Under the pieces are notes generated by a model. The model searched no databases. It was not told the origin of the DNA and worked only from the letters and a program-made list of their open reading frames with translations. From Thermoflexus hugenholtzii JAD2 (lineage in GTDB: Bacteria; Chloroflexota; UBA11872; UBA12225), in contig CAMDTO010000003.1 of assembly GCA_945907765.1 (NCBI GenBank), forward strand, positions 15,813-79,812: a stretch of 64,000 nucleotides of DNA. The letters run 5' to 3'. Position numbers and translations under genes: made by a program. Shown in pieces: positions 1 through 64,000 of the stretch; positions within the stretch are counted from its first letter, which is position 1, and each line of letters starts with the position of its first letter.

Positions 1-2528
1 CTGGCGACAGCATCAGGGCCGCCAAGGACGCCGCAGCCATGGTCACGTACTTCGAAGGTTCCACCACCGCGATCGAGGACGAGGCCGAGATCATCCTGAA
101 CAAGATCGAGAAGAACCCAAACGGGGTTACCACCGAGATCAGCACCCAGATTGTCGTCGGCAAGACGTGGACCAAGGTCGCACGTCTTCTCGACCCCGCC
201 AGTTCCTTCGCAATGGAAACCCAGTCTGCCGTCGCCGTTGTGCGAGGCACCGAATTTGCCGTTGGCGTGAACCCCGACGGTTCGGTTGTCGTCACTACCG
301 GCGAGGGTGAAGTTGCGTTGGCACCACCCGGAGCTCCTCCCGGCAGTGCAGTGATCGTGAAGGCCGGTTTCGAGTCCAAGGCCGCCCCGGGACAGCCCCC
401 AACCCAGCCTCAGCCAGCCCCGCCACCCAAGCGGGCGATGCGTCTTACCCTTGCCTCCCCCGCTGTGCCACTGGTCACCGACGACAAGGGACGCTCGACA
501 GGATGCGTCAAGGTAGGCGAAGTTGCATGCGCCCAGATGGTCAACCAGATTCCCGGTTCCGACTATTCCGGCCCGCAAAGTGAACCGCAGGTAATCACCT
601 TTGCACTTGTCGAAGGCAAGGATCGCGCCCTGACCACCAGTTACACCGGAACGGGCGCAGGTGGCGTCTATCACATCCAGGGTGAAGTCATTGATGACGG
701 TGCCATCAAGTCGTCGACCCAGTTCGCCGCCAGCATCAAGGCGAACGAGTCCCAGCAGACTGGACTTACCGCAAAAGGTGACGGCAGCCTGTCTGATTTT
801 GCCGAACCTGTGATCGTCGACTCGCTGCCGTTCAAGGGCGCATTGAGCGCCGCCCTCCTCGGACCAACACCGACCGGCGAGGCAGGCATGCAGATAGCCA
901 CGTTCTCGGCCCAGAAGACCGCAGCCGCCGGCGCAACGCAGACCGCAATCGTTGCCGCCAATGGAGGCGCATCGCCAACCAGACCATCACTCGTCGGTGC
1001 ATTGCCAACACAAGACCTTGCATCCCTCAAGACGCTTGACCCGGCCGCCGCCCAACTGACCCCCCGTGCAAAGGCAACCGTTCCCGCCACCGAAACCGTC
1101 CAGCCCGCTTTGGCTGCCGCACGGGCGAACGGCACCGCAACCCCGGCAGGTGCGACCACGCCTTCACCAGCCGCATCCGGGAGCCCGGCACCGGAGACAC
1201 CAACTCCGACGCCCGCGACAACGGTGACCATCACCGCGACCGAGACAACCACCGTCACCCCGACATTGACCGTGACTGGCACCACCACCGTCACCACCAC
1301 CGTCACCCCAACCCTTACCGTCACGGAAACGGTGACCGTCACCGTGACGGAAACAACCACGGTGTCGCCCACACCGACCCTCACCGAAACCACGACCGCT
1401 ACCGTCACGACGACCGTGACGCCAACGCCAACCCCGAGTGTGACCGCAACCACGACGGTCACTCAGACATCCACGCCGACTCTCACCGTCACGCAGACAC
1501 CGACCCTCACATCGACGATTACGCAGACGCCAACCAAGACGGCCACGCCGATCGGTTACACCGTCCGAGGCAAGACCGTCTCGGTCGCTGCGCCGGGTGA
1601 CACCGGCCGTGAACCGCGGGTGACCTTCGATCTCGTCACCGAAACCGGAATCACCGCCCTCGATGGCGACCGGTCACCGTTCGCGGTAGCCATGCCTCCG
1701 TCTGGTGAACTGCTCCTTTCAGACCCGATCAACATCAGTACCTCGGCTGTTTTCACTGGTCCGATCACCATCGAGATGCCCTTTGACGTTGCGCGCCTTT
1801 CCGAGCCAATGGCCCGTGGGGATGTGTCACGCGACAGCATTCGCCTCCTCAAGTGGAGCCCGAGCGCGCTCGACTGGTTTGAACCAGCGGTGACCGGACT
1901 GAGTGTCGACGCTGCGAACGGGCGGCTCCTGGCAACGATGCCGTCATTCGATCCAGTCGCGGCACAGTCAGGCGTGACCACGCGTGCGGTCAGTGCGTCC
2001 GCCATACGGCCCGGTGGAACATTTGTCGTCGCAGTGCCCCGAACGGTCGGTTTCGGCGTCGGAATTGATGGCATCACGAACGTGCGCATCTTCGCGGGCG
2101 ACAACCTCGCCCCGGGGGCAACACTTACCCGAACGATCACGGTATCGAACGCGACCCGCAAGTCGCTGACCTACCGCCTCAAGACCCAGCCCACGTCCGG
2201 GAGTGGTGATGGCCCGATCCTGTTCACCGACCCGGTCAATGGCCTGCAGCTCAACATTGCACGCGCCAGTCTGTCCGCATTCTATTGCGGACCAATCAAG
2301 GTTGACTTCGGCGTTCCAAATGACGATGTTTCAGGGTGCATAAAGGGCGTGGCACCGGTGGGGACGGCAAAGATGCTGCGCCCATCGGAGACAGACACGC
2401 TCATCCTTGAGATCACCTTCCCTGAAGGTGCCGGGAACGAGTTCAACGGACCGGTCTATGGCCTTCTCACGACGATAGACTTCGTGTGGAATGCCGTGGA
2501 GGTTCCGCCAACACCCGCCACCAGATAG
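1..2528 (+). CDS. Modular secreted protein: FecR-like domain + Ala/Pro/Thr-rich linker + camelysin/TasA-like C-terminal domain (5' end probably outside window)
   Basis: ORF 39..2528. Its frame stays open back to nt 3 (GDSIRAAKDAAAM...), and the FecR-type pattern (YFEGSTTAIEDEAEIIL ... VVRGTEFAV) starts at the window edge with no signal peptide. A T/V/P linker of about 120 aa follows. The C-terminal ~170 aa shows a camelysin-like pattern (AGDNLAPGATLTRTITVSN ... GNEFNG..IDFVWNAVE). Confidence 0.7.
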   Translation, partial: GDSIRAAKDAAAMVTYFEGSTTAIEDEAEIILNKIEKNPNGVTTEISTQIVVGKTWTKVARLLDPASSFAMETQSAVAVVRGTEFAVGVNPDGSVVVTTGEGEVALAPPGAPPGSAVIVKAGFESKAAPGQPPTQPQPAPPPKRAMRLTLASPAVPLVTDDKGRSTGCVKVGEVACAQMVNQIPGSDYSGPQSEPQVITFALVEGKDRALTTSYTGTGAGGVYHIQGEVIDDGAIKSSTQFAASIKANESQQTGLTAKGDGSLSDFAEPVIVDSLPFKGALSAALLGPTPTGEAGMQIATFSAQKTAAAGATQTAIVAANGGASPTRPSLVGALPTQDLASLKTLDPAAAQLTPRAKATVPATETVQPALAAARANGTATPAGATTPSPAASGSPAPETPTPTPATTVTITATETTTVTPTLTVTGTTTVTTTVTPTLTVTETVTVTVTETTTVSPTPTLTETTTATVTTTVTPTPTPSVTATTTVTQTSTPTLTVTQTPTLTSTITQTPTKTATPIGYTVRGKTVSVAAPGDTGREPRVTFDLVTETGITALDGDRSPFAVAMPPSGELLLSDPINISTSAVFTGPITIEMPFDVARLSEPMARGDVSRDSIRLLKWSPSALDWFEPAVTGLSVDAANGRLLATMPSFDPVAAQSGVTTRAVSASAIRPGGTFVVAVPRTVGFGVGIDGITNVRIFAGDNLAPGATLTRTITVSNATRKSLTYRLKTQPTSGSGDGPILFTDPVNGLQLNIARASLSAFYCGPIKVDFGVPNDDVSGCIKGVAPVGTAKMLRPSETDTLILEITFPEGAGNEFNGPVYGLLTTIDFVWNAVEVPPTPATR
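1195..1550 (+). repeat. Degenerate ACC/GTC/ACG/CCG codon repeat encoding a (T-V-T-P-T-L)n low-complexity linker
   Basis: Translated stretch TVTITATETTTVTPTLTVTGTTTVTTTVTPTLTVTETVTVTVTETTTVSPTPTLTETTTATVTTTVTPTPTP... The opposite strand gives a V/T/G-rich shadow ORF (671..1462). Confidence 0.7.
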
Positions 2529-2555
2529 TTGGCGGCGCTGCAGCGGTTCCCCCAC

Positions 2556-3230
2556 TCAGCGACGTAGCGCGGGCGGAACGTCCAGGTTCTTGCGCATCGC
2601 CACGTAGGCGTCAATCCCCGCTGGGTCAGTCCACGGCGAACGCAAGGTGCGCACCACCCGGTACCCGGTCCGGCGATACGCCCTTTGTGCCGCCTCATTG
2701 CGCGCGGCTGTGTGGAGCAGGACTCCACTGGCCCCCGCACGAACCATCGCACTCTCAACCGCTAGCAGCAGGGACCGGGCGACACCCTTCCCCTGCCAAT
2801 CCGGCCTGACCGCAAGCATCGAGACGTATCCCTCGTCGGGACGCGTTCGCCGACGGGCGAAGGCAAGCCCCATTGGCCCAAACGTGGCTGGAAGACGCCA
2901 CATGTTGCGCCATCCCATCAGCTCCGCAAACTTGGGACGTTCGCGCGGGCGGCTGTCACGGTGGAACTCTTCAACGCCGGGTGGTATCGAGATGATGAAC
3001 CCGACAACGTCTCCGAATGCCGATACCGCGACGGTCGACACCCCAACCCGCGCCGTGAAGGACGGGTGCCACATGGTCCCTAGGGTGACAGCATCAACGC
3101 CAAGACCACGGCGGTAATCATCGAAGGCGAGGCCAAACACCGTCGCCATTCCATTCGAGTCCGCTGGAAAAGCTTGGCGCAGGTACACCTGTCCAAGCAA
3201 GGTGCCCGCCCGAGGATGATCACTGCGCAT
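2556..3230 (-). CDS. GNAT family N-acetyltransferase
   Basis: Acetyl-CoA-binding motif-A-like MLAVRPDWQGKGVARSLL, and C-terminal NEAAQRAYRRTGYRVV. The track ORF (to 3368) overlaps tRNA-Asp, so I trimmed it to the in-frame ATG at 3228-3230. A later Met at 3149 is also possible. Confidence 0.75.
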   Translation of the reverse strand: MRSDHPRAGTLLGQVYLRQAFPADSNGMATVFGLAFDDYRRGLGVDAVTLGTMWHPSFTARVGVSTVAVSAFGDVVGFIISIPPGVEEFHRDSRPRERPKFAELMGWRNMWRLPATFGPMGLAFARRRTRPDEGYVSMLAVRPDWQGKGVARSLLLAVESAMVRAGASGVLLHTAARNEAAQRAYRRTGYRVVRTLRSPWTDPAGIDAYVAMRKNLDVPPALRR

Positions 3231-3332
3231 GCCAATTCCCGACAGGTTTCCGGTTGACGGGAGGCGGTTCGGACGGCGCCAGGGCGCCGCACAGAAAACA
3301 ACAAGGCCCCTCTCTGGAGGAGGGGCCAAAGG

Positions 3333-3409
3333 TGGCGGTCCCGACGGGATTCGAACCCGCGATCTCATCCTTGACAGGGACGTATGCTAGACCGCTGCAC
3401 CACGGGACC
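3333..3409 (-). tRNA. tRNA-Asp (GTC), CCA encoded
   Basis: Reverse complement is GGTCCCGTGGTGCAGCGGTCTAGCATACGTCCCTGTCAAGGATGAGATCGCGGGTTCGAATCCCGTCGGGACCGCCA. Acceptor GGTCCCG/CGGGACC, anticodon loop CTGTCAA, T-loop GGTTCGAAT. Confidence 0.95.
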
Positions 3410-3437
3410 ATGAAACCGATACCACTGAACGTCATCG

Positions 3438-3842
3438 ATGGCGGTGGAGTGTATCCGGCAGAACCTCTCGTCGTCAATTTTTCAGGCACCTATGGCGAAT
3501 GATTGGCTCCGGGCACTGCCGATCGACTATCCCAAGTTTGGCCGCAGGCAGTTACCACAATTGTGTAACAATGTTTCCATGTGGATCAATCTGGAAGGCC
3601 GTTTCGAAGAGCTGATCGAAATCAACGATCGCACTATTGAGTTCATGGATGGGCTTGCCGATACCCGCCTGAAGTTGGTTGGCAAGGACGAGTGGACGTC
3701 CGGTGAGACCGTCGTCACTGGCCTGACCCCGGAAGAGGTCATCAACCGAATGGTGTCGGCACGCAGTGCGCTCGTGCATGGCGTACCCGAGGTGAGGCCC
3801 CACAAGGAAGACTTGGCGAACTGGGTGCGTCCGGGTTCCTAG
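3438..3842 (+). CDS. Hypothetical protein (orphan, lower GC than surroundings)
   Basis: 134-aa ORF with an alternative start at MANDWL (3492). I recognised no motif. Hand count of nt 3541-3660 gives 58 G+C of 120. Confidence 0.4.
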   Translation: MAVECIRQNLSSSIFQAPMANDWLRALPIDYPKFGRRQLPQLCNNVSMWINLEGRFEELIEINDRTIEFMDGLADTRLKLVGKDEWTSGETVVTGLTPEEVINRMVSARSALVHGVPEVRPHKEDLANWVRPGS

Positions 3843-3934
3843 TCGAACGCCGCAGCATTTGGCACAACCGGATAACCCGCCCGTAACGTCGAATTGGCAA
3901 CCTTTAACGACGGCAAGAGGTCAGGGTCATCACA

Positions 3935-4864
3935 ATGCAAGCGGTCCGCGTGCCACGCCCAGCAACTGTTCCGAGCCGGTCGGCAACACCCGCATGGTCG
4001 CGTGATCTCCTTGTCTTCCTGGCCTTCATCACCCCGAACGTTGTCAGCCTCTGCGTATTCTCCTACTGGCCAATGTTGCGGAACCTTTGGCTAAGCTTCA
4101 CCTATTGGGACATGATCGCCCCGGAACCCCTGTGGATTGGCCTCGACAACTGGATTGAGGTCCTCACCAGCGCCACATTCTGGACGGTCCTGCGCAACAC
4201 GCTCGTCTTTACGGTGGGTTCGGTCGTAATCACCATCATGATTGCCCTGGGTCTCTCACTTCTCCTCAACCAGAAGCGCCGGGGACGCAATCTGGTCCGC
4301 GCGGCAATGTTCGCCCCGGCAATCCTGCCCGGCAGTGCGATTGCTCTCGTGTGGACTTTTCTCCTGGCACCGTACTACGGCCTGATCAGTCAAGGCGCAA
4401 CCGCACTCGGGATGCCGATGACTCGGTGGCAGAACGATCCGTTCTGGGCGATGCCAACCGTCATCCTCGTGGTCATTTGGAAATCCACTGGGTACGACGC
4501 CGTGATCTTTCTCGCCGGCCTTCAGGGGATCCCGCGTGAGCTCTACGAGGCCGCGCGGGTCGACGGTGCCAACGCTTGGCAACGCTTTGTCAATGTGACC
4601 GTGCCCGGACTGAGCCCCGTTGCCTTCTTCCTGACAGTCACCTCGATCCTTTCAAGTTTCCAAGCGTTTGATGTCATCCGTGTCATGACTGGCGGGGGTC
4701 CAGTCTATGCAACAACCACCCTGATCTACCAGGTGTATAGCGAAGCATTTGTCGGCTTCAACGCAGGTCGCGCCGCCACCTACGCCACCATTCTGTTCGG
4801 TCTAATGCTCGCCATAACGGTCGTGCAGATCAGAATGGTGGAGAAGCGGGTGACCTATGAATAG
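3935..4864 (+). CDS. Carbohydrate ABC transporter permease (MalF/UgpA-like)
   Basis: Multi-TM protein with the EAA loop (LYEAARVDGANAWQRFVNVTVPGLSP). Overlaps the next permease gene by 8 nt. Confidence 0.85.
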   Translation: MQAVRVPRPATVPSRSATPAWSRDLLVFLAFITPNVVSLCVFSYWPMLRNLWLSFTYWDMIAPEPLWIGLDNWIEVLTSATFWTVLRNTLVFTVGSVVITIMIALGLSLLLNQKRRGRNLVRAAMFAPAILPGSAIALVWTFLLAPYYGLISQGATALGMPMTRWQNDPFWAMPTVILVVIWKSTGYDAVIFLAGLQGIPRELYEAARVDGANAWQRFVNVTVPGLSPVAFFLTVTSILSSFQAFDVIRVMTGGGPVYATTTLIYQVYSEAFVGFNAGRAATYATILFGLMLAITVVQIRMVEKRVTYE

Positions 4865-5762
4865 CGTCACCTTCGCCTCTCCGTCGCGAATCGCCCCGAA
4901 GTCCACAGACCTTCCGCGGACGACGTCACACCTGTGGGCAGCACGCCTTGCGGGAGCACTAGCTGCCTACCTCGGCCTCGGTCTCGCCCTGGTGATTGTC
5001 GGAATCCCGACCTACTGGGTGATCATCGGGGCCCTTAAGACCAATCGCGAAATCTACACCGTGCCATCGACGTGGTGGCCGCCAAACCCCGCGTGGTCCA
5101 ACTTCCCGGCCGCATGGGCCGCGGCGCCGTTCACCCGGATGTACCTGAACAGCATCACGGTCACACTTGTCAGCACCACCCTGAAACTTGTGAACGCGAC
5201 CTTCTGCGCCTACGCGTTCGCCTATCTGCAAGTGCCCGGCAGGAACCTGATCTTCATGTTCATCCTTGGTGCACTGATGATTCCCGAGGAAGTAACCGTC
5301 CTTCCTAATTACCTGACGGTCGCATCACTCGGCTACGTAAATTCGGTGACAGGACTGATCCTGCCAACCATTGGGTCAGCGTTCGGAACCTTTTTCCTCC
5401 GGCAGCACTTCTTGTCCCTGCCACGCGAAGTGATTGAAGCTGCCCGTGTCGATGGCGCCGGCCACCTCCAGATCCTGTGGCACGTCGTCCTCCCACTCTC
5501 CCGTCCCGTCCTTGCCACGCTGATCCTCCTTACTGCCGTGGCAAGGTGGAATGACTTTCTTTGGCCCCTGGTGGTGACCAGCAAGGACACCATGCGCACC
5601 CTCCCCGTCGGCATCTTCTTCCTGTTCACGCAGGAAGGGACGACGGAATGGGGAGTGGTACTCGCGGGAACGATCATCGTGATCGCGCCCATCATCGCCC
5701 TCTTCATCGTGGTGCAGCGACACCTGGTAGAGGGGATTGCTTCCGGTGCCGTCAAGGGGTGA
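4857..5762 (+). CDS. Carbohydrate ABC transporter permease (MalG/UgpE-like)
   Basis: EAA loop VIEAARVDGAGHLQILWHVVLPLSRP, followed by the WNDFLWPLVV motif typical of CUT1 permeases. Confidence 0.85.
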   Translation: MNSVTFASPSRIAPKSTDLPRTTSHLWAARLAGALAAYLGLGLALVIVGIPTYWVIIGALKTNREIYTVPSTWWPPNPAWSNFPAAWAAAPFTRMYLNSITVTLVSTTLKLVNATFCAYAFAYLQVPGRNLIFMFILGALMIPEEVTVLPNYLTVASLGYVNSVTGLILPTIGSAFGTFFLRQHFLSLPREVIEAARVDGAGHLQILWHVVLPLSRPVLATLILLTAVARWNDFLWPLVVTSKDTMRTLPVGIFFLFTQEGTTEWGVVLAGTIIVIAPIIALFIVVQRHLVEGIASGAVKG

Positions 5763-5821
5763 CGAGCACCACAACACGACGCGCGCGTGGCTCGCAGCGC
5801 AAATAGGAAGGAAACGCAAGC

Positions 5822-7150
5822 ATGAACCTGCGTACACGCCGGGGTGCATTGTCCGCTGCCGGATTGCTCGGGACTGGACTCGCCCTCGCCGCCTGCGGCG
5901 GTGACGCCGCCTCCGGTGGCGCCGCTGCTCCTGCCGCTTCATCGGGACCGGTCAAGCTCGTCTATTGGGGTGCCTTCGCCGCCAACCTCGGCAAGGTCCA
6001 GGAAGACGTCGTCAAACAGTTCAACGACTCCCAGAAGGCGGTCACCGTCGAGCACCAGTTCCAGGGCAGCTACGAGGAACTGGCAAACAAGCTGACCGCC
6101 GCCCTTCAGGCCAAGCAGGCACCGGACATGGCCGTCCTTTCCGACGTCTGGTGGTACAAGTTCTACCTGAACAAGGCCATCCAGCCGATGGATGACCTGA
6201 TGAAGGCCGAAAAGGTCGATACCAAGGACTACGTTGACTCGCTGTTCAATGAATATGTTCAGGGTGGCAAGAGTTACGCGCTCCCATTCGCCCGCAGCAC
6301 CCCGCTCTTCTACTACAACAAGGACGCATACAAGAAGGCCGGACTGCCCGATCGCGCCCCGAAGACCTGGGATGAGTTCGTCAAGGACTTCGCTCCGAAA
6401 CTCAAGGGAGCGATCGACCCCAAGCAGTTCGTCTTCGCAAACGGCGGGTACTCGGCATGGATCTTCCAAGGCGTGATCTGGCAGTTCGGTGGCGCGTACT
6501 CCGACAAGGACTTCAAGATGACCATCGGGGAACCGAAGGGCGTCCAGGCAGGCGAGTTCTACCGGGACAGTATCAAGGCCGGATGGGCCCAATCGGTCAA
6601 GAGCGACACCGATGAGTTCAAGCAGATGAACGCGGTCAACATCATCAACTCGACCGGAAGCCTGGTGGGCATCCTCGATGCCGCCAAGGGCAAGTTCGAG
6701 GTTGGGACAGGGTTCCTTCCCGAAGGTCCGGCTGGATTCGGATGCCCGACCGGTGGCGCAGGCGTGGCCATTCTCTCCGGGCTTGCCAAGGAGAAGCAGC
6801 AGGCCGCCATGCAGTACCTCGCGTTCGCGACCAGTCCCAAGGTGCAGGCCGTGTGGTCGCAGCAGACCGGCTACATGCCAGTCCGCAAGGCCGCGATCGA
6901 AAGCAAGGAGATGCAAGACTTCATCAAGACCAACCCGAACTTCAAGACCGCGCTCGACCAGTTGCCGAAGACCAAGTTCCAAGACAGTGCACGCGTCTTC
7001 GTCCCGAACGGCGACCAGATCCTCGCAAAGGGTCTCGAGCGCATCCTCGTCAACCAGGAAGCGCCGTCGACCGTCTTCAAGGAAGTTGCCGACACGCTGA
7101 CCAAGGAAGCCGAACCGGTCATCAAGGCCCGCAAGGCACTCGGCGCGTAA
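5822..7150 (+). CDS. Extracellular solute-binding lipoprotein, sugar (family 1) type
   Basis: N-terminal signal with lipobox (GLALAACGG). Family-1 SBP features (LVYWGAF..., WWYKFYLN). Last gene of the permease-permease-SBP operon. Confidence 0.85.
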   Translation: MNLRTRRGALSAAGLLGTGLALAACGGDAASGGAAAPAASSGPVKLVYWGAFAANLGKVQEDVVKQFNDSQKAVTVEHQFQGSYEELANKLTAALQAKQAPDMAVLSDVWWYKFYLNKAIQPMDDLMKAEKVDTKDYVDSLFNEYVQGGKSYALPFARSTPLFYYNKDAYKKAGLPDRAPKTWDEFVKDFAPKLKGAIDPKQFVFANGGYSAWIFQGVIWQFGGAYSDKDFKMTIGEPKGVQAGEFYRDSIKAGWAQSVKSDTDEFKQMNAVNIINSTGSLVGILDAAKGKFEVGTGFLPEGPAGFGCPTGGAGVAILSGLAKEKQQAAMQYLAFATSPKVQAVWSQQTGYMPVRKAAIESKEMQDFIKTNPNFKTALDQLPKTKFQDSARVFVPNGDQILAKGLERILVNQEAPSTVFKEVADTLTKEAEPVIKARKALGA

Positions 7151-7224
7151 GGCAGTCAATTCGGGTTGGCCACGACGCGACACCCAGTGGTAGCGCGCGA
7201 TTGGCACAACCCGACACTCGCACG

Positions 7225-7257
7225 GTGCCGGTCCGTCCACCGTGGGCGGACCGGCAC
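7225..7257 (+). terminator. GC-rich hairpin after the SBP gene (11-bp stem, no clear U-tract)
   Basis: GTGCCGGTCCG-(11 nt)-CGGACCGGCAC, a perfect inverted repeat 75 nt downstream of the stop at 7150. Confidence 0.35.
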
Positions 7258-7281
7258 GCCGTTGCTATACTAGGCGTGCTT

Positions 7282-7372
<91 letters not shown>

Positions 7373-7408
7373 TTACACACACTGTCCACGCTAAGGGATG
7401 ATCGGAAC

Positions 7409-7481
7409 GGGCGGTTAGCTCAGCTGGTAGAGCACGGCGTTTACACCGCCGGTGTCGGGGGTTCGAGCCCCTCACCGCCCA
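7409..7481 (+). tRNA. tRNA-Val (TAC)
   Basis: GGGCGGTTAGCTCAGCTGGTAGAGC... Anticodon arm CGGCG-TTTACAC-CGCCG. T-loop GGTTCGAGC. Acceptor 3' strand ACCGCCC+A. No CCA encoded. Confidence 0.92.
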
Positions 7482-7540
7482 CCCGGCGTTGCTTGCTGGT
7501 CGTGCCACATCTCTCGCGTGCCACCATGGCGTTCTGGCCT

Positions 7541-7616
7541 GCCGAGATAGCTCAGTTGGTAGAGCATGCGACTGAAAATCGCAGTGTCGACAGTTCAATT
7601 CTGTCTCTCGGCACCA
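7541..7616 (+). tRNA. tRNA-Phe (GAA), CCA encoded
   Basis: GCCGAGATAGCTCAGTTGGTAGAGC... Anticodon loop CTGAAAA. Acceptor GCCGAGA/TCTCGGC+ACCA. Confidence 0.93.
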
Positions 7617-7752
7617 TCACCTGCAACCCTCACTTCGCTGATGCGGGTCCCATCGGTCCAGTTGGCTCATGGCAATGGCTTCGGTCATTCGGGAATGCCT
7701 ATCGAAAGTCAACTGCGCGGCGCTCAAGCAGGCGCGCCCGGCGGATATTGGC

Positions 7753-8058
7753 CTACCCAACCCCCAGGTGACTGCAAACTTCGGCAGGTGAACGGTTGCT
7801 GGCAAGTCCGTCAATGACCTCGCCGGCAGGAAAGCGTTCGACACCAGTCGGCACCGAAACCATCGTACGTGGGTCAACTTCGACGCGTAAGACGAGGTGA
7901 CAATCAAGGCATCGCACCACCGTGACCACATCACGGGGCACGATACCTGAGAACCCGAGCCCCGTATCATCGTGTGAGACCGCAGCTTCGACCCGACCGA
8001 CGCAACTCGGGCAAAACAACTGCGAAGGCCCGGCATCGCTTGCAAATACGGTACCCAT
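7753..8058 (-). CDS. Hypothetical small CxxC...CxxC (zinc-ribbon-like) protein
   Basis: Trimmed from ORF 7753..8124 to MGTVFASD. Contains FCPSC ... RCLDC. Divergent from holB with a ~60-nt gap. No SD seen, so coding status is uncertain. Confidence 0.35.
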   Translation of the reverse strand: MGTVFASDAGPSQLFCPSCVGRVEAAVSHDDTGLGFSGIVPRDVVTVVRCLDCHLVLRVEVDPRTMVSVPTGVERFPAGEVIDGLASNRSPAEVCSHLGVG

Positions 8059-8117
8059 CAACCGGGTAACGCTTCGGCACAACGGTAGTCGCAAACCGGT
8101 TGCCATGGAACCACAAC

Positions 8118-9128
8118 ATGACACGATCGTTCGCGGATTTCATCGGGAATGACGCCTCTGTCACCCAGATGCGGACGGCGTACGCACGTGGTCAAGGCAC
8201 ACACGCATACCTGATCACCGGCCCCGCTCAGATTGGCAAGCGCACGCTTGCCATTGCGTTCGCCGGCCAAGTGGTCTGCCACGGTTTGCAGACTGAAGCG
8301 CCATGCGGCGCCTGCCCGTCATGCCACGCCTCGGGCCGTAACGGCCATCCGGATATCCATCTGGTGGAGCGTCGTGACGACAAGCGGACCATCCTGACCG
8401 AACAAGCACAGGAAGTGATCCATCAATCAAGCCTGCACCCGTACCTGTCGGCCCGAAAAGTCTTCATCGTGCGTGAGGCATCCATACTTGAGAACGAGGC
8501 CGCCAACCGGCTTCTGAAGACCATCGAGGAACCTCCCCCGGATACCGTGATAATCCTGACCACGAACGACGCCGACCAGGTACTCCCAACGATCCGGTCG
8601 CGATGTCGTGAGGTGGGGTTACGGACGATGCCGCTTGGGACGGTCGCCAAAGGCCTGATCGACCGGGGCGTCGATGGCGATCACGCCGATCTTCTTGCAC
8701 GCATGTCAGGCGGAAGGCCAGGCTGGGCCATCGCAGCGTCCGATGATCCGGCGCAACTCACCCGTCGCGACGACCACCTGACGCTTCTTGAAACAATTCT
8801 TGCTACGTGGCGTACGCGCCGGCTTTCACTGGCAGACCGCCTTGAGGACAGTCGTCAGGTGGCACGGACCCGCGAACGGATGGCCGGAGCGTTTGAGGAC
8901 TGGATCACCTGGTGGCGCGACGCCCTCGTTTGCCATGCCGGATGCCCGGAACTCATCACGAACATCGATCGTGAGGGTGCGTTACGACACGCGGCCGGGC
9001 GTCTCGATCGCACCCAGATCATTGCCGCCATCACCCGAACGCGCGAGGCATGGGCGCACATCGATGCCAACGTCAATCCCCGCCTCGCCATCGAAGGCCT
9101 CCTCCTCGACCTGCCCGACCTCACCTGA
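8118..9128 (+). CDS. holB: DNA polymerase III subunit delta'
   Basis: HAYLITGPAQIGKRTLA (P-loop-like), zinc module CGACPSCHA, HPDIHLVE, SRC motif (LPTIRSRCREV). First in-frame ATG is at 8118; the track start at 8100 is TTG. Confidence 0.85.
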   Translation: MTRSFADFIGNDASVTQMRTAYARGQGTHAYLITGPAQIGKRTLAIAFAGQVVCHGLQTEAPCGACPSCHASGRNGHPDIHLVERRDDKRTILTEQAQEVIHQSSLHPYLSARKVFIVREASILENEAANRLLKTIEEPPPDTVIILTTNDADQVLPTIRSRCREVGLRTMPLGTVAKGLIDRGVDGDHADLLARMSGGRPGWAIAASDDPAQLTRRDDHLTLLETILATWRTRRLSLADRLEDSRQVARTRERMAGAFEDWITWWRDALVCHAGCPELITNIDREGALRHAAGRLDRTQIIAAITRTREAWAHIDANVNPRLAIEGLLLDLPDLT

Positions 9129-9200
9129 CCACCGGTGACCGGTTGCTAGACTATCTCCAGTCCGACCGTCGGGTTGGGAACAGGAGTTCACGCACCGCAA

Positions 9201-9575
9201 ATGCCGACCTACGAGTACGCCTGTACCGCTTGCACCCATCGATTCGAACGGGTGCAGAAGTTTTCCGACGACCCTGTCACCGAATGTCCCGAGTGCTCCG
9301 GCAAGGTGCGCAAGGTCTATTTCGCGGCTGGTGTCGTCTTCAAGGGGTCGGGTTGGTACATCAACGACAGTCGCCCTTCGGCACCATCGGAGACGTCGTC
9401 CGCACCATCGGAGACGTCGTCCGCACCATCGGCAGCAGTCACGCCAGAACCGGCATCCGAGACGAAGTCTGATGCCGCTGCCCCCGCAAGCGCTCTTGCG
9501 GGGGCCCCCGCGTCGCCGGCACCAGCCACCACGGGAACTGGAACGACCTCATCGTCTTCACCGGCCTCGGCATAG
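9201..9575 (+). CDS. FmdB-family zinc-ribbon protein with low-complexity Ser/Ala/Pro/Thr tail
   Basis: [39 protein letters not shown] is the classic CxxC-X-CxxC FmdB signature. The start is moved to the MPTYEY Met. Confidence 0.85.
9381..9432 (+). repeat. 21-nt perfect tandem repeat, about 2.5 copies, inside the FmdB-like gene
   Basis: GCACCATCGGAGACGTCGTCC x2 followed by GCACCATCGG. Encodes [17 protein letters not shown]. Confidence 0.9.
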
Positions 9576-9592
9576 CCGGCCTGCAGAAAGTC

Positions 9593-10108
9593 ATGCGCGC
9601 CGTCGTCCAGCGTGTCCGCGGTGCGAATGTGGAGGTTGCCGGGGAACGCGTGGGGGAAATTGGCCGCGGCCTCGCGGTCCTCATTGGTGTGACCCATGAG
9701 GACCGCGAAGACGACTCGGCTTGGATCGCACGCAAGATTGCGGAACTTCGTGTTCTCGCTGACGACCAAGGACGAATGAACCGTTCATTACTCGACACTG
9801 GTGAGGCGGCCCTGATCGTCTCCCAATTCACGCTCTTCGCCGATACAAGGAGTGGTCGACGGCCCGGGTTTACCGGCGCGGCGCTTCCGACAGTTGCCGA
9901 ACCGCTCGTCACGGCCGTCATTGTCTCGTTACGATCCCTTGGCATACCCGTCGCCACTGGGAAGTTCGGCGCAGACATGACGATCAACTTCGTCGCCGAC
10001 GGCCCGGTCACGATCCTGCTAGACAGTGTGGAGCGTCCCGGTAGGGATGGTCTCGGCGCGGCTCCGCTTGGTGCCGGAAAGGATGCCCGTGGAACGGCGA
10101 CCGCTTGA
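9593..10108 (+). CDS. dtd: D-aminoacyl-tRNA deacylase
   Basis: MRAVVQRV...VLIGV...[17 protein letters not shown]...[18 protein letters not shown] is the typical Dtd pattern. It has a ~20-aa C-terminal extension that overlaps the next gene by 26 nt. Confidence 0.88.
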
Positions 10109-11699
10109 ACGCGTCCGAGGCACTCAGGACCATCAAACCCGTCAGGCAACAAGCCTGGATGCCATGCGCACGAAGTGCGAAACCGCATTCGGACTTCACG
10201 GCTTCCGCCGCGTGGATGTGCCTGTGCTTGAGCCTGCCGAACTTCACCTGAGGAAATCAGGCCTCGAAATCATCTCGAAGCTCTACTCGTTCCACGACCT
10301 TGGTGGCCGCAGGATCTGCCTCCGGCCCGAACTGACCGCAAGCATGGTACGCGCAGCAATCGCCCAACCGTCACCGCGTCTGCCAGACAAGATGTTTGCA
10401 ACTGGTCCGGTGTTCCGTTACGAACGCCCATCACGCGGCCGATTCCGACAGTTCATGCAGACCGGGGTCGAAGTCCTGGGTGCCGAAGGTGTCCTAGCGG
10501 ATGCGGAAATCATTGCGTTGGCCGCAACGACCCTCGACACCATCGGCATAACCAGGTACACGGTGACGATCGGCAACGTCGGCATCCTGGGTGAACTGCT
10601 GACCCATCTCGGCCTCACCGGACGTCGACGCGCACTGTTGCTCGAAAGCCTCGAGGACGCCAGGCGTCACGGGATCGAGGCTGTCCGGACCCGGTTCGCA
10701 TCCCTGGACCCGGACCTCATCCAGCCAGGCGAGTCCACTCGGATCCGAGACAGCGCCGTCACCGCCGAACTTTCGTCCACATCCGAGGATGCGCTTGCCC
10801 GTCTGGTCGCCCAGACCAGCGCCGGTGACCTGGGTCGTCGAACCCTAGCGGATGTGACGACCCGTCTGGCAGCACGCATGCACGCCGACACGGCACGCGC
10901 TGCGGTGGATCGGGCGCTCGCATTCATCGGCGAACTGGGCGCGGTTCGCGGCGACCCGGATACCGCCCTCGATGCGGCCCGCGCACTCCTCGAAGCCCAC
11001 GGTCTCGATCCTAAGCCGTTGGACCAACTCTCTGAAACGATCACCCTTCTCGATGCGTTCGGCGTAAAGCGCGAGCGCGTGCAGATTGACCTCGGATTGA
11101 GCCGCGGACTGCAGTACTACACCGGAATGGTCTTTGAAGTGGACCACGAGGCGCTGGGCGCTGAGAAGCAACTCTGCGGTGGCGGGCGATATGACGACCT
11201 CTACCGCGTCCTTGGAGGAAGGCAATCGGTCACGGCTATCGGGTTCGCATTCGGCCTCGAACGGCTAGTGCTTGCCAAGGAGGCCGAAACGATCGACGGA
11301 ACCGGTGACAACGTTCCGGATGCGGTTTTCGTCGTTCCCTCCACCCCCGGCGACGCGGTAATTGCCGCTCGCGCGGCCACGGCACTCCGGCACATCGGGG
11401 TTACCGCCGCATTGGACACAAGCGGTCGCGCCGCCCGAGGCGCAGTTGCATTCGCCGCCCGGGAGGGTTTCGCCTATCTCGCAATGGTGTCCCGCGACGA
11501 CCCTCCCGAGACCCTTCGGCTGCGCCCGCTCACACCGGATGGCGTTCCGGCCGACGACACAATCTCCGTGCCGGATGGGCCAATCCCGATCACGTCCACT
11601 CTGGAATGGTTGCGGGCAAACCCGGCACCGAGCTCCGAGAGCACAGGCCTGCATCGGTCCACGAACCGCTCGGAAACCCCCGCGGAGGCGCGGTCATGA
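10083..11699 (+). CDS. Histidyl-tRNA synthetase family protein (full-length HisRS-like; HisS or HisZ-like role unresolved)
   Basis: [13 protein letters not shown], motif 2 [23 protein letters not shown], motif 3/His[12 protein letters not shown]-terminal alpha/beta anticodon-binding-like region is present ([27 protein letters not shown]...). Start is the ATG at 10083. The stop overlaps the hisG ATG (ATGA). Confidence 0.75.
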
Positions 11700-12724
11700 C
11701 CGACACCGAACACACAATCCTGCGGATGGGTGTGCCGTCGGGACGACGCATTGAACCCGCCGCGCTCTCCTTCCTCGAGGGGTGTGGCCTCCGCGTCCGC
11801 AAGGAAAGCGAGCGGCAGTTGTCGGCAGGCATCTCCGGGCTGCCCGGCGTCGTCGTCTTTCTGCAGAGGGCGCGCGACATCGTCACCCAAGTCACCGACG
11901 GCGACCTTGACATCGGTCTCACCGGGGTCGACTTCGTTTCCGAGTTCGGTATCGAAGGTGACGACTTGGTAGTCCTCGATTCCAACCTCGGGTTTTCGTC
12001 GGGCGACCTCGTCGTCGCCGTCCCGGATGGTTGGATCGACGTCACCTCGATGGTCGACCTCGCTGACGTTGCGGTGACCCTTCGCGAAAGGGGGCAACTC
12101 CTTCGCGTCGCCACCAGCTACCCGCGCCTCGCACAACGCTTTCTGTACGAGAAGGGAATTACCCACTTCACCATCATTGCGATGGACGGCGGGGTCGAGG
12201 CAGCGCCCGGTGCCGGGTTCGCTGACGTGATTGTCGAACTTACGGTATCGGGTGTCTCCCTCAAGGAGAACCGTCTGAAAGTCCTGCGCCACGCCGTGGT
12301 CATGAAGACGCAGGCCTGTCTCATTGGCAATCGGCGATCACTCACGACCCATCCGGCCAAGCGCGAACTCGCAAGACGGATCCTCGAACTGATCGAAGCG
12401 CGCGGTCGCGCCCAGGGCTTCTACTCAGTCACCGCAAACCTGCGCGCGACGACCGAGACTGAAGTTGCCGAAAGGTTGCTAGGTTCACCGGCGACCCGTG
12501 GCCGGACCGGACCGACCATTGCCCGCGTGTTCAGCGCTTCCGAAGGGCCAGAAGGCGGCCATTGGTTCGCCGCCACGATCATCGTGCCCTCACGGGATCT
12601 CCAGGCTGCCGTTGATCACCTGCGTGCCGCCGGTGGTTCGGGCATCTCTGTCCTGCAGCTCCGCTATTTGTTCGATGAGCAGTCGCACCGCGTTCTCGAA
12701 CTCAACCGCGAACTCGGCGTCTGA
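11696..12724 (+). CDS. hisG: ATP phosphoribosyltransferase, long form (with C-terminal regulatory domain)
   Basis: ILRMGVPSGRR...DIVTQVTDGDLDIGLTGVD...GFADVIVELTVSGVSLKEN, plus a ~90-aa HisG_C-like tail (FYSVTANL...PTIARVF...WFAATIIVPSRDL...). The ATG at 11696 is used in place of the upstream track start. Confidence 0.88.
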   Translation: MTDTEHTILRMGVPSGRRIEPAALSFLEGCGLRVRKESERQLSAGISGLPGVVVFLQRARDIVTQVTDGDLDIGLTGVDFVSEFGIEGDDLVVLDSNLGFSSGDLVVAVPDGWIDVTSMVDLADVAVTLRERGQLLRVATSYPRLAQRFLYEKGITHFTIIAMDGGVEAAPGAGFADVIVELTVSGVSLKENRLKVLRHAVVMKTQACLIGNRRSLTTHPAKRELARRILELIEARGRAQGFYSVTANLRATTETEVAERLLGSPATRGRTGPTIARVFSASEGPEGGHWFAATIIVPSRDLQAAVDHLRAAGGSGISVLQLRYLFDEQSHRVLELNRELGV

Positions 12725-12788
12725 CCCCGGACTACCCGTCTCGACACCGCGCTCAGCACGTCAGCAGACCATCTGGAACGACCACAAG

Positions 12789-14126
12789 ATGACGAACGAG
12801 ACCATCCTGCGCATCGCACACGCCGGGACACCGGAAGCGGAGGCAATCCTCCACCGCATACCCATCGATGAACTCACTCCTGACGACGCCGTGTCAGCAC
12901 GTACCGAGGTGGTCTTCGGCATCCCACTCAGCCCGGAAGCGTTCGTGGAACGCGTGCGCCTCGAAGTCCGCGCGCGCGGTGATGACGCCCTCCGTGAAAT
13001 CGGGGCGCGCCTCGGCGAAACGGTCACCGGGTCATTTGAAACGACGCGTGAGGAAATCGAAGCCGCTTACCAACAGGTATCGGCGCAGTTCGTCGCCGAC
13101 CTCCGGGTCGCTGCTGACCGGATCGAACGGTTTCACCGGAAACAGCCTCACGGATCCTGGCTCGATTTTGGCGAAGGTCTTGGACAGGTCGTGCGTCCAC
13201 TCGACCGCGTCGGCCTCTATGCACCGTCCGGACGGGGTGCCTACCCATCGTCTGTCCTGATGGCTGCCGTTCCGGCACGCGTTGCCGGGGTGCAGGAAGT
13301 TGTCCTCTGTACCTCTCCGGATGCGAACGGAAGACAGCGACCGGAGATGCTTGTCGCCGCCGACATCGCAGGCGTCCATCGCGTCTTCAAACTGGGTGGC
13401 GCCCAGGCAATCTGCGCGATGGCGTACGGCACGCAGTCAGTCCCGAAGGTGGACAAGATTCTCGGCCCGGGGAACCTCTTCGTCGTCCTGGCCAAACGTC
13501 GCGTCTACGGCGCAGTCGATATCGACCAACTCCCCGGGCCAACCGAGACCCTCGTTGTAGCCGATGGATCCGCCGACGCCGAAGAGGTGGCGTCCGATCT
13601 CCTGGCCCAGGCCGAACATGACCCTCTGGCAATCTCGGTCCTCATCACGACCAGCATCGAACTCGCAACGTCAGTCGCCGACGCCGTGCGTCGCCAACTG
13701 GAAACCCTTCCAACCGCCGCGGTTGCCAGGGAGTCCCTCACCCATCGGGGTGGGGCCATCGTGACTTCGTCGGTGGCCGAGGCGATTGCCTTGGCAAACA
13801 CCTTTGCACCGGAACACCTGTGCCTCCTCGTGGACGACCCGTGGACATGGGTTGGCGAAGTTCGCCACGCCGGTGGAATCTTCGTCGGAAGTCACTCTCC
13901 CGAAGCCGCCGGAGACTACGTCGCTGGACCAAGCCACATCATGCCGACCGGCCAGACTGCGCGATTCGCCTCACCGTTATCCGTCGCTGACTTCATCAAG
14001 ATCATCAGCGTCATCGGACTGTCACCACGTCGCCTCGCCGAAATCGGCCCGGTAGCGGCGCGCCTCGCGCGTGCCGAAGGCTTCGAGGCGCACGCACGTG
14101 CGGTCGAGATTCGCCTCAAGGGATAA
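12789..14126 (+). CDS. hisD: Histidinol dehydrogenase
   Basis: VGLYAPSGRGAYPSSVLM, GGAQAICAMAYGT, LLAQAEHDP, APEHLCLLV, GPSHIMPTGQTARF. Start trimmed to MTNETIL (ATG 12789); the upstream track extension overlaps hisG. Confidence 0.9.
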   Translation: MTNETILRIAHAGTPEAEAILHRIPIDELTPDDAVSARTEVVFGIPLSPEAFVERVRLEVRARGDDALREIGARLGETVTGSFETTREEIEAAYQQVSAQFVADLRVAADRIERFHRKQPHGSWLDFGEGLGQVVRPLDRVGLYAPSGRGAYPSSVLMAAVPARVAGVQEVVLCTSPDANGRQRPEMLVAADIAGVHRVFKLGGAQAICAMAYGTQSVPKVDKILGPGNLFVVLAKRRVYGAVDIDQLPGPTETLVVADGSADAEEVASDLLAQAEHDPLAISVLITTSIELATSVADAVRRQLETLPTAAVARESLTHRGGAIVTSSVAEAIALANTFAPEHLCLLVDDPWTWVGEVRHAGGIFVGSHSPEAAGDYVAGPSHIMPTGQTARFASPLSVADFIKIISVIGLSPRRLAEIGPVAARLARAEGFEAHARAVEIRLKG

Positions 14127-14232
14127 TCGACTTGGCACCCTCCGTCTGATCTGGTGTGCCAAGGTCTCAATTTGGGAAAGGGAAGCATGAAGGGGCCGCG
14201 GGAGAGACTTCCCGGCATGCCCCATCATCGCC

Positions 14233-15321
14233 CTACCGGCTGAACAGGATGTTCAGGATGTCACCATCAAGGACGGTGTAGTTCCGCCCTTCCTGACGAA
14301 GCATTCCCCGCTTGCGCGCCTCGGCCATGCTTCCGGTCGACATGAGGTCATCGTACGCCACCACTTCGGCACGGATGAACCCCTTCTCCAAGTCGGAATG
14401 GATCACTCGAGCGGCCCCCGGTGCCTTCTCGCCTCGGACAATCGGCCATGCACGAACCTCGTCCTCACCCGCCGTGAGGAACGAGATCAGCCCAGTCAGG
14501 TCATAGCTCTGGCGGATCACCGATCCCGCGGCGAGTTCCACCAAACCGAGGTCGGCCATGAAGGTGTCGGCATCCTCGCCATCGAGCTGCGCCAACTCCA
14601 TCTCCAACTTGGCGCTGAGGGACGCAACTGCTGTCATCGGGTACGAATACGCGGCGCTCACACTGGCCTCGATGGCCGCGCGGCCACCTAACTGGTCCTC
14701 ACCTACATTCACCAGCACAAGGACTGGCTTCAGGGTCAGGAACTGGAACCCTCTGATGTCGCGCAACTGGTCCGTAGACAGATCATGCGCGCGCAGGGGT
14801 TGACCCTCCTCGAGTGACTTCTGGAACTCCTCGAAAAGGGCGATCTCCGCCTCGATTGGGGCGCGCTCGGCAGTCTTGGTCTTCTTGAGGTCGCTCTCAA
14901 GCCTCGTGCGCTTGCGTTCGACGACCGCCAGATCAGCAACCACCAGATCAAGTTGCACTTTTTCGAGGGCCGCAACCGGGTCGATCGGCCCATCATTCGG
15001 CACACTCGGGTCAGTAAACGCCCGAACCACGATCACCAGGGCGTCAACGGTCCTGAGTTGCCCGACCCAGGCCACTTCGCTCCGGTCGCGCGATCCGAAC
15101 CCGGCACCCGGGAAGTCAAGGTAATGGACCTCGGCCGGGGTCGTCTTCTTCGGCGAGAACATCTCGGTCAGGCGGTCCAGACGCACGTCTGGAACCTTGA
15201 CGACGGCAACATGCGTGTCCTGACCATACCCACCGGCGGCCACTGGTGCTTCACCACCGGTCAGTGCATTGAAGAGCGACGTCTTGCCGCTTTGGGGCAG
15301 TCCGATAATCCCGAGGCGCAT
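14233..15321 (-). CDS. ychF: Ribosome-binding ATPase YchF
   Basis: MRLGIIGLPQSGKTSLFNALTG (G1), and a C-terminal TGS-like FIRAEV...GR.Y.V.DGDI motif. Confidence 0.9.
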   Translation of the reverse strand: MRLGIIGLPQSGKTSLFNALTGGEAPVAAGGYGQDTHVAVVKVPDVRLDRLTEMFSPKKTTPAEVHYLDFPGAGFGSRDRSEVAWVGQLRTVDALVIVVRAFTDPSVPNDGPIDPVAALEKVQLDLVVADLAVVERKRTRLESDLKKTKTAERAPIEAEIALFEEFQKSLEEGQPLRAHDLSTDQLRDIRGFQFLTLKPVLVLVNVGEDQLGGRAAIEASVSAAYSYPMTAVASLSAKLEMELAQLDGEDADTFMADLGLVELAAGSVIRQSYDLTGLISFLTAGEDEVRAWPIVRGEKAPGAARVIHSDLEKGFIRAEVVAYDDLMSTGSMAEARKRGMLRQEGRNYTVLDGDILNILFSR

Positions 15322-15483
15322 CCCGACCCCTGTTCTCCACAGTCGCGCCGACAGTGACGCGCCGACGAGAGTCTACCGGTGCCTCCGGTCTCGAGGCATC
15401 AGGTGTCGCCTCTAGCAGGCGTGCAGGGGCACGGTATGGAGACAATCCGAGAGGACCGGCCCCTCTGCGTGGTCATCACCGGT

Positions 15484-16791
15484 TCAGCGGATGACCTCAA
15501 GAACTAGGGGTTCCCGAACAATGTCCGTCGCCGACCACGTGAAGGCCCCAATCGCGTCGGACACCAGCCGGTCGGTCGAGCCAAGGGGTTCGCGCGAATG
15601 TACAACCCCCACCGACTGGCCCGCATGCACACGGTCACCAGCACGGACAGACAGAACGACGCCGACTGCCGGGTCAATCAATGCCCCCTTTGTCGCCCGC
15701 CCTGCACCCAACCGCATCGCCACCTCTCCAATGGCCAGTGCGTCAATGCGAGCGACCACACCGTCCTGGGGGGCGACCACCGGCGTTTGCCATGGTGCCG
15801 TCGGCAGGGTCTCCGGATGATCGATCGCATCGGGGGAACCACCGAGCGATGCAACCAGGTCACGCAGGCGACGATGGGCGTCTCCGGAGCTGATCGTCGC
15901 CTCGAGCCTCGTTCGAGCCTCGGTGATAGTCAACGCCGCACCTGAAGCGACCATCACCTCTGCACCCAGGATCACGCACAGTTCGAGCAAGTCGCTCGAC
16001 CCACCACCACGGAGGGTGGCGACCGCCTCCTGCACCTCGAGGATATTCCCGACCGCCATTCCAAGCGGCTGATCCATCGAGGTGATGACCGCCACGACCG
16101 CCAGTCCGGCCGCTAACCCAAGATCGACCATTGCCCGTGACAGATCACGAGCGCCTTCCAAGGTCTTCATGAATGCGCCACTGCCAACCTTGACGTCAAG
16201 CACGACCGCCCGTGCGCCGGTGGCAATCTTCTTGCTCATCACGCTACTCGCGATCAGTGGAATCGATTCGACCGTCCCGGTGACATCGCGCAGTGCGTAC
16301 AGGCGCCCGTCGCCAGGCGCAAGATCGGGCGACTGGGCCGAAACGGCGATACCGCGCGTCCGGACGGCTACGGCAAAATCGGAAATACCCAATTCGGTCT
16401 TGACCCCGGGGATTGCTTCCAACTTGTCGATCGTGCCACCGGTGTGCCCAAGCCCTCGCCCCGACATCTTGGCAACCACACATCCCGCAGCGGCAAGCAT
16501 GGGCACAAGCACGAGTGTGGTCTTGTCTCCGACTCCGCCCGTGGAATGCTTGTCCACGACCGGCATTGCCAAATCTCGGAACGCGAGTTGCTGGCCACTT
16601 TCAACCAGCGCACGGGTGAGTTCAGCGGTCTCGACGGCATCAAGGCCTCGCCAGCAGACAGCCATCAGCCACGCAGACATCTGGTAATCCGGAATGATAT
16701 TCCGCAGATACCCATCAACCAGCGACGCGATCTCGCCTTGTTCGTGCCGCAGACCAGTGCGCTTCTTGTTGATCAAGTCGACAGCACGCAT
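15484..16791 (-). CDS. pdp: Pyrimidine-nucleoside (thymidine) phosphorylase
   Basis: MRAVDLINKKR...MSAWLMAVCWRG...DKHSTGGVGDKTTL...SGRGLGHTGGTIDKLE. ATG at 16789-16791 is preceded by GGAGG with an 8-nt spacer. The track start at 16800 is a GTG inside that SD region. Confidence 0.9.
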   Translation of the reverse strand: MRAVDLINKKRTGLRHEQGEIASLVDGYLRNIIPDYQMSAWLMAVCWRGLDAVETAELTRALVESGQQLAFRDLAMPVVDKHSTGGVGDKTTLVLVPMLAAAGCVVAKMSGRGLGHTGGTIDKLEAIPGVKTELGISDFAVAVRTRGIAVSAQSPDLAPGDGRLYALRDVTGTVESIPLIASSVMSKKIATGARAVVLDVKVGSGAFMKTLEGARDLSRAMVDLGLAAGLAVVAVITSMDQPLGMAVGNILEVQEAVATLRGGGSSDLLELCVILGAEVMVASGAALTITEARTRLEATISSGDAHRRLRDLVASLGGSPDAIDHPETLPTAPWQTPVVAPQDGVVARIDALAIGEVAMRLGAGRATKGALIDPAVGVVLSVRAGDRVHAGQSVGVVHSREPLGSTDRLVSDAIGAFTWSATDIVREPLVLEVIR

Positions 16792-16979
16792 TCCAGGCAC
16801 CTCCAGGGCTTTGCTGGCCCTCGCTCACTTCCGCCTCCCCACTACCTCGCGACGCGCGGCTCGGGATTCGGGGCCATGTCTTGGGTGGACAGTCTGCGGA
16901 TCCCAAGCCTCGTTGATGATAGATCGTTGGTTCTGTCAACGTCAGGCGTCTGTGTAAGACGAGGGTCCCGGTGAGGGAT

Positions 16980-18614
16980 CTAACGGTACCTCTCGAGCAT
17001 CCGACGCGCGACGGGTAGCCACGCGCTAAGGTCGGATGCACGCAGGCCCGCGCTTCCGTGTTGGGTGCGCCATGCCTCTCCGGCGAGGGCATGCAGGGTC
17101 ATCCCGGTAACAGCACTCTCCCATGGCGATGCACCCTGTGCCGCCAAGGAGGCAATGACACCGGCAAGCACGTCCCCACTTCCGGCCGTAGCCAATGCTG
17201 CATTTGCGTACGCGCCAACCACCACCGTCCCAGTGGGCGACGCGACGACACTTGGCGCGCCCTTGAGAACGACCACGACACCCCAGCGCATCGCCGAACC
17301 CCGGGCAATGCTTACCGGGTCTCGACCGACTGCCTCGACGGTCTGGCCAGTCAGCCGTGCCATCTCAGCCAGGTGGGGGGTAAACACGAAAGAACATCCC
17401 CGATCAGGCACGGAACTTCCCACCCGTGTGCCCAGCGGCCAGCGATCAGGCGCGACCGGTGAGATCGCATTCAGCGCATCGGCGTCCACCACCACAGTCA
17501 GGGACTGGTCCCGAGTGCCAATCCTCGCCAACAGCTCCCGGACCGCGGTGAATGTTGCCCCATCCATGCCGAGGCCCGGCCCGATTACCAGTCCCCTGCA
17601 CCGTTCGAGGTGTTCAACCACGACGTCAAGATGTGCCAAGTTCAGCACCCCAGGGGTAGACGCGTCTTGCACAAGCGGCAGGACCACCGCCTCGACCGGA
17701 GCCACGACGCCCGCATCCTGACCGGCATTCGCAATCGTCACGAGGCCACTCCCGGCCTCAATCGCTCCAAGCGCAGCCAAAACTGGTGCGCCTGGATACC
17801 TTCCCGAACCACCGAGGACCAGCACCCGACCGAATGTCCCCTTGTGTGACCGGTCTGGCCTCGCGGGAAGCAGGTGCGCAACGTGGGCGGGCACCGCCCT
17901 CCACGTTCCACCATCATCAGAAAGCGTGCGACCCAACTCCGGGCGGACGCAGCCCGGGATCCCGATATCGAGTTCCACGACACGGCCTGATTTCGCCGCA
18001 CCATCGCCAAGGACCGTGCCCACCTTGACAGGCCCGGTGGCGAAGGTGTGCGTCGCCTGGAATGCAACCGGATCTGCGCCACCCGTATCGGCATCAACTC
18101 CCGATGGGACATCAATCGCGATACGGAACTGTCCCGGTTGTGCCCGGAACTGATCGCAAACCTCGAGGACGGCGCGGACCGTACCACGTGCCGGACCGGA
18201 TGCACCGATGCCCAGAAGACCGTCAAGCACCACATCCGATGAGCCAAGCCAATCGGCAAGGCGTCTGGGGAGTGTCTCAGAGTCGTCCCCTGCTATGACT
18301 TCAACGAGGCCAACCAAGTCTGGATCGTCCGCCCACGCCAGATGCGGATCACCAGCACGCGACTGCGATAGGCAGAGGCGCACACGCCAACGCAAAGAAC
18401 GCGCCAGATGACCACACGCAACCAACGCATCGGCACCGTTGTTGCCCTTTCCAACCAGGGCTGCAACGGTCCGGCCACGTGCGCCACCCGTCAGGTGCTC
18501 TGCACTGCGTGCGATCGCCAACCCGGCCTGTTCCAGCAATCGATCCCGAGGCACACCCGCACGCTCAGAGCAATCTTCCAACGCACGCATCGCGGCCGAT
18601 GTGACCAGTCGCAC
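16980..18614 (-). CDS. nnr: Bifunctional NAD(P)H-hydrate repair enzyme (epimerase + ADP-dependent dehydratase)
   Basis: N-terminal YjeF_N pattern (GKGNNGADALV) and C-terminal carbohydrate-kinase pattern (VLKGAPSVVA...ATAGSGDVLAG). Confidence 0.88.
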   Translation of the reverse strand: MRLVTSAAMRALEDCSERAGVPRDRLLEQAGLAIARSAEHLTGGARGRTVAALVGKGNNGADALVACGHLARSLRWRVRLCLSQSRAGDPHLAWADDPDLVGLVEVIAGDDSETLPRRLADWLGSSDVVLDGLLGIGASGPARGTVRAVLEVCDQFRAQPGQFRIAIDVPSGVDADTGGADPVAFQATHTFATGPVKVGTVLGDGAAKSGRVVELDIGIPGCVRPELGRTLSDDGGTWRAVPAHVAHLLPARPDRSHKGTFGRVLVLGGSGRYPGAPVLAALGAIEAGSGLVTIANAGQDAGVVAPVEAVVLPLVQDASTPGVLNLAHLDVVVEHLERCRGLVIGPGLGMDGATFTAVRELLARIGTRDQSLTVVVDADALNAISPVAPDRWPLGTRVGSSVPDRGCSFVFTPHLAEMARLTGQTVEAVGRDPVSIARGSAMRWGVVVVLKGAPSVVASPTGTVVVGAYANAALATAGSGDVLAGVIASLAAQGASPWESAVTGMTLHALAGEAWRTQHGSAGLRASDLSAWLPVARRMLERYR

Positions 18615-18623
18615 AAGTTGCCT

Positions 18624-19007
18624 CTACGATCCCGCCCGGTTGACACCCTGGGCCACAACCATTGCGATAGCCATGTCCCGCGAGTGCGACAACGAGATCT
18701 CGAAAGCCGTCATGCCTAGTTCCGCAGCTCGCGCCTTTGCACGGTTGTGAAGGACGACCAGTGGCTTGCCTCGCGGATCCGGAACCACCTCGATGTCACG
18801 CCAAGCCATGCCGACAATCCCCGTCCCAAGTGCCTTGCTGACCGCCTCTTTCGCTGCGAAACGCACCGCGAGTTCGGGTACACGACCCCGGCAGTAGGCA
18901 CGTTCCGCGTCGGTAAAAATTCGGATGAGGAACCGGTCACCCCAGCGGCCTATCACCGCCGCAACCCGGTCAATCTCCACAAGATCCACACCACACGAAA
19001 GTGTCAT
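18624..19007 (-). CDS. acpS: Holo-[acyl-carrier-protein] synthase
   Basis: CGVDLVEIDRV...FAAKEAVSKALG...ISLSHSRDMAIAMVV. Start trimmed to MTLSCGVD. Confidence 0.88.
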   Translation of the reverse strand: MTLSCGVDLVEIDRVAAVIGRWGDRFLIRIFTDAERAYCRGRVPELAVRFAAKEAVSKALGTGIVGMAWRDIEVVPDPRGKPLVVLHNRAKARAAELGMTAFEISLSHSRDMAIAMVVAQGVNRAGS

Positions 19008-19099
19008 AACGCCTCTATCCGTGAGCACCCGTGCCGCTAGCAACACCAGGGGGAGCCTCACCGGGTGCCAAGACGCCCGTGCAAGGGCGACGGCAGAAA

Positions 19100-20416
19100 T
19101 CAATCAGCCCAGATGTGGAATGCGTTTACAACGGAAGCGTAGTCCCATCCCGATGCCACAAGTTCGACGCGAATGATGCGCCACGGGCGAGGGGCAATCC
19201 CGAGAAGGCTTGTCTCGAAGCGGACCCAGTCCGAAGATGGAAGCCGATCGGCATCCCGGACCGGAAGGTTATCGTCATTGTGCCGGTAGAAGCCCCGGTA
19301 CCACGTGTGGACCGTGCCCGTGATATCCCGGTAGATCACTCTCAAGATGAGCGGATATTCAGTTCCTTGCCAGCCTCCACCAGATAGCGAGTGGCTGAGG
19401 ACGCGGACACTGGCCTCCACGTCCACTCTCTCGAAGTCCCAGAGATCGACATCGATGTTCTGGGCGATCATCGTCTCGCCATGCCCCTGACCGCGCCGCG
19501 CAAGCGTGATGGTGCCGGCTGTCGGGTGGTACGTCACCTCGCCCGGCGGATCCTGTTCGGAAATGTCGCGTTCGACCCAGTCAGCCGGCACATCACCATC
19601 TCTGTCGGCGAAGACAGGATTGGTCACGAGATCGCGACGCGAGGAGAGGCCTCCTATCGGGGGCCGGTTCGCAGTCGCGACAAGACGTTGACCGGTCAGC
19701 GCCGACGCGACATCGCCATTTGAATACCCGGTCGCCACACCACGTCGGGTCGTGACTTGAGACTGGTCCCCCGAAGCATCAATGGAGTAACTACCTTCAG
19801 TCACGTGCACCTGAGTGGACGGCGCACGCAGTTGCACGAATGCCTGAAACGGATCCTCTGCCGGCGCCACACCGATCCGTGCCCGCCCCTTGACCACTTC
19901 GAGGATCAGCGAATACCGGTCCGGTTGGAACCGTCCCTGCTGACTGCGGATGATCCGAAATGTCGAATCTGGAAAGACGAGTGCAGTACTGCCATCAAAG
20001 AACTGCATGAATGCACGGGCGTTTACCGCGGTGCGGATGACATCACCCTCGTCGAGGTCCTCGTTGGTCGGGGCGACGACCCAGTCACCAACCCCTTGCC
20101 TCTGCACGAATACGACGCTGTCGATGGACCGCATCGTGGACCCGCGCAGCTCAATTGCCCATCCGACGTACCAGGTTCGAACAAGGGGGCCCCCCACAAG
20201 CAGGGTAAGCAGGATCAACCCAGACGCGATGGTGACCCGCCACGCAATGCGCGAGGCATCGTTGACCGTGGCAGTGTAGGCGCTATAGGACTGGACGAAA
20301 GGCGCATACGCCGCGCGGACGGGCCCGGTGTCAGTTGCGCTGGTGGACGAACTGGCCTCAACCGGGTCATCAACCGCGGACACAGGAGTAGTCGGTGATG
20401 CGTCACTGATGGTCAT
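19100..20416 (-). CDS. Membrane-anchored FecR-domain protein with uncharacterised beta-rich C-terminal domain
   Basis: One TM (IASGLILLTLLVGGPLV). FecR-like core (GDVIRTAVNARAFMQFFDGSTALVFPDSTFRI ... V.V.EGS). The C-terminal ~150 aa shows no motif I recognise. Confidence 0.7.
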   Translation of the reverse strand: MTISDASPTTPVSAVDDPVEASSSTSATDTGPVRAAYAPFVQSYSAYTATVNDASRIAWRVTIASGLILLTLLVGGPLVRTWYVGWAIELRGSTMRSIDSVVFVQRQGVGDWVVAPTNEDLDEGDVIRTAVNARAFMQFFDGSTALVFPDSTFRIIRSQQGRFQPDRYSLILEVVKGRARIGVAPAEDPFQAFVQLRAPSTQVHVTEGSYSIDASGDQSQVTTRRGVATGYSNGDVASALTGQRLVATANRPPIGGLSSRRDLVTNPVFADRDGDVPADWVERDISEQDPPGEVTYHPTAGTITLARRGQGHGETMIAQNIDVDLWDFERVDVEASVRVLSHSLSGGGWQGTEYPLILRVIYRDITGTVHTWYRGFYRHNDDNLPVRDADRLPSSDWVRFETSLLGIAPRPWRIIRVELVASGWDYASVVNAFHIWAD

Positions 20417-20586
20417 GATGACCGGTCAAACCGAGTGTCGCACGACGGTGGCAGGTACTTCACAAGTCCCCGTCGGCACGGTGTCTCCACATCGTCAAGA
20501 ACGCATCGGTCGCCAAAAGGGGACATGATCACGTGGACGTGTCCGTCCGGCAGGGTTCTGCCGGACCCAAACCACCCCGCGCCAGA

Positions 20587-20727
20587 TTAGCCCGCGCGTT
20601 CCTTCTTGCGCTTGGACACCACCTCAACGGCCATCGAGGTTTCACCGACGGAGGACCTGACCGCCTTGGTCACGGCATCCTTCTTCGGCTTCTTCTTCTC
20701 TTTCTTGCCGGGTGCACCACTTGGCAT
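20587..20727 (-). CDS. Small (46 aa) highly basic protein, absent from the ORF track (<60 aa)
   Basis: MPSGAPGKKEKKKPKKDAVTKAVRSSVGETSMAVEVVSKRKKERAG. The ATG is preceded by GGGAGGAAATGTG (SD GGAGG). A perfect TATAAT lies on the same strand at 20762-20767. A hairpin (20547-20564) follows the stop. Confidence 0.55.
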   Translation of the reverse strand: MPSGAPGKKEKKKPKKDAVTKAVRSSVGETSMAVEVVSKRKKERAG

Positions 20728-20842
20728 CACATTTCCTCCCGACGACCCGCGTCGTCATTCGATTATAGGTGCGCGCAAAGTTGAGTAGTCCGACGCACTG
20801 AGCCACACCCCATCCCAACCCGGTACGATGTCGTCATCCCGT

Positions 20843-20926
20843 GCCGGGATGGCGGAACAGGCAGACGCAGCAGACTTAAAATCTGCCGCCTTAGCGGGCG
20901 TGCGGGTTCGAACCCCGCTCTCGGCA
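20843..20926 (+). tRNA. tRNA-Leu (TAA), long variable arm
   Basis: GCCGGGATGGCGGAACAGGCAGAC... Anticodon arm GCAGA-CTTAAAA-TCTGC. T-loop GGTTCGAAC. Acceptor GCCGGGA/TCTCGGC (one G-U pair)+A. No CCA encoded. Confidence 0.9.
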
Positions 20927-21056
20927 CCCGTTTCACCCCAACCGCACTCACCAAGCAGCGCGGCCATCAGGCCTCAGACGCACCCCCCCGCCCATCCCCA
21001 CCACGTCCTGGACGTCCGATGCATCCGCCAAGTGATGAACGGCTCCTGACCCCCGA

Positions 21057-21086
21057 TTGACATGTCTAGGCGACAGTTTGTAAGGT
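21057..21086 (+). promoter_or_regulatory. Candidate sigma70-type promoter (TTGACA-18 nt-TAAGGT) giving a near-leaderless mRNA for the XRE/PBP regulator
   Basis: TTGACA at 21057-21062 and TAAGGT at 21081-21086. The ATG at 21096 lies only 9 nt after the -10 element, and there is no SD. Confidence 0.35.
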
Positions 21087-21095
21087 TTTCCTGTC

Positions 21096-22196
21096 ATGAC
21101 TGGATCTGTCACATCCCGCATCCGCGCGATCCGCGAACACCGCGGCATTCCGCAGACTGCATTCTCCTGGCAAGTTGGGATCAGCCGTCAGTCATTGCAC
21201 GCGATCGAGGCCGGCCGTGCAATCCCGGGGGTCGACGTCGCATTGCGAATCGCCCGTGCTCTGGGCACGACCGTCGAACACCTGTTCCCCGTGGCAATCT
21301 CCACCGGTGCGGTCGACGTCGACGGACCCGCGGGAGTTCGCGCCTCAGGCAGGATGGCACTTGCCTACCTTTCCGGCCGGTGGGTCGCCTACCCACTCGG
21401 CCACGACGGTGCCCATGTCTCTGCCGATGCTATCGGCACCGCCAATGCTGACGGGTTTCACCTTGAGCATGTTCGCGACCCCCGCGAAAGTGCGCACAAC
21501 GTGATCCTGATGGGGTGCGCGACTGGCCTAGGCGTCCTTGCCGACCGCCTGAACGCGACAACCGGCACCGGGCGGTTCCTATGGATGGGACGATCCAGTA
21601 TCGCGTCCCTCGAATCACTGGCCGCCGAACGCACGCATGCCGCGGGTGTGCACCTGCTCGACGAAGCGTCCGGGATCGCAAACCTTCCCGACATCCGTCT
21701 ATCTCGGTGTCCGTCACCCGTCACCGTCGTCTCCCTCGGGTCGTGGGAGGCCGGTTTCGTCACCGCGCCCGGCAACCCCCTTGGTATTCGATCCGGCGCC
21801 GACCTGATCCAGCCAGGCATGCGCATCGCGATCCGTGAGGTCGGATCAGGCGCACGCCGAATGCTCGACCGCGAACTTCGCCGTAGCGGCGCACCTTCAA
21901 CTCTGCGCATGCCGGGTCCAATAGCATCGAGCCACCGTGACGTGGCCCATGCCATCGCAATCGGAGCGGCCGATGCCGGAGTGGCAACCCGCGACGTGGC
22001 AGCAGCGACCAGTCTGGGGTTCGTCCCGCTTGCGACGGAACGCTACGACCTTGTCTTACCCACTGCGTTGCTCGCCGACCCTCGCATCGCCCGGCTGTTG
22101 GACACCCTCACCAGTCACGCGTGCCGTCGTGACCTCCAGGCACTTGGCTACGACACCGCCGAGACCGGCAGGCACATTGCCGACATCGCCGCCTGA
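21096..22196 (+). CDS. XRE-type HTH regulator fused to a periplasmic-binding-protein-like (molybdate/tungstate-sensing type) domain
   Basis: N-terminus IRAIREHRGIPQTAFSWQVGISRQSLHAIEAGRAIPGVDVALRIARALG (XRE HTH). C-terminus has a PBP-like pattern (WEAGFVTAPGNPLGIRSGADL...IAIREVGSGAR...AIGAADAGVATRDVA...GFVPLATERYDLVLP). Sits directly upstream of modA. Confidence 0.7.
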   Translation: MTGSVTSRIRAIREHRGIPQTAFSWQVGISRQSLHAIEAGRAIPGVDVALRIARALGTTVEHLFPVAISTGAVDVDGPAGVRASGRMALAYLSGRWVAYPLGHDGAHVSADAIGTANADGFHLEHVRDPRESAHNVILMGCATGLGVLADRLNATTGTGRFLWMGRSSIASLESLAAERTHAAGVHLLDEASGIANLPDIRLSRCPSPVTVVSLGSWEAGFVTAPGNPLGIRSGADLIQPGMRIAIREVGSGARRMLDRELRRSGAPSTLRMPGPIASSHRDVAHAIAIGAADAGVATRDVAAATSLGFVPLATERYDLVLPTALLADPRIARLLDTLTSHACRRDLQALGYDTAETGRHIADIAA

Positions 22197-22215
22197 ACGG
22201 GCACCTGAAACCCGA

Positions 22216-23097
22216 ATGCAAACGCGGCGCACGTTCATCGCACTTCTCGCGACACCCGGCATCCTCGCCGCCTGTGGTGGCACGGATGCACCCGCAACCG
22301 CCCACAAGCCGACAGCACCGATCACGCCAACCGAAGCGCAAATCACGCCAACCGCGGTTCCCGTCGCCGAGCCAAAGGAAGTCGTCGTCTTCGCCGCCTC
22401 GTCGCTCGCGAACGTGTTCGACCAAGTGTGGACCGCATTCAGGGCCCAAGCGGGCAATGAGGGACTGGCAATCACCGCAAATTACGGATCATCGAGCCAA
22501 CTCCGCACCCAACTTCTGGAAGGCGCAAAGGCGGACATCTTCGCCTCCGCGGACCTCCTCCAGATGGAACAGGTGAAGAAGGCCGGCCTCGTCGACGTCG
22601 ACGGAGTCGCCAAGGTCTTTGCCCGCAACCGGCTAGTCTTAATCGTCCCGAAGGGCAACCCCGGCAAGGTCACCACCCTTGCCGACCTCGCCAAGCCTGG
22701 CGTCAAGTTCGTCACGACAGCGGCAGACGTTCCGATCGGTGCCTATGCGCGCACCGCACTCAAGAACCTCGCGTCCGACCCGGCGAACGGCGACGGGTAC
22801 GACGCCAAGGTCCTTGCCAACATCGTGTCAGAGGAAGCCAATGTCCGTCATATCGTGGTAAAGGTCCAGTTGGGCGAAGCCGATGCTGGGATTTGTTACG
22901 CGACCGACGTCCCCGCCGTGCCCGCCGGCGGGGTGACAACCATCGACATCCCGGACGCCGCAAATGTCGTCGCCGAGTACCCGATCGCAGTGCTCAAGTC
23001 GGCGAAGGCCCCGGCGACCGCGCGCCGGCTCATATCGTTTATCAGTTCACCCGCCGGACAGGCCATTCTCGTGACCGCGAAGTTCAAGCCAGCGTGA
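22216..23097 (+). CDS. modA: Molybdate ABC transporter substrate-binding lipoprotein
   Basis: MQTRRTFIALLATPGILAACGG (lipobox). VFAASSL...NYGSSSQLRTQLLEGAKADIFASAD...EYPIAVLK. Start trimmed from the track ORF at 21937, which overlaps the regulator gene. Confidence 0.88.
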   Translation: MQTRRTFIALLATPGILAACGGTDAPATAHKPTAPITPTEAQITPTAVPVAEPKEVVVFAASSLANVFDQVWTAFRAQAGNEGLAITANYGSSSQLRTQLLEGAKADIFASADLLQMEQVKKAGLVDVDGVAKVFARNRLVLIVPKGNPGKVTTLADLAKPGVKFVTTAADVPIGAYARTALKNLASDPANGDGYDAKVLANIVSEEANVRHIVVKVQLGEADAGICYATDVPAVPAGGVTTIDIPDAANVVAEYPIAVLKSAKAPATARRLISFISSPAGQAILVTAKFKPA

Positions 23098-23170
23098 TGC
23101 ACGCGGTGTCAGGATGGGTCCTCCGCACAACTGCCCGGTGTGAGTTGCACCGTGACCGGCGTGGCCGATC

Positions 23171-23965
23171 ATGACCCCCGGCATGCCCCGCTGGTCACCA
23201 ATCGCCGCAGCGATCAGTGTCGGTGGGTTCATTGGACTACCAACAGTTGCGTTGCTCATCCGGGCCGCATCTGTCGATCCATTCGCCACCGGCAGCCGAC
23301 CTGATGCACTCGCCAGCGCCGTTTGGTTATCAATCGCGACATCAGTCTTGACCCTCATCATCGCGATCATCGTCGGTACACCGGCAGCCTTCGCGCTCGC
23401 ACGCGTGCCTTTTCCGGGCCGGAGCCTGGCGAATGCCCTGGTTGATGTGCCGGTCATCCTGCCACCGGCTGTCGCCGGTCTCGCCCTTTTGCTTGCTTTC
23501 GGTCGCCGGGGCCTCGTAGGTTCGTGGTTAGCCGATGCCGGGATCACCCTCGCGTTCTCCACGACTGGTGTGGTCCTGGCGCAGTGCTTTGTCGCGATCC
23601 CCTTCTACGTGAGGACGGCGCGTGCTGCATTCCTGCGTGCCGATCGCGACCTTGAGGCCGCGGCAATGATCGACGGCGCAACCGGATGGGGTGCATTCCG
23701 GCACGTCACGGTTCCTCTCTCCCGTCCGGCACTCGTGGCTGGCGCGATCCTCTGCTGGTCACGAGCCGTAGGGGAGTTCGGCGCAACCCTGATGTTCGCG
23801 GGTTCACTCCGCGGACGAACCCAAACGATGCCTCTGGCAATCTACGCGCTTCTGGATTCAGACCTGGATGGCGCGGTCCTGCTCGGTGGCGCATTTGTCA
23901 CGGTCGCAGTCGCCATTCTCGGCATAACAGCATTGTTCACGAGTGCCAAGCCAATCGCCGAGTAA
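23171..23965 (+). CDS. modB: Molybdate ABC transporter permease
   Basis: Multi-TM protein with EAA loop (LEAAAMIDGATGWGAFRHVTVPLSRPAL) and FGATLMFAGSLRGRTQTMPLAIY, typical of ModB/CysTW. Confidence 0.88.
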   Translation: MTPGMPRWSPIAAAISVGGFIGLPTVALLIRAASVDPFATGSRPDALASAVWLSIATSVLTLIIAIIVGTPAAFALARVPFPGRSLANALVDVPVILPPAVAGLALLLAFGRRGLVGSWLADAGITLAFSTTGVVLAQCFVAIPFYVRTARAAFLRADRDLEAAAMIDGATGWGAFRHVTVPLSRPALVAGAILCWSRAVGEFGATLMFAGSLRGRTQTMPLAIYALLDSDLDGAVLLGGAFVTVAVAILGITALFTSAKPIAE

Positions 23966-23987
23966 CTCACTCGGCTAGCAGAGAGGG

Positions 23988-24058
23988 AGGTGACGGCCGG
24001 AATTGAACCGGCGATAGAGCTTTTGCAGAGCCCCGCCTTACCACTTGGCTACGTCACC
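23988..24058 (-). tRNA. tRNA-Cys (GCA)
   Basis: Reverse complement is GGTGACGTAGCCAAGTGGTAAGGCGGGGCTCTGCAAAAGCTCTATCGCCGGTTCAATTCCGGCCGTCACCT. Acceptor GGTGACG/CGTCACC, discriminator U, anticodon loop CTGCAAA. Confidence 0.9.
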
Positions 24059-24139
24059 CTGATTGGCGGACCATTGGGTGATCCACCGATACCTGACTGT
24101 CTCGTGAATAACCCCGGCGACTGGCCACGAGTAGAGGGG

Positions 24140-24211
24140 AGCGGAAGACGGGGGTTGAACCCGCGACCTTCTCCTTGGCAAGGAGACGCGCTACCACTGC
24201 GCCACTTCCGC
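24140..24211 (-). tRNA. tRNA-Gly (GCC)
   Basis: Reverse complement is GCGGAAGTGGCGCAGTGGTAGCGCGTCTCCTTGCCAAGGAGAAGGTCGCGGGTTCAACCCCCGTCTTCCGCT. Anticodon arm TCTCC-TTGCCAA-GGAGA, discriminator U. Confidence 0.92.
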
Positions 24212-24283
24212 ATACGATGGTGGCATCGCTTGCCACCCCATAGATCATACGACGCACGCTGAACCGGCCGCAACCGGTGTCCC

Positions 24284-24997
24284 TCACGACGCGGTGCTGT
24301 CGGCTTCTGGTTCCGCGCACATCACCCCAATGCCGGGGACCGTCCGAAGCAGGACTGGGTTCGCCGGATCATCCTCAACCTTGCGCCTTAACCTATGAAC
24401 CGTGACGCGCACAATGTCTGCCGCATCAGCGTCGTCATAGCCCCACACGGTCCGGAGCAGGGTCTTCGTCGGGACAACCACGCCTTGGCGCTCCATCAGG
24501 CACTTCAACAGTTTGAACTCGGTGACTGTCAGCTTGATCTTGTCGCCGTTTTTCGTCGCGACGTGAGTTGGCACGTCAATCGTCAAGGGTCCAACCGTGA
24601 ACCGCGTCTCGACTGGCGAAGCCGGTTCAGCAACAGCCTGGTTACGGCGAATGTTCGCCCGGATGCGCGCCACCAGCTCCCGGCTACTGAAGGGCTTGGT
24701 CACATAGTCATCAGCGCCCAACTCGAGCCCGGTGATCTTGTCATCCTCGCTGGCGCGCCCGGTAAGGAGGATCACAGGTATCTGGCTGCGTGATCGAAGG
24801 TCACGCAGCAGATCAAACCCATTCCACGCCCCAAGGTTGATATCCAGAAGGATGAGATCTGGCAGGGAGGCCTCCTGCATGCGCCGGTTCACCGACGGGG
24901 CGTCATAGGCGCGGGTGACCGTGAACCCGGCCCTGCGAAGCGCAACCGACACGAACTCCACAAGACCCCGGTCGTCATCGACAATAAGGATTTCCAT
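24284..24997 (-). CDS. OmpR/PhoB-type response regulator (receiver + winged helix)
   Basis: MEILIVDDD...DLILLDINL...PVILLTGR...GADDYVTKPFSSRELVARI, and C-terminal LTVTEFKLLKCLM...VWGY......V.VHRLRRKVE. Confidence 0.9.
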   Translation of the reverse strand: MEILIVDDDRGLVEFVSVALRRAGFTVTRAYDAPSVNRRMQEASLPDLILLDINLGAWNGFDLLRDLRSRSQIPVILLTGRASEDDKITGLELGADDYVTKPFSSRELVARIRANIRRNQAVAEPASPVETRFTVGPLTIDVPTHVATKNGDKIKLTVTEFKLLKCLMERQGVVVPTKTLLRTVWGYDDADAADIVRVTVHRLRRKVEDDPANPVLLRTVPGIGVMCAEPEADSTAS

Positions 24998-25129
24998 AAA
25001 GAAATTTTCCGTCCGGAATGTATTCTAGCGAACGCGGTGAGTCCAAGCTCATTCTTCAACGGAACATCAGCCGGCTTTGTGCGAGATATCTAACGAAGTT
25101 CAAGGTCGCAGTTCTGAAACCCGCCGCAC

Positions 25130-25158
25130 TTGATTACTTCCCTTCTCTCTGCAACAAT
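25130..25158 (+). promoter_or_regulatory. Candidate promoter of the branched-chain amino-acid ABC operon (TTGATT-17 nt-AACAAT)
   Basis: Lies in the lower-GC divergent region between the response regulator gene and the SBP gene. The hexamer match is only moderate. Confidence 0.25.
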
Positions 25159-25225
25159 GGGCTATTACCATGGGGTAGTACAGGAGAGACGCCCGGTCCG
25201 AAGCTGCGCGTCAGGGGGATGCTAC

Positions 25226-26482
25226 GTGGACCAGATTGCGCCAAAGTCACGCCGTTCATTGCTCAAGACTGCGACCGCAGTCGCTGGCGCCGTTGCCGGA
25301 AGCTCACTCCCGAGCTTGGTGAGGGCTTCTCCGGCCACTCAGGGTGTCGAGATCATCAAGATCATCAGTAGCCTGCCGTTGACTGGACCGAGCTACGGGC
25401 AGTCCATTTCGGTCGTCAATGCAATCCGCATGGCAATCGAGGAAGCCGGGCGCAAGGCCGGCAACTTCATCATCGAGTACGAGGCCCTCGACGATGCCAC
25501 GGCTGCGGCCGCGAAGTGGATGGCGGAGAAGGAAGCGGAGAACGCAAACAAGGCAATCAACGATCCCGACACCATGGTGTACATCGGGACCATGAACTCC
25601 GGAGCGGCTAAGGTCAGCATCCCAATCCTCAATCAGGCCAACTTGGTGATGATCAGCCCCGCGAACACCTACCCGGGGCTCACCAAGCCAGGCAAGGGCG
25701 AGGCGAACGAGCCCGATGTTTACTATCCCAGTGGCGTGCGCAACTACACGCGCGTCGTTCCTGCCGACGATCTGCAGGGCGCGGTCGGTGCAAACTGGGC
25801 CAAGAAGCTCGGCGCCAAGACCGCCTACGTCATCGACGACACGGAACTCTATGGCAAGGGCATTGCTGACGTATTCGTAGGCACCGCTGAGAAGATCGGC
25901 ATCAAGCTGGTCGGTCGCTCCGGCATCGACGGCAAGGCTTCCGACTATCGTGCGGTCGCAACCAACGTCCGCGCCCTCAACCCCGATGTCGTCTACTTCG
26001 GCGGAATTACGGATAACAACGCTGCCAAGGTCTTGAAGGACCTTCGCGATGGTGGCTTCGAGGGAAGCTTCATCGGGCCGGACGGCATCTTTGACACTAC
26101 TTTCCTGAAGACCGCCGGCGACGCGGCCGAGGGTGCGTATTGCACCTTCGGTGGTGTTGCCGTGTCCTCGTACGAAGGGTCGGCCAAGGAATTCGCCGAG
26201 AAGTACAAGGCTGCCTACAACGCCGATCCCGAGGCGTACGCAATCTACGGGTACGAGGCAGCCAAGGTTGCGCTCGCTGCCATCACTGCTGCGGGTGTGA
26301 AGGACCGCTCCAAGATCCGCGATGCAGTCTTTGCAACCAAGGACTTCAAGGGCATCCTGGGCACGTGGGGCTTCGATGCGAATGGGGACACCTCGGTGAC
26401 AACCATGAGTGTCAGCATCGCCAAGCGTCTTGACGATGGAACGCTCTCTTGGGAGAAGGTGGAGATCCTGACCGCCGGCTAA
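25226..26482 (+). CDS. Branched-chain amino-acid (Leu/Ile/Val-type) ABC substrate-binding protein with Tat-like signal
   Basis: GTG at 25226 sits 6 nt after AGGGGGA. The N-terminus VDQIAPKSRRSLLKTATAVAGAVAGSSLPSLVRA has a twin-arginine signal. The type-1 PBP body (YIGTMNSGAAKVSIPILNQANLVMISPANTYPGLT) is LivJ/K-like. Confidence 0.85.
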   Translation: MDQIAPKSRRSLLKTATAVAGAVAGSSLPSLVRASPATQGVEIIKIISSLPLTGPSYGQSISVVNAIRMAIEEAGRKAGNFIIEYEALDDATAAAAKWMAEKEAENANKAINDPDTMVYIGTMNSGAAKVSIPILNQANLVMISPANTYPGLTKPGKGEANEPDVYYPSGVRNYTRVVPADDLQGAVGANWAKKLGAKTAYVIDDTELYGKGIADVFVGTAEKIGIKLVGRSGIDGKASDYRAVATNVRALNPDVVYFGGITDNNAAKVLKDLRDGGFEGSFIGPDGIFDTTFLKTAGDAAEGAYCTFGGVAVSSYEGSAKEFAEKYKAAYNADPEAYAIYGYEAAKVALAAITAAGVKDRSKIRDAVFATKDFKGILGTWGFDANGDTSVTTMSVSIAKRLDDGTLSWEKVEILTAG

Positions 26483-26544
26483 TTCGCAGCAGTCGCCACC
26501 TCTTCTGGATGCGGCGTTGCCTTAGCAGCTGACACTTGCGCGAG

Positions 26545-26586
26545 GCTGACACGATACAACGCAGGTGTATCGTGTCAGCTTTTTTC
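26545..26586 (+). terminator. Rho-independent terminator/attenuator between the SBP gene and the permease genes
   Basis: Perfect 14-bp stem GCTGACACGATACA/TGTATCGTGTCAGC, 7-nt loop, then TTTTTT. Confidence 0.75.
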
Positions 26587-26669
26587 GATCGCAATTCTCA
26601 AGATCAATTTCAATGAACTTGCTGCGATGAGTCGCCAAGTAGCTTCTCTCTCGATGGAGCCGTCTACAG

Positions 26670-27677
26670 ATGTTGACGTTTGAATATTTCTTACAGCAAC
26701 TCGTCACTGGGTTGGCTAACGGGATGCTTATTACTCTTGTTGCCATTGGGTACACGTTGGTATACGGCATCGTCGAGATGATCAACTTCGCGCATGGCGA
26801 CGTGTTCATGCTTGGCGCATTCTCTTCGCTGACGACACTGCAAGCCTTGGGGGCGCAAGCAGTCAAGCGGGTCGCCAACAAGGACCAGCCGCCCATTCCG
26901 GAAACTTATCTTTGGATGGTGATCGCACTCATTACCTCAATGGTGTTCTGTGCAACACTGAATGTGCTCATTGAGCGAGTAGCGTACCGACGCCTCAGAC
27001 GCGGTTCCCGGTTGGCACCGCTCATCTCCGCAATCGGTGTGTCGTTCATCCTCCAGAATGTTGGCATTTACTGGAAAGGTGTTTCACCAGTCAACTTTCC
27101 GCGCTACATTCCCCAGATTGACCTTGTGAAGGCAATGGGGATTGACAGCTTCGTGCGGGTCACGACCAAGGACATTTTCGTGTTCGTCGTCACGGTCCCG
27201 TTGGTTATCGCACTGTCTCTGTTCATTCAGAGAACCAAGCTCGGCAAGGCAATGCGTGCGACGGCGCAGGATCGGGATGCGGCCCAACTGATGGGGATAG
27301 ACATCAACCGGACCATTGCCCTGACCTTCCTGCTCGGTGGAGCCCTCGCGGGCGCTGCCGGGCTTGTTTCAGGCCTCTACAACAACACTGCCGGGTTCCA
27401 GATGGGCTTCAGTTATGGCCTGAACTCGTTCACCGCAGCGGTCCTTGGCGGGATCGGCAACCTGAACGGTGCCATGCTTGGTGGCGTGTTCATTGGCATC
27501 CTCGCCGCGATGAGCGACGGATACCTGGACGCACGATGGACCCCGGTGGTCATCTTCGGCATCCTGAACCTCGTGCTCATCATCCGCCCATCCGGCATCC
27601 TGGGCCAGGATCTGGCCGAACGCGCGGAGCATGCGAACCCGCCCGCACCGCACCCCCGGTACGGGCGCCTGATGTGA
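26670..27677 (+). CDS. livH: Branched-chain amino-acid ABC permease
   Basis: MLTFEYFLQQLVTGLANGMLITLVAIGYTLVYGIVEMINFAHGD is the classic LivH N-terminus. Multi-TM protein. Confidence 0.88.
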   Translation: MLTFEYFLQQLVTGLANGMLITLVAIGYTLVYGIVEMINFAHGDVFMLGAFSSLTTLQALGAQAVKRVANKDQPPIPETYLWMVIALITSMVFCATLNVLIERVAYRRLRRGSRLAPLISAIGVSFILQNVGIYWKGVSPVNFPRYIPQIDLVKAMGIDSFVRVTTKDIFVFVVTVPLVIALSLFIQRTKLGKAMRATAQDRDAAQLMGIDINRTIALTFLLGGALAGAAGLVSGLYNNTAGFQMGFSYGLNSFTAAVLGGIGNLNGAMLGGVFIGILAAMSDGYLDARWTPVVIFGILNLVLIIRPSGILGQDLAERAEHANPPAPHPRYGRLM

Positions 27678-27687
27678 GGCAACGAAG

Positions 27688-28925
27688 ATGCAGACGGCTA
27701 CCCGCATGACGCCCGGCCGAAGGGCATACGTCGAAGTTCCGGCAGACCCTCATCAGACTAGAAACCGGATCCTACAGGCCATCGCTCTGGCATTCGTCGT
27801 CGCCTACCCATTCCTCGACCTGCTATTTGGATGGCAAGCCCTGCTCGCATTCATTCCGATGATGTTGATGATCACGCTCGCGCTGGGTCTGAACATCGTT
27901 GTTGGGTATGCCGGGCTCCTGGACCTCGGGTACGCGGCGTTCTACGCCATCGGCGCATACGCCGCAGCGTTTTTCACCTCGCCCAACAGTCCGCTAGCGA
28001 GCGTCCTTCCGGGCAGCCCGTTTGCCTGGATGCAGGACTTCTGGGTCTCGATGGTCATGGCTGTCCTCGTTGCGGGTTGTGCGGGTGCCATCCTCGGCGC
28101 GCCGACGCTGCGGTTGCGGGGGGACTATCTGGCACTCGTCACGCTCGGGTTTGGCGAAATCGTGCCTCGATTGGTCAAGAATCTCGAACCGTGGACCAAG
28201 GGTGTCAAGGGCATGAACCCCATCGGGCGACCCTACCTCTTCGGGTGCCAGTTCGGTGTTGACCCGTGCGAAATCCTCGGGATGAAGCTGAAACTCGGCA
28301 TGATCCCGTATTACTACCTCACGCTCATCGTCGGCGCGATATCCATCTTCGCGATCATCCGCCTGCGTAACTCGCGCCTCGGTCGCGCCTGGGCAGCCAT
28401 CCGCGATGACGAAATCGCTGCCCAAGGGATGGGTATCAACCCGGTCACCACCAAACTCTGGGCGTTCTCGCTGGGGGCATCATTCTCCGGTGCAACCGGA
28501 GCCATCTTCGGTGCCTACCTCCAGACCATCTCACCAGACCAGTTCGAGTACTCAACGTCCGTCATCGTGCTCTGCATGGTCATCCTCGGTGGCACCGGCA
28601 ACATCTGGGGGGTCATGCTCGGGGGCCTCCTCATCCAGTCTTTCGACCGCATCTTCGCGGAACGGCTCACCGGGTGGGTTCACAAGGCCGGCGCACTCAC
28701 TGGAGATCCGACCATCACGGCAGCGTTCAATTCCTTTGACCTGCTGAAATCCCGCCTGCTGGTTTTCGGCTTGTGCCTTGTCCTGATCATGAACCTCCGG
28801 CCCCAAGGGATCCTTCCCAATCGCAAGCGCCGTGAAACTGCCCTGACCGACCTTCCTGCGGATGACGTCGCACCCGACGAGGCAGTCATGATTGCTGGTG
28901 CCGCCGTGCCGACGGAGAAACCACG

Positions 28926-28929
<4 letters not shown>
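27688..28929 (+). CDS. livM: Branched-chain amino-acid ABC permease
   Basis: LGLNIVVGYAGLLDLGYAAFYAIGAY...RLRGDYLALVTLGFGEI...AIRDDEIAAQGMGIN are LivM signatures. Confidence 0.88.
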
Positions 28930-29752
<823 letters not shown>

Positions 29753-29753
<1 letters not shown>

Positions 29754-30502
29754 TGTCCGCCTCTCCATCTTGGGCCCGGGTCATCGGTTCTGTCGTCCTG
29801 GAAGTCACAGACGTTCACACCTATTACGGCAACATCCATGCCCTTCAGGGCGTCAGCATTTCAGTTCGTGAGCGCGAGATCGTGACCCTGCTTGGCAGCA
29901 ATGGCGCAGGGAAAAGCACCACCCTGAAGACGATCTCCGGTCTGCTTCGGCCAAGACAGGGGACTGTCAAACTTCGTGGCGAGACCATCAACAACGTCCC
30001 GGCGCACCAGATCGTTCGACGAGGCATCTGCCAGTCACCCGAAGGTCGGCATGTCTTCCCACGCCTCTCAGTCGATGAGAACCTGGCGATGGGCGCCTTC
30101 ATTCACAACGACACCAAGCAGGTCGCGATTGATCGGGAACGGGTGCTGGACCTCTTCCCCCGACTGCGCGAGCGACTGCGTCAAAAGGCCGGCACACTCT
30201 CCGGTGGTGAACAGCAAATGTTGGCGATCGGACGCGCGATGATGGGCCGACCGGCCGTCCTGCTCCTCGATGAACCGTCGATGGGTCTTTCGCCCCTCCT
30301 TACCGACGTCATCTTTGACGCCATCAAGGAGATCAATCACTCAGGTGTCACCGTGGTCGTCGTCGAGCAGAATGCCCAACTTGCCCTTTCCATCGCCGAC
30401 CGCGGGTATGTCATGCAAACCGGGCGTATCGTGTTGACCGATACGGCCGAAGCCCTCGCCAAGAACGAAATGGTCCGCAAGGCTTACCTCGGAGAGGAAT
30501 GA
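29753..30502 (+). CDS. livF: Branched-chain amino-acid ABC ATP-binding protein
   Basis: Walker A GSNGAGKST, signature LSGGEQQMLAIGRAM, Walker B VLLLDEPS. Start overlaps the livG stop. Confidence 0.9.
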
Positions 30503-30539
30503 GATCGGGGCGAGGCAACTCATCACCACGCCCCAACTC

Positions 30540-33500
30540 TTACCCGCGCCGACGTTCAATCGCGATGGTGACTTCATTGCGGTCCAAGGTGATGGTCTTG
30601 CGGTACGCATCGGGGGACGATGCAGCCGTCCCGGCATCCAAGGTGGTCGAAAGCGTTTCGGAGGCAATTTCACTCGCGTACGTCGCGAAGACGGCGTCCC
30701 CATCTGCCGAGGCGTCATAGCGCGTGATGATGCGGTCCTCCAGATTGAACCCCGCGTCCTTTCGCATTCCATTGATCGCATGCGTGATCTCGCGCGCGAG
30801 GCCCTCCGCCACCAAGTCCGGTGTCAGGCTCGTGTCGAGTGCGATCAGCAGGCCTCCGTCATCCACCACGGCAAAACCGGGCGCATCGACGGCTTCGACA
30901 TCGAACTCAGCTGCCGGAACCTCGAGTTCGAGGCCCTCCACAATCACGACCGCCGGTTCGCCTCGGGCATGCCGGCGTTGAACCTCGGCCCCATCCGCTG
31001 CTTGCAGGGCACGGGCCACTGCATTCACCCGAGGGCCAAACCTCGGCCCAAGAACCTTGAAGTTCGGCTTGACCCGATAGGTAACCAGCACCTCATCGTC
31101 GGACGCGAACCGCAGGACCTTGACGTTCAATTCCTCGGTAATCTGGGTAGAGAGACGCATGAGCGAGGCACGCTCTGCATCAGACCGCGCCCGAACCACT
31201 AGCGCCGGAAGGGGTTGACGAACCTTGACCTTGACTTTGCTTCGGGCGGCCCGGGCCAATCCCACGACCGTACGTACCACCGACATCGATCGCCTCAGGT
31301 CCTCATCGATCAGCAACGGATCGGAGACCGGCCAGTCGGTGTGGTGGACGCTTACCGGCACCGCCGCCCCGGTGGACCGCTCAAGGTTCTGATACATCTC
31401 CTCAGCCAGGAATGGCATTGACGGGCCCAGAAGCCGGGTTAGCGTCGTGAGCACTTCCCAGAGGGTGCTGTAGGCTGCCCTCTTATCGGTATCCGCTTCA
31501 TTCTTCCAGTACCGGGACCGCCCACGACGCAGGTACCACGTGGAGAGGTCATCAACGAACGCCTCAATCCGCCAGGTCGCCAACCGGGAATCAAAGTCCT
31601 CGTACCGCTTGGTGACATCGTCGACCAGCACGTGAAGTTCCGCAAGAATCCATCGGTCCAGATCAGTACGGTCTGCCACCGGCACGATGTGCGCATGGGG
31701 ATCAAACCCATCGAGTCGCGCGTAATTGCAGAAGAAGGCGTAAACGTTCCACAGCACCAGCAGACGGCGCTTGATCTGATCAGCGATGCCGTAGCCGAAG
31801 TTCAGGTTTGCCTCGGTGTTGGCCCCGGCAAACAGCCAGCGCATCACGCTTGCACCGATACGTTCCGCAGCCTCATTGAACTCGATGGAGTTTCCCCACG
31901 ACTTGTGCATCTCGCGGCCGGTCTCGTCCCGCAAGGTTGCGTACCCAAGGACAGCCCGGAACGGTTCGCGATTTTCCAGAACGGTGCTCATCACCAGAAG
32001 CGAATAGAACCAGTTCCGGAACTGTCCGGGGAAACTCTCGGTGATGAAGTGGGCCGGGAACCACTCCTTCCAATACTCCTTGTCATGCCGGTAGCCGAGT
32101 GTCGAGAAACTCACGATGCCCGCGTCAAGCCACGGATTGCCGACATCCTTGATCCGTGTCGCCTGCCCGCCGCACTGCGCACACGCAATGTGCACACCAT
32201 CCACAAAGGGACGATGGGGCGCGTGCCCGGCGAATGCCTCCCACCCTTCCGTCGCGCGCGACTGCAATTCGTCATCGCCACCGACAACATCCCACCACCC
32301 GCAAACTGGGTCGTCACACGTCCAGATCGGCAGTGCCAGACCCCAGTAGCGCTTCTTGGAAATCATCCAGTCACCCATGTTGCGCAACCAGTCAAGTTCC
32401 CGTTCCAGACCCCATGACGGGTGCCATTCGATCCGCCGGACGACATCGGCAATCTGTTCACGCAGTGGAGGCATCTCACGCCCCGCGACCCGCGCCCGCG
32501 CCTCGTCGGATTTCGGTCCGTCCATCGAGATGAACCACTCATCGACGACCCGGAACACCAGTTCGGTGTGGCAACGCCAACACTTGGGATACCGATGGGT
32601 GTACGGCAGGACGCGATACAGAAACCCACCTTCGCGCATCGTGGCCGCGATCGTTGGCGCAACGTCTGGCGCATACTCCCCAGTCAGGTCGCCAAAACCC
32701 GCGTAGTAGCGCGCAAACTCATCGATCGGGGCGACAATCGGCAACCCGTGTTGCTTGCCGAGCGCAAAGTCGATGTCCCCGCATCCGGGTGCAATATGGA
32801 CGATTCCTGTGCCCTCGGTCTCCGTCACATCGGACCCGCCGATCACAACGTGGGCCTCAGGCACTCCCTGTTCGATCACGATTGGAAGGTGGTCAAATGG
32901 CCCTTGGTAATGCAACCCGATCAGGTCCTTGCCGGTAAGTTCGCCGATGACCTCATGTGACCCGGTCAACGCCGAGGTGACCGTCCCCTTCGACAGAATC
33001 AGCACGTCATCACCTTGACGGACACGCACGTAGGTCAGGTCGGGATGCACCTCGGCCGCTACATTCGCCGGGAGCGTCCACGGTGTCGTCGTCCAGATCA
33101 GGAGGGACTCGCCCGGTCGTTCAACCAATGGCAGTTTCACGTACATCGACGTGTGCGTGATGTCCGCATAGCCCTCAGTGGCAATCTCATGGTGTGAGAT
33201 CCCAGTTGAACACCGCGGACACCAAGGCATGGAATCGATGCCCCGGTAGATCAGGCCTCGATCATGGCACTGCTTCAGGAAGAGCCAGATCGAATAGTTG
33301 TTCTCGTCCGCCATGGTGAAGTAGGAGTTGTTCCAGTCCATCCAATACCCGAGGCGAATGGACTGGTTGGTCTGCATCGCTGAAAAGCGCCGCACGCGCT
33401 CCTTGCAAGCCTCCACAAAGCGGTCAATCCCGAACGCCTCGATATCCCGCTTTGACGTGAACCCCTTTTCCTTTTCTACTTCTACTTCAACCCACAGCCC

Positions 33501-33764
33501 TTGGCAGTCGAAGCCCTGCTGGAACCGCAACTCATGACCCTGCATCGCCTTGAAGCGATTGAAGAGGTCCTTATACGTGCGTCCCCACGCGTGATGGACG
33601 CCCATCGGACCATTCGCGGTGATCGGCCCGTCGATGAAACTCCACTTGGGCTTGCCCCGGTTTTTCTCGACCAGAAGGTCGAAGGCGTGGTGTTCCTCCC
33701 AGAAAGCGAGGATGCCTCGTTCAAGCGCGGGAAAGTCAACATCTGCACTGACGGGTGAAAACAT
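30540..33764 (-). CDS. ileS: Isoleucyl-tRNA synthetase (long, type-2-like)
   Basis: FPALERGILAFWEE...GPITANGPMGVHHAWGRTYKD (HIGH region), KMSKS-like MHKSWGNS, CP1 editing-domain features. 1074 aa. Confidence 0.93.
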   Translation of the reverse strand: MFSPVSADVDFPALERGILAFWEEHHAFDLLVEKNRGKPKWSFIDGPITANGPMGVHHAWGRTYKDLFNRFKAMQGHELRFQQGFDCQGLWVEVEVEKEKGFTSKRDIEAFGIDRFVEACKERVRRFSAMQTNQSIRLGYWMDWNNSYFTMADENNYSIWLFLKQCHDRGLIYRGIDSMPWCPRCSTGISHHEIATEGYADITHTSMYVKLPLVERPGESLLIWTTTPWTLPANVAAEVHPDLTYVRVRQGDDVLILSKGTVTSALTGSHEVIGELTGKDLIGLHYQGPFDHLPIVIEQGVPEAHVVIGGSDVTETEGTGIVHIAPGCGDIDFALGKQHGLPIVAPIDEFARYYAGFGDLTGEYAPDVAPTIAATMREGGFLYRVLPYTHRYPKCWRCHTELVFRVVDEWFISMDGPKSDEARARVAGREMPPLREQIADVVRRIEWHPSWGLERELDWLRNMGDWMISKKRYWGLALPIWTCDDPVCGWWDVVGGDDELQSRATEGWEAFAGHAPHRPFVDGVHIACAQCGGQATRIKDVGNPWLDAGIVSFSTLGYRHDKEYWKEWFPAHFITESFPGQFRNWFYSLLVMSTVLENREPFRAVLGYATLRDETGREMHKSWGNSIEFNEAAERIGASVMRWLFAGANTEANLNFGYGIADQIKRRLLVLWNVYAFFCNYARLDGFDPHAHIVPVADRTDLDRWILAELHVLVDDVTKRYEDFDSRLATWRIEAFVDDLSTWYLRRGRSRYWKNEADTDKRAAYSTLWEVLTTLTRLLGPSMPFLAEEMYQNLERSTGAAVPVSVHHTDWPVSDPLLIDEDLRRSMSVVRTVVGLARAARSKVKVKVRQPLPALVVRARSDAERASLMRLSTQITEELNVKVLRFASDDEVLVTYRVKPNFKVLGPRFGPRVNAVARALQAADGAEVQRRHARGEPAVVIVEGLELEVPAAEFDVEAVDAPGFAVVDDGGLLIALDTSLTPDLVAEGLAREITHAINGMRKDAGFNLEDRIITRYDASADGDAVFATYASEIASETLSTTLDAGTAASSPDAYRKTITLDRNEVTIAIERRRG

Positions 33765-33855
33765 GGTTTCGTCCTGGTGTCCTGGTCTGCTTGTCGTCTG
33801 CTGTGATGTTCATGGGAGGCACGGTGTACGCACATTCGCCGAGGCGGCGGGCAGC

Positions 33856-34207
33856 AAAAAACGCGCCCGCCCCTCAAGGGGACGAGGCGCGTCATGAAGA
33901 CGCCGCACCCGCGGTACCACCCCGATTGCCCACCACCCCTGTGCCGGCCACATGGCCGCTGCGAGGAGGATGACCCACTCGTGCAGGATTGAGTTGCCTG
34001 CGCCCCAGTAACGGAGGGCAATCCGGCCCGGCCTACTGGCAAATCCCGAGATCAACCGGTCAGCCTCGTTGGAAGCCGGGATCACGCAATCACGTTCGGT
34101 GGGCAGCTCGGGAAGGATGTTCGGAAGCGGTTCGCAACCCGATCGCACTGCCCTCGGGCTCCCTGAATGCGTGCGCCGTTCCTACTAGGTTCCGTCGTGG
34201 CTCTTGG
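33856..34207 (-). promoter_or_regulatory. T-box riboswitch leader of ileS, including an intrinsic terminator (33856-33892)
   Basis: On the minus strand, AAUCGGGGUGGUACCGCGGG matches the T-box core GGGUGGUACCGCG (plus-strand coordinates 33909-33927). About 17 nt further on lies ACGCGCCUCGUCCCC-UUGA-GGGGCGGGCGCGU followed by UUUUU. The ileS ATG is ~90 nt downstream of that. The 5' boundary is estimated from the predicted promoter. Confidence 0.8.
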
Positions 34208-34213
34208 AGTGGC

Positions 34214-34243
34214 AGTGTAGGGGGCGACTTGCGAGAATGTCAA
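34214..34243 (-). promoter_or_regulatory. Candidate promoter of the ileS T-box leader (TTGACA-18 nt-TACACT)
   Basis: Minus strand reads ...TTGACAttctcgcaagtcgcccccTACACTgcc... The -35 element (34238-34243) lies 3 nt from the divergent radical-SAM ATG (34247). Confidence 0.45.
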
Positions 34244-34246
34244 CAA

Positions 34247-36187
34247 ATGAGCGAAGCGCACAGAGACCTAGCAGGGCAATGGGATGGCATGGATTACCGC
34301 ACCATCGCCCGGATGATTGACACCTTCCTGCCCCGCGTGCAGAAGCCGGCCCGCTATACCGGGGGCGAATTCAATTCCAACCCGAAGGACTGGGAAGCGC
34401 GTGGCCCGCAGGGACGGCAACGCATCCGCCTCGGAATTGCGTTCCCGGATATCTACGACATCGGCATGTCAAATCTCGGAATGCAGGTACTCTATGAAAT
34501 AGTGAACCGCGACGACCGGTTCCTCGCCGAACGCGTCTTCGCCCCGTGGTTCGACATGGAAGCCGAACTCCGACGGTCCCGCGTGCCGCTGTTCGGCATC
34601 GAAACACGTCACGCACTCGGGCAATTCGATGTACTCGGGTTCAGCCTCGCCTACGAACTCGATTACACCAACGTGCTCAACATGCTCAATCTGGCACATA
34701 TTCCCGTCCGCGCGCGCGACCGTGGCCCCGAACACCCCATCGTCATCGCTGGGGGCAGCAACGCCACCAATCCCGAGCCGATGTCCGATTTCATCGACGC
34801 TTTCCTGATTGGCGAAGGTGAAGAGTCGCTCACCGCGTTCCTGGCCCTGTATGACGAACTCCGGGAATCCTCGCCTCGACCGGATCGCACCGTCCTCCTG
34901 CGCGAGGCGGCGCACCGCATTCCCGGTTGCTATGTCCCGACGTTGTACGAAGCGCACTACGATGACCGGGGCGTGTTCACCGCACTTGAACCACTTCCCG
35001 GTGCGCCAGAACTTCCCGTCAAGAAATCGTTTGTCGATCTGGTCGACTATCCGCTTCCCACGAGACCTGTCGTACCGTACATGGAGACAATCCATGACCG
35101 TGCGGCGATCGAGATCATGCGGGGATGTGGCCGCGGGTGCAGGTTCTGCCAGGCCGATCTGATCTATCGCCCCCGACGGGTCCGGCCTCGCGCGCAGATC
35201 ATCGAGATGGCCGACCAACTCCTGAAATCGACCGGCTACAACGAACTTTCGCTCCTGTCACTATCAAGCGCTGACATCAAGCACATCGATCTCGTCGTCC
35301 AGGACGCCATTGACCTCTTTGACGACAACACCCTGACTATCGCCATGCCGAGCACCCGGGTCGATGCATTCAACGTCCATCTCGCGGAGCTGATCGAACG
35401 CGGGAAGCGATCCGGGATCACCTTCGCTCCTGAAGCAGGTACCGAGCGGATGCGGGAAGTCATCCACAAGGGTGTCTCCGAAGCCGAGACGTTGGCGGCC
35501 GCCGAAATGGCCTACAGTCGCGGTTGGCAGACGATAAAGCTCTACTTCATGATCGGTCTTCCAACCGAGACTGACCAGGACGTGGAGGGAATTGGCCACC
35601 TCGCCCAGAAGGTCCTCGATGTCGGAAGACGCCATCACGGTCGCCGTGCTCGGGTCACCGTAGGCGTATCGACAATGGTTCCAAAGGCACACACACCATT
35701 CCAGTGGGCGGCCCAGGCAACCCGGCCCCAGATTGAACGGCGGATTTCGGTGCTTCGCAACGTGACCCGCGACCGTGGCATGCGTGTTTCGTGGCATGAC
35801 CCCGAAAGCACGATTGTTGAAGGCGTGATGTCACGCGGTGACCGTCGGGTCGGAACCGCGATCTATGGCGCTTGGAGACGTGGGGCCCGCTTTGATGCGT
35901 GGAACCAGCACCTTCGGTTCGAGGCGTGGCAGGCAGGCATGGGTGACGCCGGTCTGGACATCGAGACGTATGGAACCGACGACCGTGACATCCACGCCCG
36001 CCTCCCTTGGGATCACGTTGATGTCGGCGTCGCCAGATGGCACCTCGTTGCGCAGTGGAATCGCGCTCGAGGTGTCGAGGCGGAACCGAGACAGAGGCAG
36101 TCATTTGTCCTGCTCCATGGAGAAGACGTGACTAAAGCGCCAACCTTGACAACTGTCGGTGCGTCAGCCCTCGCCACCCAATCGTAA
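34247..36187 (+). CDS. TIGR03960-type B12-binding-domain radical SAM protein
   Basis: VQKPARYTGGEFN near the N-terminus. Radical SAM cluster motif CGRGCRFC (Cx3Cx2C). Conserved C-terminal region (GMRVSWHDPESTIVEGVMSRGDRR...FDAWNQHLRFEAW). Start trimmed to MSEAHRD, because the track extension (from 33989) would read through the ileS T-box leader. Confidence 0.8.
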   Translation: MSEAHRDLAGQWDGMDYRTIARMIDTFLPRVQKPARYTGGEFNSNPKDWEARGPQGRQRIRLGIAFPDIYDIGMSNLGMQVLYEIVNRDDRFLAERVFAPWFDMEAELRRSRVPLFGIETRHALGQFDVLGFSLAYELDYTNVLNMLNLAHIPVRARDRGPEHPIVIAGGSNATNPEPMSDFIDAFLIGEGEESLTAFLALYDELRESSPRPDRTVLLREAAHRIPGCYVPTLYEAHYDDRGVFTALEPLPGAPELPVKKSFVDLVDYPLPTRPVVPYMETIHDRAAIEIMRGCGRGCRFCQADLIYRPRRVRPRAQIIEMADQLLKSTGYNELSLLSLSSADIKHIDLVVQDAIDLFDDNTLTIAMPSTRVDAFNVHLAELIERGKRSGITFAPEAGTERMREVIHKGVSEAETLAAAEMAYSRGWQTIKLYFMIGLPTETDQDVEGIGHLAQKVLDVGRRHHGRRARVTVGVSTMVPKAHTPFQWAAQATRPQIERRISVLRNVTRDRGMRVSWHDPESTIVEGVMSRGDRRVGTAIYGAWRRGARFDAWNQHLRFEAWQAGMGDAGLDIETYGTDDRDIHARLPWDHVDVGVARWHLVAQWNRARGVEAEPRQRQSFVLLHGEDVTKAPTLTTVGASALATQS

Positions 36188-36235
36188 GAGGGCGGCACCC
36201 CGGCGACCGACGCATCGGCTACAGTGGGAACGGCG

Positions 36236-36718
36236 ATGTCAAAGCGTTACGAAGACGAGATTCGCGACCTGTTGAACCGCATGGAACGCTTTCCAGGCGA
36301 GAATGCGAAACGCCGCGGTGCCCCACCACCGCCAATCCCCATTCGCCGGCGTTCCTCGAACCCATTCCGTGGCCTTGGTGCCAAGTTGACCGTTGACCCG
36401 CAACGACTCATGGGCGGCGCGCTGCTCATGACCCTCGGCGCATGGGTCCTGCGGGGACCGTGGTCAAACGGCTTCCCTCTCCTGGCGGGAATTGCCGGGA
36501 CTGTGCAGCTCATAGGTCTGGTGATGTTCGTGGTCGCCCTGGTCCTCTTCATGAGACGGGGCAGCATGAGTGGGTCACCGTACGGCGGTGGCAATGGTCC
36601 CAGATGGCGTGGCCAAGTCATCGAGTTGCCGTCGCGAAGACGTCCATTCGGGGGCCTGACAAACACCGTGCGTTCCCTGTGGAAAAGCGTCACACGAAGG
36701 CGCGGCGCACCACCCTAA
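36236..36718 (+). CDS. Hypothetical membrane protein (2 predicted TM segments)
   Basis: MSKRYEDEIRDLLNRMERF..., a Pro/Arg-rich segment, then two hydrophobic spans (GGALLMTLGAWVL; LLAGIAGTVQLIGLVMFVVALVLF). Confidence 0.55.
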   Translation: MSKRYEDEIRDLLNRMERFPGENAKRRGAPPPPIPIRRRSSNPFRGLGAKLTVDPQRLMGGALLMTLGAWVLRGPWSNGFPLLAGIAGTVQLIGLVMFVVALVLFMRRGSMSGSPYGGGNGPRWRGQVIELPSRRRPFGGLTNTVRSLWKSVTRRRGAPP

Positions 36719-36797
36719 CGGGGGAGGTGGTAGGCATTACTCCCGACAGATACCCGGGTCATCAGGATAGATTTGCTACACTTGCCCTCGTCCTAAC

Positions 36798-36872
36798 GGC
36801 CCTCTAGCTCAATGGCAGAGCAGTTGACTCTTAATCAATTGGTTCACGGTTCAAGTCCGTGGGGGGCCACCA
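36798..36872 (+). tRNA. tRNA-Lys (CTT), CCA encoded
   Basis: GGCCCTCTAGCTCAATGGCAGAGC... Anticodon loop CTCTTAA. T-loop GGTTCAAGT. Acceptor GGCCCTC/GGGGGCC (one G-U pair)+ACCA. Confidence 0.92.
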
Positions 36873-37035
36873 CCTTCCTGACCCACTCCCCTTTCCTGAT
36901 CCTTCGCCACCGGCATGCGTGACGAGTGCGCCAAGAGGGGCGCCAACCCGCAAACCGCTCCAAGGCCGGGTGACGCAACGTCGTGGGTAGCGTTGCTACG
37001 AGGCATCAACGTTCCGTGGCACCTGAACACTCCCG

Positions 37036-37524
37036 ATGGATGCGTTGGCGCAGGTGCTCGCCGCGAATGGCCATGCATCGGTCCGCACGTACATCCAGAC
37101 CGGAAACATCGAGTTCCGCCACCCTGGGTCCGATGCATCAGATCTGTCAGCACGTATCACAAAAGCAATCGCCGACCAGTTCGGCCTTCAACCGACAACC
37201 ATCGTGTTTCCTCACTCCAGGCTTCGTCGGGCCATCCTCGGGATGCTTTTTTCAGATCTAGAAGATCGGAACTCCGTAGAAACATTGCACATCTTCTTCC
37301 TTGCCAGTGCACCAGAATCGCCCGACCTCGAACGTCTTTACCAACTGCGGGCAGCCCACGAACGGTTCCATCACGGTCATGAGGTGGCATGCCTTCACGC
37401 ACCCAGTGGCTTTGGTCGGTCCCGCCTCGCCGGTGCGGTCGAACGTGTCCTTGGCGTCAGCGTCACGGCCCGAAACTGGCGGACGGTCACGGCATCGGAC
37501 GCACTCGCAACCGCGGACGAGTGA
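37036..37524 (+). CDS. DUF1697-family protein (conserved N-terminal motif lies in another frame; possible frameshift/pseudogene)
   Basis: MDALAQVLAANGHASVRTYIQTGNIEF... matches the family core (..V.TYIQSGN..F). The family's N-terminal LLRGINV motif is encoded at 36993-37013 in a different reading frame. Confidence 0.6.
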   Translation: MDALAQVLAANGHASVRTYIQTGNIEFRHPGSDASDLSARITKAIADQFGLQPTTIVFPHSRLRRAILGMLFSDLEDRNSVETLHIFFLASAPESPDLERLYQLRAAHERFHHGHEVACLHAPSGFGRSRLAGAVERVLGVSVTARNWRTVTASDALATADE

Positions 37525-37640
37525 TGGTCCGCCGTAGCAATCACCCGCTACGCCAAACGCCCATCACCCACCAGCCATGCGGATTGGCCTCATCCGGTTT
37601 GCCGAGACGATGAGGCAGGTACTCCCGTTCTAGGGGTGAC

Positions 37641-38294
37641 GTGGCGTCCTACAGCCCAACGATGGCGCCAGAGAGCCAGGAGGCAGCTGTGAACTGCATC
37701 GTGTGTGGCTTGCCACTTACAGATGCCTCCACTCCATGCCCTCGATGTACTCAGCGGCGGATCGAAGCCGAATTTGTCGCCACTCTCCCGACACGTCCGG
37801 CACCACCGCGCTCGCTACCAGCGAAGTTCGTCGCTCCGTTCATCCTGATAAGTCTCGGTATCCTCACTGGCGTCAGCCTATTGGGTGGAGCGCAATCAAG
37901 CGGTTCAACCCGTGCCACATGGACCGCGACCCCATCCAGCCCGCAGGAACTCACGGTACTGCTCTTGCGCCAGTACGCCCGCGAAGTGTTCGGTACCGCC
38001 ACATCCCGTTCAGGTGTGGCAGCGTGGTGGACCAGTGTCCTCGACTGGACCGTCGAACCGCCCTACGCAATTGCCCGGACTTCTCTCTCGGACACGGCAC
38101 GCGAAACGAAAGTGACCGTCGAAATCTGTGCAGCCCTGGTGCACTTCGCCACCGATTCACGGCGAGAAGGATTGCGCCTTACTGGCGTCCGTGTTGTTGG
38201 ACAGGACGGAATGGTCTTGATCGACACGATCGTTCGAAACACGGATTTCGACCCGTGCCAAGAACTGTCTGCACGGCCGGTGCGGACGCGCTAA
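37641..38294 (+). CDS. Hypothetical zinc-ribbon + single-TM protein
   Basis: N-terminal CIVCGLPLTDASTPCPRC, a TM span (FVAPFILISLGILTGVSLLGG), and a ~130-aa extracytoplasmic region with no motif I recognise. Confidence 0.5.
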   Translation: MASYSPTMAPESQEAAVNCIVCGLPLTDASTPCPRCTQRRIEAEFVATLPTRPAPPRSLPAKFVAPFILISLGILTGVSLLGGAQSSGSTRATWTATPSSPQELTVLLLRQYAREVFGTATSRSGVAAWWTSVLDWTVEPPYAIARTSLSDTARETKVTVEICAALVHFATDSRREGLRLTGVRVVGQDGMVLIDTIVRNTDFDPCQELSARPVRTR

Positions 38295-38385
38295 CCGCTC
38301 CCTAAAAAGAGAAACGGTTGCACGTTTCACCATCACGTGAACCCTGCGACCGCCATTCCGAACTCGTGACGAGTTTGGCGCCCGG

Positions 38386-39351
38386 TTATTCGACCAAACC
38401 TGTCCGGTCGATCGACTCAACGAAGAACCGTTGGGTGAACAGGTAAATCGAAAGTGGCGGCAGGATCACGAGGAACACCGCAGCCATTACGAGTGCCTCG
38501 TTGAACAGGTCACTTGCCTGCCCACCGGTCGCAGTATCCAGCGACGGAGACAAGACCGAGAGACGCATCGGCAACGTGAAGTACTCCATGCGGTTCAGGT
38601 AGATGAATGGCTCAAAGAAGTCATTCCAATGCCACACCACACTGAAGAGGAACACCACCACGACCGCAGGCATCGCCAAGGGCACCATGATGCGCCACCA
38701 AGTCGCGAAGGCGCTGGCACCGTCGATGCGAGCGGCCTCTTCAAGTTCCCAGGGCAGCGTCTTGAAGAACTGGCGGAAGACGACGACAAAGAGTGCGCCC
38801 TTCAATCCGTGACCAAAGAAACTCGGCACGACAAAGGGCTGATAGGTGTTGATCCACCCGAGGTTCTTGTACAGGATGAACAGCGGAACGATGATCGTCT
38901 GCGGGGGAACAAGGAAGGTGAAGAGCACTAAGGCAAAGAGTGCGTCGCGCCCGGGGAAGCGCACCCGCGCAAATCCGTATCCGACGAATGCGCAACTCAC
39001 CGTCTGCCCGAGTGCCGACCCCAGGGAGATATAAAGACTATTGCTAAGGGACTTCACGTAGGCCATGGAAAAGAATGCCAGCGGATAGTTGATCCAGAAA
39101 AACCCGCTGGGAATCCACACAATCGTCGGGTCCGTCAGATCCTGCGAAGTCTTCAGCGACGTCGCCATGATGTAGAAGATCGGGACCAGGAAGACGAACG
39201 CAATGTCGATCAGCACGATGTAGGTGAATGCGCGTTGGAGGAACGTGATCGAACGTCGACGAACGACCTGCCCATCACGCCACCACTTCGGGCGCTCAAC
39301 AAGGAATGATGTCGAGGATGCCGCGATGCTAGCCATTGCGATCTCCCGCAT
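38386..39351 (-). CDS. Carbohydrate ABC transporter permease (MalG-like), distal pair
   Basis: EAA loop LEEAARIDGASAFATWWRIMVPLAMP, then WHWNDFFEPFIYL. Overlaps the upstream permease gene by 23 nt. Confidence 0.85.
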   Translation of the reverse strand: MREIAMASIAASSTSFLVERPKWWRDGQVVRRRSITFLQRAFTYIVLIDIAFVFLVPIFYIMATSLKTSQDLTDPTIVWIPSGFFWINYPLAFFSMAYVKSLSNSLYISLGSALGQTVSCAFVGYGFARVRFPGRDALFALVLFTFLVPPQTIIVPLFILYKNLGWINTYQPFVVPSFFGHGLKGALFVVVFRQFFKTLPWELEEAARIDGASAFATWWRIMVPLAMPAVVVVFLFSVVWHWNDFFEPFIYLNRMEYFTLPMRLSVLSPSLDTATGGQASDLFNEALVMAAVFLVILPPLSIYLFTQRFFVESIDRTGLVE

Positions 39352-40264
39352 AGAAGACGTACTGGTTGGTGATCCTTACGACCACGAACAGGATGACGAA
39401 GACGACCGCGAAGTAGACCCACCCAAGTGAGGCGGCGTAGCCCAGGCGGAACCCACCGGCGAACGCCGTCTGCTGAATGTACTCGAGAACTTCATTGAAG
39501 GTGTCGGTGAAACTGTCCACAATGGTGTAGACCAGATTCACCAGGATGACCGGCGAAAGCAACGGCAGCGTCACCTTCCAGAAACGGTCCCAGTCTGTCG
39601 CGCCATCCACTCGGGCCGCCTCGTACAAGACAGGCGACACGCTATTCAGGCCCGCAAGGAAAATAAGCATCTGCACGCCGGTCTTCCAGAGCACAAAGAG
39701 CAACCGGTTCAGTAGGTCCGAGACGCCAGCAGCGGCATCCGGGCCGATGTACTGGTAGACGAGCTCTTGAACGTCAATCCCCTGGCTGAGGGTTGCGCCG
39801 CCGACGCCCTGCGCGAAAAGCTGCTTGATCACCTGGGCCGAACCGATCACGAGTGGCAGGAAGAACACGGCCCTGAAACCGATCACCCCCTTGATCTTCT
39901 GGTTGGCGAGAATTGCCGAGAAGAGTGAGAAGATCATGATGACCGGCACATCAAGCAGGTTGTTCTTCAACGTTGCCAGCAACTTCGGTACGAAGCGCGC
40001 ATCGATGAAGAAGGCCTCCTTGTAATTGTCGATTCCCTTCCACTTGAGATCGGTCAGGCTTGTTGCCTGCAACTCGTGGAAACTGAGGAAGAAGCTCTGG
40101 AACAGGGGCCATGCAAGAAAGACCAGGAACCCGACAATCCACGGACTGACGAAAAAGTAGCCTTCAAGCATGCGCTGCGTTGTCAGCGAAAGGCGACGAC
40201 GACGCACCGGTGTGGTCGCCCGTGCCACCGCCAAGTCGTCATCGCGCGAAACTGCAATCTTCAT
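39329..40264 (-). CDS. Sugar ABC transporter permease (MalF-like), distal pair
   Basis: EAA loop LYEAARVDGATDWDRFWKVTLPLLSP. Six hydrophobic spans. Starts 3 nt after the stop of the preceding gene. Confidence 0.85.
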   Translation of the reverse strand: MKIAVSRDDDLAVARATTPVRRRRLSLTTQRMLEGYFFVSPWIVGFLVFLAWPLFQSFFLSFHELQATSLTDLKWKGIDNYKEAFFIDARFVPKLLATLKNNLLDVPVIMIFSLFSAILANQKIKGVIGFRAVFFLPLVIGSAQVIKQLFAQGVGGATLSQGIDVQELVYQYIGPDAAAGVSDLLNRLLFVLWKTGVQMLIFLAGLNSVSPVLYEAARVDGATDWDRFWKVTLPLLSPVILVNLVYTIVDSFTDTFNEVLEYIQQTAFAGGFRLGYAASLGWVYFAVVFVILFVVVRITNQYVFYAGDRNG

Positions 40265-40267
40265 TGC

Positions 40268-42625
40268 CTACCTGCCCTTGCGTTCAAGCGCGTAGCCGTA
40301 CCCACGAATTTCCGCCCCTTCGGGGGTCCGTCGTGAATCAGGGTTGTAGTTGACATAGAGCCGGGTGCCGTCGGCATAGGTGACCCGATTGAAATTGCGC
40401 TGCACTATCTCGTGGTTCATGATCGCCTGACCCGAGAGGAACCCGAAGGTCTCGCGCATCGCCTTATACTCCTGAACCGCAGGATCGATCCAATCTTCAT
40501 ACTGGCTTGAGTACAGCAAGTTGTAGTCGGTCCGGATCAAGTCCGATGAGGGTGCGTACGTCAGCTGGTAAACCGGCTGCATTCCCCACTCGTACTGCCT
40601 GAGCAGCTCGGTCTTGGGGTCATTGCGCAGGTTTGCCCGGATCGTGTGGCGCACCACCAGACCTTGCGTCGCGATGTGATAGACCGGAACCGTGGCATCG
40701 CCAAACGCGTCGAGCGAAGTAACCGGTGCGTCATACACACGGTCCGTGTGACCAAGGACATACGAATTCGCACCCTGAACCATGGCCCCGCCGAGGGTCT
40801 CACGTTCGCGGTCAGCCATCTTCATCCACGTTTCAGCCACTTGACCACGTGATAGCGGGTAGCGGTCGTTCGTGTCAGACATGACCATGTTGCCCATCTG
40901 GCGAAGGACAACGCCGTCAATCCCCATGGCCTTGTGGGTTGGCAGGTCACGCTCGAGGTAGTTGTCCCGGGCAATGATCGGGTTCAGCAGATAGATGCCA
41001 CCAGACCCCTGGAAGACTGGAAGCTTGTTGACACCGCGAACGGTGTCCCAACGTGAGTTGAAGCCGTAGCTCCAGTTGGGCCAGATGTTCCGCAGTCCGG
41101 GGATCTGCCCGATGATGCCTCCGGACGAGAATGTGTAGCCGAACATGTAGTCATCTTCGAAAAAGACCTTGACGCCAAGACGCTTTGCTTCCTGAACCAG
41201 GTTGCGCAGCCGGTCATCCCCACCCAAGGAGCTTTCGGACGGATAGCGCCTTGGCCATCGGCCACGGAAGCCGTCATCAGCCCACCCGATCAGGTGGACG
41301 TCAAACTCCTTTACACCCTTGTTGATGAACTCACCGATGATCGTCAGCGCCTGGTCGAACGTGGTCATGGGCACGAAGTCCTCGCGGAACGAGGTACGCC
41401 TCGTGATCCCCATGAAAAGGTCCAACAAAGGTCGAGGTGGTTCAGCCGCAAGAGGCTTGAGACCCTTCACAAGCATCAGGTAGTCTCGGTATGCCCGGCC
41501 CATGCCAGCGTAGTTTGAGTCATCGCCGGTCAGCAGGACATACCGGACCTGCCGATCACCGGAGAGACGATCTTCCTCAATCTTGTTCACGAAGACACTA
41601 CGACGCCGAGGAATGCTTGCCTGGCGCCGGAAGATGAACTCGGCCGACCCGCGATTGGCATTCATGATGTATCCAGCAAGATAGGCGTTGACGTTCGCCT
41701 GGAACTCACCTTGGGTAACGATCCCGGCGTACGCTCCGTCTTCCTGCTTCAAGCCCCAGATCGGCATCGTCGGCCGCGTAATTGAGTTCCCACCCCGCCC
41801 ACCGCCGCCAATGGTAAAGAGGTTTGCCGCCGCATCTGGCCCGAAGATCTGGGCGGAATAGCGTTGCCGGTATTGGGGGTACTCGGGCTTGAATTCGACG
41901 ATTGCCCCCGCACCATCGGGGACCATCACATAGCCCTTCTGACCTGCACGTGCCGCGCCGAACAAAGGCAGGACCTCAAGGGTCACGATCTTGAAGCACG
42001 TCGGGCTTGTGACAAGCTTGCAGTCCCCGTATTCCTGGATGCCCTTGTCCGGAACCGTCACCTCGAGGAACGGGACGACCCGCCCGTCCAAGGCCTTCTC
42101 CTCGCGGATGACGTACTCCATCGTGAAGCGCATCTTGAACTTGTCGATGTCATACGTAGCGCGGAACCCGCCGGGGATATTGACCGCGGAAATCTTCGGC
42201 TTCTCAGTATTCCAGGTGAGGAGATTCGTCATCTGGCGCTTGGCGTTGGTTGCACTCAATAGGAAGAGCGCGTCCTCCTGCGAGGCCTTCTGCGCCCCCA
42301 ACTGCTCGAAGGGGTTGCTTGCCCACATCTTCCCGCTTCGGCGGTCTTCAACCACGAGCCGCGAATCCGTGAAGTTGGCATGAAGACGCAGTGTCGGTGT
42401 CTCGGCAACCATCGTGAAGCCGTCGGGTAGGGAAGCCTGGTCCACAATCGGCATCGGCGCCAGACCCGCATCAGCCAAGGCGGCTGGAACCTGGGGCGTT
42501 ACCAACGCAATGGATGCCAGGCCGATGGCCATGCGGACCGTCACCATCGAGGCACGCCGGTACCAACCGCCCATCTGCATCGTGCCGAACATCCTCATCA
42601 TTGATCGCCCCTCAACGTGCCGCAT
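40268..42625 (-). CDS. Secreted 785-aa protein, DUF5696-like putative glycoside-hydrolase-type enzyme
   Basis: Signal-like N-terminus (AIGLASIALVTPQVPAALA). The central/C-terminal region has a TIM-barrel-like feel (FDVHLIGWADDGFRGRWPRRYP...RLGVKVFFEDDYMFGY...GIDGVVLRQMGN). The family assignment is recollection only, not a search result. Confidence 0.55.
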   Translation of the reverse strand: MRHVEGRSMMRMFGTMQMGGWYRRASMVTVRMAIGLASIALVTPQVPAALADAGLAPMPIVDQASLPDGFTMVAETPTLRLHANFTDSRLVVEDRRSGKMWASNPFEQLGAQKASQEDALFLLSATNAKRQMTNLLTWNTEKPKISAVNIPGGFRATYDIDKFKMRFTMEYVIREEKALDGRVVPFLEVTVPDKGIQEYGDCKLVTSPTCFKIVTLEVLPLFGAARAGQKGYVMVPDGAGAIVEFKPEYPQYRQRYSAQIFGPDAAANLFTIGGGGRGGNSITRPTMPIWGLKQEDGAYAGIVTQGEFQANVNAYLAGYIMNANRGSAEFIFRRQASIPRRRSVFVNKIEEDRLSGDRQVRYVLLTGDDSNYAGMGRAYRDYLMLVKGLKPLAAEPPRPLLDLFMGITRRTSFREDFVPMTTFDQALTIIGEFINKGVKEFDVHLIGWADDGFRGRWPRRYPSESSLGGDDRLRNLVQEAKRLGVKVFFEDDYMFGYTFSSGGIIGQIPGLRNIWPNWSYGFNSRWDTVRGVNKLPVFQGSGGIYLLNPIIARDNYLERDLPTHKAMGIDGVVLRQMGNMVMSDTNDRYPLSRGQVAETWMKMADRERETLGGAMVQGANSYVLGHTDRVYDAPVTSLDAFGDATVPVYHIATQGLVVRHTIRANLRNDPKTELLRQYEWGMQPVYQLTYAPSSDLIRTDYNLLYSSQYEDWIDPAVQEYKAMRETFGFLSGQAIMNHEIVQRNFNRVTYADGTRLYVNYNPDSRRTPEGAEIRGYGYALERKGR

Positions 42626-42650
42626 GATCCGTGTCCTCGCCCGCCATTCC

Positions 42651-43580
42651 CTACCGGGTGGTCAGTTCATAGAACACTTGGTAGAAAAACTCGTAGGTAT
42701 TGCTTGAAAGGGCAAAGATCAGCGCCGCCAACGCCCAGATGAGGATGACTGTCACCGCGCCTATTCCGTATGTCGCCAGTGTCCGGCCCGTGCCGAAGTC
42801 ATGGATAACCCGAATGTGCGTATAGAATAGGTATGCCACCCAAAGCCTCGTTGCCCAACTGATGGTCATGAAGAGTGATCGCTCACTTAGGGTCATGGAG
42901 TTGGTCAGCACGAATGTCGCGACCGGTGCGATGACGATATACGGTCCAAAACTGAAGGCCGCGCTGACGCAGATGTCACGGAACGAACCCTCGCCAAAGA
43001 AGATCATCGCGATCGCGTAGTGCGCGAGGCTCCAGGTGACGAACGGAATGATGATCCGCACCCCTTCCTGAAGGATTGAGGTGTCCTCAGGATTACCTCC
43101 GTACAGGAATTGGGTCATGCCAAATGTCACGGTGCGGCTTATCTGTTCCATGACGGCCTCGACCGACCACACCGTGTTGTCGATCGCGAAGAACACGAAA
43201 TGGAATCCCATGACGGCCATGACCAGACCGCGCGCGGCGATCAGGAGTGCAACTGCAAAGAGGACTGATGACCAGTCACCGCTCCGCTTGAGTTCCCAGA
43301 AACCTTCCTCGGGATGCATTGCCACGAAAAGTAACTGTCGGAACCACTTGGTGCTATACCACTGGGCGTCTTCGACAAACCGGCGCCATCCCGTCGCCTC
43401 GGTCCTACGGGCTGCCCGAGGGGCCGTCGCAAACCGGCGCGGAAAGTACGGGGCGCGGGGCCTTCCGGAGACAGCTGCGACATCGACGGTCTTCTCGACC
43501 GCCAACCCTTCCATCAACGCGGCGCCACCGGATTCACCAGCCAACGATCCGCCAGGCAATGGGACTGTCGTTCCACTCAT
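42651..43580 (-). CDS. Yip1-domain-like polytopic membrane protein
   Basis: ~90-aa soluble N-terminus, then FVAMHPEEGFWELKRSGDWSS and five hydrophobic spans, which is the Yip1/YIP1-family architecture. Its start codon shares 1 nt with the preceding gene's stop. Confidence 0.6.
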   Translation of the reverse strand: MSGTTVPLPGGSLAGESGGAALMEGLAVEKTVDVAAVSGRPRAPYFPRRFATAPRAARRTEATGWRRFVEDAQWYSTKWFRQLLFVAMHPEEGFWELKRSGDWSSVLFAVALLIAARGLVMAVMGFHFVFFAIDNTVWSVEAVMEQISRTVTFGMTQFLYGGNPEDTSILQEGVRIIIPFVTWSLAHYAIAMIFFGEGSFRDICVSAAFSFGPYIVIAPVATFVLTNSMTLSERSLFMTISWATRLWVAYLFYTHIRVIHDFGTGRTLATYGIGAVTVILIWALAALIFALSSNTYEFFYQVFYELTTR

Positions 43581-45079
43581 TAGAGGCCTCCGCGGTCGTC
43601 GAAACGCATTGCCATCAGCGCGCGCCCAATCCGGCGTGCACCCCAGACAACCAACGCAATCCCGGCGATCGATGCAGGCAGGACCAGCCCGAATTCCTCG
43701 CGGACGAAGTCGTGACGAAGCTCTCCAAACGCCAGCGACCAGCCCGCGTTGTTCCGCGCAACCGTGTACTCCTCCATCGCCTTGAGGTACTCGCCACGCT
43801 TGAAGAAGGCCTTCGCCAGTCCGGTATGCGCGAGTTCGAAATTGCTGTCCCGACGGAGGACCTCACGCCAGATCACTTCGGCCTCGGCGTACTTGCCGTC
43901 GAAGAAGAGGCGGCTGCCCTTGTGAAGGAGTTCGGCAAACTCGGTTGGTCGGAATACCTGCACGTTGTTCCGATTTGCATCGAGCACGTAGAGGCGTCCC
44001 TCGTTCCCGACGGCAAGGCTCTGGGGCAACTCGAACTTGCCTCGCTGTGAGCCACGCCCACCGAAGATCGCAAGCAGGTTTGCCGACTGGTCGTACTGGT
44101 ATATCCGGCCACTGTTGAAGTCGAGTGCCGAGACAATCCCCTGACTGTCAACGGTCACATCGACGAACTGCGGTTTGATTGTCTGATTCCCGCGACGTTC
44201 GATCTCACCATACGCCTTTTTGCCCGACGTGTAGACGTCGTTGCCGATCGAGTTCAGCTTCTTGATTTGGTCGACATCACCAAGGGGTGAGACCGTGTAG
44301 ATGAAGCCTCGTTCATCCACGAACAGGTTGGCATGGTGTGTTGGCAATATCTTTGAGATCTGCTTCTTCTGCTGATCGGTCGTGAACATCCGGATAAGCA
44401 GGCGTCCGAGGTCGAACACGAGACGGTTCGCACCAAAGAAGCCCCGGAACGTCCCTTCACTGTCCAGCAGGAAGATCCCCCGGAAGTCGCCACCACCATT
44501 CAAGACGTACAGGTATCCGCGGCGGTCAATCACAACCTTGTTGGGCTGGTAGACCTGATCATCCTCGAGGAGGCGTGAGGTTGGCTTGCCAAACTGCTTG
44601 ATGAACTCTCCGCTCGCCGTGTACGCAACCAACCGGCTATTGCCCCGGTCAGCAACCCAGATCTCCCCTGGCGCGGTGATGAACACACCCTCTGGAGCAT
44701 TCAATTTGCCGGGACCCTCGGCACTGCCGATGGTCAGCATGTAGGTGCCGTCAGGTGCGAACTTGAGGACGCGATTGTTACCCGTGTCTGATATCCAGAC
44801 ATTGCCGGCATTGTCGATATAGATGTCAGCCGGGTTCTTGAAAGTCCCGCACTTCTGGTACATCCCGTCGATCTCGAAGTCGTAGATGTAAGGAAGTGGC
44901 GAGGCAAGCGTCCGCGCATCCTTGTCGAGCGTCCAGGAATACTCCCGGTCCGCCGACGCAACGGGCACCCCGCCCGGAAGCAGCCCGACCACGAACGCTG
45001 CGACCAGCACCAATGCCGTCGCGAACGTGACAAGACGCGCCAACCTCGTGCGCCGACGCGACTTGAACTGCTTACTCAC
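43580..45079 (-). CDS. NHL-repeat beta-propeller + TPR protein with N- and C-terminal hydrophobic anchors
   Basis: N-terminal TM (LVTFATALVLVAAFVVGLL). NHL-like repeats (GNVWISDTGNNRVLKFAPDG; EIWVADRGNSRLVAYTASGEF; RLYVLDANRNNVQVF). TPR-like FDGKYAEAEVIWREVLRRDSNFELAHTGLAKAFFKRGEYLKAMEEY. C-terminal TM (LVLPASIAGIALVVWGA). Confidence 0.7.
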   Translation of the reverse strand: MSKQFKSRRRTRLARLVTFATALVLVAAFVVGLLPGGVPVASADREYSWTLDKDARTLASPLPYIYDFEIDGMYQKCGTFKNPADIYIDNAGNVWISDTGNNRVLKFAPDGTYMLTIGSAEGPGKLNAPEGVFITAPGEIWVADRGNSRLVAYTASGEFIKQFGKPTSRLLEDDQVYQPNKVVIDRRGYLYVLNGGGDFRGIFLLDSEGTFRGFFGANRLVFDLGRLLIRMFTTDQQKKQISKILPTHHANLFVDERGFIYTVSPLGDVDQIKKLNSIGNDVYTSGKKAYGEIERRGNQTIKPQFVDVTVDSQGIVSALDFNSGRIYQYDQSANLLAIFGGRGSQRGKFELPQSLAVGNEGRLYVLDANRNNVQVFRPTEFAELLHKGSRLFFDGKYAEAEVIWREVLRRDSNFELAHTGLAKAFFKRGEYLKAMEEYTVARNNAGWSLAFGELRHDFVREEFGLVLPASIAGIALVVWGARRIGRALMAMRFDDRGGL

Positions 45080-45984
45080 GACTTGATTCCCGAATGTGCC
45101 ATCGTCTGGATGACCTTGGCCTGCCGAAGCAGGAAGACAGTGATGGTCGGCGCAGTCATCAGGAATGCTGCGGCCGCCTGCGCACCCTGGCGTGCAATCG
45201 CCGCCGGACCATTTGTCAGGCTGATCATTGCGACGCTGACCGTCTTCATTGCCTCGCTGCGCGTGAACACCAACGGGCTGAAGCTGTCATTCCACAACTG
45301 GATGAAGCCGAAGATTAGCAGGGTGTTCCATGCAGGAGCGACATTCGGCATGACGATCTTCCAGAAAATCGTCCACTCATGCGCACCATCGACACGTGCC
45401 GCCTCGATCAGCTCATTCGGAACCGCGTTGTCCATGAACTGCTTCATCATGAACAGCCCGTAGCTCCATGCGAGGGCCGGCAGGATCAGCGCCCCATAAG
45501 TATCAATCAGGCCGATCTTCTGGACCACGAGGTATTGCGGAATACGCGTCACCTGCGGGGCAAACATCAGGGCCGCGACGATCATTCCGAAGATGAAGTT
45601 GCGACCCGGCAGGACCCTCGCCTTGGAGAGCGGATACGCACACATCGAGCACATCATCACTTGGAGAAGCACGGTCGTCAGCACCACGAAGATACTGTTG
45701 AACAGGTACCGCGTGAACGGCACTGCCAAGGCATTCGTGGCAAGCAACAGGTCCTGGAAATTGTCCAGGGTCGGACGCCGAACCAGGAACGGTGGCGGGA
45801 AGAGCAGGAGCTCCTCGAGCGGCTTGAACGCCGTCGAAATGACGTACACGATTGGCAGCATCGAGAAGACCGCCATCGGGATCAGGAACAGGTACGAAGG
45901 CGCGGGTGTCTGCTTCCGTAGAAACCGCAAGACCTTCGATACCGAAAAGTCAACGGTTTGAGGTCGTTGCACGAGTACGGCCAT
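45076..45984 (-). CDS. Carbohydrate ABC transporter permease (MalG/LplC-like), proximal pair
   Basis: EAA loop LIEAARVDGAHEWTIFWKIVMPNVAP, then LWNDSFSPLVF. 4-nt overlap with the NHL/TPR gene. Confidence 0.85.
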   Translation of the reverse strand: MAVLVQRPQTVDFSVSKVLRFLRKQTPAPSYLFLIPMAVFSMLPIVYVISTAFKPLEELLLFPPPFLVRRPTLDNFQDLLLATNALAVPFTRYLFNSIFVVLTTVLLQVMMCSMCAYPLSKARVLPGRNFIFGMIVAALMFAPQVTRIPQYLVVQKIGLIDTYGALILPALAWSYGLFMMKQFMDNAVPNELIEAARVDGAHEWTIFWKIVMPNVAPAWNTLLIFGFIQLWNDSFSPLVFTRSEAMKTVSVAMISLTNGPAAIARQGAQAAAAFLMTAPTITVFLLRQAKVIQTMAHSGIKS

Positions 45985-46053
45985 GGCTCGCTCTCCAAAT
46001 CAATGGGTCAGACCGGTACCAGTTGGCACCGGACACCCACTTCCGACGGCTGA

Positions 46054-47007
46054 TCAGTATTCGTTCTTCGAAGAAAACATGCGCATGAGCAGTCGGCCAA
46101 GGCCGAATGTAAGAAGGAACAGGAAGACTGCAACCGTGGTTGCGTACCCCATCTCAAACCGGATGAACGCAAAGTCGTACATATGCGCCACAATGGTGTG
46201 GCCGGCATACAACGGGCTGGGTAAGCCGGCAAGTGATGTCGCAACTTCGAAGACTGAGAACCCGGCCACCACGGCCATGACACTGCCGAAGAGCAACTGC
46301 GGCTTGATCATCGGCAGGGTGATGTACCAGACCTCCTGAAGTGGGTTCTTGATCCCGTCCATCTTTCCGGCCTCATAGAGGTCCGAGGGAACAGTCTGCA
46401 ACCCAGCAAGGAACACAAGGAATCCAGTTCCCATGCTCATCCAGAGCGCCACGAACATGATGACGGGCATGATGGCCGCCTGTTCGGCAAGGAACTGGTA
46501 GGGCTCATCAATCACCCCGATCCCAAGAAGCCAGTTGTTCAGGTACCCGTACCGGTCCCCGGAGAACACGATCTTCCAGACGACGCCCATTGCCACCGCA
46601 CCCGTGATTGACGGCGCGTAGAAGCACAGCGCGAGAGGCGTCTTCAACTTCAACGGGTTGATGAGCCAGGCGAACATGAATGATAGGAAGAACCCGACTG
46701 GGCCGGTAATGATCGCGAACGTCAGGGTGTTCGCGATGGCGATGATGAACACATCGTCCTCAAGGAACAGCAACTTGTAGTTGCTCCACCCAATGAACCG
46801 CGGAGCCTCAAGTACATTGAAGTAGGTGAAACTCAGGTACACCGCGGTCAGGACCGGGGCCACCACGAAGACGGCGAAGAAGATCAGGAACGGTGCCATG
46901 AACAGGTACGACGTCCCGAATTTCTGCCAGAACAGCGCCAATCCTTCCGGACGTGCGGCCGTGGAGACCATCCCGCGCGATGTCATCACCTCAGTGCGAA
47001 CCGCCAT
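46054..47007 (-). CDS. Sugar ABC transporter permease (MalF/LplB-like), proximal pair
   Basis: EAA-like loop LYEAGKMDGIKNPLQEVWYITLPMIKP. Six hydrophobic spans. SD GGGGGGAAACGG lies before the ATG. Confidence 0.85.
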   Translation of the reverse strand: MAVRTEVMTSRGMVSTAARPEGLALFWQKFGTSYLFMAPFLIFFAVFVVAPVLTAVYLSFTYFNVLEAPRFIGWSNYKLLFLEDDVFIIAIANTLTFAIITGPVGFFLSFMFAWLINPLKLKTPLALCFYAPSITGAVAMGVVWKIVFSGDRYGYLNNWLLGIGVIDEPYQFLAEQAAIMPVIMFVALWMSMGTGFLVFLAGLQTVPSDLYEAGKMDGIKNPLQEVWYITLPMIKPQLLFGSVMAVVAGFSVFEVATSLAGLPSPLYAGHTIVAHMYDFAFIRFEMGYATTVAVFLFLLTFGLGRLLMRMFSSKNEY

Positions 47008-47096
47008 GCCGTTTCCCCCCTGTTCGAACCACTGGAATGCTTCCGTAGCCCGGAACCACCGTTCCGGGCAGACCTACTGCGACCGCAAGTCGTTCG

Positions 47097-50000
47097 TCAC
47101 CCGCGCCGGTACATCGACTTGTCAACCTTCACGCCGAACTCTTCCTGCTTCTTGGCGAGTTCCTTGTTGATGTCATAGATGGCATCCTCTAGTGCCTCAC
47201 GCGGGTTCATTCCTTGCAGGACGACCCGGTTCCAAGCATTCAGGACGTGACGGCCGGTGAAATACCCGCCCAGCACCACCGGAGGTTCGCGGAACCACCG
47301 CCACTGCTCCATGATGGACGCAATGTCCTTCTTGGGCCACGGCAGTGCTTGGAGTGCCTCCAGGTTTGCCGTGTTCCAGCGTGCTTCAACACCGATCAGT
47401 GCCTCGAGTTCGCCACCGAAGCGCTGCTGGGCGTCCTTGGACGACCACCACTTCACGAACTCCCAAGATTCGGCCTTGTGCTTTGATTGCTCGAAGATCA
47501 CCATGCTCGCCCCGGTGCCACCACTGGCCCGGATGATCGTGCCGTCCGGCAACTTCTGACCAGTCTGCGGGTCAACGCACGGGATGACGGTGCCCATCGA
47601 CGTTGTGGAACCACACCGGTGCCCCGGCATTGGCCGCATTTCCCACCGACCGGTCAATTCCGGAGCCGCTACCGAAAGGGCGATGTAGACCCCGTAGCCC
47701 GCTACACCGATGGGCTGCTCACCCGTCCGCATGCGGGTGAAGAAGTTCGCCTCACGCGGAATCTTGTAGTTGCTATAGAGGTCAGTCCACTCCTGGAACC
47801 CGACCAAGGCCTCCGGGGTGTCGAGTGACGACCGGCAGGAACCATCCGTGCACTTGTAGTACTCGCCACCATTCTGGAACAGGAAGGGCGTGAACCCGAC
47901 CGCGCCGTCAGTCACTCCGACACCCGTTGGCGGCGGGTAGTAGAAGTCCAACCCGTTCTGCTGCAGTTTCAACAGCGCGTCATACAGGTCGTCCCACGTA
48001 TCGGGGGGCTTGATCCCAAGTTCACTCAGGATGTCCGTCCGGTAGAAGGTCATCGCAAAATCCTGGGTCTCAGGAATTGCCCAGTTGCCTTCCTCGTTCG
48101 TGAACGGCACCCGGTACCGGAACGGGACAAGCGCCCCTTCCCGGAACCGCTTGGCAATCTGCGGATAGTCCGGGAAGTTGGTCAGGTTGACGAGACCCTT
48201 CCGCACTGCAAAGTCAACCGGAAGCTGGCTTGGCACACCAACGGCGACGTCAGGCGCTTCGCCGGCGGTCGTCGCCAGCAATAAGACAGACCCTGCACCT
48301 TCACCAAGGCTTGCAGGCGGGATCACGTGGACATTCACCTTGATCCCGGTGTTCGGGGTGAAATCGTCCTCGATCATGTCCTTCATGATCTGGCCCCACT
48401 CGGTACCACGGCCAACCCACACATCAAGGACGGTCTCCTTGCTGTCCTTGGCGTAGCTGCTTCCCAAGCCAGTGTAGTCACGCGTGAAGGAGGAGATGAA
48501 AGTGCTCAGAGACGCAATCATCTGTTCGAACACGTTCGCCTGGACACGTGGCAATGGGGTATTCGCCGAATGGACGGTGAGCCAGTCAACCGCCAGCGGG
48601 TGGTTCTGCAAGTTAAGCAACCAAGTTGCCAGAATTCCCTGGCTTCTCATGAAGTCTTCAAGCAGACGGTGAATCTCGGCCGGCTTGTCAATCATCCGCT
48701 GCAATTGCGATTCGACGACCCGGAACGCCGAGGAAGCATCGTTCTTTGCCCGTCCGATCTCCTCCATGCGCGATGCCTGCAGTTCCAGGCGATCGTGCAG
48801 CTTCTTGAGGCGCGGCACAAGGGTCGGGATCTTCTCATGGAGGTCCCATTCCATGTTCACGTCCGGTTGGGACCCGGTGATCATGAGCATCTCGCGGCTC
48901 ATCTGGCTCATTTCGGAGAGCATCAGGTCGAGTTCGCGCATGGTCTCAGACATGAAACCAAGGGTGACGTCCATCTGGACGACATTCTTGCCCTTGGTGA
49001 GATGGAAAAGGTAGGGCTTGCCCTCCGCCAACTGGTTCTCGCGCATCGTTTCCAAGCGCCAGTCCCGCTCCATCCGGAACAGGATCCCACCTGCCTCACG
49101 AAACGGCACCTGGCCGTTGATTCGCAGTGACCGCATTCGGGGCCGTCGTCCTGCCCACCCCTGCCAGATGTTGAAACTCAGCTCGTATAGGCCTTCTTCA
49201 GGAACCTCCACTTCCCACCGTACCCACTGACCGGGCAAGCGCCACCGCCACCAACCAAAGGAGTTCAGTTTGAAAAGACCATCGGCGTAGGGACTTGCGA
49301 GAGCATCGAAGTTGACCTCACCGCGGACCGTCGGATCGGACTTCACCGTGGGGTTCTCGGCCTCAACAAGCGTGGCCGTCTTGACGTCGACTTCCTTGAG
49401 ACCCTTTGACTTCCAGATCTTCAGTTGCTCAGCGTAGACGGGAACGATCTTGGGCGAATGCACCGAGATTGACGCAAGGGCGATGGTCTCTCGCACCGTC
49501 TGGAGACGCAGGCGTTGACGCCCTTGTTCAAATAGGAACTGGAAGGGCGCGTCGTAGCGTCCGTCGGCATCCTCGATGGTCTTGGTCTCCCACTGGGGAG
49601 CCTCAATCTGTGCCGGTCGGACGTCGTTACCCTGGTTGTCCTTCTTCACCGCGCCGTTGTCTTGCCAGACCCTCTGGAAGACCACACGCTTGGCCTCACG
49701 GAACGGCAACTTGCCATTGATGAGCAAGTCGCGTTGGACCGACGCTCGCTTGCCGGGAATCGGGTAGTACTCCATCGTGATTTCGTAAAGACCAGTGGCG
49801 GGGACGTCAATTTCCCATTCGACCCAACCATCATCCTCTGTCCAGAGGAGCGTTGGTCCCGGGCGTCCCTTGAAGTTGTCGACCTTCTGCAGGCCTTCGG
49901 ACCCGCCGCTGCTCACGTAGTTGACTGCCGGGATCTTGATGTCAATGCCGGTCGTGGCTTTGAACTGCTTGTCCCAATCAGCCTTGACATCGGCGTAGAT

Positions 50001-50303
50001 CGGCTGACCCGCCAGATCTTCGGGAAGCATGTCCTCGAAGAGCTTGTCAGCCTTCGGTGCCCCAGGCATTGGCTTTGCCGGGGGTTGCGCCTGAGCAGTT
50101 AGGCCACCACCGCTTTCGGGCATGCTAGCCGAGGTGGCCCCGGCGCCGACCGGCTGCGCCAGTGGCGCAATTGCCATCGCAACAACCGCAACGGCAACCA
50201 CCCGGTGCGCCCAAGCTGTCAGGCGTGCGCCACCCACCGATCGCCACCGCGGCATCTGGGGCACATGCCCCCGCACGACGTTCACGATCGAACCCCCTCG
50301 CAT
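47097..50303 (-). CDS. Giant (1068 aa) extracellular solute-binding protein with two tandem CBM-like modules N-terminal to a family-1 SBP domain
   Basis: Start supported by GGAGGaacgcgATG. Signal/TM (VVAVAVVAMAIAPLA). Duplicated ~140-aa modules (WVEWEIDVPATGLYEI...LLINGKLPFREA versus WVRWEVEVPEEGLYEL...LRINGQVPFREA). The C-terminal half is SBP-like (VLDVWVGRGTEWGQIMKDMIEDDFTPNTGIKVNVHVIP...). Confidence 0.8.
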   Translation of the reverse strand: MRGGSIVNVVRGHVPQMPRWRSVGGARLTAWAHRVVAVAVVAMAIAPLAQPVGAGATSASMPESGGGLTAQAQPPAKPMPGAPKADKLFEDMLPEDLAGQPIYADVKADWDKQFKATTGIDIKIPAVNYVSSGGSEGLQKVDNFKGRPGPTLLWTEDDGWVEWEIDVPATGLYEITMEYYPIPGKRASVQRDLLINGKLPFREAKRVVFQRVWQDNGAVKKDNQGNDVRPAQIEAPQWETKTIEDADGRYDAPFQFLFEQGRQRLRLQTVRETIALASISVHSPKIVPVYAEQLKIWKSKGLKEVDVKTATLVEAENPTVKSDPTVRGEVNFDALASPYADGLFKLNSFGWWRWRLPGQWVRWEVEVPEEGLYELSFNIWQGWAGRRPRMRSLRINGQVPFREAGGILFRMERDWRLETMRENQLAEGKPYLFHLTKGKNVVQMDVTLGFMSETMRELDLMLSEMSQMSREMLMITGSQPDVNMEWDLHEKIPTLVPRLKKLHDRLELQASRMEEIGRAKNDASSAFRVVESQLQRMIDKPAEIHRLLEDFMRSQGILATWLLNLQNHPLAVDWLTVHSANTPLPRVQANVFEQMIASLSTFISSFTRDYTGLGSSYAKDSKETVLDVWVGRGTEWGQIMKDMIEDDFTPNTGIKVNVHVIPPASLGEGAGSVLLLATTAGEAPDVAVGVPSQLPVDFAVRKGLVNLTNFPDYPQIAKRFREGALVPFRYRVPFTNEEGNWAIPETQDFAMTFYRTDILSELGIKPPDTWDDLYDALLKLQQNGLDFYYPPPTGVGVTDGAVGFTPFLFQNGGEYYKCTDGSCRSSLDTPEALVGFQEWTDLYSNYKIPREANFFTRMRTGEQPIGVAGYGVYIALSVAAPELTGRWEMRPMPGHRCGSTTSMGTVIPCVDPQTGQKLPDGTIIRASGGTGASMVIFEQSKHKAESWEFVKWWSSKDAQQRFGGELEALIGVEARWNTANLEALQALPWPKKDIASIMEQWRWFREPPVVLGGYFTGRHVLNAWNRVVLQGMNPREALEDAIYDINKELAKKQEEFGVKVDKSMYRRG

Positions 50304-50339
50304 CGCGTTCCTCCGACTTCACCGCCGCCAAGGCGAGTG

Positions 50340-50358
50340 CTGTCTTTCTAATTGACAG
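50340..50358. promoter_or_regulatory. Inverted repeat CTGTC-n9-GACAG in an AT-rich patch upstream of the giant-SBP cluster
   Basis: ctgtctttctaattgacag, 37 nt upstream of the ATG at 50303. It overlaps a TTGACA hexamer (50352-50357, plus strand). Confidence 0.3.
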
Positions 50359-50614
50359 ATTGAATGAGCCAACCGCAGCAGGGTACCCGAGACGGCGGAA
50401 CGATTCGACGCAGCCCCTACACCGCTACCCGCCTAGGCCGGCGGCAGTATATCGGCGGCCGGGGCACCCGGCAACAGGCCTACCGCGGCCATGCCGCTAT
50501 ACTCCCCGCCGCGCGACAATCTATTCGCTCGCTGGCGCTTTCGCAACACGCGATGTGGCGATCATCGTGTGCGGACCCGACTGCGATGCCACCCACCAAA
50601 CGGGAAATCACTCG

Positions 50615-51193
50615 ATGGTTCTCAGCGACCGGACGATCAAGGAACTGATTGCCCAAGGACGGATTGGCATCAAGCCGTTCGATGGAACTTCGGTGCAACC
50701 GTCAAGCGTCGACCTCCGACTCGATTTCCGGTTCCGCGTCTTTCGAAGCACGCGTCACAGCCATATTGATCCGCGTGTCGACCAAGCCGACCTGACCGAA
50801 CTGGTCACCCTCGGTCCCGACGAACCATTTGTCCTGCAACCCGGCCAGTTCTGCCTTGGAAATACGCTGGAACAGATTTCGCTTCCCGACGACATCGTCG
50901 GTCGCCTTGAGGGCAAGAGTTCCCTCGGTCGTCTTGGTCTTGTCATCCACTCAACTGCGGGGTACGTCGATCCCGGGTTCCGTGGTCGCCTGACCCTTGA
51001 ACTCAGCAACGCAGCACCGTTGCCAATCCTGCTGTTCCCGACGATGAAGATCGGGCAACTCAGTTTCTTGCAGATGTCGACACCCGCCGACCATGCGTAT
51101 GGATCTGGGCCCTTGGGCAGCAAATACCAGGGCCAGGACGAACCGACCGCTAGTCGCATTCATCTCGACTTCGCGCGCGACCGGCACGGATGA
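50615..51193 (+). CDS. dcd: dCTP deaminase
   Basis: MVLSDRTIKELIAQGRIGIKPF...VQPSSVDLRL...GKSSLGRLGL.IHSTAGYVDPGF.G.LTLEL.N. Start trimmed from the track ORF at 50162. Confidence 0.9.
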   Translation: MVLSDRTIKELIAQGRIGIKPFDGTSVQPSSVDLRLDFRFRVFRSTRHSHIDPRVDQADLTELVTLGPDEPFVLQPGQFCLGNTLEQISLPDDIVGRLEGKSSLGRLGLVIHSTAGYVDPGFRGRLTLELSNAAPLPILLFPTMKIGQLSFLQMSTPADHAYGSGPLGSKYQGQDEPTASRIHLDFARDRHG

Positions 51194-51258
51194 CGGTGCC
51201 GGGCAACACACCGACATCTTCGCCATAACCCTTGATACCTGCGCTATAGTCGGAGGCG

Positions 51259-52923
51259 ATGCCAGTTCCACCACGCATCATGCAACCGACGGCCCGGCGA
51301 TCCTTCCTCGCCCTGACCGGGGTCGGTGCGGTGGCCGCTAGTGCAAGCCTTGCCGGATGCCAGGTCAACCCGTTTGCCCCGACATCAGATTCGCAAGCCC
51401 TGCGAACCTTCCTGTGGAACTTCGACACCCTTGATCCCGCATTCACTACAGGCGTCCTCGAAGCCGAGTACGTCGTGCACATCTTCAGTGGGTTGACCGC
51501 ACTGAATGACAAGCTTGAGGTCGTGCCCGACCTTGCCGAGAAATGGTCGGTTAGCCAGGACGGACGGATCTACACCTTCACGATCCGCAAGAATGCCCGG
51601 TTCCACGATGGGCGCTCCGTCACCGCCGCCGACGTCAAGTTCAGCATCGAACGCGCCGCCGACCCACGCCTTGGGTCGCCGGTCGCGCTGACGTACCTCG
51701 CTGATATCGAGGGCTTTGCCTCAAGACTGTCCGGGCAGACCCCCGAAGTGTCCGGAGTGCGCGTGAAGGACGACAGCACCATCGAGATCGCACTCGATGA
51801 GCCGCGCGTCTACTTCCTCGCCAAGCTCACCTACCCGGTCAGTTATGTCGTGGATCGGCAGAATGTCGCGACCGGTCCAGACTGGTGGTTGCAACCGAAC
51901 GGGACCGGCCCGTTCAAGGTAGCTCGCCTACGACCGGGAGACACCCTCTCACTCGTGCGCCACGAGGCCTACTACGGCACCAAGCCGGCGCTGACTGGCG
52001 TGGAGTACCTTGCCGTCGCACCCGTGGAAGCCTATGAGGCCAATGAAATCGACATTGCGGTGGTCGACCTTGCCGACATCGAGCGTGTGACCGACAAGAG
52101 TGATCCGCTCAATCGCGAGCTCCGCGTCCGCACCGACCTCGATATCCAGTACCTCGCGATGAGCGTCACCGCCAAGCCGTTCGATGACCCGAAGGTGCGT
52201 CAGGCGTTCAATCACGCCTTGGACCGCGATCGCATCGCAACCGTGACCCTGAAGCGCACCGTCATCAAGGCCGATGGCATCCTGCCTCCCGGCCTTCCCG
52301 GCAAGAGTGACCGCACGCGGGGACTGGACTTCGATGTCTCCCGCGCCCGGCAACTTATCTCGGAGTCGAGTTACCGGGATACGCAGAACTTCCCCGAAAT
52401 TTCACTGACGGTCATGGGGAACCGCACGGCACCTAATCCCGAGATCAATGCAATCGTGGCAACCTACCGGCAAAGTCTGGGAGTCGATGTCCGCGTGCGC
52501 CAAATGAACCGCGATGACTTCATTACAGCAACCCAGAAGGATCGCGACCGGCCCCAACTTTGCATGACGGGTTGGATTGCCGATTACGCAGACCCGCAGA
52601 ATTTCCTGGACATCCTGTTCCATAGCAAGAGCCGTGAGAACGTCTCGCGCTATGCCAATCCCGAAGTCGACCGGCTTCTCGAACGAGCGCGCAGCGAACG
52701 TGACAATGCCATCCGCATGAAGCTCTATCAGGATGCCGAGGTGCAGATCATCCAGGATGCGCCGTGGGTGCCTATGTGGCACACCAAGCGATACACGTTG
52801 GTCAAACCGTGGGTCCAAGGCTACACCGGAACTTCGGTGGTCCAACCGTGGCTGAAGGCGATATCGCTGAAGGGACGCCCCGAGTTGGTTGGTGCCACGC
52901 CAACCGCAAGCCGTCGGGCCTGA
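51259..52923 (+). CDS. Peptide/nickel-type (family 5) ABC substrate-binding lipoprotein; no cognate permeases adjacent
   Basis: Tat-like signal plus lipobox ([24 protein letters not shown]). Family-5 SBP features ([28 protein letters not shown]; [14 protein letters not shown]). Confidence 0.85.
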
Positions 52924-52987
52924 CGCCAACTCTGTCGTCACCAATCATCCCCACTCAATCCAAACCACAATCCCCAAAGGAACCACC

Positions 52988-53716
52988 ATGGCCCGTGTCG
53001 ATGGTCGCCAAGCGAACGAACTGCGTCACACCGTCATCACTCCCCACGTCCTGGATCATGCAGAGGGATCTGCAATGATCGAAGTGGGCAAGACGCGCGT
53101 CCTGTGTGCCGCCAGTGTCGAGGAAAACCAGCCTCCTCACCTCAAGGGCACCGACGAAGGGTGGATCACCGCCGAGTACTCCATGCTTCCCCGGTCAACC
53201 CACACGCGGTCACAGCGCGAATCGACCCGGGGCAAAGTTGGCGGACGCACCCATGAAATCCAGCGTCTGATCGGCCGGTCGCTCCGGGCAGCCCTTGATC
53301 TAAGCCGCCTTGGACCTCGCACGATCTACATCGACTGCGACGTGATCCAAGCCGACGGTGGAACCCGCACCGCGGCGATTACCGGCGGCTACGTCGCGCT
53401 TGCGCTCGCGGTCAACCACATTGCCTCGGTCCGGCGTCTCTCACGACCACCACTCCGCACGCAGATCGCTGCCGTCAGCGCTGGGATTGTCGCGGGCGAA
53501 CCACTCCTCGACCTCGCCTACACCGAGGACTCCCGGGCCGAAGTCGACTTCAACGTGGTCATGACCGGAGATGGGGAATTCATCGAGGTGCAGGGCACGG
53601 CCGAGGGGAAGCCATTCTCGCGGGCGCGCCTTGACACCATCCTTGATCTCGCGGGCACCGGACTTCAGTCGCTCTTTGATCTCCAGCGCAAGGCCATCGC
53701 CACCAGTCGTCAGTAG
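52988..53716 (+). CDS. rph: Ribonuclease PH
   Basis: [13 protein letters not shown]...[18 protein letters not shown]...[14 protein letters not shown]...[14 protein letters not shown]...[13 protein letters not shown]. Confidence 0.92.
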
Positions 53717-53728
53717 CTGTGCGGGTGA

Positions 53729-55060
53729 TCAGTCCATCGCTTGCACGAGAGCGTTGAACTGGTCACCCCGATCGAACTCGTTCACAAACATTCCGAACGA
53801 AGCACACCCAGGCGAAAGCAACACAGCTGCGCCGTTTCCAGCAAGGCGAGCTGCTTGCGCAACCGCATCGGGGAACGAGCGATGCCGGCCCCGCACGCGA
53901 TCGTCACCTATGGCGGCCACTAACCGGTCGGTGGCGGAACCTTCAAGGAGGACGATGCCGGTCACACGCGACCTGGCGTCTGCCAGCGAAGACACGAGAC
54001 CTGTGAAATCCAATCCCTTATCCGCCCCACCAAGCAACAGCACGATCGGTCCGGCGACAGCCGCAAGGGCAACGACTGTCGCGTCGGGTGTCGTTGCCGT
54101 TGTATCGTTTATGTACCGCACCCCGCGATGGACGCGAACGACCTCCTGCCGGTAAGGCACCCCGGCAAAACCGCGGATTGCCTCCGCGATGGCGCCCTCT
54201 CCAATCCCTGACGCACGGGCCAAGGCTGATGCGCAATGAGCGTTCGCAAGGTTGTGGGACCCACCCCATGTGCTTCCCGGTTCTCCAAACCCAAGCAGCG
54301 GACCATCGGGACTGAACCACTCAACGCGTCCGGGTGCGGTCCTCGCGAAAGCGTCCGCATAGGCGTCATCCCGGTTTAGCAGCAAGACATCGCTCTGATC
54401 CTGATACATGAAGATCCGTCGCTTTGCGTCCATGTACGACGCCATATCGGGATACCGGTTCAAGTGATCGACCATGAGGTTTGTCACCGCCGCGGTTCCC
54501 GGACTCGTCCGGATCGCATCAAGCCCTTCCAACTGGAAACTGGAAAGTTCCAGGATCACGTCGGTCGTCGGGGTGATCCGCGACAACTGACCGAGGGCGG
54601 ATACGCGCAGGTTGCCGGCGACAACCGTGTCACGCCCAGCCCTACGGAAGATCTCACCGGTAAGTGTCGTGGTAGTGGTCTTGCCCTTCGTGCCAGTGAT
54701 CGCAACGATTCGCCGGCTTGGACACGCCAGGAAGAAGAGCGTCATTTCCATATAAATTGGAACGCCACGCTGTTCGGCCTCGCGCAGGAATGGTGCCTCC
54801 CGAGGCACGCCCGGGTTCCGAACGAGAAAGTCGATCCCGTCAAGATCGGAACTGTCGTGGCGTCCAAGCGTGTAGCCGACCGGAAGATCCCTGAGGGCGT
54901 CAACCGAGGTAGTCAACCGGTCAGGGGACTGCATGTCGGTGACATGGACGTGCGCACCTGCACCAACGAGGTACCGGGCAACACCAACACCACCCCCGTG
55001 CACTCCCAACCCCATGACCAAGGCACGGGCGCCTGATAATCCCACTACTTGCGTGCCCAT
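53729..55060 (-). CDS. murD: UDP-N-acetylmuramoylalanine--D-glutamate ligase
   Basis: VMGLGVHGGGVGVARYL...VAITGTKGKTTTTTL (P-loop)...GGADKGLDF. Start trimmed to MGTQVV. Confidence 0.88.
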   Translation of the reverse strand: MGTQVVGLSGARALVMGLGVHGGGVGVARYLVGAGAHVHVTDMQSPDRLTTSVDALRDLPVGYTLGRHDSSDLDGIDFLVRNPGVPREAPFLREAEQRGVPIYMEMTLFFLACPSRRIVAITGTKGKTTTTTLTGEIFRRAGRDTVVAGNLRVSALGQLSRITPTTDVILELSSFQLEGLDAIRTSPGTAAVTNLMVDHLNRYPDMASYMDAKRRIFMYQDQSDVLLLNRDDAYADAFARTAPGRVEWFSPDGPLLGFGEPGSTWGGSHNLANAHCASALARASGIGEGAIAEAIRGFAGVPYRQEVVRVHRGVRYINDTTATTPDATVVALAAVAGPIVLLLGGADKGLDFTGLVSSLADARSRVTGIVLLEGSATDRLVAAIGDDRVRGRHRSFPDAVAQAARLAGNGAAVLLSPGCASFGMFVNEFDRGDQFNALVQAMD

Positions 55061-55416
55061 CTCGTCCACGTCGCACTTTCCATCTCGGCAAACAAGCGTC
55101 CCACGGGCCAACCACATGCCATTTGATCGTGACTGGACGCACCAACCGCCCTGCCAACCATGAACGCAAACCTGTCAGGTGTGGCACCCCGGAACCCCCG
55201 GCGCAGAAGCGACGTTATACTGGCACGTCCGCGCTTACATCGAGGGCAGGCTTGATGCCACGTCGCTTCCGCTTCGGGAAGACGGGGCGGGAGCGCCTTC
55301 AGGGATGCCGGTCAGGCCATCCACCTCGCGTCATTGCCGGGATAGTCACTGGCGTGCCTGAACCGACTGGCGTCCACTTGGGCTGACACCTGTCTGCAGG
55401 AACCGACACCTTTCTG

Positions 55417-56037
55417 ATGGAAGATAATTCCTCCGCTTCGGAACGTCGCTATCCCAGTCCACCGGCCCAACGCCGAAGTGGAGAGATCTGGAAGGCACGC
55501 TTGGGCATGGGGTTCGTCGTGGCCCTCACGATGATCACCGGGGCGTTGATGTTCCGCGTTGCCGGCCTCGGAGTGAGTGCCGCCCTCAGTCCGTTCCAGC
55601 AATCAGGTGGCGCCGCCCTGGTCACTCCAACCGGGACCGCCGGCATGTCCGCGCGCACACCAACCGCAATCGCCGGTGCCGGAACCCCGATTGTCACCAC
55701 GTTGGCCGGAGCTTCGACACCGGCATCCATTCCGGGTCAACCACCTGCTGCAGGCCCAACCGCACCGGCCGGTGCGACACCCGCCCGCACGGTGGTCGCA
55801 ACCACCCCTGTACCCGGTGCCCCAACTGCAGTCCGTACCGTCACGACGGCCAACCCGGGCGCGGCCGTCACTGCAACGACCTCTGCCGGTGCTCGCGTCT
55901 ACAGCATCGCGAGTGGAGACACCTTGGGGGCCGTTGCCACCCGCAACAACACGACCGTGGATGAGCTGGTGAAGATCAACAACTTGCCGAACAAGGACGT
56001 GATGCTTCAGGTCGGTCAGAAAATCAAGTTGCCGTAG
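55417..56037 (+). CDS. Membrane-anchored LysM-domain protein with Ala/Pro/Thr-rich spacer
   Basis: TM (MGFVVALTMITGALMFRVAGL). C-terminal LysM domain (YSIASGDTLGAVATRNNTTVDELVKINNLPNKDVMLQVGQKIKLP). Confidence 0.85.
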   Translation: MEDNSSASERRYPSPPAQRRSGEIWKARLGMGFVVALTMITGALMFRVAGLGVSAALSPFQQSGGAALVTPTGTAGMSARTPTAIAGAGTPIVTTLAGASTPASIPGQPPAAGPTAPAGATPARTVVATTPVPGAPTAVRTVTTANPGAAVTATTSAGARVYSIASGDTLGAVATRNNTTVDELVKINNLPNKDVMLQVGQKIKLP

Positions 56038-56122
56038 CACCGCATGTCCGTTGGTACCCTCCCGTCACGGGCACGCGCACATGCGCCTGCCGGAACCATC
56101 GTCGGGAAAGTGGGAGCAACAG

Positions 56123-57022
56123 ATGAGCACACTGCGCGCCGGATTCATTGGCCTCGGCAAGATGGGCCGCCCGATGGCCCTCAACATGTTGAAGGCGGGG
56201 TTTCCGCTGACGGTCGCCAACCGTAGCCAGGGTGTCGTAGCCGATGTGGCTTCACATGGGGCCACCGCTGCCAAGACGCCCGCGGAAGTTGCCGCGAACG
56301 CTGACCTCATTGCGCTTTGCCTGCCGATGCCTGCGCATGTGGAAGAGGTCGTGCTCGGCCCAAATGGGGTCATCGAAGGCATCCATCCCGGGGCGATTGT
56401 CATCGACTTCAGCACCATCGGACCCTCCACGTGCCGCCACGTCGCTGAACGTCTCGCTGCAAAGGGTGCCCACTACCTGGACGCCCCAGTATCCGGTGGC
56501 ACGACTGGCGCCGCCGCTGGCACCTTGACGGTCATGGTCGGCGGCGACGATGCCTCGTATGCCACCGCCCTCCCGCTGCTGCAATCGGTCGGTCGCAAGA
56601 TCGTCCACGCCGGACCGGTCGGTGCCGGCGCCGTCGTCAAGTTGATGAACCAACTACTCGTGGCGATCAACCTCGCCGGCGCAGCTGAGGCCATGGTCCT
56701 GGGCGTGAAGGCCGGCGTCGATGCGACCTTGCTATACGAGACAATCGCCTCGGCAACTGGCAACAGTTTCCAGCTTGCGCGAAACTTCCCTGATCTCATT
56801 CTCAAGGGCAACTTCGACCCGATGTTCTCGGTCAACCTCCTGCACAAGGACGTCACCTTGGGCGTCGAGGTCGGACGCGAGCAGCGCGTACGCCTCCTGT
56901 TGAGTGCGCTGGTCCAGCAGATCTTCGAGGAGGCGCGCGACGCCGGACACGGCGAGGAAGATATCGCCGCGGTGATCCGACCTCTCGAGGCACTGTCCGG
57001 CACGTTCGTCCGCGCCCACTGA
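56123..57022 (+). CDS. NAD(P)-dependent 3-hydroxyisobutyrate/6-phosphogluconate-dehydrogenase-family oxidoreductase
   Basis: AGFIGLGKMGRPMALNMLKAGF (Rossmann fold)...DAPVSGGTTGAAAGTLTVMVGG...GAGAVVKLMNQLL. ATG at 56123 lies 7 nt after GGGAG. Confidence 0.85.
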   Translation: MSTLRAGFIGLGKMGRPMALNMLKAGFPLTVANRSQGVVADVASHGATAAKTPAEVAANADLIALCLPMPAHVEEVVLGPNGVIEGIHPGAIVIDFSTIGPSTCRHVAERLAAKGAHYLDAPVSGGTTGAAAGTLTVMVGGDDASYATALPLLQSVGRKIVHAGPVGAGAVVKLMNQLLVAINLAGAAEAMVLGVKAGVDATLLYETIASATGNSFQLARNFPDLILKGNFDPMFSVNLLHKDVTLGVEVGREQRVRLLLSALVQQIFEEARDAGHGEEDIAAVIRPLEALSGTFVRAH

Positions 57023-57143
57023 TCCCTTCCGCAGACCGGGGGGCCTCGTCCCCGGGTGGCGGTTCAAGACGTCCTGAACCGCCATCCAATCTCGATCGAC
57101 GAGGCCCGCTTCCGGCGGGCCGTTCTCTTGCGCCGGGAGTGTC

Positions 57144-58388
57144 ATGCGCGTCACGGACCTCGCCCTGACCCACTTTCGCTCCTTTTCACGCCTCGACCTG
57201 TCCTTACCCATCGGGTCGACCGTGATCTGGGGGGACAACGGCGCCGGGAAGTCGAACCTGATCGAGTCCCTGTATCTCCTCGCAACAAGCCGGTCTCCGT
57301 ACACCTCAGCGGAACGCGAGATGATCGACTGGCACTGCCCGCATCGACCAGCCTTCGCGCGCGTCATCGGCCGGGTGCTTCGGGAGGGTCGGGTGACCAG
57401 CCTTGAGGTGCTGACCGCCGAAACGGATGCCAGCACGTCTCCGGCGGACTTCGAGCCAGCCCCAGACCCTGGCATGTACCGCCCAGCCACCGTCCGGCGT
57501 AAAGTGGTCATCAATGGCACCCCGCGCCAGACAGGCGAACTACTTGGCCACCTGAACGCCGTGCACTTCTCCCCGGAGGAGGTCGAACTTGTCGCGGGGT
57601 CTGCCGAGCGCCGCCGACGATTCCTCGATATCACGTTGTCACAACTCGACCGGCAGTATGTCCGTACCTTGCGCCAGTACCAGCGGGTCCTTGTGCAGCG
57701 AAATGCCCTGTTGCGTCACCTGCGCGATAATCCGGCGGTTTCGCCATCCCAACTCGATCATTGGGATACCGAGGCCGTCTCCCTCGGCGCAGCGATCGTG
57801 GCTGCCAGAATTCGGGCCGTCGCCCGACTCAATGTCCATCTTGCCCTGATTGACGGCATTGCCCCCGGCGCCGCGCCAATCCGGATCACGTATGTGTCTG
57901 GGGTCGACTTCCCGAACCCATCTGAAGGCGATGCACCATTTGTCCGGACCATTGACGTCGGCGATACACTGGCTGAGGACGTGGCCTCCCGCCTTCGCGC
58001 CTCGTTCGCTCGCCAGAGAAGCCGGGAGCGCGCAGCCGCAATCACCCTCGTTGGGCCGCATCGGGATGACTTGGCTGTGTGTGCGGGTATCATCGACCAG
58101 CGGACCTACGGATCACGGGGGCAACAGCGAACGGCCGCCCTTGCACTGAAGATCGCCGAGGCCGGCCTCATGCGCGAAGTCACCGGGGAACCGCCCGTGC
58201 TGCTGCTCGACGATGTGATGTCGGAACTTGACCCAACTCGCCGGGCCTTCGTCGAGGGCCTGTGCGCAGACGCCGATCAGGCAATCGTCACCGGCACCGA
58301 GGCAGCCGTCTTCAGCCCCGCCTTCCGTGAACGTTCCCAGACGCTACACCTCGAAGGCGCCACTTTCCATCCAACCACCAGCGGGTGA
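57144..58388 (+). CDS. recF: DNA replication and repair protein RecF
   Basis: MRVTDLALTHFRSF...GDNGAGKSNLIESL (Walker A)...GSRGQQRTAALALKIAE (signature)...VLLLDDVMSELD (Walker B). Confidence 0.9.
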   Translation: MRVTDLALTHFRSFSRLDLSLPIGSTVIWGDNGAGKSNLIESLYLLATSRSPYTSAEREMIDWHCPHRPAFARVIGRVLREGRVTSLEVLTAETDASTSPADFEPAPDPGMYRPATVRRKVVINGTPRQTGELLGHLNAVHFSPEEVELVAGSAERRRRFLDITLSQLDRQYVRTLRQYQRVLVQRNALLRHLRDNPAVSPSQLDHWDTEAVSLGAAIVAARIRAVARLNVHLALIDGIAPGAAPIRITYVSGVDFPNPSEGDAPFVRTIDVGDTLAEDVASRLRASFARQRSRERAAAITLVGPHRDDLAVCAGIIDQRTYGSRGQQRTAALALKIAEAGLMREVTGEPPVLLLDDVMSELDPTRRAFVEGLCADADQAIVTGTEAAVFSPAFRERSQTLHLEGATFHPTTSG

Positions 58389-58488
58389 AACGGGGGCGTA
58401 CCCCGGAATTCGCCACGTTCGTGGTGCCAATGGCATCGGGTGGTACATTCCAAACGGTCGCACCGGCCGTCAGGCTGGTACATGTGCA

Positions 58489-59157
58489 ATGGGAGACAGA
58501 AGCGTGGCGGGCACCTCAGTGACAGACAAGTCGGTTGCACCCGACCAGAAACGGGTCAGCTCGGCCCGCGCTCGTCAGGAAGCGGCCCTCGCGGCACAGC
58601 GAGAGGCAAGGCGCCGGGAAACGCAGTGGACACGGATCATCTGGGGTGGCGTCATTACCTCTGTCGCCGTGTTGCTCGCGGCCCTTGTCTACTGGCTTGC
58701 CGTTCCCGCCTCAGCCGCGCCGGGTGCCCTACAGGAGTTCCCGATCCAGGGCCGTACCCACATCCAGCGTGGCCAGGCGCACCCCGAATACAACAGCAAG
58801 CCACCGACGTCCGGTTGGCATTACGCCGATCAGGTTGCCAGCCCAGGTGTCCACGTTGATCCAATCCCGAACGAGGTGCAGGTCCACAATCTGGAACACG
58901 GTGAAATCATGGTCCAGTACGACTGCCCGACTGATTGCAAGGAGATGGTCGCCGCCTTGGAGGCGATCGTCCGGACCTATCCCAAAAAGGTCCTCCTTGC
59001 GCCCTATCCGGGGACCGGCCACCCGATCACCCTGACATCTTGGGGACGCGTGAAGTACCTGGAAGCCGTCGATGAAGCAGTGATCCGGAAATACATCGCC
59101 GATTTCAAGGACAAGGGACCCGAAGTCTTCCCAGACGAGCCTATGGTAAAGCCATGA
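58489..59157 (+). CDS. DUF3105-like membrane-anchored protein
   Basis: TM (IIWGGVITSVAVLLAALVYWLAV), then YNSKPPTSGWHY...VHNLEHGEIMVQYDC...LTSWGR. Start trimmed to MGDRS (ATG 58489), because the track start overlaps recF. Confidence 0.6.
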   Translation: MGDRSVAGTSVTDKSVAPDQKRVSSARARQEAALAAQREARRRETQWTRIIWGGVITSVAVLLAALVYWLAVPASAAPGALQEFPIQGRTHIQRGQAHPEYNSKPPTSGWHYADQVASPGVHVDPIPNEVQVHNLEHGEIMVQYDCPTDCKEMVAALEAIVRTYPKKVLLAPYPGTGHPITLTSWGRVKYLEAVDEAVIRKYIADFKDKGPEVFPDEPMVKP

Positions 59158-59729
59158 CCGCCGAACCAACAGGCGGCGCACCCGTAAACACCGATTCACG
59201 CCACGAGGATGTGCTGCGTCCCGCAGTCATCGACGAACCATCCACTGCCACCGTGGCGGAACCCATCGTCCCACCGAAACGTGGATGGGGACCCCGTGCG
59301 ACGTTTCTGACGGTGTTCAGTGTCGTGTCAGTGATCTACGTGGCAACGTTTGTCCGCGGCCTCGCATGGCAATGGCACGGCATCCTCACCGCACAACCCG
59401 CTACCGCACCAGTAGTCGCGAATGCACCACGGGGAGCGATATCCAGTTCAAGGCAGGGCGCCGCCTCGAACTCGAACCCGGCGAACGCGGCACCGCAACC
59501 ACCGAGGGTGGCGCTCGCGCGGACGGACGTCCCTGCACCACGCAATGCCACTGATGACCGCGGTGTGACATACGATGCCGACGGGGTGGCCGTGATGGGG
59601 ATTGACGCCGACCCAACCGGCGTCTACAACGTCCCAGCAGGCAGGCAACTCCGCATCGGTGGACCGACCGGTCAGCTCTTCGATGTGCAGGAAGGTGGCA
59701 AGCTCGCCTCGGCGAAAACCTCTCGCTAG
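59154..59729 (+). CDS. Hypothetical single-TM protein
   Basis: ATGA overlap with the preceding gene. TM (FLTVFSVVSVIYVATFV). No motif I recognise. Confidence 0.45.
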   Translation: MTAEPTGGAPVNTDSRHEDVLRPAVIDEPSTATVAEPIVPPKRGWGPRATFLTVFSVVSVIYVATFVRGLAWQWHGILTAQPATAPVVANAPRGAISSSRQGAASNSNPANAAPQPPRVALARTDVPAPRNATDDRGVTYDADGVAVMGIDADPTGVYNVPAGRQLRIGGPTGQLFDVQEGGKLASAKTSR

Positions 59730-59910
59730 CGTGCGATTGGGTGTCGAAGCTTCTGACGAAGAGTCACGTTCCCGTCGCCGTTCCTCAGAGGATTCTGAAC
59801 GTACCCCTCGAAATACGTGGCTATACTCGCCTCACAGGGGGGAACCCTCCCTGATCGCGACGGTTTAGCAACCGTTCGACCGCCGGGGCTCACCCGGAAA
59901 GGCATGCCGC

Positions 59911-62352
59911 ATGGGCGTTTTAGAAAAACTCGCCGCCTTCGTTGGGCGTCGTTGGCGCGCGTTACTCATCACGCTCGTCGTTGTCGCCGCATTCTTCCTC
60001 TGGTTCGTGCCGAACTACGACACGGCCATGCCGTACGTCCTCTACGGCGCCTATCTCCTCTTCCAGATGCTTTTCGCCGTCCTGTTCATGATCATCCAGT
60101 TCGCCGCCCTGTTCTGGTTCCTCGGGCGTGGCCGGACCTACTGGGTCATGCCGGGCGAAACCGGGGTCGGATTTAAGGATTACCGTGGGCAGAAGGACGT
60201 GCTGGAGACCGCCGAACGGTGGGTGACCCTGCTTCGCGGTGTCAAGGACTTCAAGCGCATGGGAGGCGAAGTCAGCCGTGGTCTCCTGCTCGTCGGCCCT
60301 CCAGGTACTGGCAAGTCGTATCTCGCGCAGGCAATCGCCACTGAGGCAGGCGTCCCATTCGGATACACCTCGGCCGCATCGTTCCGTGCCATGTTCATGG
60401 GCATGGACGTCCTGATCGTCTGGCGTCTCTACCGAAAGGCCCGCAATCTCGCCAAGAAGCATGGCGCATGCATCCTCTTCATTGATGAAATCGATGCCAT
60501 CGGCGCTGCCCGTACATCAGGGATGATGGGCGGCGGCGGCATGATGGGCGGCATGATGGGCGGTGGCGGTGCCCTCAACCAGTTGCTCATGGAAATGGAC
60601 CCACCCCGCCTGACTGATGGGTGGCGCGATCGGCTCCTCAGGCGGATGGGCATCCTCAAGCGTCCCGCAATCCGCCCGAACGTCGTCACGATGGGTGCAA
60701 CCAACATCGTCGAGACCCTCGACGCTGCTCTCCTTCGGGCCGGGCGCTTTGACCGCCAACTCACGATCGATGCGCCGGATGCTGAAGGCCGCAAGGACAT
60801 CATCGAGTACTACCTCTCGAAGGTCCGTCACGAAGACATGCCGATCGACCGGATGGCTGGCGACACCATCGGCTACACACCAGTCACCATCAAGTACATC
60901 GTCAACGAGGCGACGGTCGTCGCCCACTTCAACGGCCGTGACGCAATCGCGTACGCCGACTTCACCGAGGCGCGCGAGGCACACGAGTGGGGGATCAAGC
61001 AGCCAATCCGCGGCATGAAACTCGAGGAAAAGCGACGCATTGCCTACCACGAGGCCGGTCATGCCTTTGCGATGGCTGTCCTGCAGCGTGAGACTTCTCG
61101 CGTGTCCAAAGTCACCATCCAGCGACACGGGCGGGCGCTCGGGTTTGCCGCACCCAAGCCCATCGAGGAACGCTACACCCAGACGAACGATGAAGTGTTG
61201 GCTGAAATCCAGGTCTGCCTTGCGAGCCGCGCATCCGAGGAACTCTTCCTCGACACGCAACTAACCGGGGTGACGAGTGACCTTTCCCACGCAACCCGTC
61301 TTGCTCACGCCTACCTAGGCGTGTATGGAATGGGTGGCAGCTTCTACTCCTACCTCGCAGGCGGTGGCATGATGGGTGGGCTCCCCGACAAGCGTCGCGT
61401 TGAACAGCTACTCGACGAGCAGTACACCCGCGTCAAGACCCTGCTGGCCGTCCACTCCGACACCGTTCATTCCATCGCGCAGGCTCTCATCCAGCAAGGC
61501 GAACTCCTCGGCGATGACATCCAGCGGATCATCGATGAGAAGGATCGGGAGCGACAGAGTCAGGACACGACGCTCCGCGAAGACACACGCCGTCTCGCCT
61601 ACCACGAGGCGGGCCACGCAATAGCTCAGGCTATGCTGCTTCGTCGTCAGGAAGTTGGACGTGTCTCGATCGTCAGCACGACCGAACCGCAGAACTTCAA
61701 TGAACTCCGTCCGCTCACCGCTCAGCAGACCTACTCCCGTGACGAGGTGCTTTCCGAAATCCAGGTCAAACTTGCCAGCCGTGCTGCGGAGGAACTGTTC
61801 CTGAACCTCGTTCTGGACAACTCCGCCAGCGACCTCAAGCGGGCACGAGACCTGGCGCGCTATGTCGTCGCCTACATGAACCCTTCCGATTCGCTATTCG
61901 TCTACGAACCGGAGACCGCCCAGGACGACGAAAAGACCGAAACCATCGAGAACGGTGCGGCAATCGCCGACGGATCCTCGACACAGCCTCGTCCAAAGCG
62001 TGCCCTCGCCGGAGGCGATGCGCGCATCCGACGCGAGGTGGACGCCCTCCTACGCGAACAGTACGAGGCCACCAAGGCACTCCTCCGTCAGTGCGAACCA
62101 GAGATGCACATCCTTGCGCGCGCCCTCGCCGAGAAGGGCGAACTCTCCAGCGCCGATGTCCGACGCATCCTCAACGGCAAGTTGACTTCCCGCACTGGGC
62201 AGCGTCTGGTCTCGATGAACGGAACACCAATGCCGGCTGCGGTCAACGGTCATGCCGGCGACCATGCCGGACACGAGGGTGCCATCACCGTCGAAAACGT
62301 CGCTGTCCACGCGAGTGACATCGCGTACGCTGATCCGCCTACGAACCACTGA
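59911..62352 (+). CDS. FtsH-like AAA+ metalloprotease with two tandem M41-type peptidase modules
   Basis: Two close TM spans. Walker A GPPGTGKS, Walker B ILFIDEIDA, second region of homology (TNIVETLDAALLRAGRFDR). HEAGH at 61048-61062 and again at 61603-61617. Each HEAGH is followed by an EIQV.LASRA.EELF... / ..SDL...A..LA segment. Confidence 0.8.
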   Translation: MGVLEKLAAFVGRRWRALLITLVVVAAFFLWFVPNYDTAMPYVLYGAYLLFQMLFAVLFMIIQFAALFWFLGRGRTYWVMPGETGVGFKDYRGQKDVLETAERWVTLLRGVKDFKRMGGEVSRGLLLVGPPGTGKSYLAQAIATEAGVPFGYTSAASFRAMFMGMDVLIVWRLYRKARNLAKKHGACILFIDEIDAIGAARTSGMMGGGGMMGGMMGGGGALNQLLMEMDPPRLTDGWRDRLLRRMGILKRPAIRPNVVTMGATNIVETLDAALLRAGRFDRQLTIDAPDAEGRKDIIEYYLSKVRHEDMPIDRMAGDTIGYTPVTIKYIVNEATVVAHFNGRDAIAYADFTEAREAHEWGIKQPIRGMKLEEKRRIAYHEAGHAFAMAVLQRETSRVSKVTIQRHGRALGFAAPKPIEERYTQTNDEVLAEIQVCLASRASEELFLDTQLTGVTSDLSHATRLAHAYLGVYGMGGSFYSYLAGGGMMGGLPDKRRVEQLLDEQYTRVKTLLAVHSDTVHSIAQALIQQGELLGDDIQRIIDEKDRERQSQDTTLREDTRRLAYHEAGHAIAQAMLLRRQEVGRVSIVSTTEPQNFNELRPLTAQQTYSRDEVLSEIQVKLASRAAEELFLNLVLDNSASDLKRARDLARYVVAYMNPSDSLFVYEPETAQDDEKTETIENGAAIADGSSTQPRPKRALAGGDARIRREVDALLREQYEATKALLRQCEPEMHILARALAEKGELSSADVRRILNGKLTSRTGQRLVSMNGTPMPAAVNGHAGDHAGHEGAITVENVAVHASDIAYADPPTNH

Positions 62353-62369
62353 TCATGCACACGGATCGT

Positions 62370-62417
62370 AAGCGGCCGGCCGTCGTCCTCGGACGATGCG
62401 CCGGCCGCTTCTTTTTA
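62370..62417 (+). terminator. Rho-independent terminator after the FtsH-like gene (sits between convergent genes)
   Basis: AAGCGGCCGGC-(19 nt, itself partly self-pairing)-GCCGGCCGCTT followed by CTTTTTA. Begins 18 nt after the stop at 62352. Confidence 0.65.
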
Positions 62418-62436
62418 CGGGTGCCGCCCGTGCGGT

Positions 62437-63168
62437 TTACCCGATCAGCGGGGCGGTCGCCGGGACGCCCGGTCGCCGGGGATAGCCCCGCGGCGCACGT
62501 CCCTCCTGGACAATCGTCACCACAACGCGATTGGGTAATTGATCACACCGGACCGGCATGACCGAGGCAACCCTTCCACCAAGCATCTGCAACGCGTAGC
62601 GCGCTTCAGGCAACTCCGTCTCGGTCCGTGTCGCGGACTTCAGGGCAATCAGTTGTCCACCCTGGCACAGGAACGGCAGGCAAATCTCGACGAGTACCGC
62701 AATTGGTGCAACCGCCCGAACGACAGCCACGTCGAACTGTCCCCGCCAACCGGGATCGTGCGCCGCCGTCTCCGCACGCCCCGCAATCGGATAGGCGTTC
62801 CTCAGACCAATCGTGTCGACAGCTCCGGAAAGCCAGGTCATCTTCTTCCCGGTCGCATCAAGAAGGGTCACCCCTGCGTCCGGCAACATGATTGCGAGCG
62901 GTACACCCGGAAATCCTGCACCAGTGCCGATGTCGATCACCCGCGCGGCTTCGGGCAAGGCCTCGACTAACCCAAGCAACGAAGTGAGCGAATCCAGGAA
63001 CAATTTGAACGCAACCTCTTCCGGATCGACAATCGACGTGAGGTTAAGAAGTTGCCGGCCCTCCGCGAGCAAGGTCGCGAAGGCTTCGAACTGCCCAACA
63101 TGTTCTTCAGTGACTGGAATCCCGAGTGCATCGGCCTCGCGGACCATATCGGCCCAAGGCACCGTCAT
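62437..63168 (-). CDS. rsmG: 16S rRNA (guanine527-N7)-methyltransferase
   Basis: LNLTSI...VIDIGTGAGFPGVPLAI...VTLLDATGKK..WL...RAVA are the GidB/RsmG SAM-methyltransferase motifs. Its ATG overlaps the lepB stop (ATGA). Confidence 0.88.
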   Translation of the reverse strand: MTVPWADMVREADALGIPVTEEHVGQFEAFATLLAEGRQLLNLTSIVDPEEVAFKLFLDSLTSLLGLVEALPEAARVIDIGTGAGFPGVPLAIMLPDAGVTLLDATGKKMTWLSGAVDTIGLRNAYPIAGRAETAAHDPGWRGQFDVAVVRAVAPIAVLVEICLPFLCQGGQLIALKSATRTETELPEARYALQMLGGRVASVMPVRCDQLPNRVVVTIVQEGRAPRGYPRRPGVPATAPLIG

Positions 63169-63857
63169 CGCGGAATAGACGCAACGTCATCGGGTTCGAT
63201 CATGTTGGAACCAGAAATGGTCAAGTCGTCCGCAAACGCAACCCGTGCATCAGCAAAGATGTAGGAGGCCGAAGCCCGAACGAATTCGAGAACGGGGTGG
63301 TCGATCACGCCAGCGTATTCGGTCGGCCAGTACGAAAGCCTCGCCTTGCCGATTAAGTACTCGCGCGGTAGCCAATCCCAAATATGGGAATCGTGACTGT
63401 TGTCACGGTTATCACCAAGCACGAAATAGTCGTTCTCCGGCACAACCTTTCGTTCGTACCGGTAACTTGCCGTGATCTTGATGTAGGGTTCCTTCAAGGC
63501 CGCGCCGTTGATGAATACGGTCCCGTTGTGCACCTCGACGGCTTCACCCGGGAGCGCAATGATCCGCTTCACGAAGTCGCGTCGCGGATCGAGGGGAAAG
63601 CGCATTACCACTACATCGCCACGCTGTGGATTACCTATCAGGTACGACAGCTTGTCAACTAGGATGTACTGGCCCGTGTGAAGATTGGGTTCCATGCTGA
63701 ACCCTTCCACGCGGTAGTTTTGCACGGCCAGACGCACCCCGAAGAAGATTGCAAGCGTCAGCAGGGCAGTCTCGAGGATTTCACGCGTCGCGGCTTTGAT
63801 CAGCGTACCTCTTGACCAAGGGGAAATCGGCACCGCAGTACTGTGAGATGATAGCAA
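63165..63857 (-). CDS. lepB: Signal peptidase I
   Basis: Box B GFSMEPNL (catalytic Ser), box C RGDVVVM, box D VKRIIALPGE (catalytic Lys), box E VLGDNRDNSHDSH. Confidence 0.9.
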   Translation of the reverse strand: MLSSHSTAVPISPWSRGTLIKAATREILETALLTLAIFFGVRLAVQNYRVEGFSMEPNLHTGQYILVDKLSYLIGNPQRGDVVVMRFPLDPRRDFVKRIIALPGEAVEVHNGTVFINGAALKEPYIKITASYRYERKVVPENDYFVLGDNRDNSHDSHIWDWLPREYLIGKARLSYWPTEYAGVIDHPVLEFVRASASYIFADARVAFADDLTISGSNMIEPDDVASIPR

Positions 63858-63928
63858 CGACCTGCGAAACGCAAACGGGGCTGACCACCGCCGTGGCCGC
63901 CCCGTCCAATTTGCGGTTCCGAACCAGG

Positions 63929-64000
63929 CTAGATCTTTCCGGCCTCAAGTGCACGCCGCACATCACGCAGGAACGCGCCACCAGGAGCGCCGTCCACGAT
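63929..64000 (-). CDS. 3' end of an unidentified gene running off the window
   Basis: The minus frame reads ...IVDGAPGGAFLRDVRRALEAGKI* with the stop at 63929-63931. Too short to assign a product. Confidence 0.3.
   Translation of the reverse strand: MVDGAPGGAFLRDVRRALEAGKI

Follow-up and report, generated by a model that had tools for sequence, protein, structure and literature searches.

Eight minus-strand genes, read from 50303 to 38386 of the window (the whole 64-kb stretch of Thermoflexus DNA analysed here), probably form one operon; they are a conserved module that in our estimate has somewhat better than even odds (roughly 55%) of serving carbohydrate uptake, with two coupled CUT1-type transporter cores combined with three accessory proteins. 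An earlier reading, made from the sequence alone, had described the eight genes and the lengths of all their junctions, and the ORF list of the window returned the same values: from g1 towards g8, an 89-nt gap, a 69-nt gap, a 4-nt overlap, a 1-nt overlap, a 25-nt gap, a 3-nt gap and a 23-nt overlap (Table 1). Spacing is similarly tight or overlapping in another of the loci compared (L018).

Table 1. Features of the module and its surroundings, in window coordinates
Feature	Position	Strand	Details
g1 giant SBP	47097..50303	-	1068 aa
g2 permease F1	46054..47007	-	317 aa
g3 permease G1	45076..45984	-	302 aa
g4 NHL/TPR protein	43580..45079	-	499 aa, GTG start
g5 Yip1-family protein	42651..43580	-	309 aa
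g6 DUF5696 protein	40268..42625	-	785 aa
g7 permease F2	39329..40264	-	311 aa
g8 permease G2	38386..39351	-	321 aa
Shine-Dalgarno GGAGG	50310..50314	-	6 nt 5' of g1 ATG (50303), from sequence
Promoter-like TTGCCG, 17 nt, TATACT	50446..50474	-	sigma-70-like pattern match
Perfect 9-bp hairpin without U-tract	47048..47069	-	in the 89-nt gap between g1 and g2
Terminator-like hairpin, then TCTTTTT	38311..38328	-	58 nt past g8 stop; pattern match only
Orphan OppA/DppE/MppA-like family-5 SBP	51259..52923	+	Pfam SBP_bac_5 1.2e-77

The signals that the sequence-only reading had placed around g1 are also present: the Shine-Dalgarno motif can be read directly, an AT-rich patch lies 5' of the gene at ~50365-50341, and the hairpin in the 89-nt gap has a perfect stem. 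Further upstream is a promoter-like site, the sole sigma-70-like match in 37500-51300, from which the 5' UTR would be ~140 nt; its TATACT hexamer is unvarying in an alignment of the regions upstream of six Chloroflexota loci, with proteins down to ~60% identical. No Rfam family matched in this region. The hairpin between g1 and g2 has a strong local stem and a whole-spacer fold that is unexceptional (z = -0.78), and might possibly be an mRNA-stability or processing element favouring the SBP segment. The operon probably ends at the terminator-like hairpin downstream of g8.

The gene order (giant SBP, F1, G1, NHL/TPR, Yip1, DUF5696, F2, G2) was found complete in 13 of 13 Chloroflexota genome loci with a contig spanning the whole module, the remaining four of the 17 loci being contig-cut but collinear, and it holds in this phylum down to 49-52% DUF5696 identity, with flanks that differ between two groups. 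It is present in every annotated context seeded with DUF5696, down to 22% identity, and recurs in Paenibacillus prosopidis, Gorillibacterium, Gracilibacillus and metagenomic Bacillota, the most distant DUF5696 (22%) among them. The similar neighbourhoods in Firmicutes that the sequence-only reading had mentioned do exist. Metagenome loci seeded in the same way (n=79) comprise 42 complete canonical modules, 33 that are cut by a contig end yet collinear, and four systematic variants, of which two are half-modules, one was scored as having a rotated order and one has an additional F2G2 pair upstream; look-ups seeded with the NHL/TPR protein recovered the module in three of four cases. For each window protein the best match is its positional counterpart. 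The cluster is a conserved, ancient cross-phylum unit and not a chance neighbourhood. Sugar ABC loci are numerous and often lack ATPase genes, and neither the hairpin-spacer fold nor the terminator scan is statistically exceptional, as might be expected had two ordinary CUT1 pairs and three unrelated envelope genes merely come to lie together; however, the more than 60 complete loci with the same eight families in the same order, in at least two phyla, together with one-to-one orthology, congruent trees and the existence of NHL-Yip1 gene fusions, make chance adjacency extremely improbable, and the synteny data refute it.

Pfam searches upheld the earlier domain calls for all eight proteins. 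None of the three proteins between the permease pairs is a member of a well-characterised family of unrelated function. BPD_transp_1 was found in four proteins, arranged twice as a MalF/UgpA-like followed by a MalG/UgpE-like permease: g2 (F1, with UgpA as best NCBIfam match and 6 hydrophobic segments) and g7 (F2) are MalF/UgpA-like, g3 (G1) is MalG/UgpE/GlcU-like and g8 (G2) MalG/UgpE-like. All four carry the EAA-x3-G-x9-I-x-LP loop, in agreement with the two complete MalF/MalG-type pairs of the sequence-only reading. In a neighbour-joining tree of the permeases from ten complete modules, F1, F2, G1 and G2 fall into four clean clades, each containing all ten modules; the paralogues F1/F2 and G1/G2 are 25% identical, positional orthologues 30-54%. 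F1G1 and F2G2 are distinct ancient paralogues, both retained in each of the ten modules compared.

The module has no ATPase gene of its own. The nucleotide-binding subunit said to be absent from the cluster is absent from its surroundings as well, there being no MalK/MsiK-type ATPase across the 64-kb window, in which the sole match to Walker-A plus LSGGE is a LivG/F-like pair (28926-30502). A missing ATPase gene is ordinary for the CUT1-type transporter family. The lack of a cluster regulator was likewise read correctly: the operon in the window has none of its own, and none was found among the family-assigned ORFs of the five flanking it on each side (four downstream-side ORFs are without assignment). 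In its SBP_bac_1 domain, its MalF-like and MalG-like permeases with EAA loops, its gene order (SBP, F, G), the location of its presumed ATPase elsewhere, and the glycosidase and LacI/AraC genes that adjoin it in Bacillota, the module resembles CUT1 systems (TC 3.A.1.1; MalEFGK2, B. subtilis AraNPQ-MsmX and the Streptomyces MsiK systems). Unlike these, it has two obligatory, non-interchangeable permease pairs with three more conserved genes between them, and its SBP is 2-3 times the normal size, with an anchor that looks uncleaved, a conserved region of helices and two repeats of the beta-sandwich type. Our searches found no described CUT1 system of this composition.

The giant SBP, recognized from the outset as the one binding protein of the cluster, has its Pfam SBP_bac_1 match (1.1e-22) confined to aa 634-960, the CUT1-type domain, and its nearest solved relative in profile searches is Lin1841 (2.3e-24). 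A single hydrophobic segment at aa 28-46 forms an N-terminal anchor, which is followed by two homologous repeats (aa 127-293 and ~330-479; internal repeat E = 1e-12) with weak CBM35/Golvesin_C-like signals, all below threshold, and by a conserved helical region at ~aa 450-610. Identity to Bacillota orthologues is ~40% across aa 100-1059, and the giant SBP is conserved between modules, whereas the small SBPs are highly divergent.

Small SBPs are an addition of Bacillota modules, which carry an extra lipoprotein SBP; in L023 and L079 a small SBP lies directly 3' of G2. The sequence-only statement that there is no second binding protein is true of the eight genes of the window, but the modules of Bacillota make it doubtful. 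Half-modules in L079 and L108 consist of NHL-Yip1, DUF5696, F2 and G2 with an ordinary SBP, and lack the giant SBP and F1G1; the order is rotated in L086 and L087. Given such half-modules, a pair of coupled sub-systems, giant SBP with F1G1 and NHL-Yip1 with DUF5696 and F2G2, is a better description of the module than the one machine originally proposed. Its range takes in Chloroflexota, Paenibacillus and bacteria of the human gut. Bacillota copies lie in arabinan- and mannan-type loci, with neighbours such as LacI together with GH26, GDSL and GH2, GH43 and GH51, GH20, GH29, or GH130 and GH113; among 139 non-redundant neighbours are 12 SBP_bac_1, seven GH43, five GH51-type, five AraC and three LacI proteins.

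Of the accessory proteins, g4 (Pfam NHL 71.4 bits; TPR matches below threshold) begins with a helix or signal at aa 4-37 and continues as a six-bladed NHL propeller (aa 48-378), a helical TPR-like domain (aa 380-461) and a TM helix (aa 463-490) that is kept in Bacillota orthologues. Its AF2 model (pLDDT 87.3) is closest in Foldseek to the NHL domains of TRIM71/Lin41/Brat (target-normalised TM ~0.8), and no enzyme-specific match was found. The next protein, g5, scores 40.1 bits against Pfam Yip1 (cut-off 28.6) and has four hydrophobic segments above threshold, orthologues having four to five; an N-terminal extension of ~90 aa is absent from the Bacillota orthologues (~205 aa), and positional orthologues were found in the modules inspected. 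About 45 of the best 120 NHL/TPR homologues are NHL-Yip1 fusions, and such fusions occur in L023, L026 and 10 metagenome loci; in L028 a 51%-identical NHL/TPR gene is solitary and not near any module. In many lineages the two are a single fused protein, and they may be physically linked. There is a precedent in YknW, a Yip1-family protein reported to modulate assembly of the ABC transporter YknXYZ (PMC4887032). As in the YknWXYZ system of Bacillus, a polytopic Yip1-family membrane protein is encoded alongside an ABC transporter, but YknYZ is a MacB-type exporter acting with a membrane-fusion protein, whereas the permeases here are those of a type I importer, and the Yip1 protein of the module, unlike YknW, is coupled and often fused to an extracellular NHL propeller. 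Between g5 and YknW there is shared Pfam membership.

The third accessory protein, g6 (Pfam DUF5696, E = 1.6e-136), has an N-terminal signal or anchor that precedes an N-terminal beta-sandwich, a (beta/alpha)8 barrel and a C-terminal beta-sandwich, the same full-length three-domain fold as in the GH129 and GH129-like enzymes NagBb (PDB 5wzn, alpha-N-acetylgalactosaminidase) and DagB/ZgGH129 (PDB 5opq, alpha-1,3-(3,6-anhydro)-D-galactosidase). The AF2 model (pLDDT 81.6, pTM 0.84) best matches 5opq in Foldseek (E = 3.4e-31), followed by NagBb (target-normalised TM 0.72-0.76) and then by GH101, GH36, GH31 and GH13, with E ~1e-28 to 1e-31 and target-normalised TM 0.71-0.76 for 5wzn and 5opq together. 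The DUF5696 family profile matches DagB/ZgGH129 at 1e-15 and NagBb at 7e-12, and the similarity to GH129 is significant over both terminal domains and the first half of the barrel; identity to NagBb and DagB is 14-15%, however, and the catalytic strand lies beyond the end of the profile alignment, which in the case of NagBb stops just short of the expected nucleophile position. Across 60 diverse DUF5696 members (18-35% identical), E679 (60/60), N665 and H738 are strictly invariant and D237 (57/60), D584 (53/60) and R593 nearly so, with D643 in 49/60, while the expected GH129/GH13-type nucleophile site (strand end 571-574; R575 here) is variable. We therefore regard g6 as a putative extracytoplasmic glycosidase with a full GH129-type fold, and D584 and E679 as no more than candidate catalytic residues.

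The non-conserved nucleophile position could also mean that DUF5696 is an inactive glycan binder, in a regulated importer without extracellular trimming whose NHL/TPR-Yip1 pair would be a ligand sensor or a gate that regulates or primes F2G2. In bacteria, propellers of the NHL type are used as extracellular sensor domains, e.g. in PknD; binding is the typical role of NHL propellers and TPRs, Foldseek found no enzyme-specific match, and the operon in the window is without its own regulator. We nevertheless consider this unlikely: that E679, N665 and H738 never vary and D237, D584 and R593 hardly do is more typical of an active site than of a lectin surface, and the NHL/TPR and Yip1 proteins have no cytoplasmic signalling domain, the Chloroflexota Yip1 alone having its ~90-aa uncharacterised extension.

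The setting in Chloroflexota, where modules are surrounded by housekeeping genes and neither a CAZyme nor a regulator lies close by, speaks against carbohydrate uptake and raises another alternative. Thermoflexus is also reported to show no growth when given a single carbon source, be it a sugar or another compound (PMC8129789), which likewise counts against carbohydrate uptake. At 956 nt upstream of the module, in divergent orientation and with a dCTP deaminase gene in between, lies an orphan family-5 SBP that no permease genes adjoin and whose best PDB matches are the peptide binders DppE, OppA and MppA. A 50%-identical orthologue adjoins the module in L029, where the genomic surroundings are different, and L030 has a distant orthologue in the same place; we tentatively link this SBP to the module, and for Chloroflexota the claim that there is no second binding protein becomes doubtful. 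The module might then serve turnover of envelope components or glycoconjugates, not polysaccharide foraging, in that a common glycoconjugate (glycopeptides or glycoproteins, for example) or glycans from the wall or S-layer of the cell itself would be cut by the GH129/GH101-like enzyme into sugar and aglycone, the sugar entering via the CUT1 cores and the peptide via Opp using the orphan SBP. This would suit the proteolytic lifestyle of Thermoflexus and the recurrence of the orphan SBP in three diverged lineages. NagBb and GH101, the closest characterised relatives of DUF5696, release GalNAc or Gal-GalNAc from the Ser/Thr residues of glycoproteins. The CAZymes beside the module differ widely (mannan, arabinan, hexosaminide and fucoside types), yet the putative active site of DUF5696 does not change with them; this points to a single shared chemistry and is awkward for simple substrate trimming. 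On the other hand, the substrates of DagB, which is the best structural match, are carrageenan oligosaccharides and not glycopeptides; Bacillota operons hold GH43, GH51, GH26, GH2, GH130 and GH113 genes, which with their sugar regulators are typical of plant hemicellulose use; and the OppA-like adjacency was seen in Chloroflexota only, with differing intervening genes, and may be a coincidence of local synteny. We give turnover the same low odds as a sensing role.

We favour instead a carbohydrate-uptake module in which the giant SBP, anchored by its N-terminal helix and bearing a conserved helical stalk as well as its two beta-sandwich repeats, would bind a glycan or oligosaccharide on the outside of the cell and deliver it to F1G1. 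DUF5696, tethered beside it, would remove or cleave an alpha-linked unit, as do the enzymes closest to it in structure (GH129, GH101, GH36, GH31). DUF5696 and F2G2 may be held together by the polytopic Yip1 protein and by the NHL propeller/TPR protein, the latter by way of its C-terminal helix. F2G2 would import a second product or a second substrate, in Bacillota via the small, variable lipoprotein SBP, and both translocators would be powered by a shared MsmX/MsiK-type ATPase encoded elsewhere. Imported sugars would be finished by cytoplasmic glycosidases, whose genes adjoin the Bacillota modules, whereas the Chloroflexota genome studied here has none beside its module.

In Bacteroidota, the SusCD utilisome brings surface glycan-binding proteins, a surface glycosidase and a transporter into one complex. 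By analogy, the module may follow the same logic, with binding modules, a tethered glycosidase and a transporter as a conserved core surrounded by variable CAZymes, although the two systems are not homologous, the module has neither a SusC/TonB-dependent transporter nor a SusD, and its hosts belong to Chloroflexota and Bacillota. The accessory domains are all predicted to be outward-facing and membrane-tethered. Capture, trimming and uptake of a glycan, as the sequence-only reading had surmised, fits this extracytoplasmic topology, the GH129-type fold and the CAZyme-rich neighbourhoods of Bacillota, and we infer that the module is a surface complex that captures, trims and imports glycans using a shared ATPase. 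A literature search found no publication mentioning DUF5696 or PF18952, in line with the earlier statement that no functional study was known. NagBb and DagB share the nucleophile Asp alone, and a separate family has been proposed for DagB (PMC5698469); in contrast to both, DUF5696 is variable at the nucleophile position, membrane-tethered and always encoded within an ABC transporter module, and would be a further, uncharacterised branch beside them.

The minus-strand gene cluster of the window, which comes from a relative of Thermoflexus within the Chloroflexota and encodes a giant substrate-binding protein (SBP, g1), a first permease pair (F1 and G1, g2 and g3), an NHL/TPR protein (g4), a Yip1 protein (g5), a DUF5696 protein (g6) and a second permease pair (F2 and G2, g7 and g8), is a conserved unit rather than a local accident. 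A broad DUF5696 alignment had no conserved stretch of 7-10 residues, and a closer set was used as the seed for scanning a genome collection, a choice that restricted this sample to Chloroflexota. The scan yielded 17 loci: the full eight-gene order is kept in 13 of the 13 whose contig spans the module, at DUF5696 identities down to 49-52%, and the other four, cut by contig ends, are collinear; flanking genes differ between the two Chloroflexota groups. The order is identical in Paenibacillus prosopidis, Gorillibacterium, Gracilibacillus and several metagenomic Bacillota, and is kept even in the most divergent homologue found (22% DUF5696 identity). In a metagenome scan seeded with Bacillota DUF5696, with loci scored by HMMs built from known modules, 42 of 79 loci were complete and canonical, 33 were cut by contig ends but collinear, and four were systematic variants. 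When NHL/TPR was the seed instead, the module was recovered in three of four look-ups, the fourth leading to a solitary NHL/TPR gene. Every protein of the window finds its positional counterpart as best match. Chance adjacency of the eight genes is thereby excluded, and the neighbourhood analysis that the sequence-only reading had proposed comes out in its favour, since the eight families co-occur in fixed order across Chloroflexota and Bacillota.

The DUF5696 family is large: clustered at 50% identity, 1.84 billion representatives gave 3,961 clusters at E <= 1e-30 and 7,019 at E <= 0.001. Its members come from Paenibacillus, relatives of Bacillus, Limnochordia, Chloroflexota and contigs labelled human gut metagenome. 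Six contigs with that last label carry complete modules (L072, L091, L097, L098, L102, L104), some of them long and of high coverage (L098 is a 216-kb contig at about 142x), and the DUF5696 proteins of loci so labelled are about 26-29% identical to the Paenibacillus query.

Within the window the eight ORFs are consecutive, and the ORF table agrees exactly with the count and junctions first read from the sequence (gaps of 89, 69, 25 and 3 nt; overlaps of 4, 1 and 23 nt). The strong Shine-Dalgarno sequence described there is a GGAGG 6 nt from the ATG of g1, the AT-rich patch 5' of g1 is present, and the hairpin in the 89-nt gap after g1 has a perfect 9-bp stem without a U-tract. The -10 hexamer TATACT of the sigma-70-like match (Table) is invariant upstream of six related loci; neither the operon nor its leader matched any Rfam family. 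Further upstream than the promoter of the operon, the window has a second conserved element, ATAGATTG..GAGTATAGCG, which occurs in four to five related loci (columns about 320-360 of the upstream-region alignment A6) and may be a divergent dCTP deaminase promoter or an operator. G+C content is slightly lower in the operon (0.574-0.597 over window positions 38001-50000) than around it (0.60-0.64). The module is flanked by genes for dCTP deaminase, an OppA-like family-5 SBP (SBP5), RNase PH, a 217-aa hypothetical protein, DUF1697 and a radical SAM protein, and those flanking genes of the window that have a family assignment are housekeeping (dCTP deaminase, RNase PH, a Mur ligase, IleRS, a radical SAM enzyme). 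The 217-aa ORF, which converges on the end of the operon, carries a zinc-ribbon-like CxxC...CxxC motif in its N-terminal part and one hydrophobic segment, matches nothing in Pfam or NCBIfam, and keeps its position in close relatives only (L001, L002, L004 and L005, 43-96% identity).

Table. Positions of the features discussed, in the window or in homologous loci (L-numbers).
Feature	Locus	Position	Strand	Remark
Eight-gene module	window	50303-38386	-	g1 to g8
Sigma-70-like match	window	50474-50446		TTGCCG, 17 nt, TATACT; sole such match in region scanned
Second conserved element	window	50480-50540		intergenic
Terminator-like hairpin, then T-run	window	58 nt past last stop codon		after g8
217-aa ORF	window	37641-38294	+	
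Orphan SBP5	window	51259-52923	+	
Orphan SBP5	L029	1221-2951	-	Chloroflexota
Orphan SBP5	L030	2251-3822	+	Chloroflexota
Amino-acid-type ABC cluster	window	25130-30502	+	
ORF of that cluster	window	25130-26482		
Two ORFs of that cluster	window	26670-28929		
Two ATPase genes of that cluster	window	28926-30502	+	
Walker A motifs of the ATPase pair	window	29055; 29894		LSGGE signature after second
Solitary NHL/TPR gene	L028	10001-11461		486 aa
MacB/YknXYZ-type set	L025	14357-19816		Gracilibacillus
Half-module	L079	5124-19968		
Second giant SBP	L023	19541-22163		

The transporter cores conform to the CUT1 family (TC 3.A.1.1) apart from a local ATPase, and the domain calls made for g1 to g8 in the sequence-only reading are each backed by Pfam and NCBIfam. 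The giant SBP matches Pfam SBP_bac_1 (1.1e-22) and SBP_bac_8 (1.9e-14) at residues 634-960, to which the SBP_bac_1 match in this 1068-aa protein is confined, and its family profile matches sugar SBPs in the PDB (best Lin1841, 2.3e-24). Among NCBIfam models g2 and g7 best fit UgpA/MalF, g3 and g8 best fit GlcU/UgpE/MalG, and all four carry the EAA-x3-G-x9-I-x-LP loop. A MalK/MsmX/MsiK-type ATPase is absent from the cluster, where the lack of a nucleotide-binding subunit had already been pointed out, from the 64-kb window and from the interior of all annotated homologous modules; an ATPase that is shared and encoded elsewhere is common in the CUT1 family. The sole ABC ATPases in the window are a LivG/F-like pair near 29-30.5 kb, part of a separate amino-acid-type cluster of no relation to the module, which we take as LivKHMGF-like, judging from ATPase motifs and gene order alone.

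In a permease tree of ten modules the four positions form clean clades F1, F2, G1 and G2, each with all ten modules represented; paralogues share 25% identity and positional orthologues 30-54%. The permeases therefore duplicated before the module spread, and every complete module compared has retained both pairs. In permease trees the Chloroflexota copies cluster with a module from a Limnochordia-like member of the Bacillota (L026), a grouping that suggests an old horizontal transfer of the module between Chloroflexota and Bacillota.

The giant SBP has an anchor at its N terminus, after which come two repeats, homologous to each other and each about 160 residues long, then a helical region that is conserved, and finally the SBP domain; this architecture is kept whole in Bacillota at about 40% identity. 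The internal duplication is real (E = 1e-12); the repeats give short, sub-threshold matches to the CBM35 structures 2w47 and 2w1w (E = 0.015), CBM_35 reaches 22.9 bits in one orthologue against a cut-off of 28, and Golvesin_C reaches 15-18 bits against 31.6. All accessory domains of the module are predicted to be extracytoplasmic. Bacillota modules carry an additional, ordinary lipoprotein SBP that is highly divergent among modules while the giant SBP is conserved. Descent of this small SBP from the C-terminal domain of the giant one was rejected, the two being only about 23-28% identical over partial lengths and the small SBPs themselves very diverse.

No small family-1 SBP and no CAZyme neighbours were found with the Chloroflexota modules. 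In three diverged Chloroflexota lineages an orphan OppA/DppE/MppA-like SBP5 adjoins the module, with no Opp permease genes alongside; the copies of the window and L029 are 50% identical, in settings that differ in the intervening and the remaining flanking genes. The 212- and 227-aa genes beside SBP5 in L029 and L030 have no similarity to the 217-aa neighbour in the window and were discarded as its counterparts. The orphan SBP5 could be the missing second binding protein, or could point to a glycopeptide or murein-peptide link. It is one of the observations in favour of a main rival to the import system we propose below, namely that the module serves glycoconjugate or envelope turnover; the others are that the putative active site of DUF5696 is invariant and that relatives of DUF5696 cleave glycopeptides. 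We consider this role unlikely.

The DUF5696 protein itself is a bona fide member of PF18952 (E = 1.6e-136; 456.7 bits against a cut-off of 25.6; profile positions 8-612 of 612). Its AF2 model (pLDDT 81.6, pTM 0.84) has the three domains of GH129, an N-terminal beta-sandwich, a (beta/alpha)8 barrel and a C-terminal beta-sandwich, and the top Foldseek matches are DagB/ZgGH129 (5opq) and the GH129 enzyme NagBb (5wzn), over about 740-780 aligned columns and the whole length (E about 1e-28 to 1e-31; target-normalised TM 0.71-0.76), followed by GH101, GH36, GH31 and GH13 enzymes. On these full-length structural matches g6 is predicted to be tethered to the membrane and to fold like the retaining alpha-glycosidases. 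Across 60 DUF5696 members (18-35% identical) E679, N665 and H738 are invariant, and D237, D584, R593 and D643 nearly so (D584 in 53 of 60). An HMM alignment of the 60-sequence profile to NagBb stops at NagBb 427 (I569 of the window protein), just short of the nucleophile, and the 6-8 positions that follow (R575-M577), the expected site of the GH129 nucleophile (NagBb D435, DagB D486), are variable; the near-invariant D584 lies 7-9 residues past this stretch. DagB and NagBb have nothing but the nucleophile in common (PMC5698469). On its catalytic signature DUF5696 is not assignable to GH129, despite the common fold. Glycosidase activity of g6 is plausible on the modelled fold; a further main rival, that the accessory proteins are catalytically inactive and act as a sensor or gate, seems to us improbable.

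The NHL/TPR protein contains an NHL propeller (Pfam NHL, 71.4 bits against 20), and its AF2 model (pLDDT 87.3) consists of an N-terminal helix, a six-bladed propeller (residues 48-378), a TPR-like domain made of helices and, at the C terminus, a transmembrane helix. TPR_16, TPR_2 and TPR_19 score 17-19 bits, under their cut-offs; paired helices occupy residues 380-461 of the model, and weak TPR matches recur in several orthologues. Foldseek returned the NHL domains of TRIM71, Lin41 and Brat (target-normalised TM about 0.8), generic NHL domains that gave no functional lead. Yip1 (PF04893) is matched by g5 at 40.1 bits against 28.6 (residues 88-284), and g5 and its orthologues are polytopic, with four to five hydrophobic segments. 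NHL-Yip1 fusions account for about 45 of the 120 best homologues of g4, and g4 and g5 also form one polypeptide in L023, L026 and ten metagenome loci; the occurrence of such fusion proteins in many lineages argues that g4 and g5 function as one unit. One of the two nearest functional analogies is YknWXYZ, whose Yip1 protein is an ABC assembly factor: the Yip1-family protein YknW modulates assembly of an ABC transporter (PMC4887032).

Two further observations concern these proteins. The NHL/TPR family is not exclusive to the module, since L028, on a 1-Mb contig, encodes a protein 51% identical to g4 whose gene is solitary, is surrounded by housekeeping genes and has no module closer than 10 kb. 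In Gracilibacillus the module is directly followed by a set of genes of the MacB/YknXYZ type, for an ABC ATPase, a membrane-fusion protein resembling YknX, a permease of the FtsX type and another ATPase; transporters of this type are known to use a Yip1 protein, YknW, and the adjacency is possibly coincidental.

Many Bacillota homologues have the adjacent regulator and CAZyme genes of a Gram-positive polysaccharide utilisation locus; in the flanks of the window a regulator and recognised CAZyme genes are absent. One Bacillota locus has LacI, GH26, a GDSL esterase and GH2 as neighbours, and separate loci have GH43 with GH51, GH20, or GH29. The commonest families in 139 non-redundant flanking ORFs are SBP_bac_1 (12), GH43 (7), GH51-type arabinofuranosidase (5) and AraC (5), with ArsR-type HTH (4) and LacI (3) also present, and most, not all, of the glycosidases flanking Bacillota modules have no signal peptide. 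The variant modules are informative as to which parts belong together. The half-module of L079 is made up of LacI, a fused NHL-Yip1 protein of 777 aa, a DUF5696 enlarged to 1063 aa, F2, G2 and an ordinary SBP of 428 aa, with the mannan-type genes GH130 and GH113 after it; L108 has the same NHL-Yip1 fusion, DUF5696, F2 and G2, and both loci lack a giant SBP and F1G1 over about 6 kb upstream of NHL-Yip1 and about 8 kb downstream of G2. The order is rotated in L086 and L087 (NHL, Yip1, DUF5696, F2, G2, giant SBP), with F1 and G1 following in L086. The half- and rotated modules thus pair the giant SBP with F1G1, and F2G2 with NHL-Yip1, DUF5696 and, if there is one, the small SBP. In L057, L059 and L062 an additional F2G2 pair lies upstream of the giant SBP, and in L023 a further module, opened by a second giant SBP, lies about 5 kb downstream; genomes with tandem or several modules seem to exist.

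We hypothesize, at a probability of roughly 0.55, that the module is a surface capture, trim and import system with two coupled CUT1 translocators and a shared ATPase. What the analysis shows is the conserved set of genes, their orthology, topology and fusions, the fold of DUF5696 and the carbohydrate context. The assembly, catalysis, division of labour between translocators and substrate that we infer would run as follows: a glycan would be captured by the giant SBP for F1G1, an alpha-linked unit would be cut by the tethered GH129-like enzyme, the NHL/TPR-Yip1 unit would keep that enzyme at F2G2, through which a second product or substrate would enter, and one shared ATPase would power both translocators. 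A larger reading, tentative and on balance doubtful, is of a stable cytoplasmic-membrane 'utilisome' of Bacillota and Chloroflexota, in which two different ABC translocons, a giant tethered receptor SBP and the founding member of a new glycosidase family (DUF5696) would all be physically organised by a Yip1 protein coupled to an NHL/TPR ectodomain, one bound glycoconjugate being cut at the surface and its two products taken up via two dedicated channels; in Chloroflexota this might be glycopeptide deglycosylation, with the peptide passing to the adjacent orphan OppA-like SBP. The analogy with the SusCD utilisomes of Bacteroidota is one of logic only.

Gram-positive sugar ABC importers are usually seen as three-gene units (an SBP and two permeases) with a shared ATPase; the present module, which is common, adds five obligatory genes to the usual three. 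Its building blocks are already familiar, and their obligatory combination, including the doubled translocator and a large glycosidase-like family, is undescribed: the open-access full texts searched contain no mention of DUF5696 or PF18952 and no description of this gene set, and the Thermoflexus genome paper gives sugar importers in general terms only (PMC8129789). If our model is true, DUF5696 would be a new family of glycoside hydrolases, the Yip1 and NHL/TPR membrane proteins of bacteria would be assigned a role, and the module would be the first known case of an ABC importer system whose two translocators depend on each other; it would also allow better annotation of the loci with which Bacillota of soil and gut use plant fibre. 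The module is conserved across phyla and is carried by Paenibacillus species that are culturable, so direct testing of the model may be feasible.
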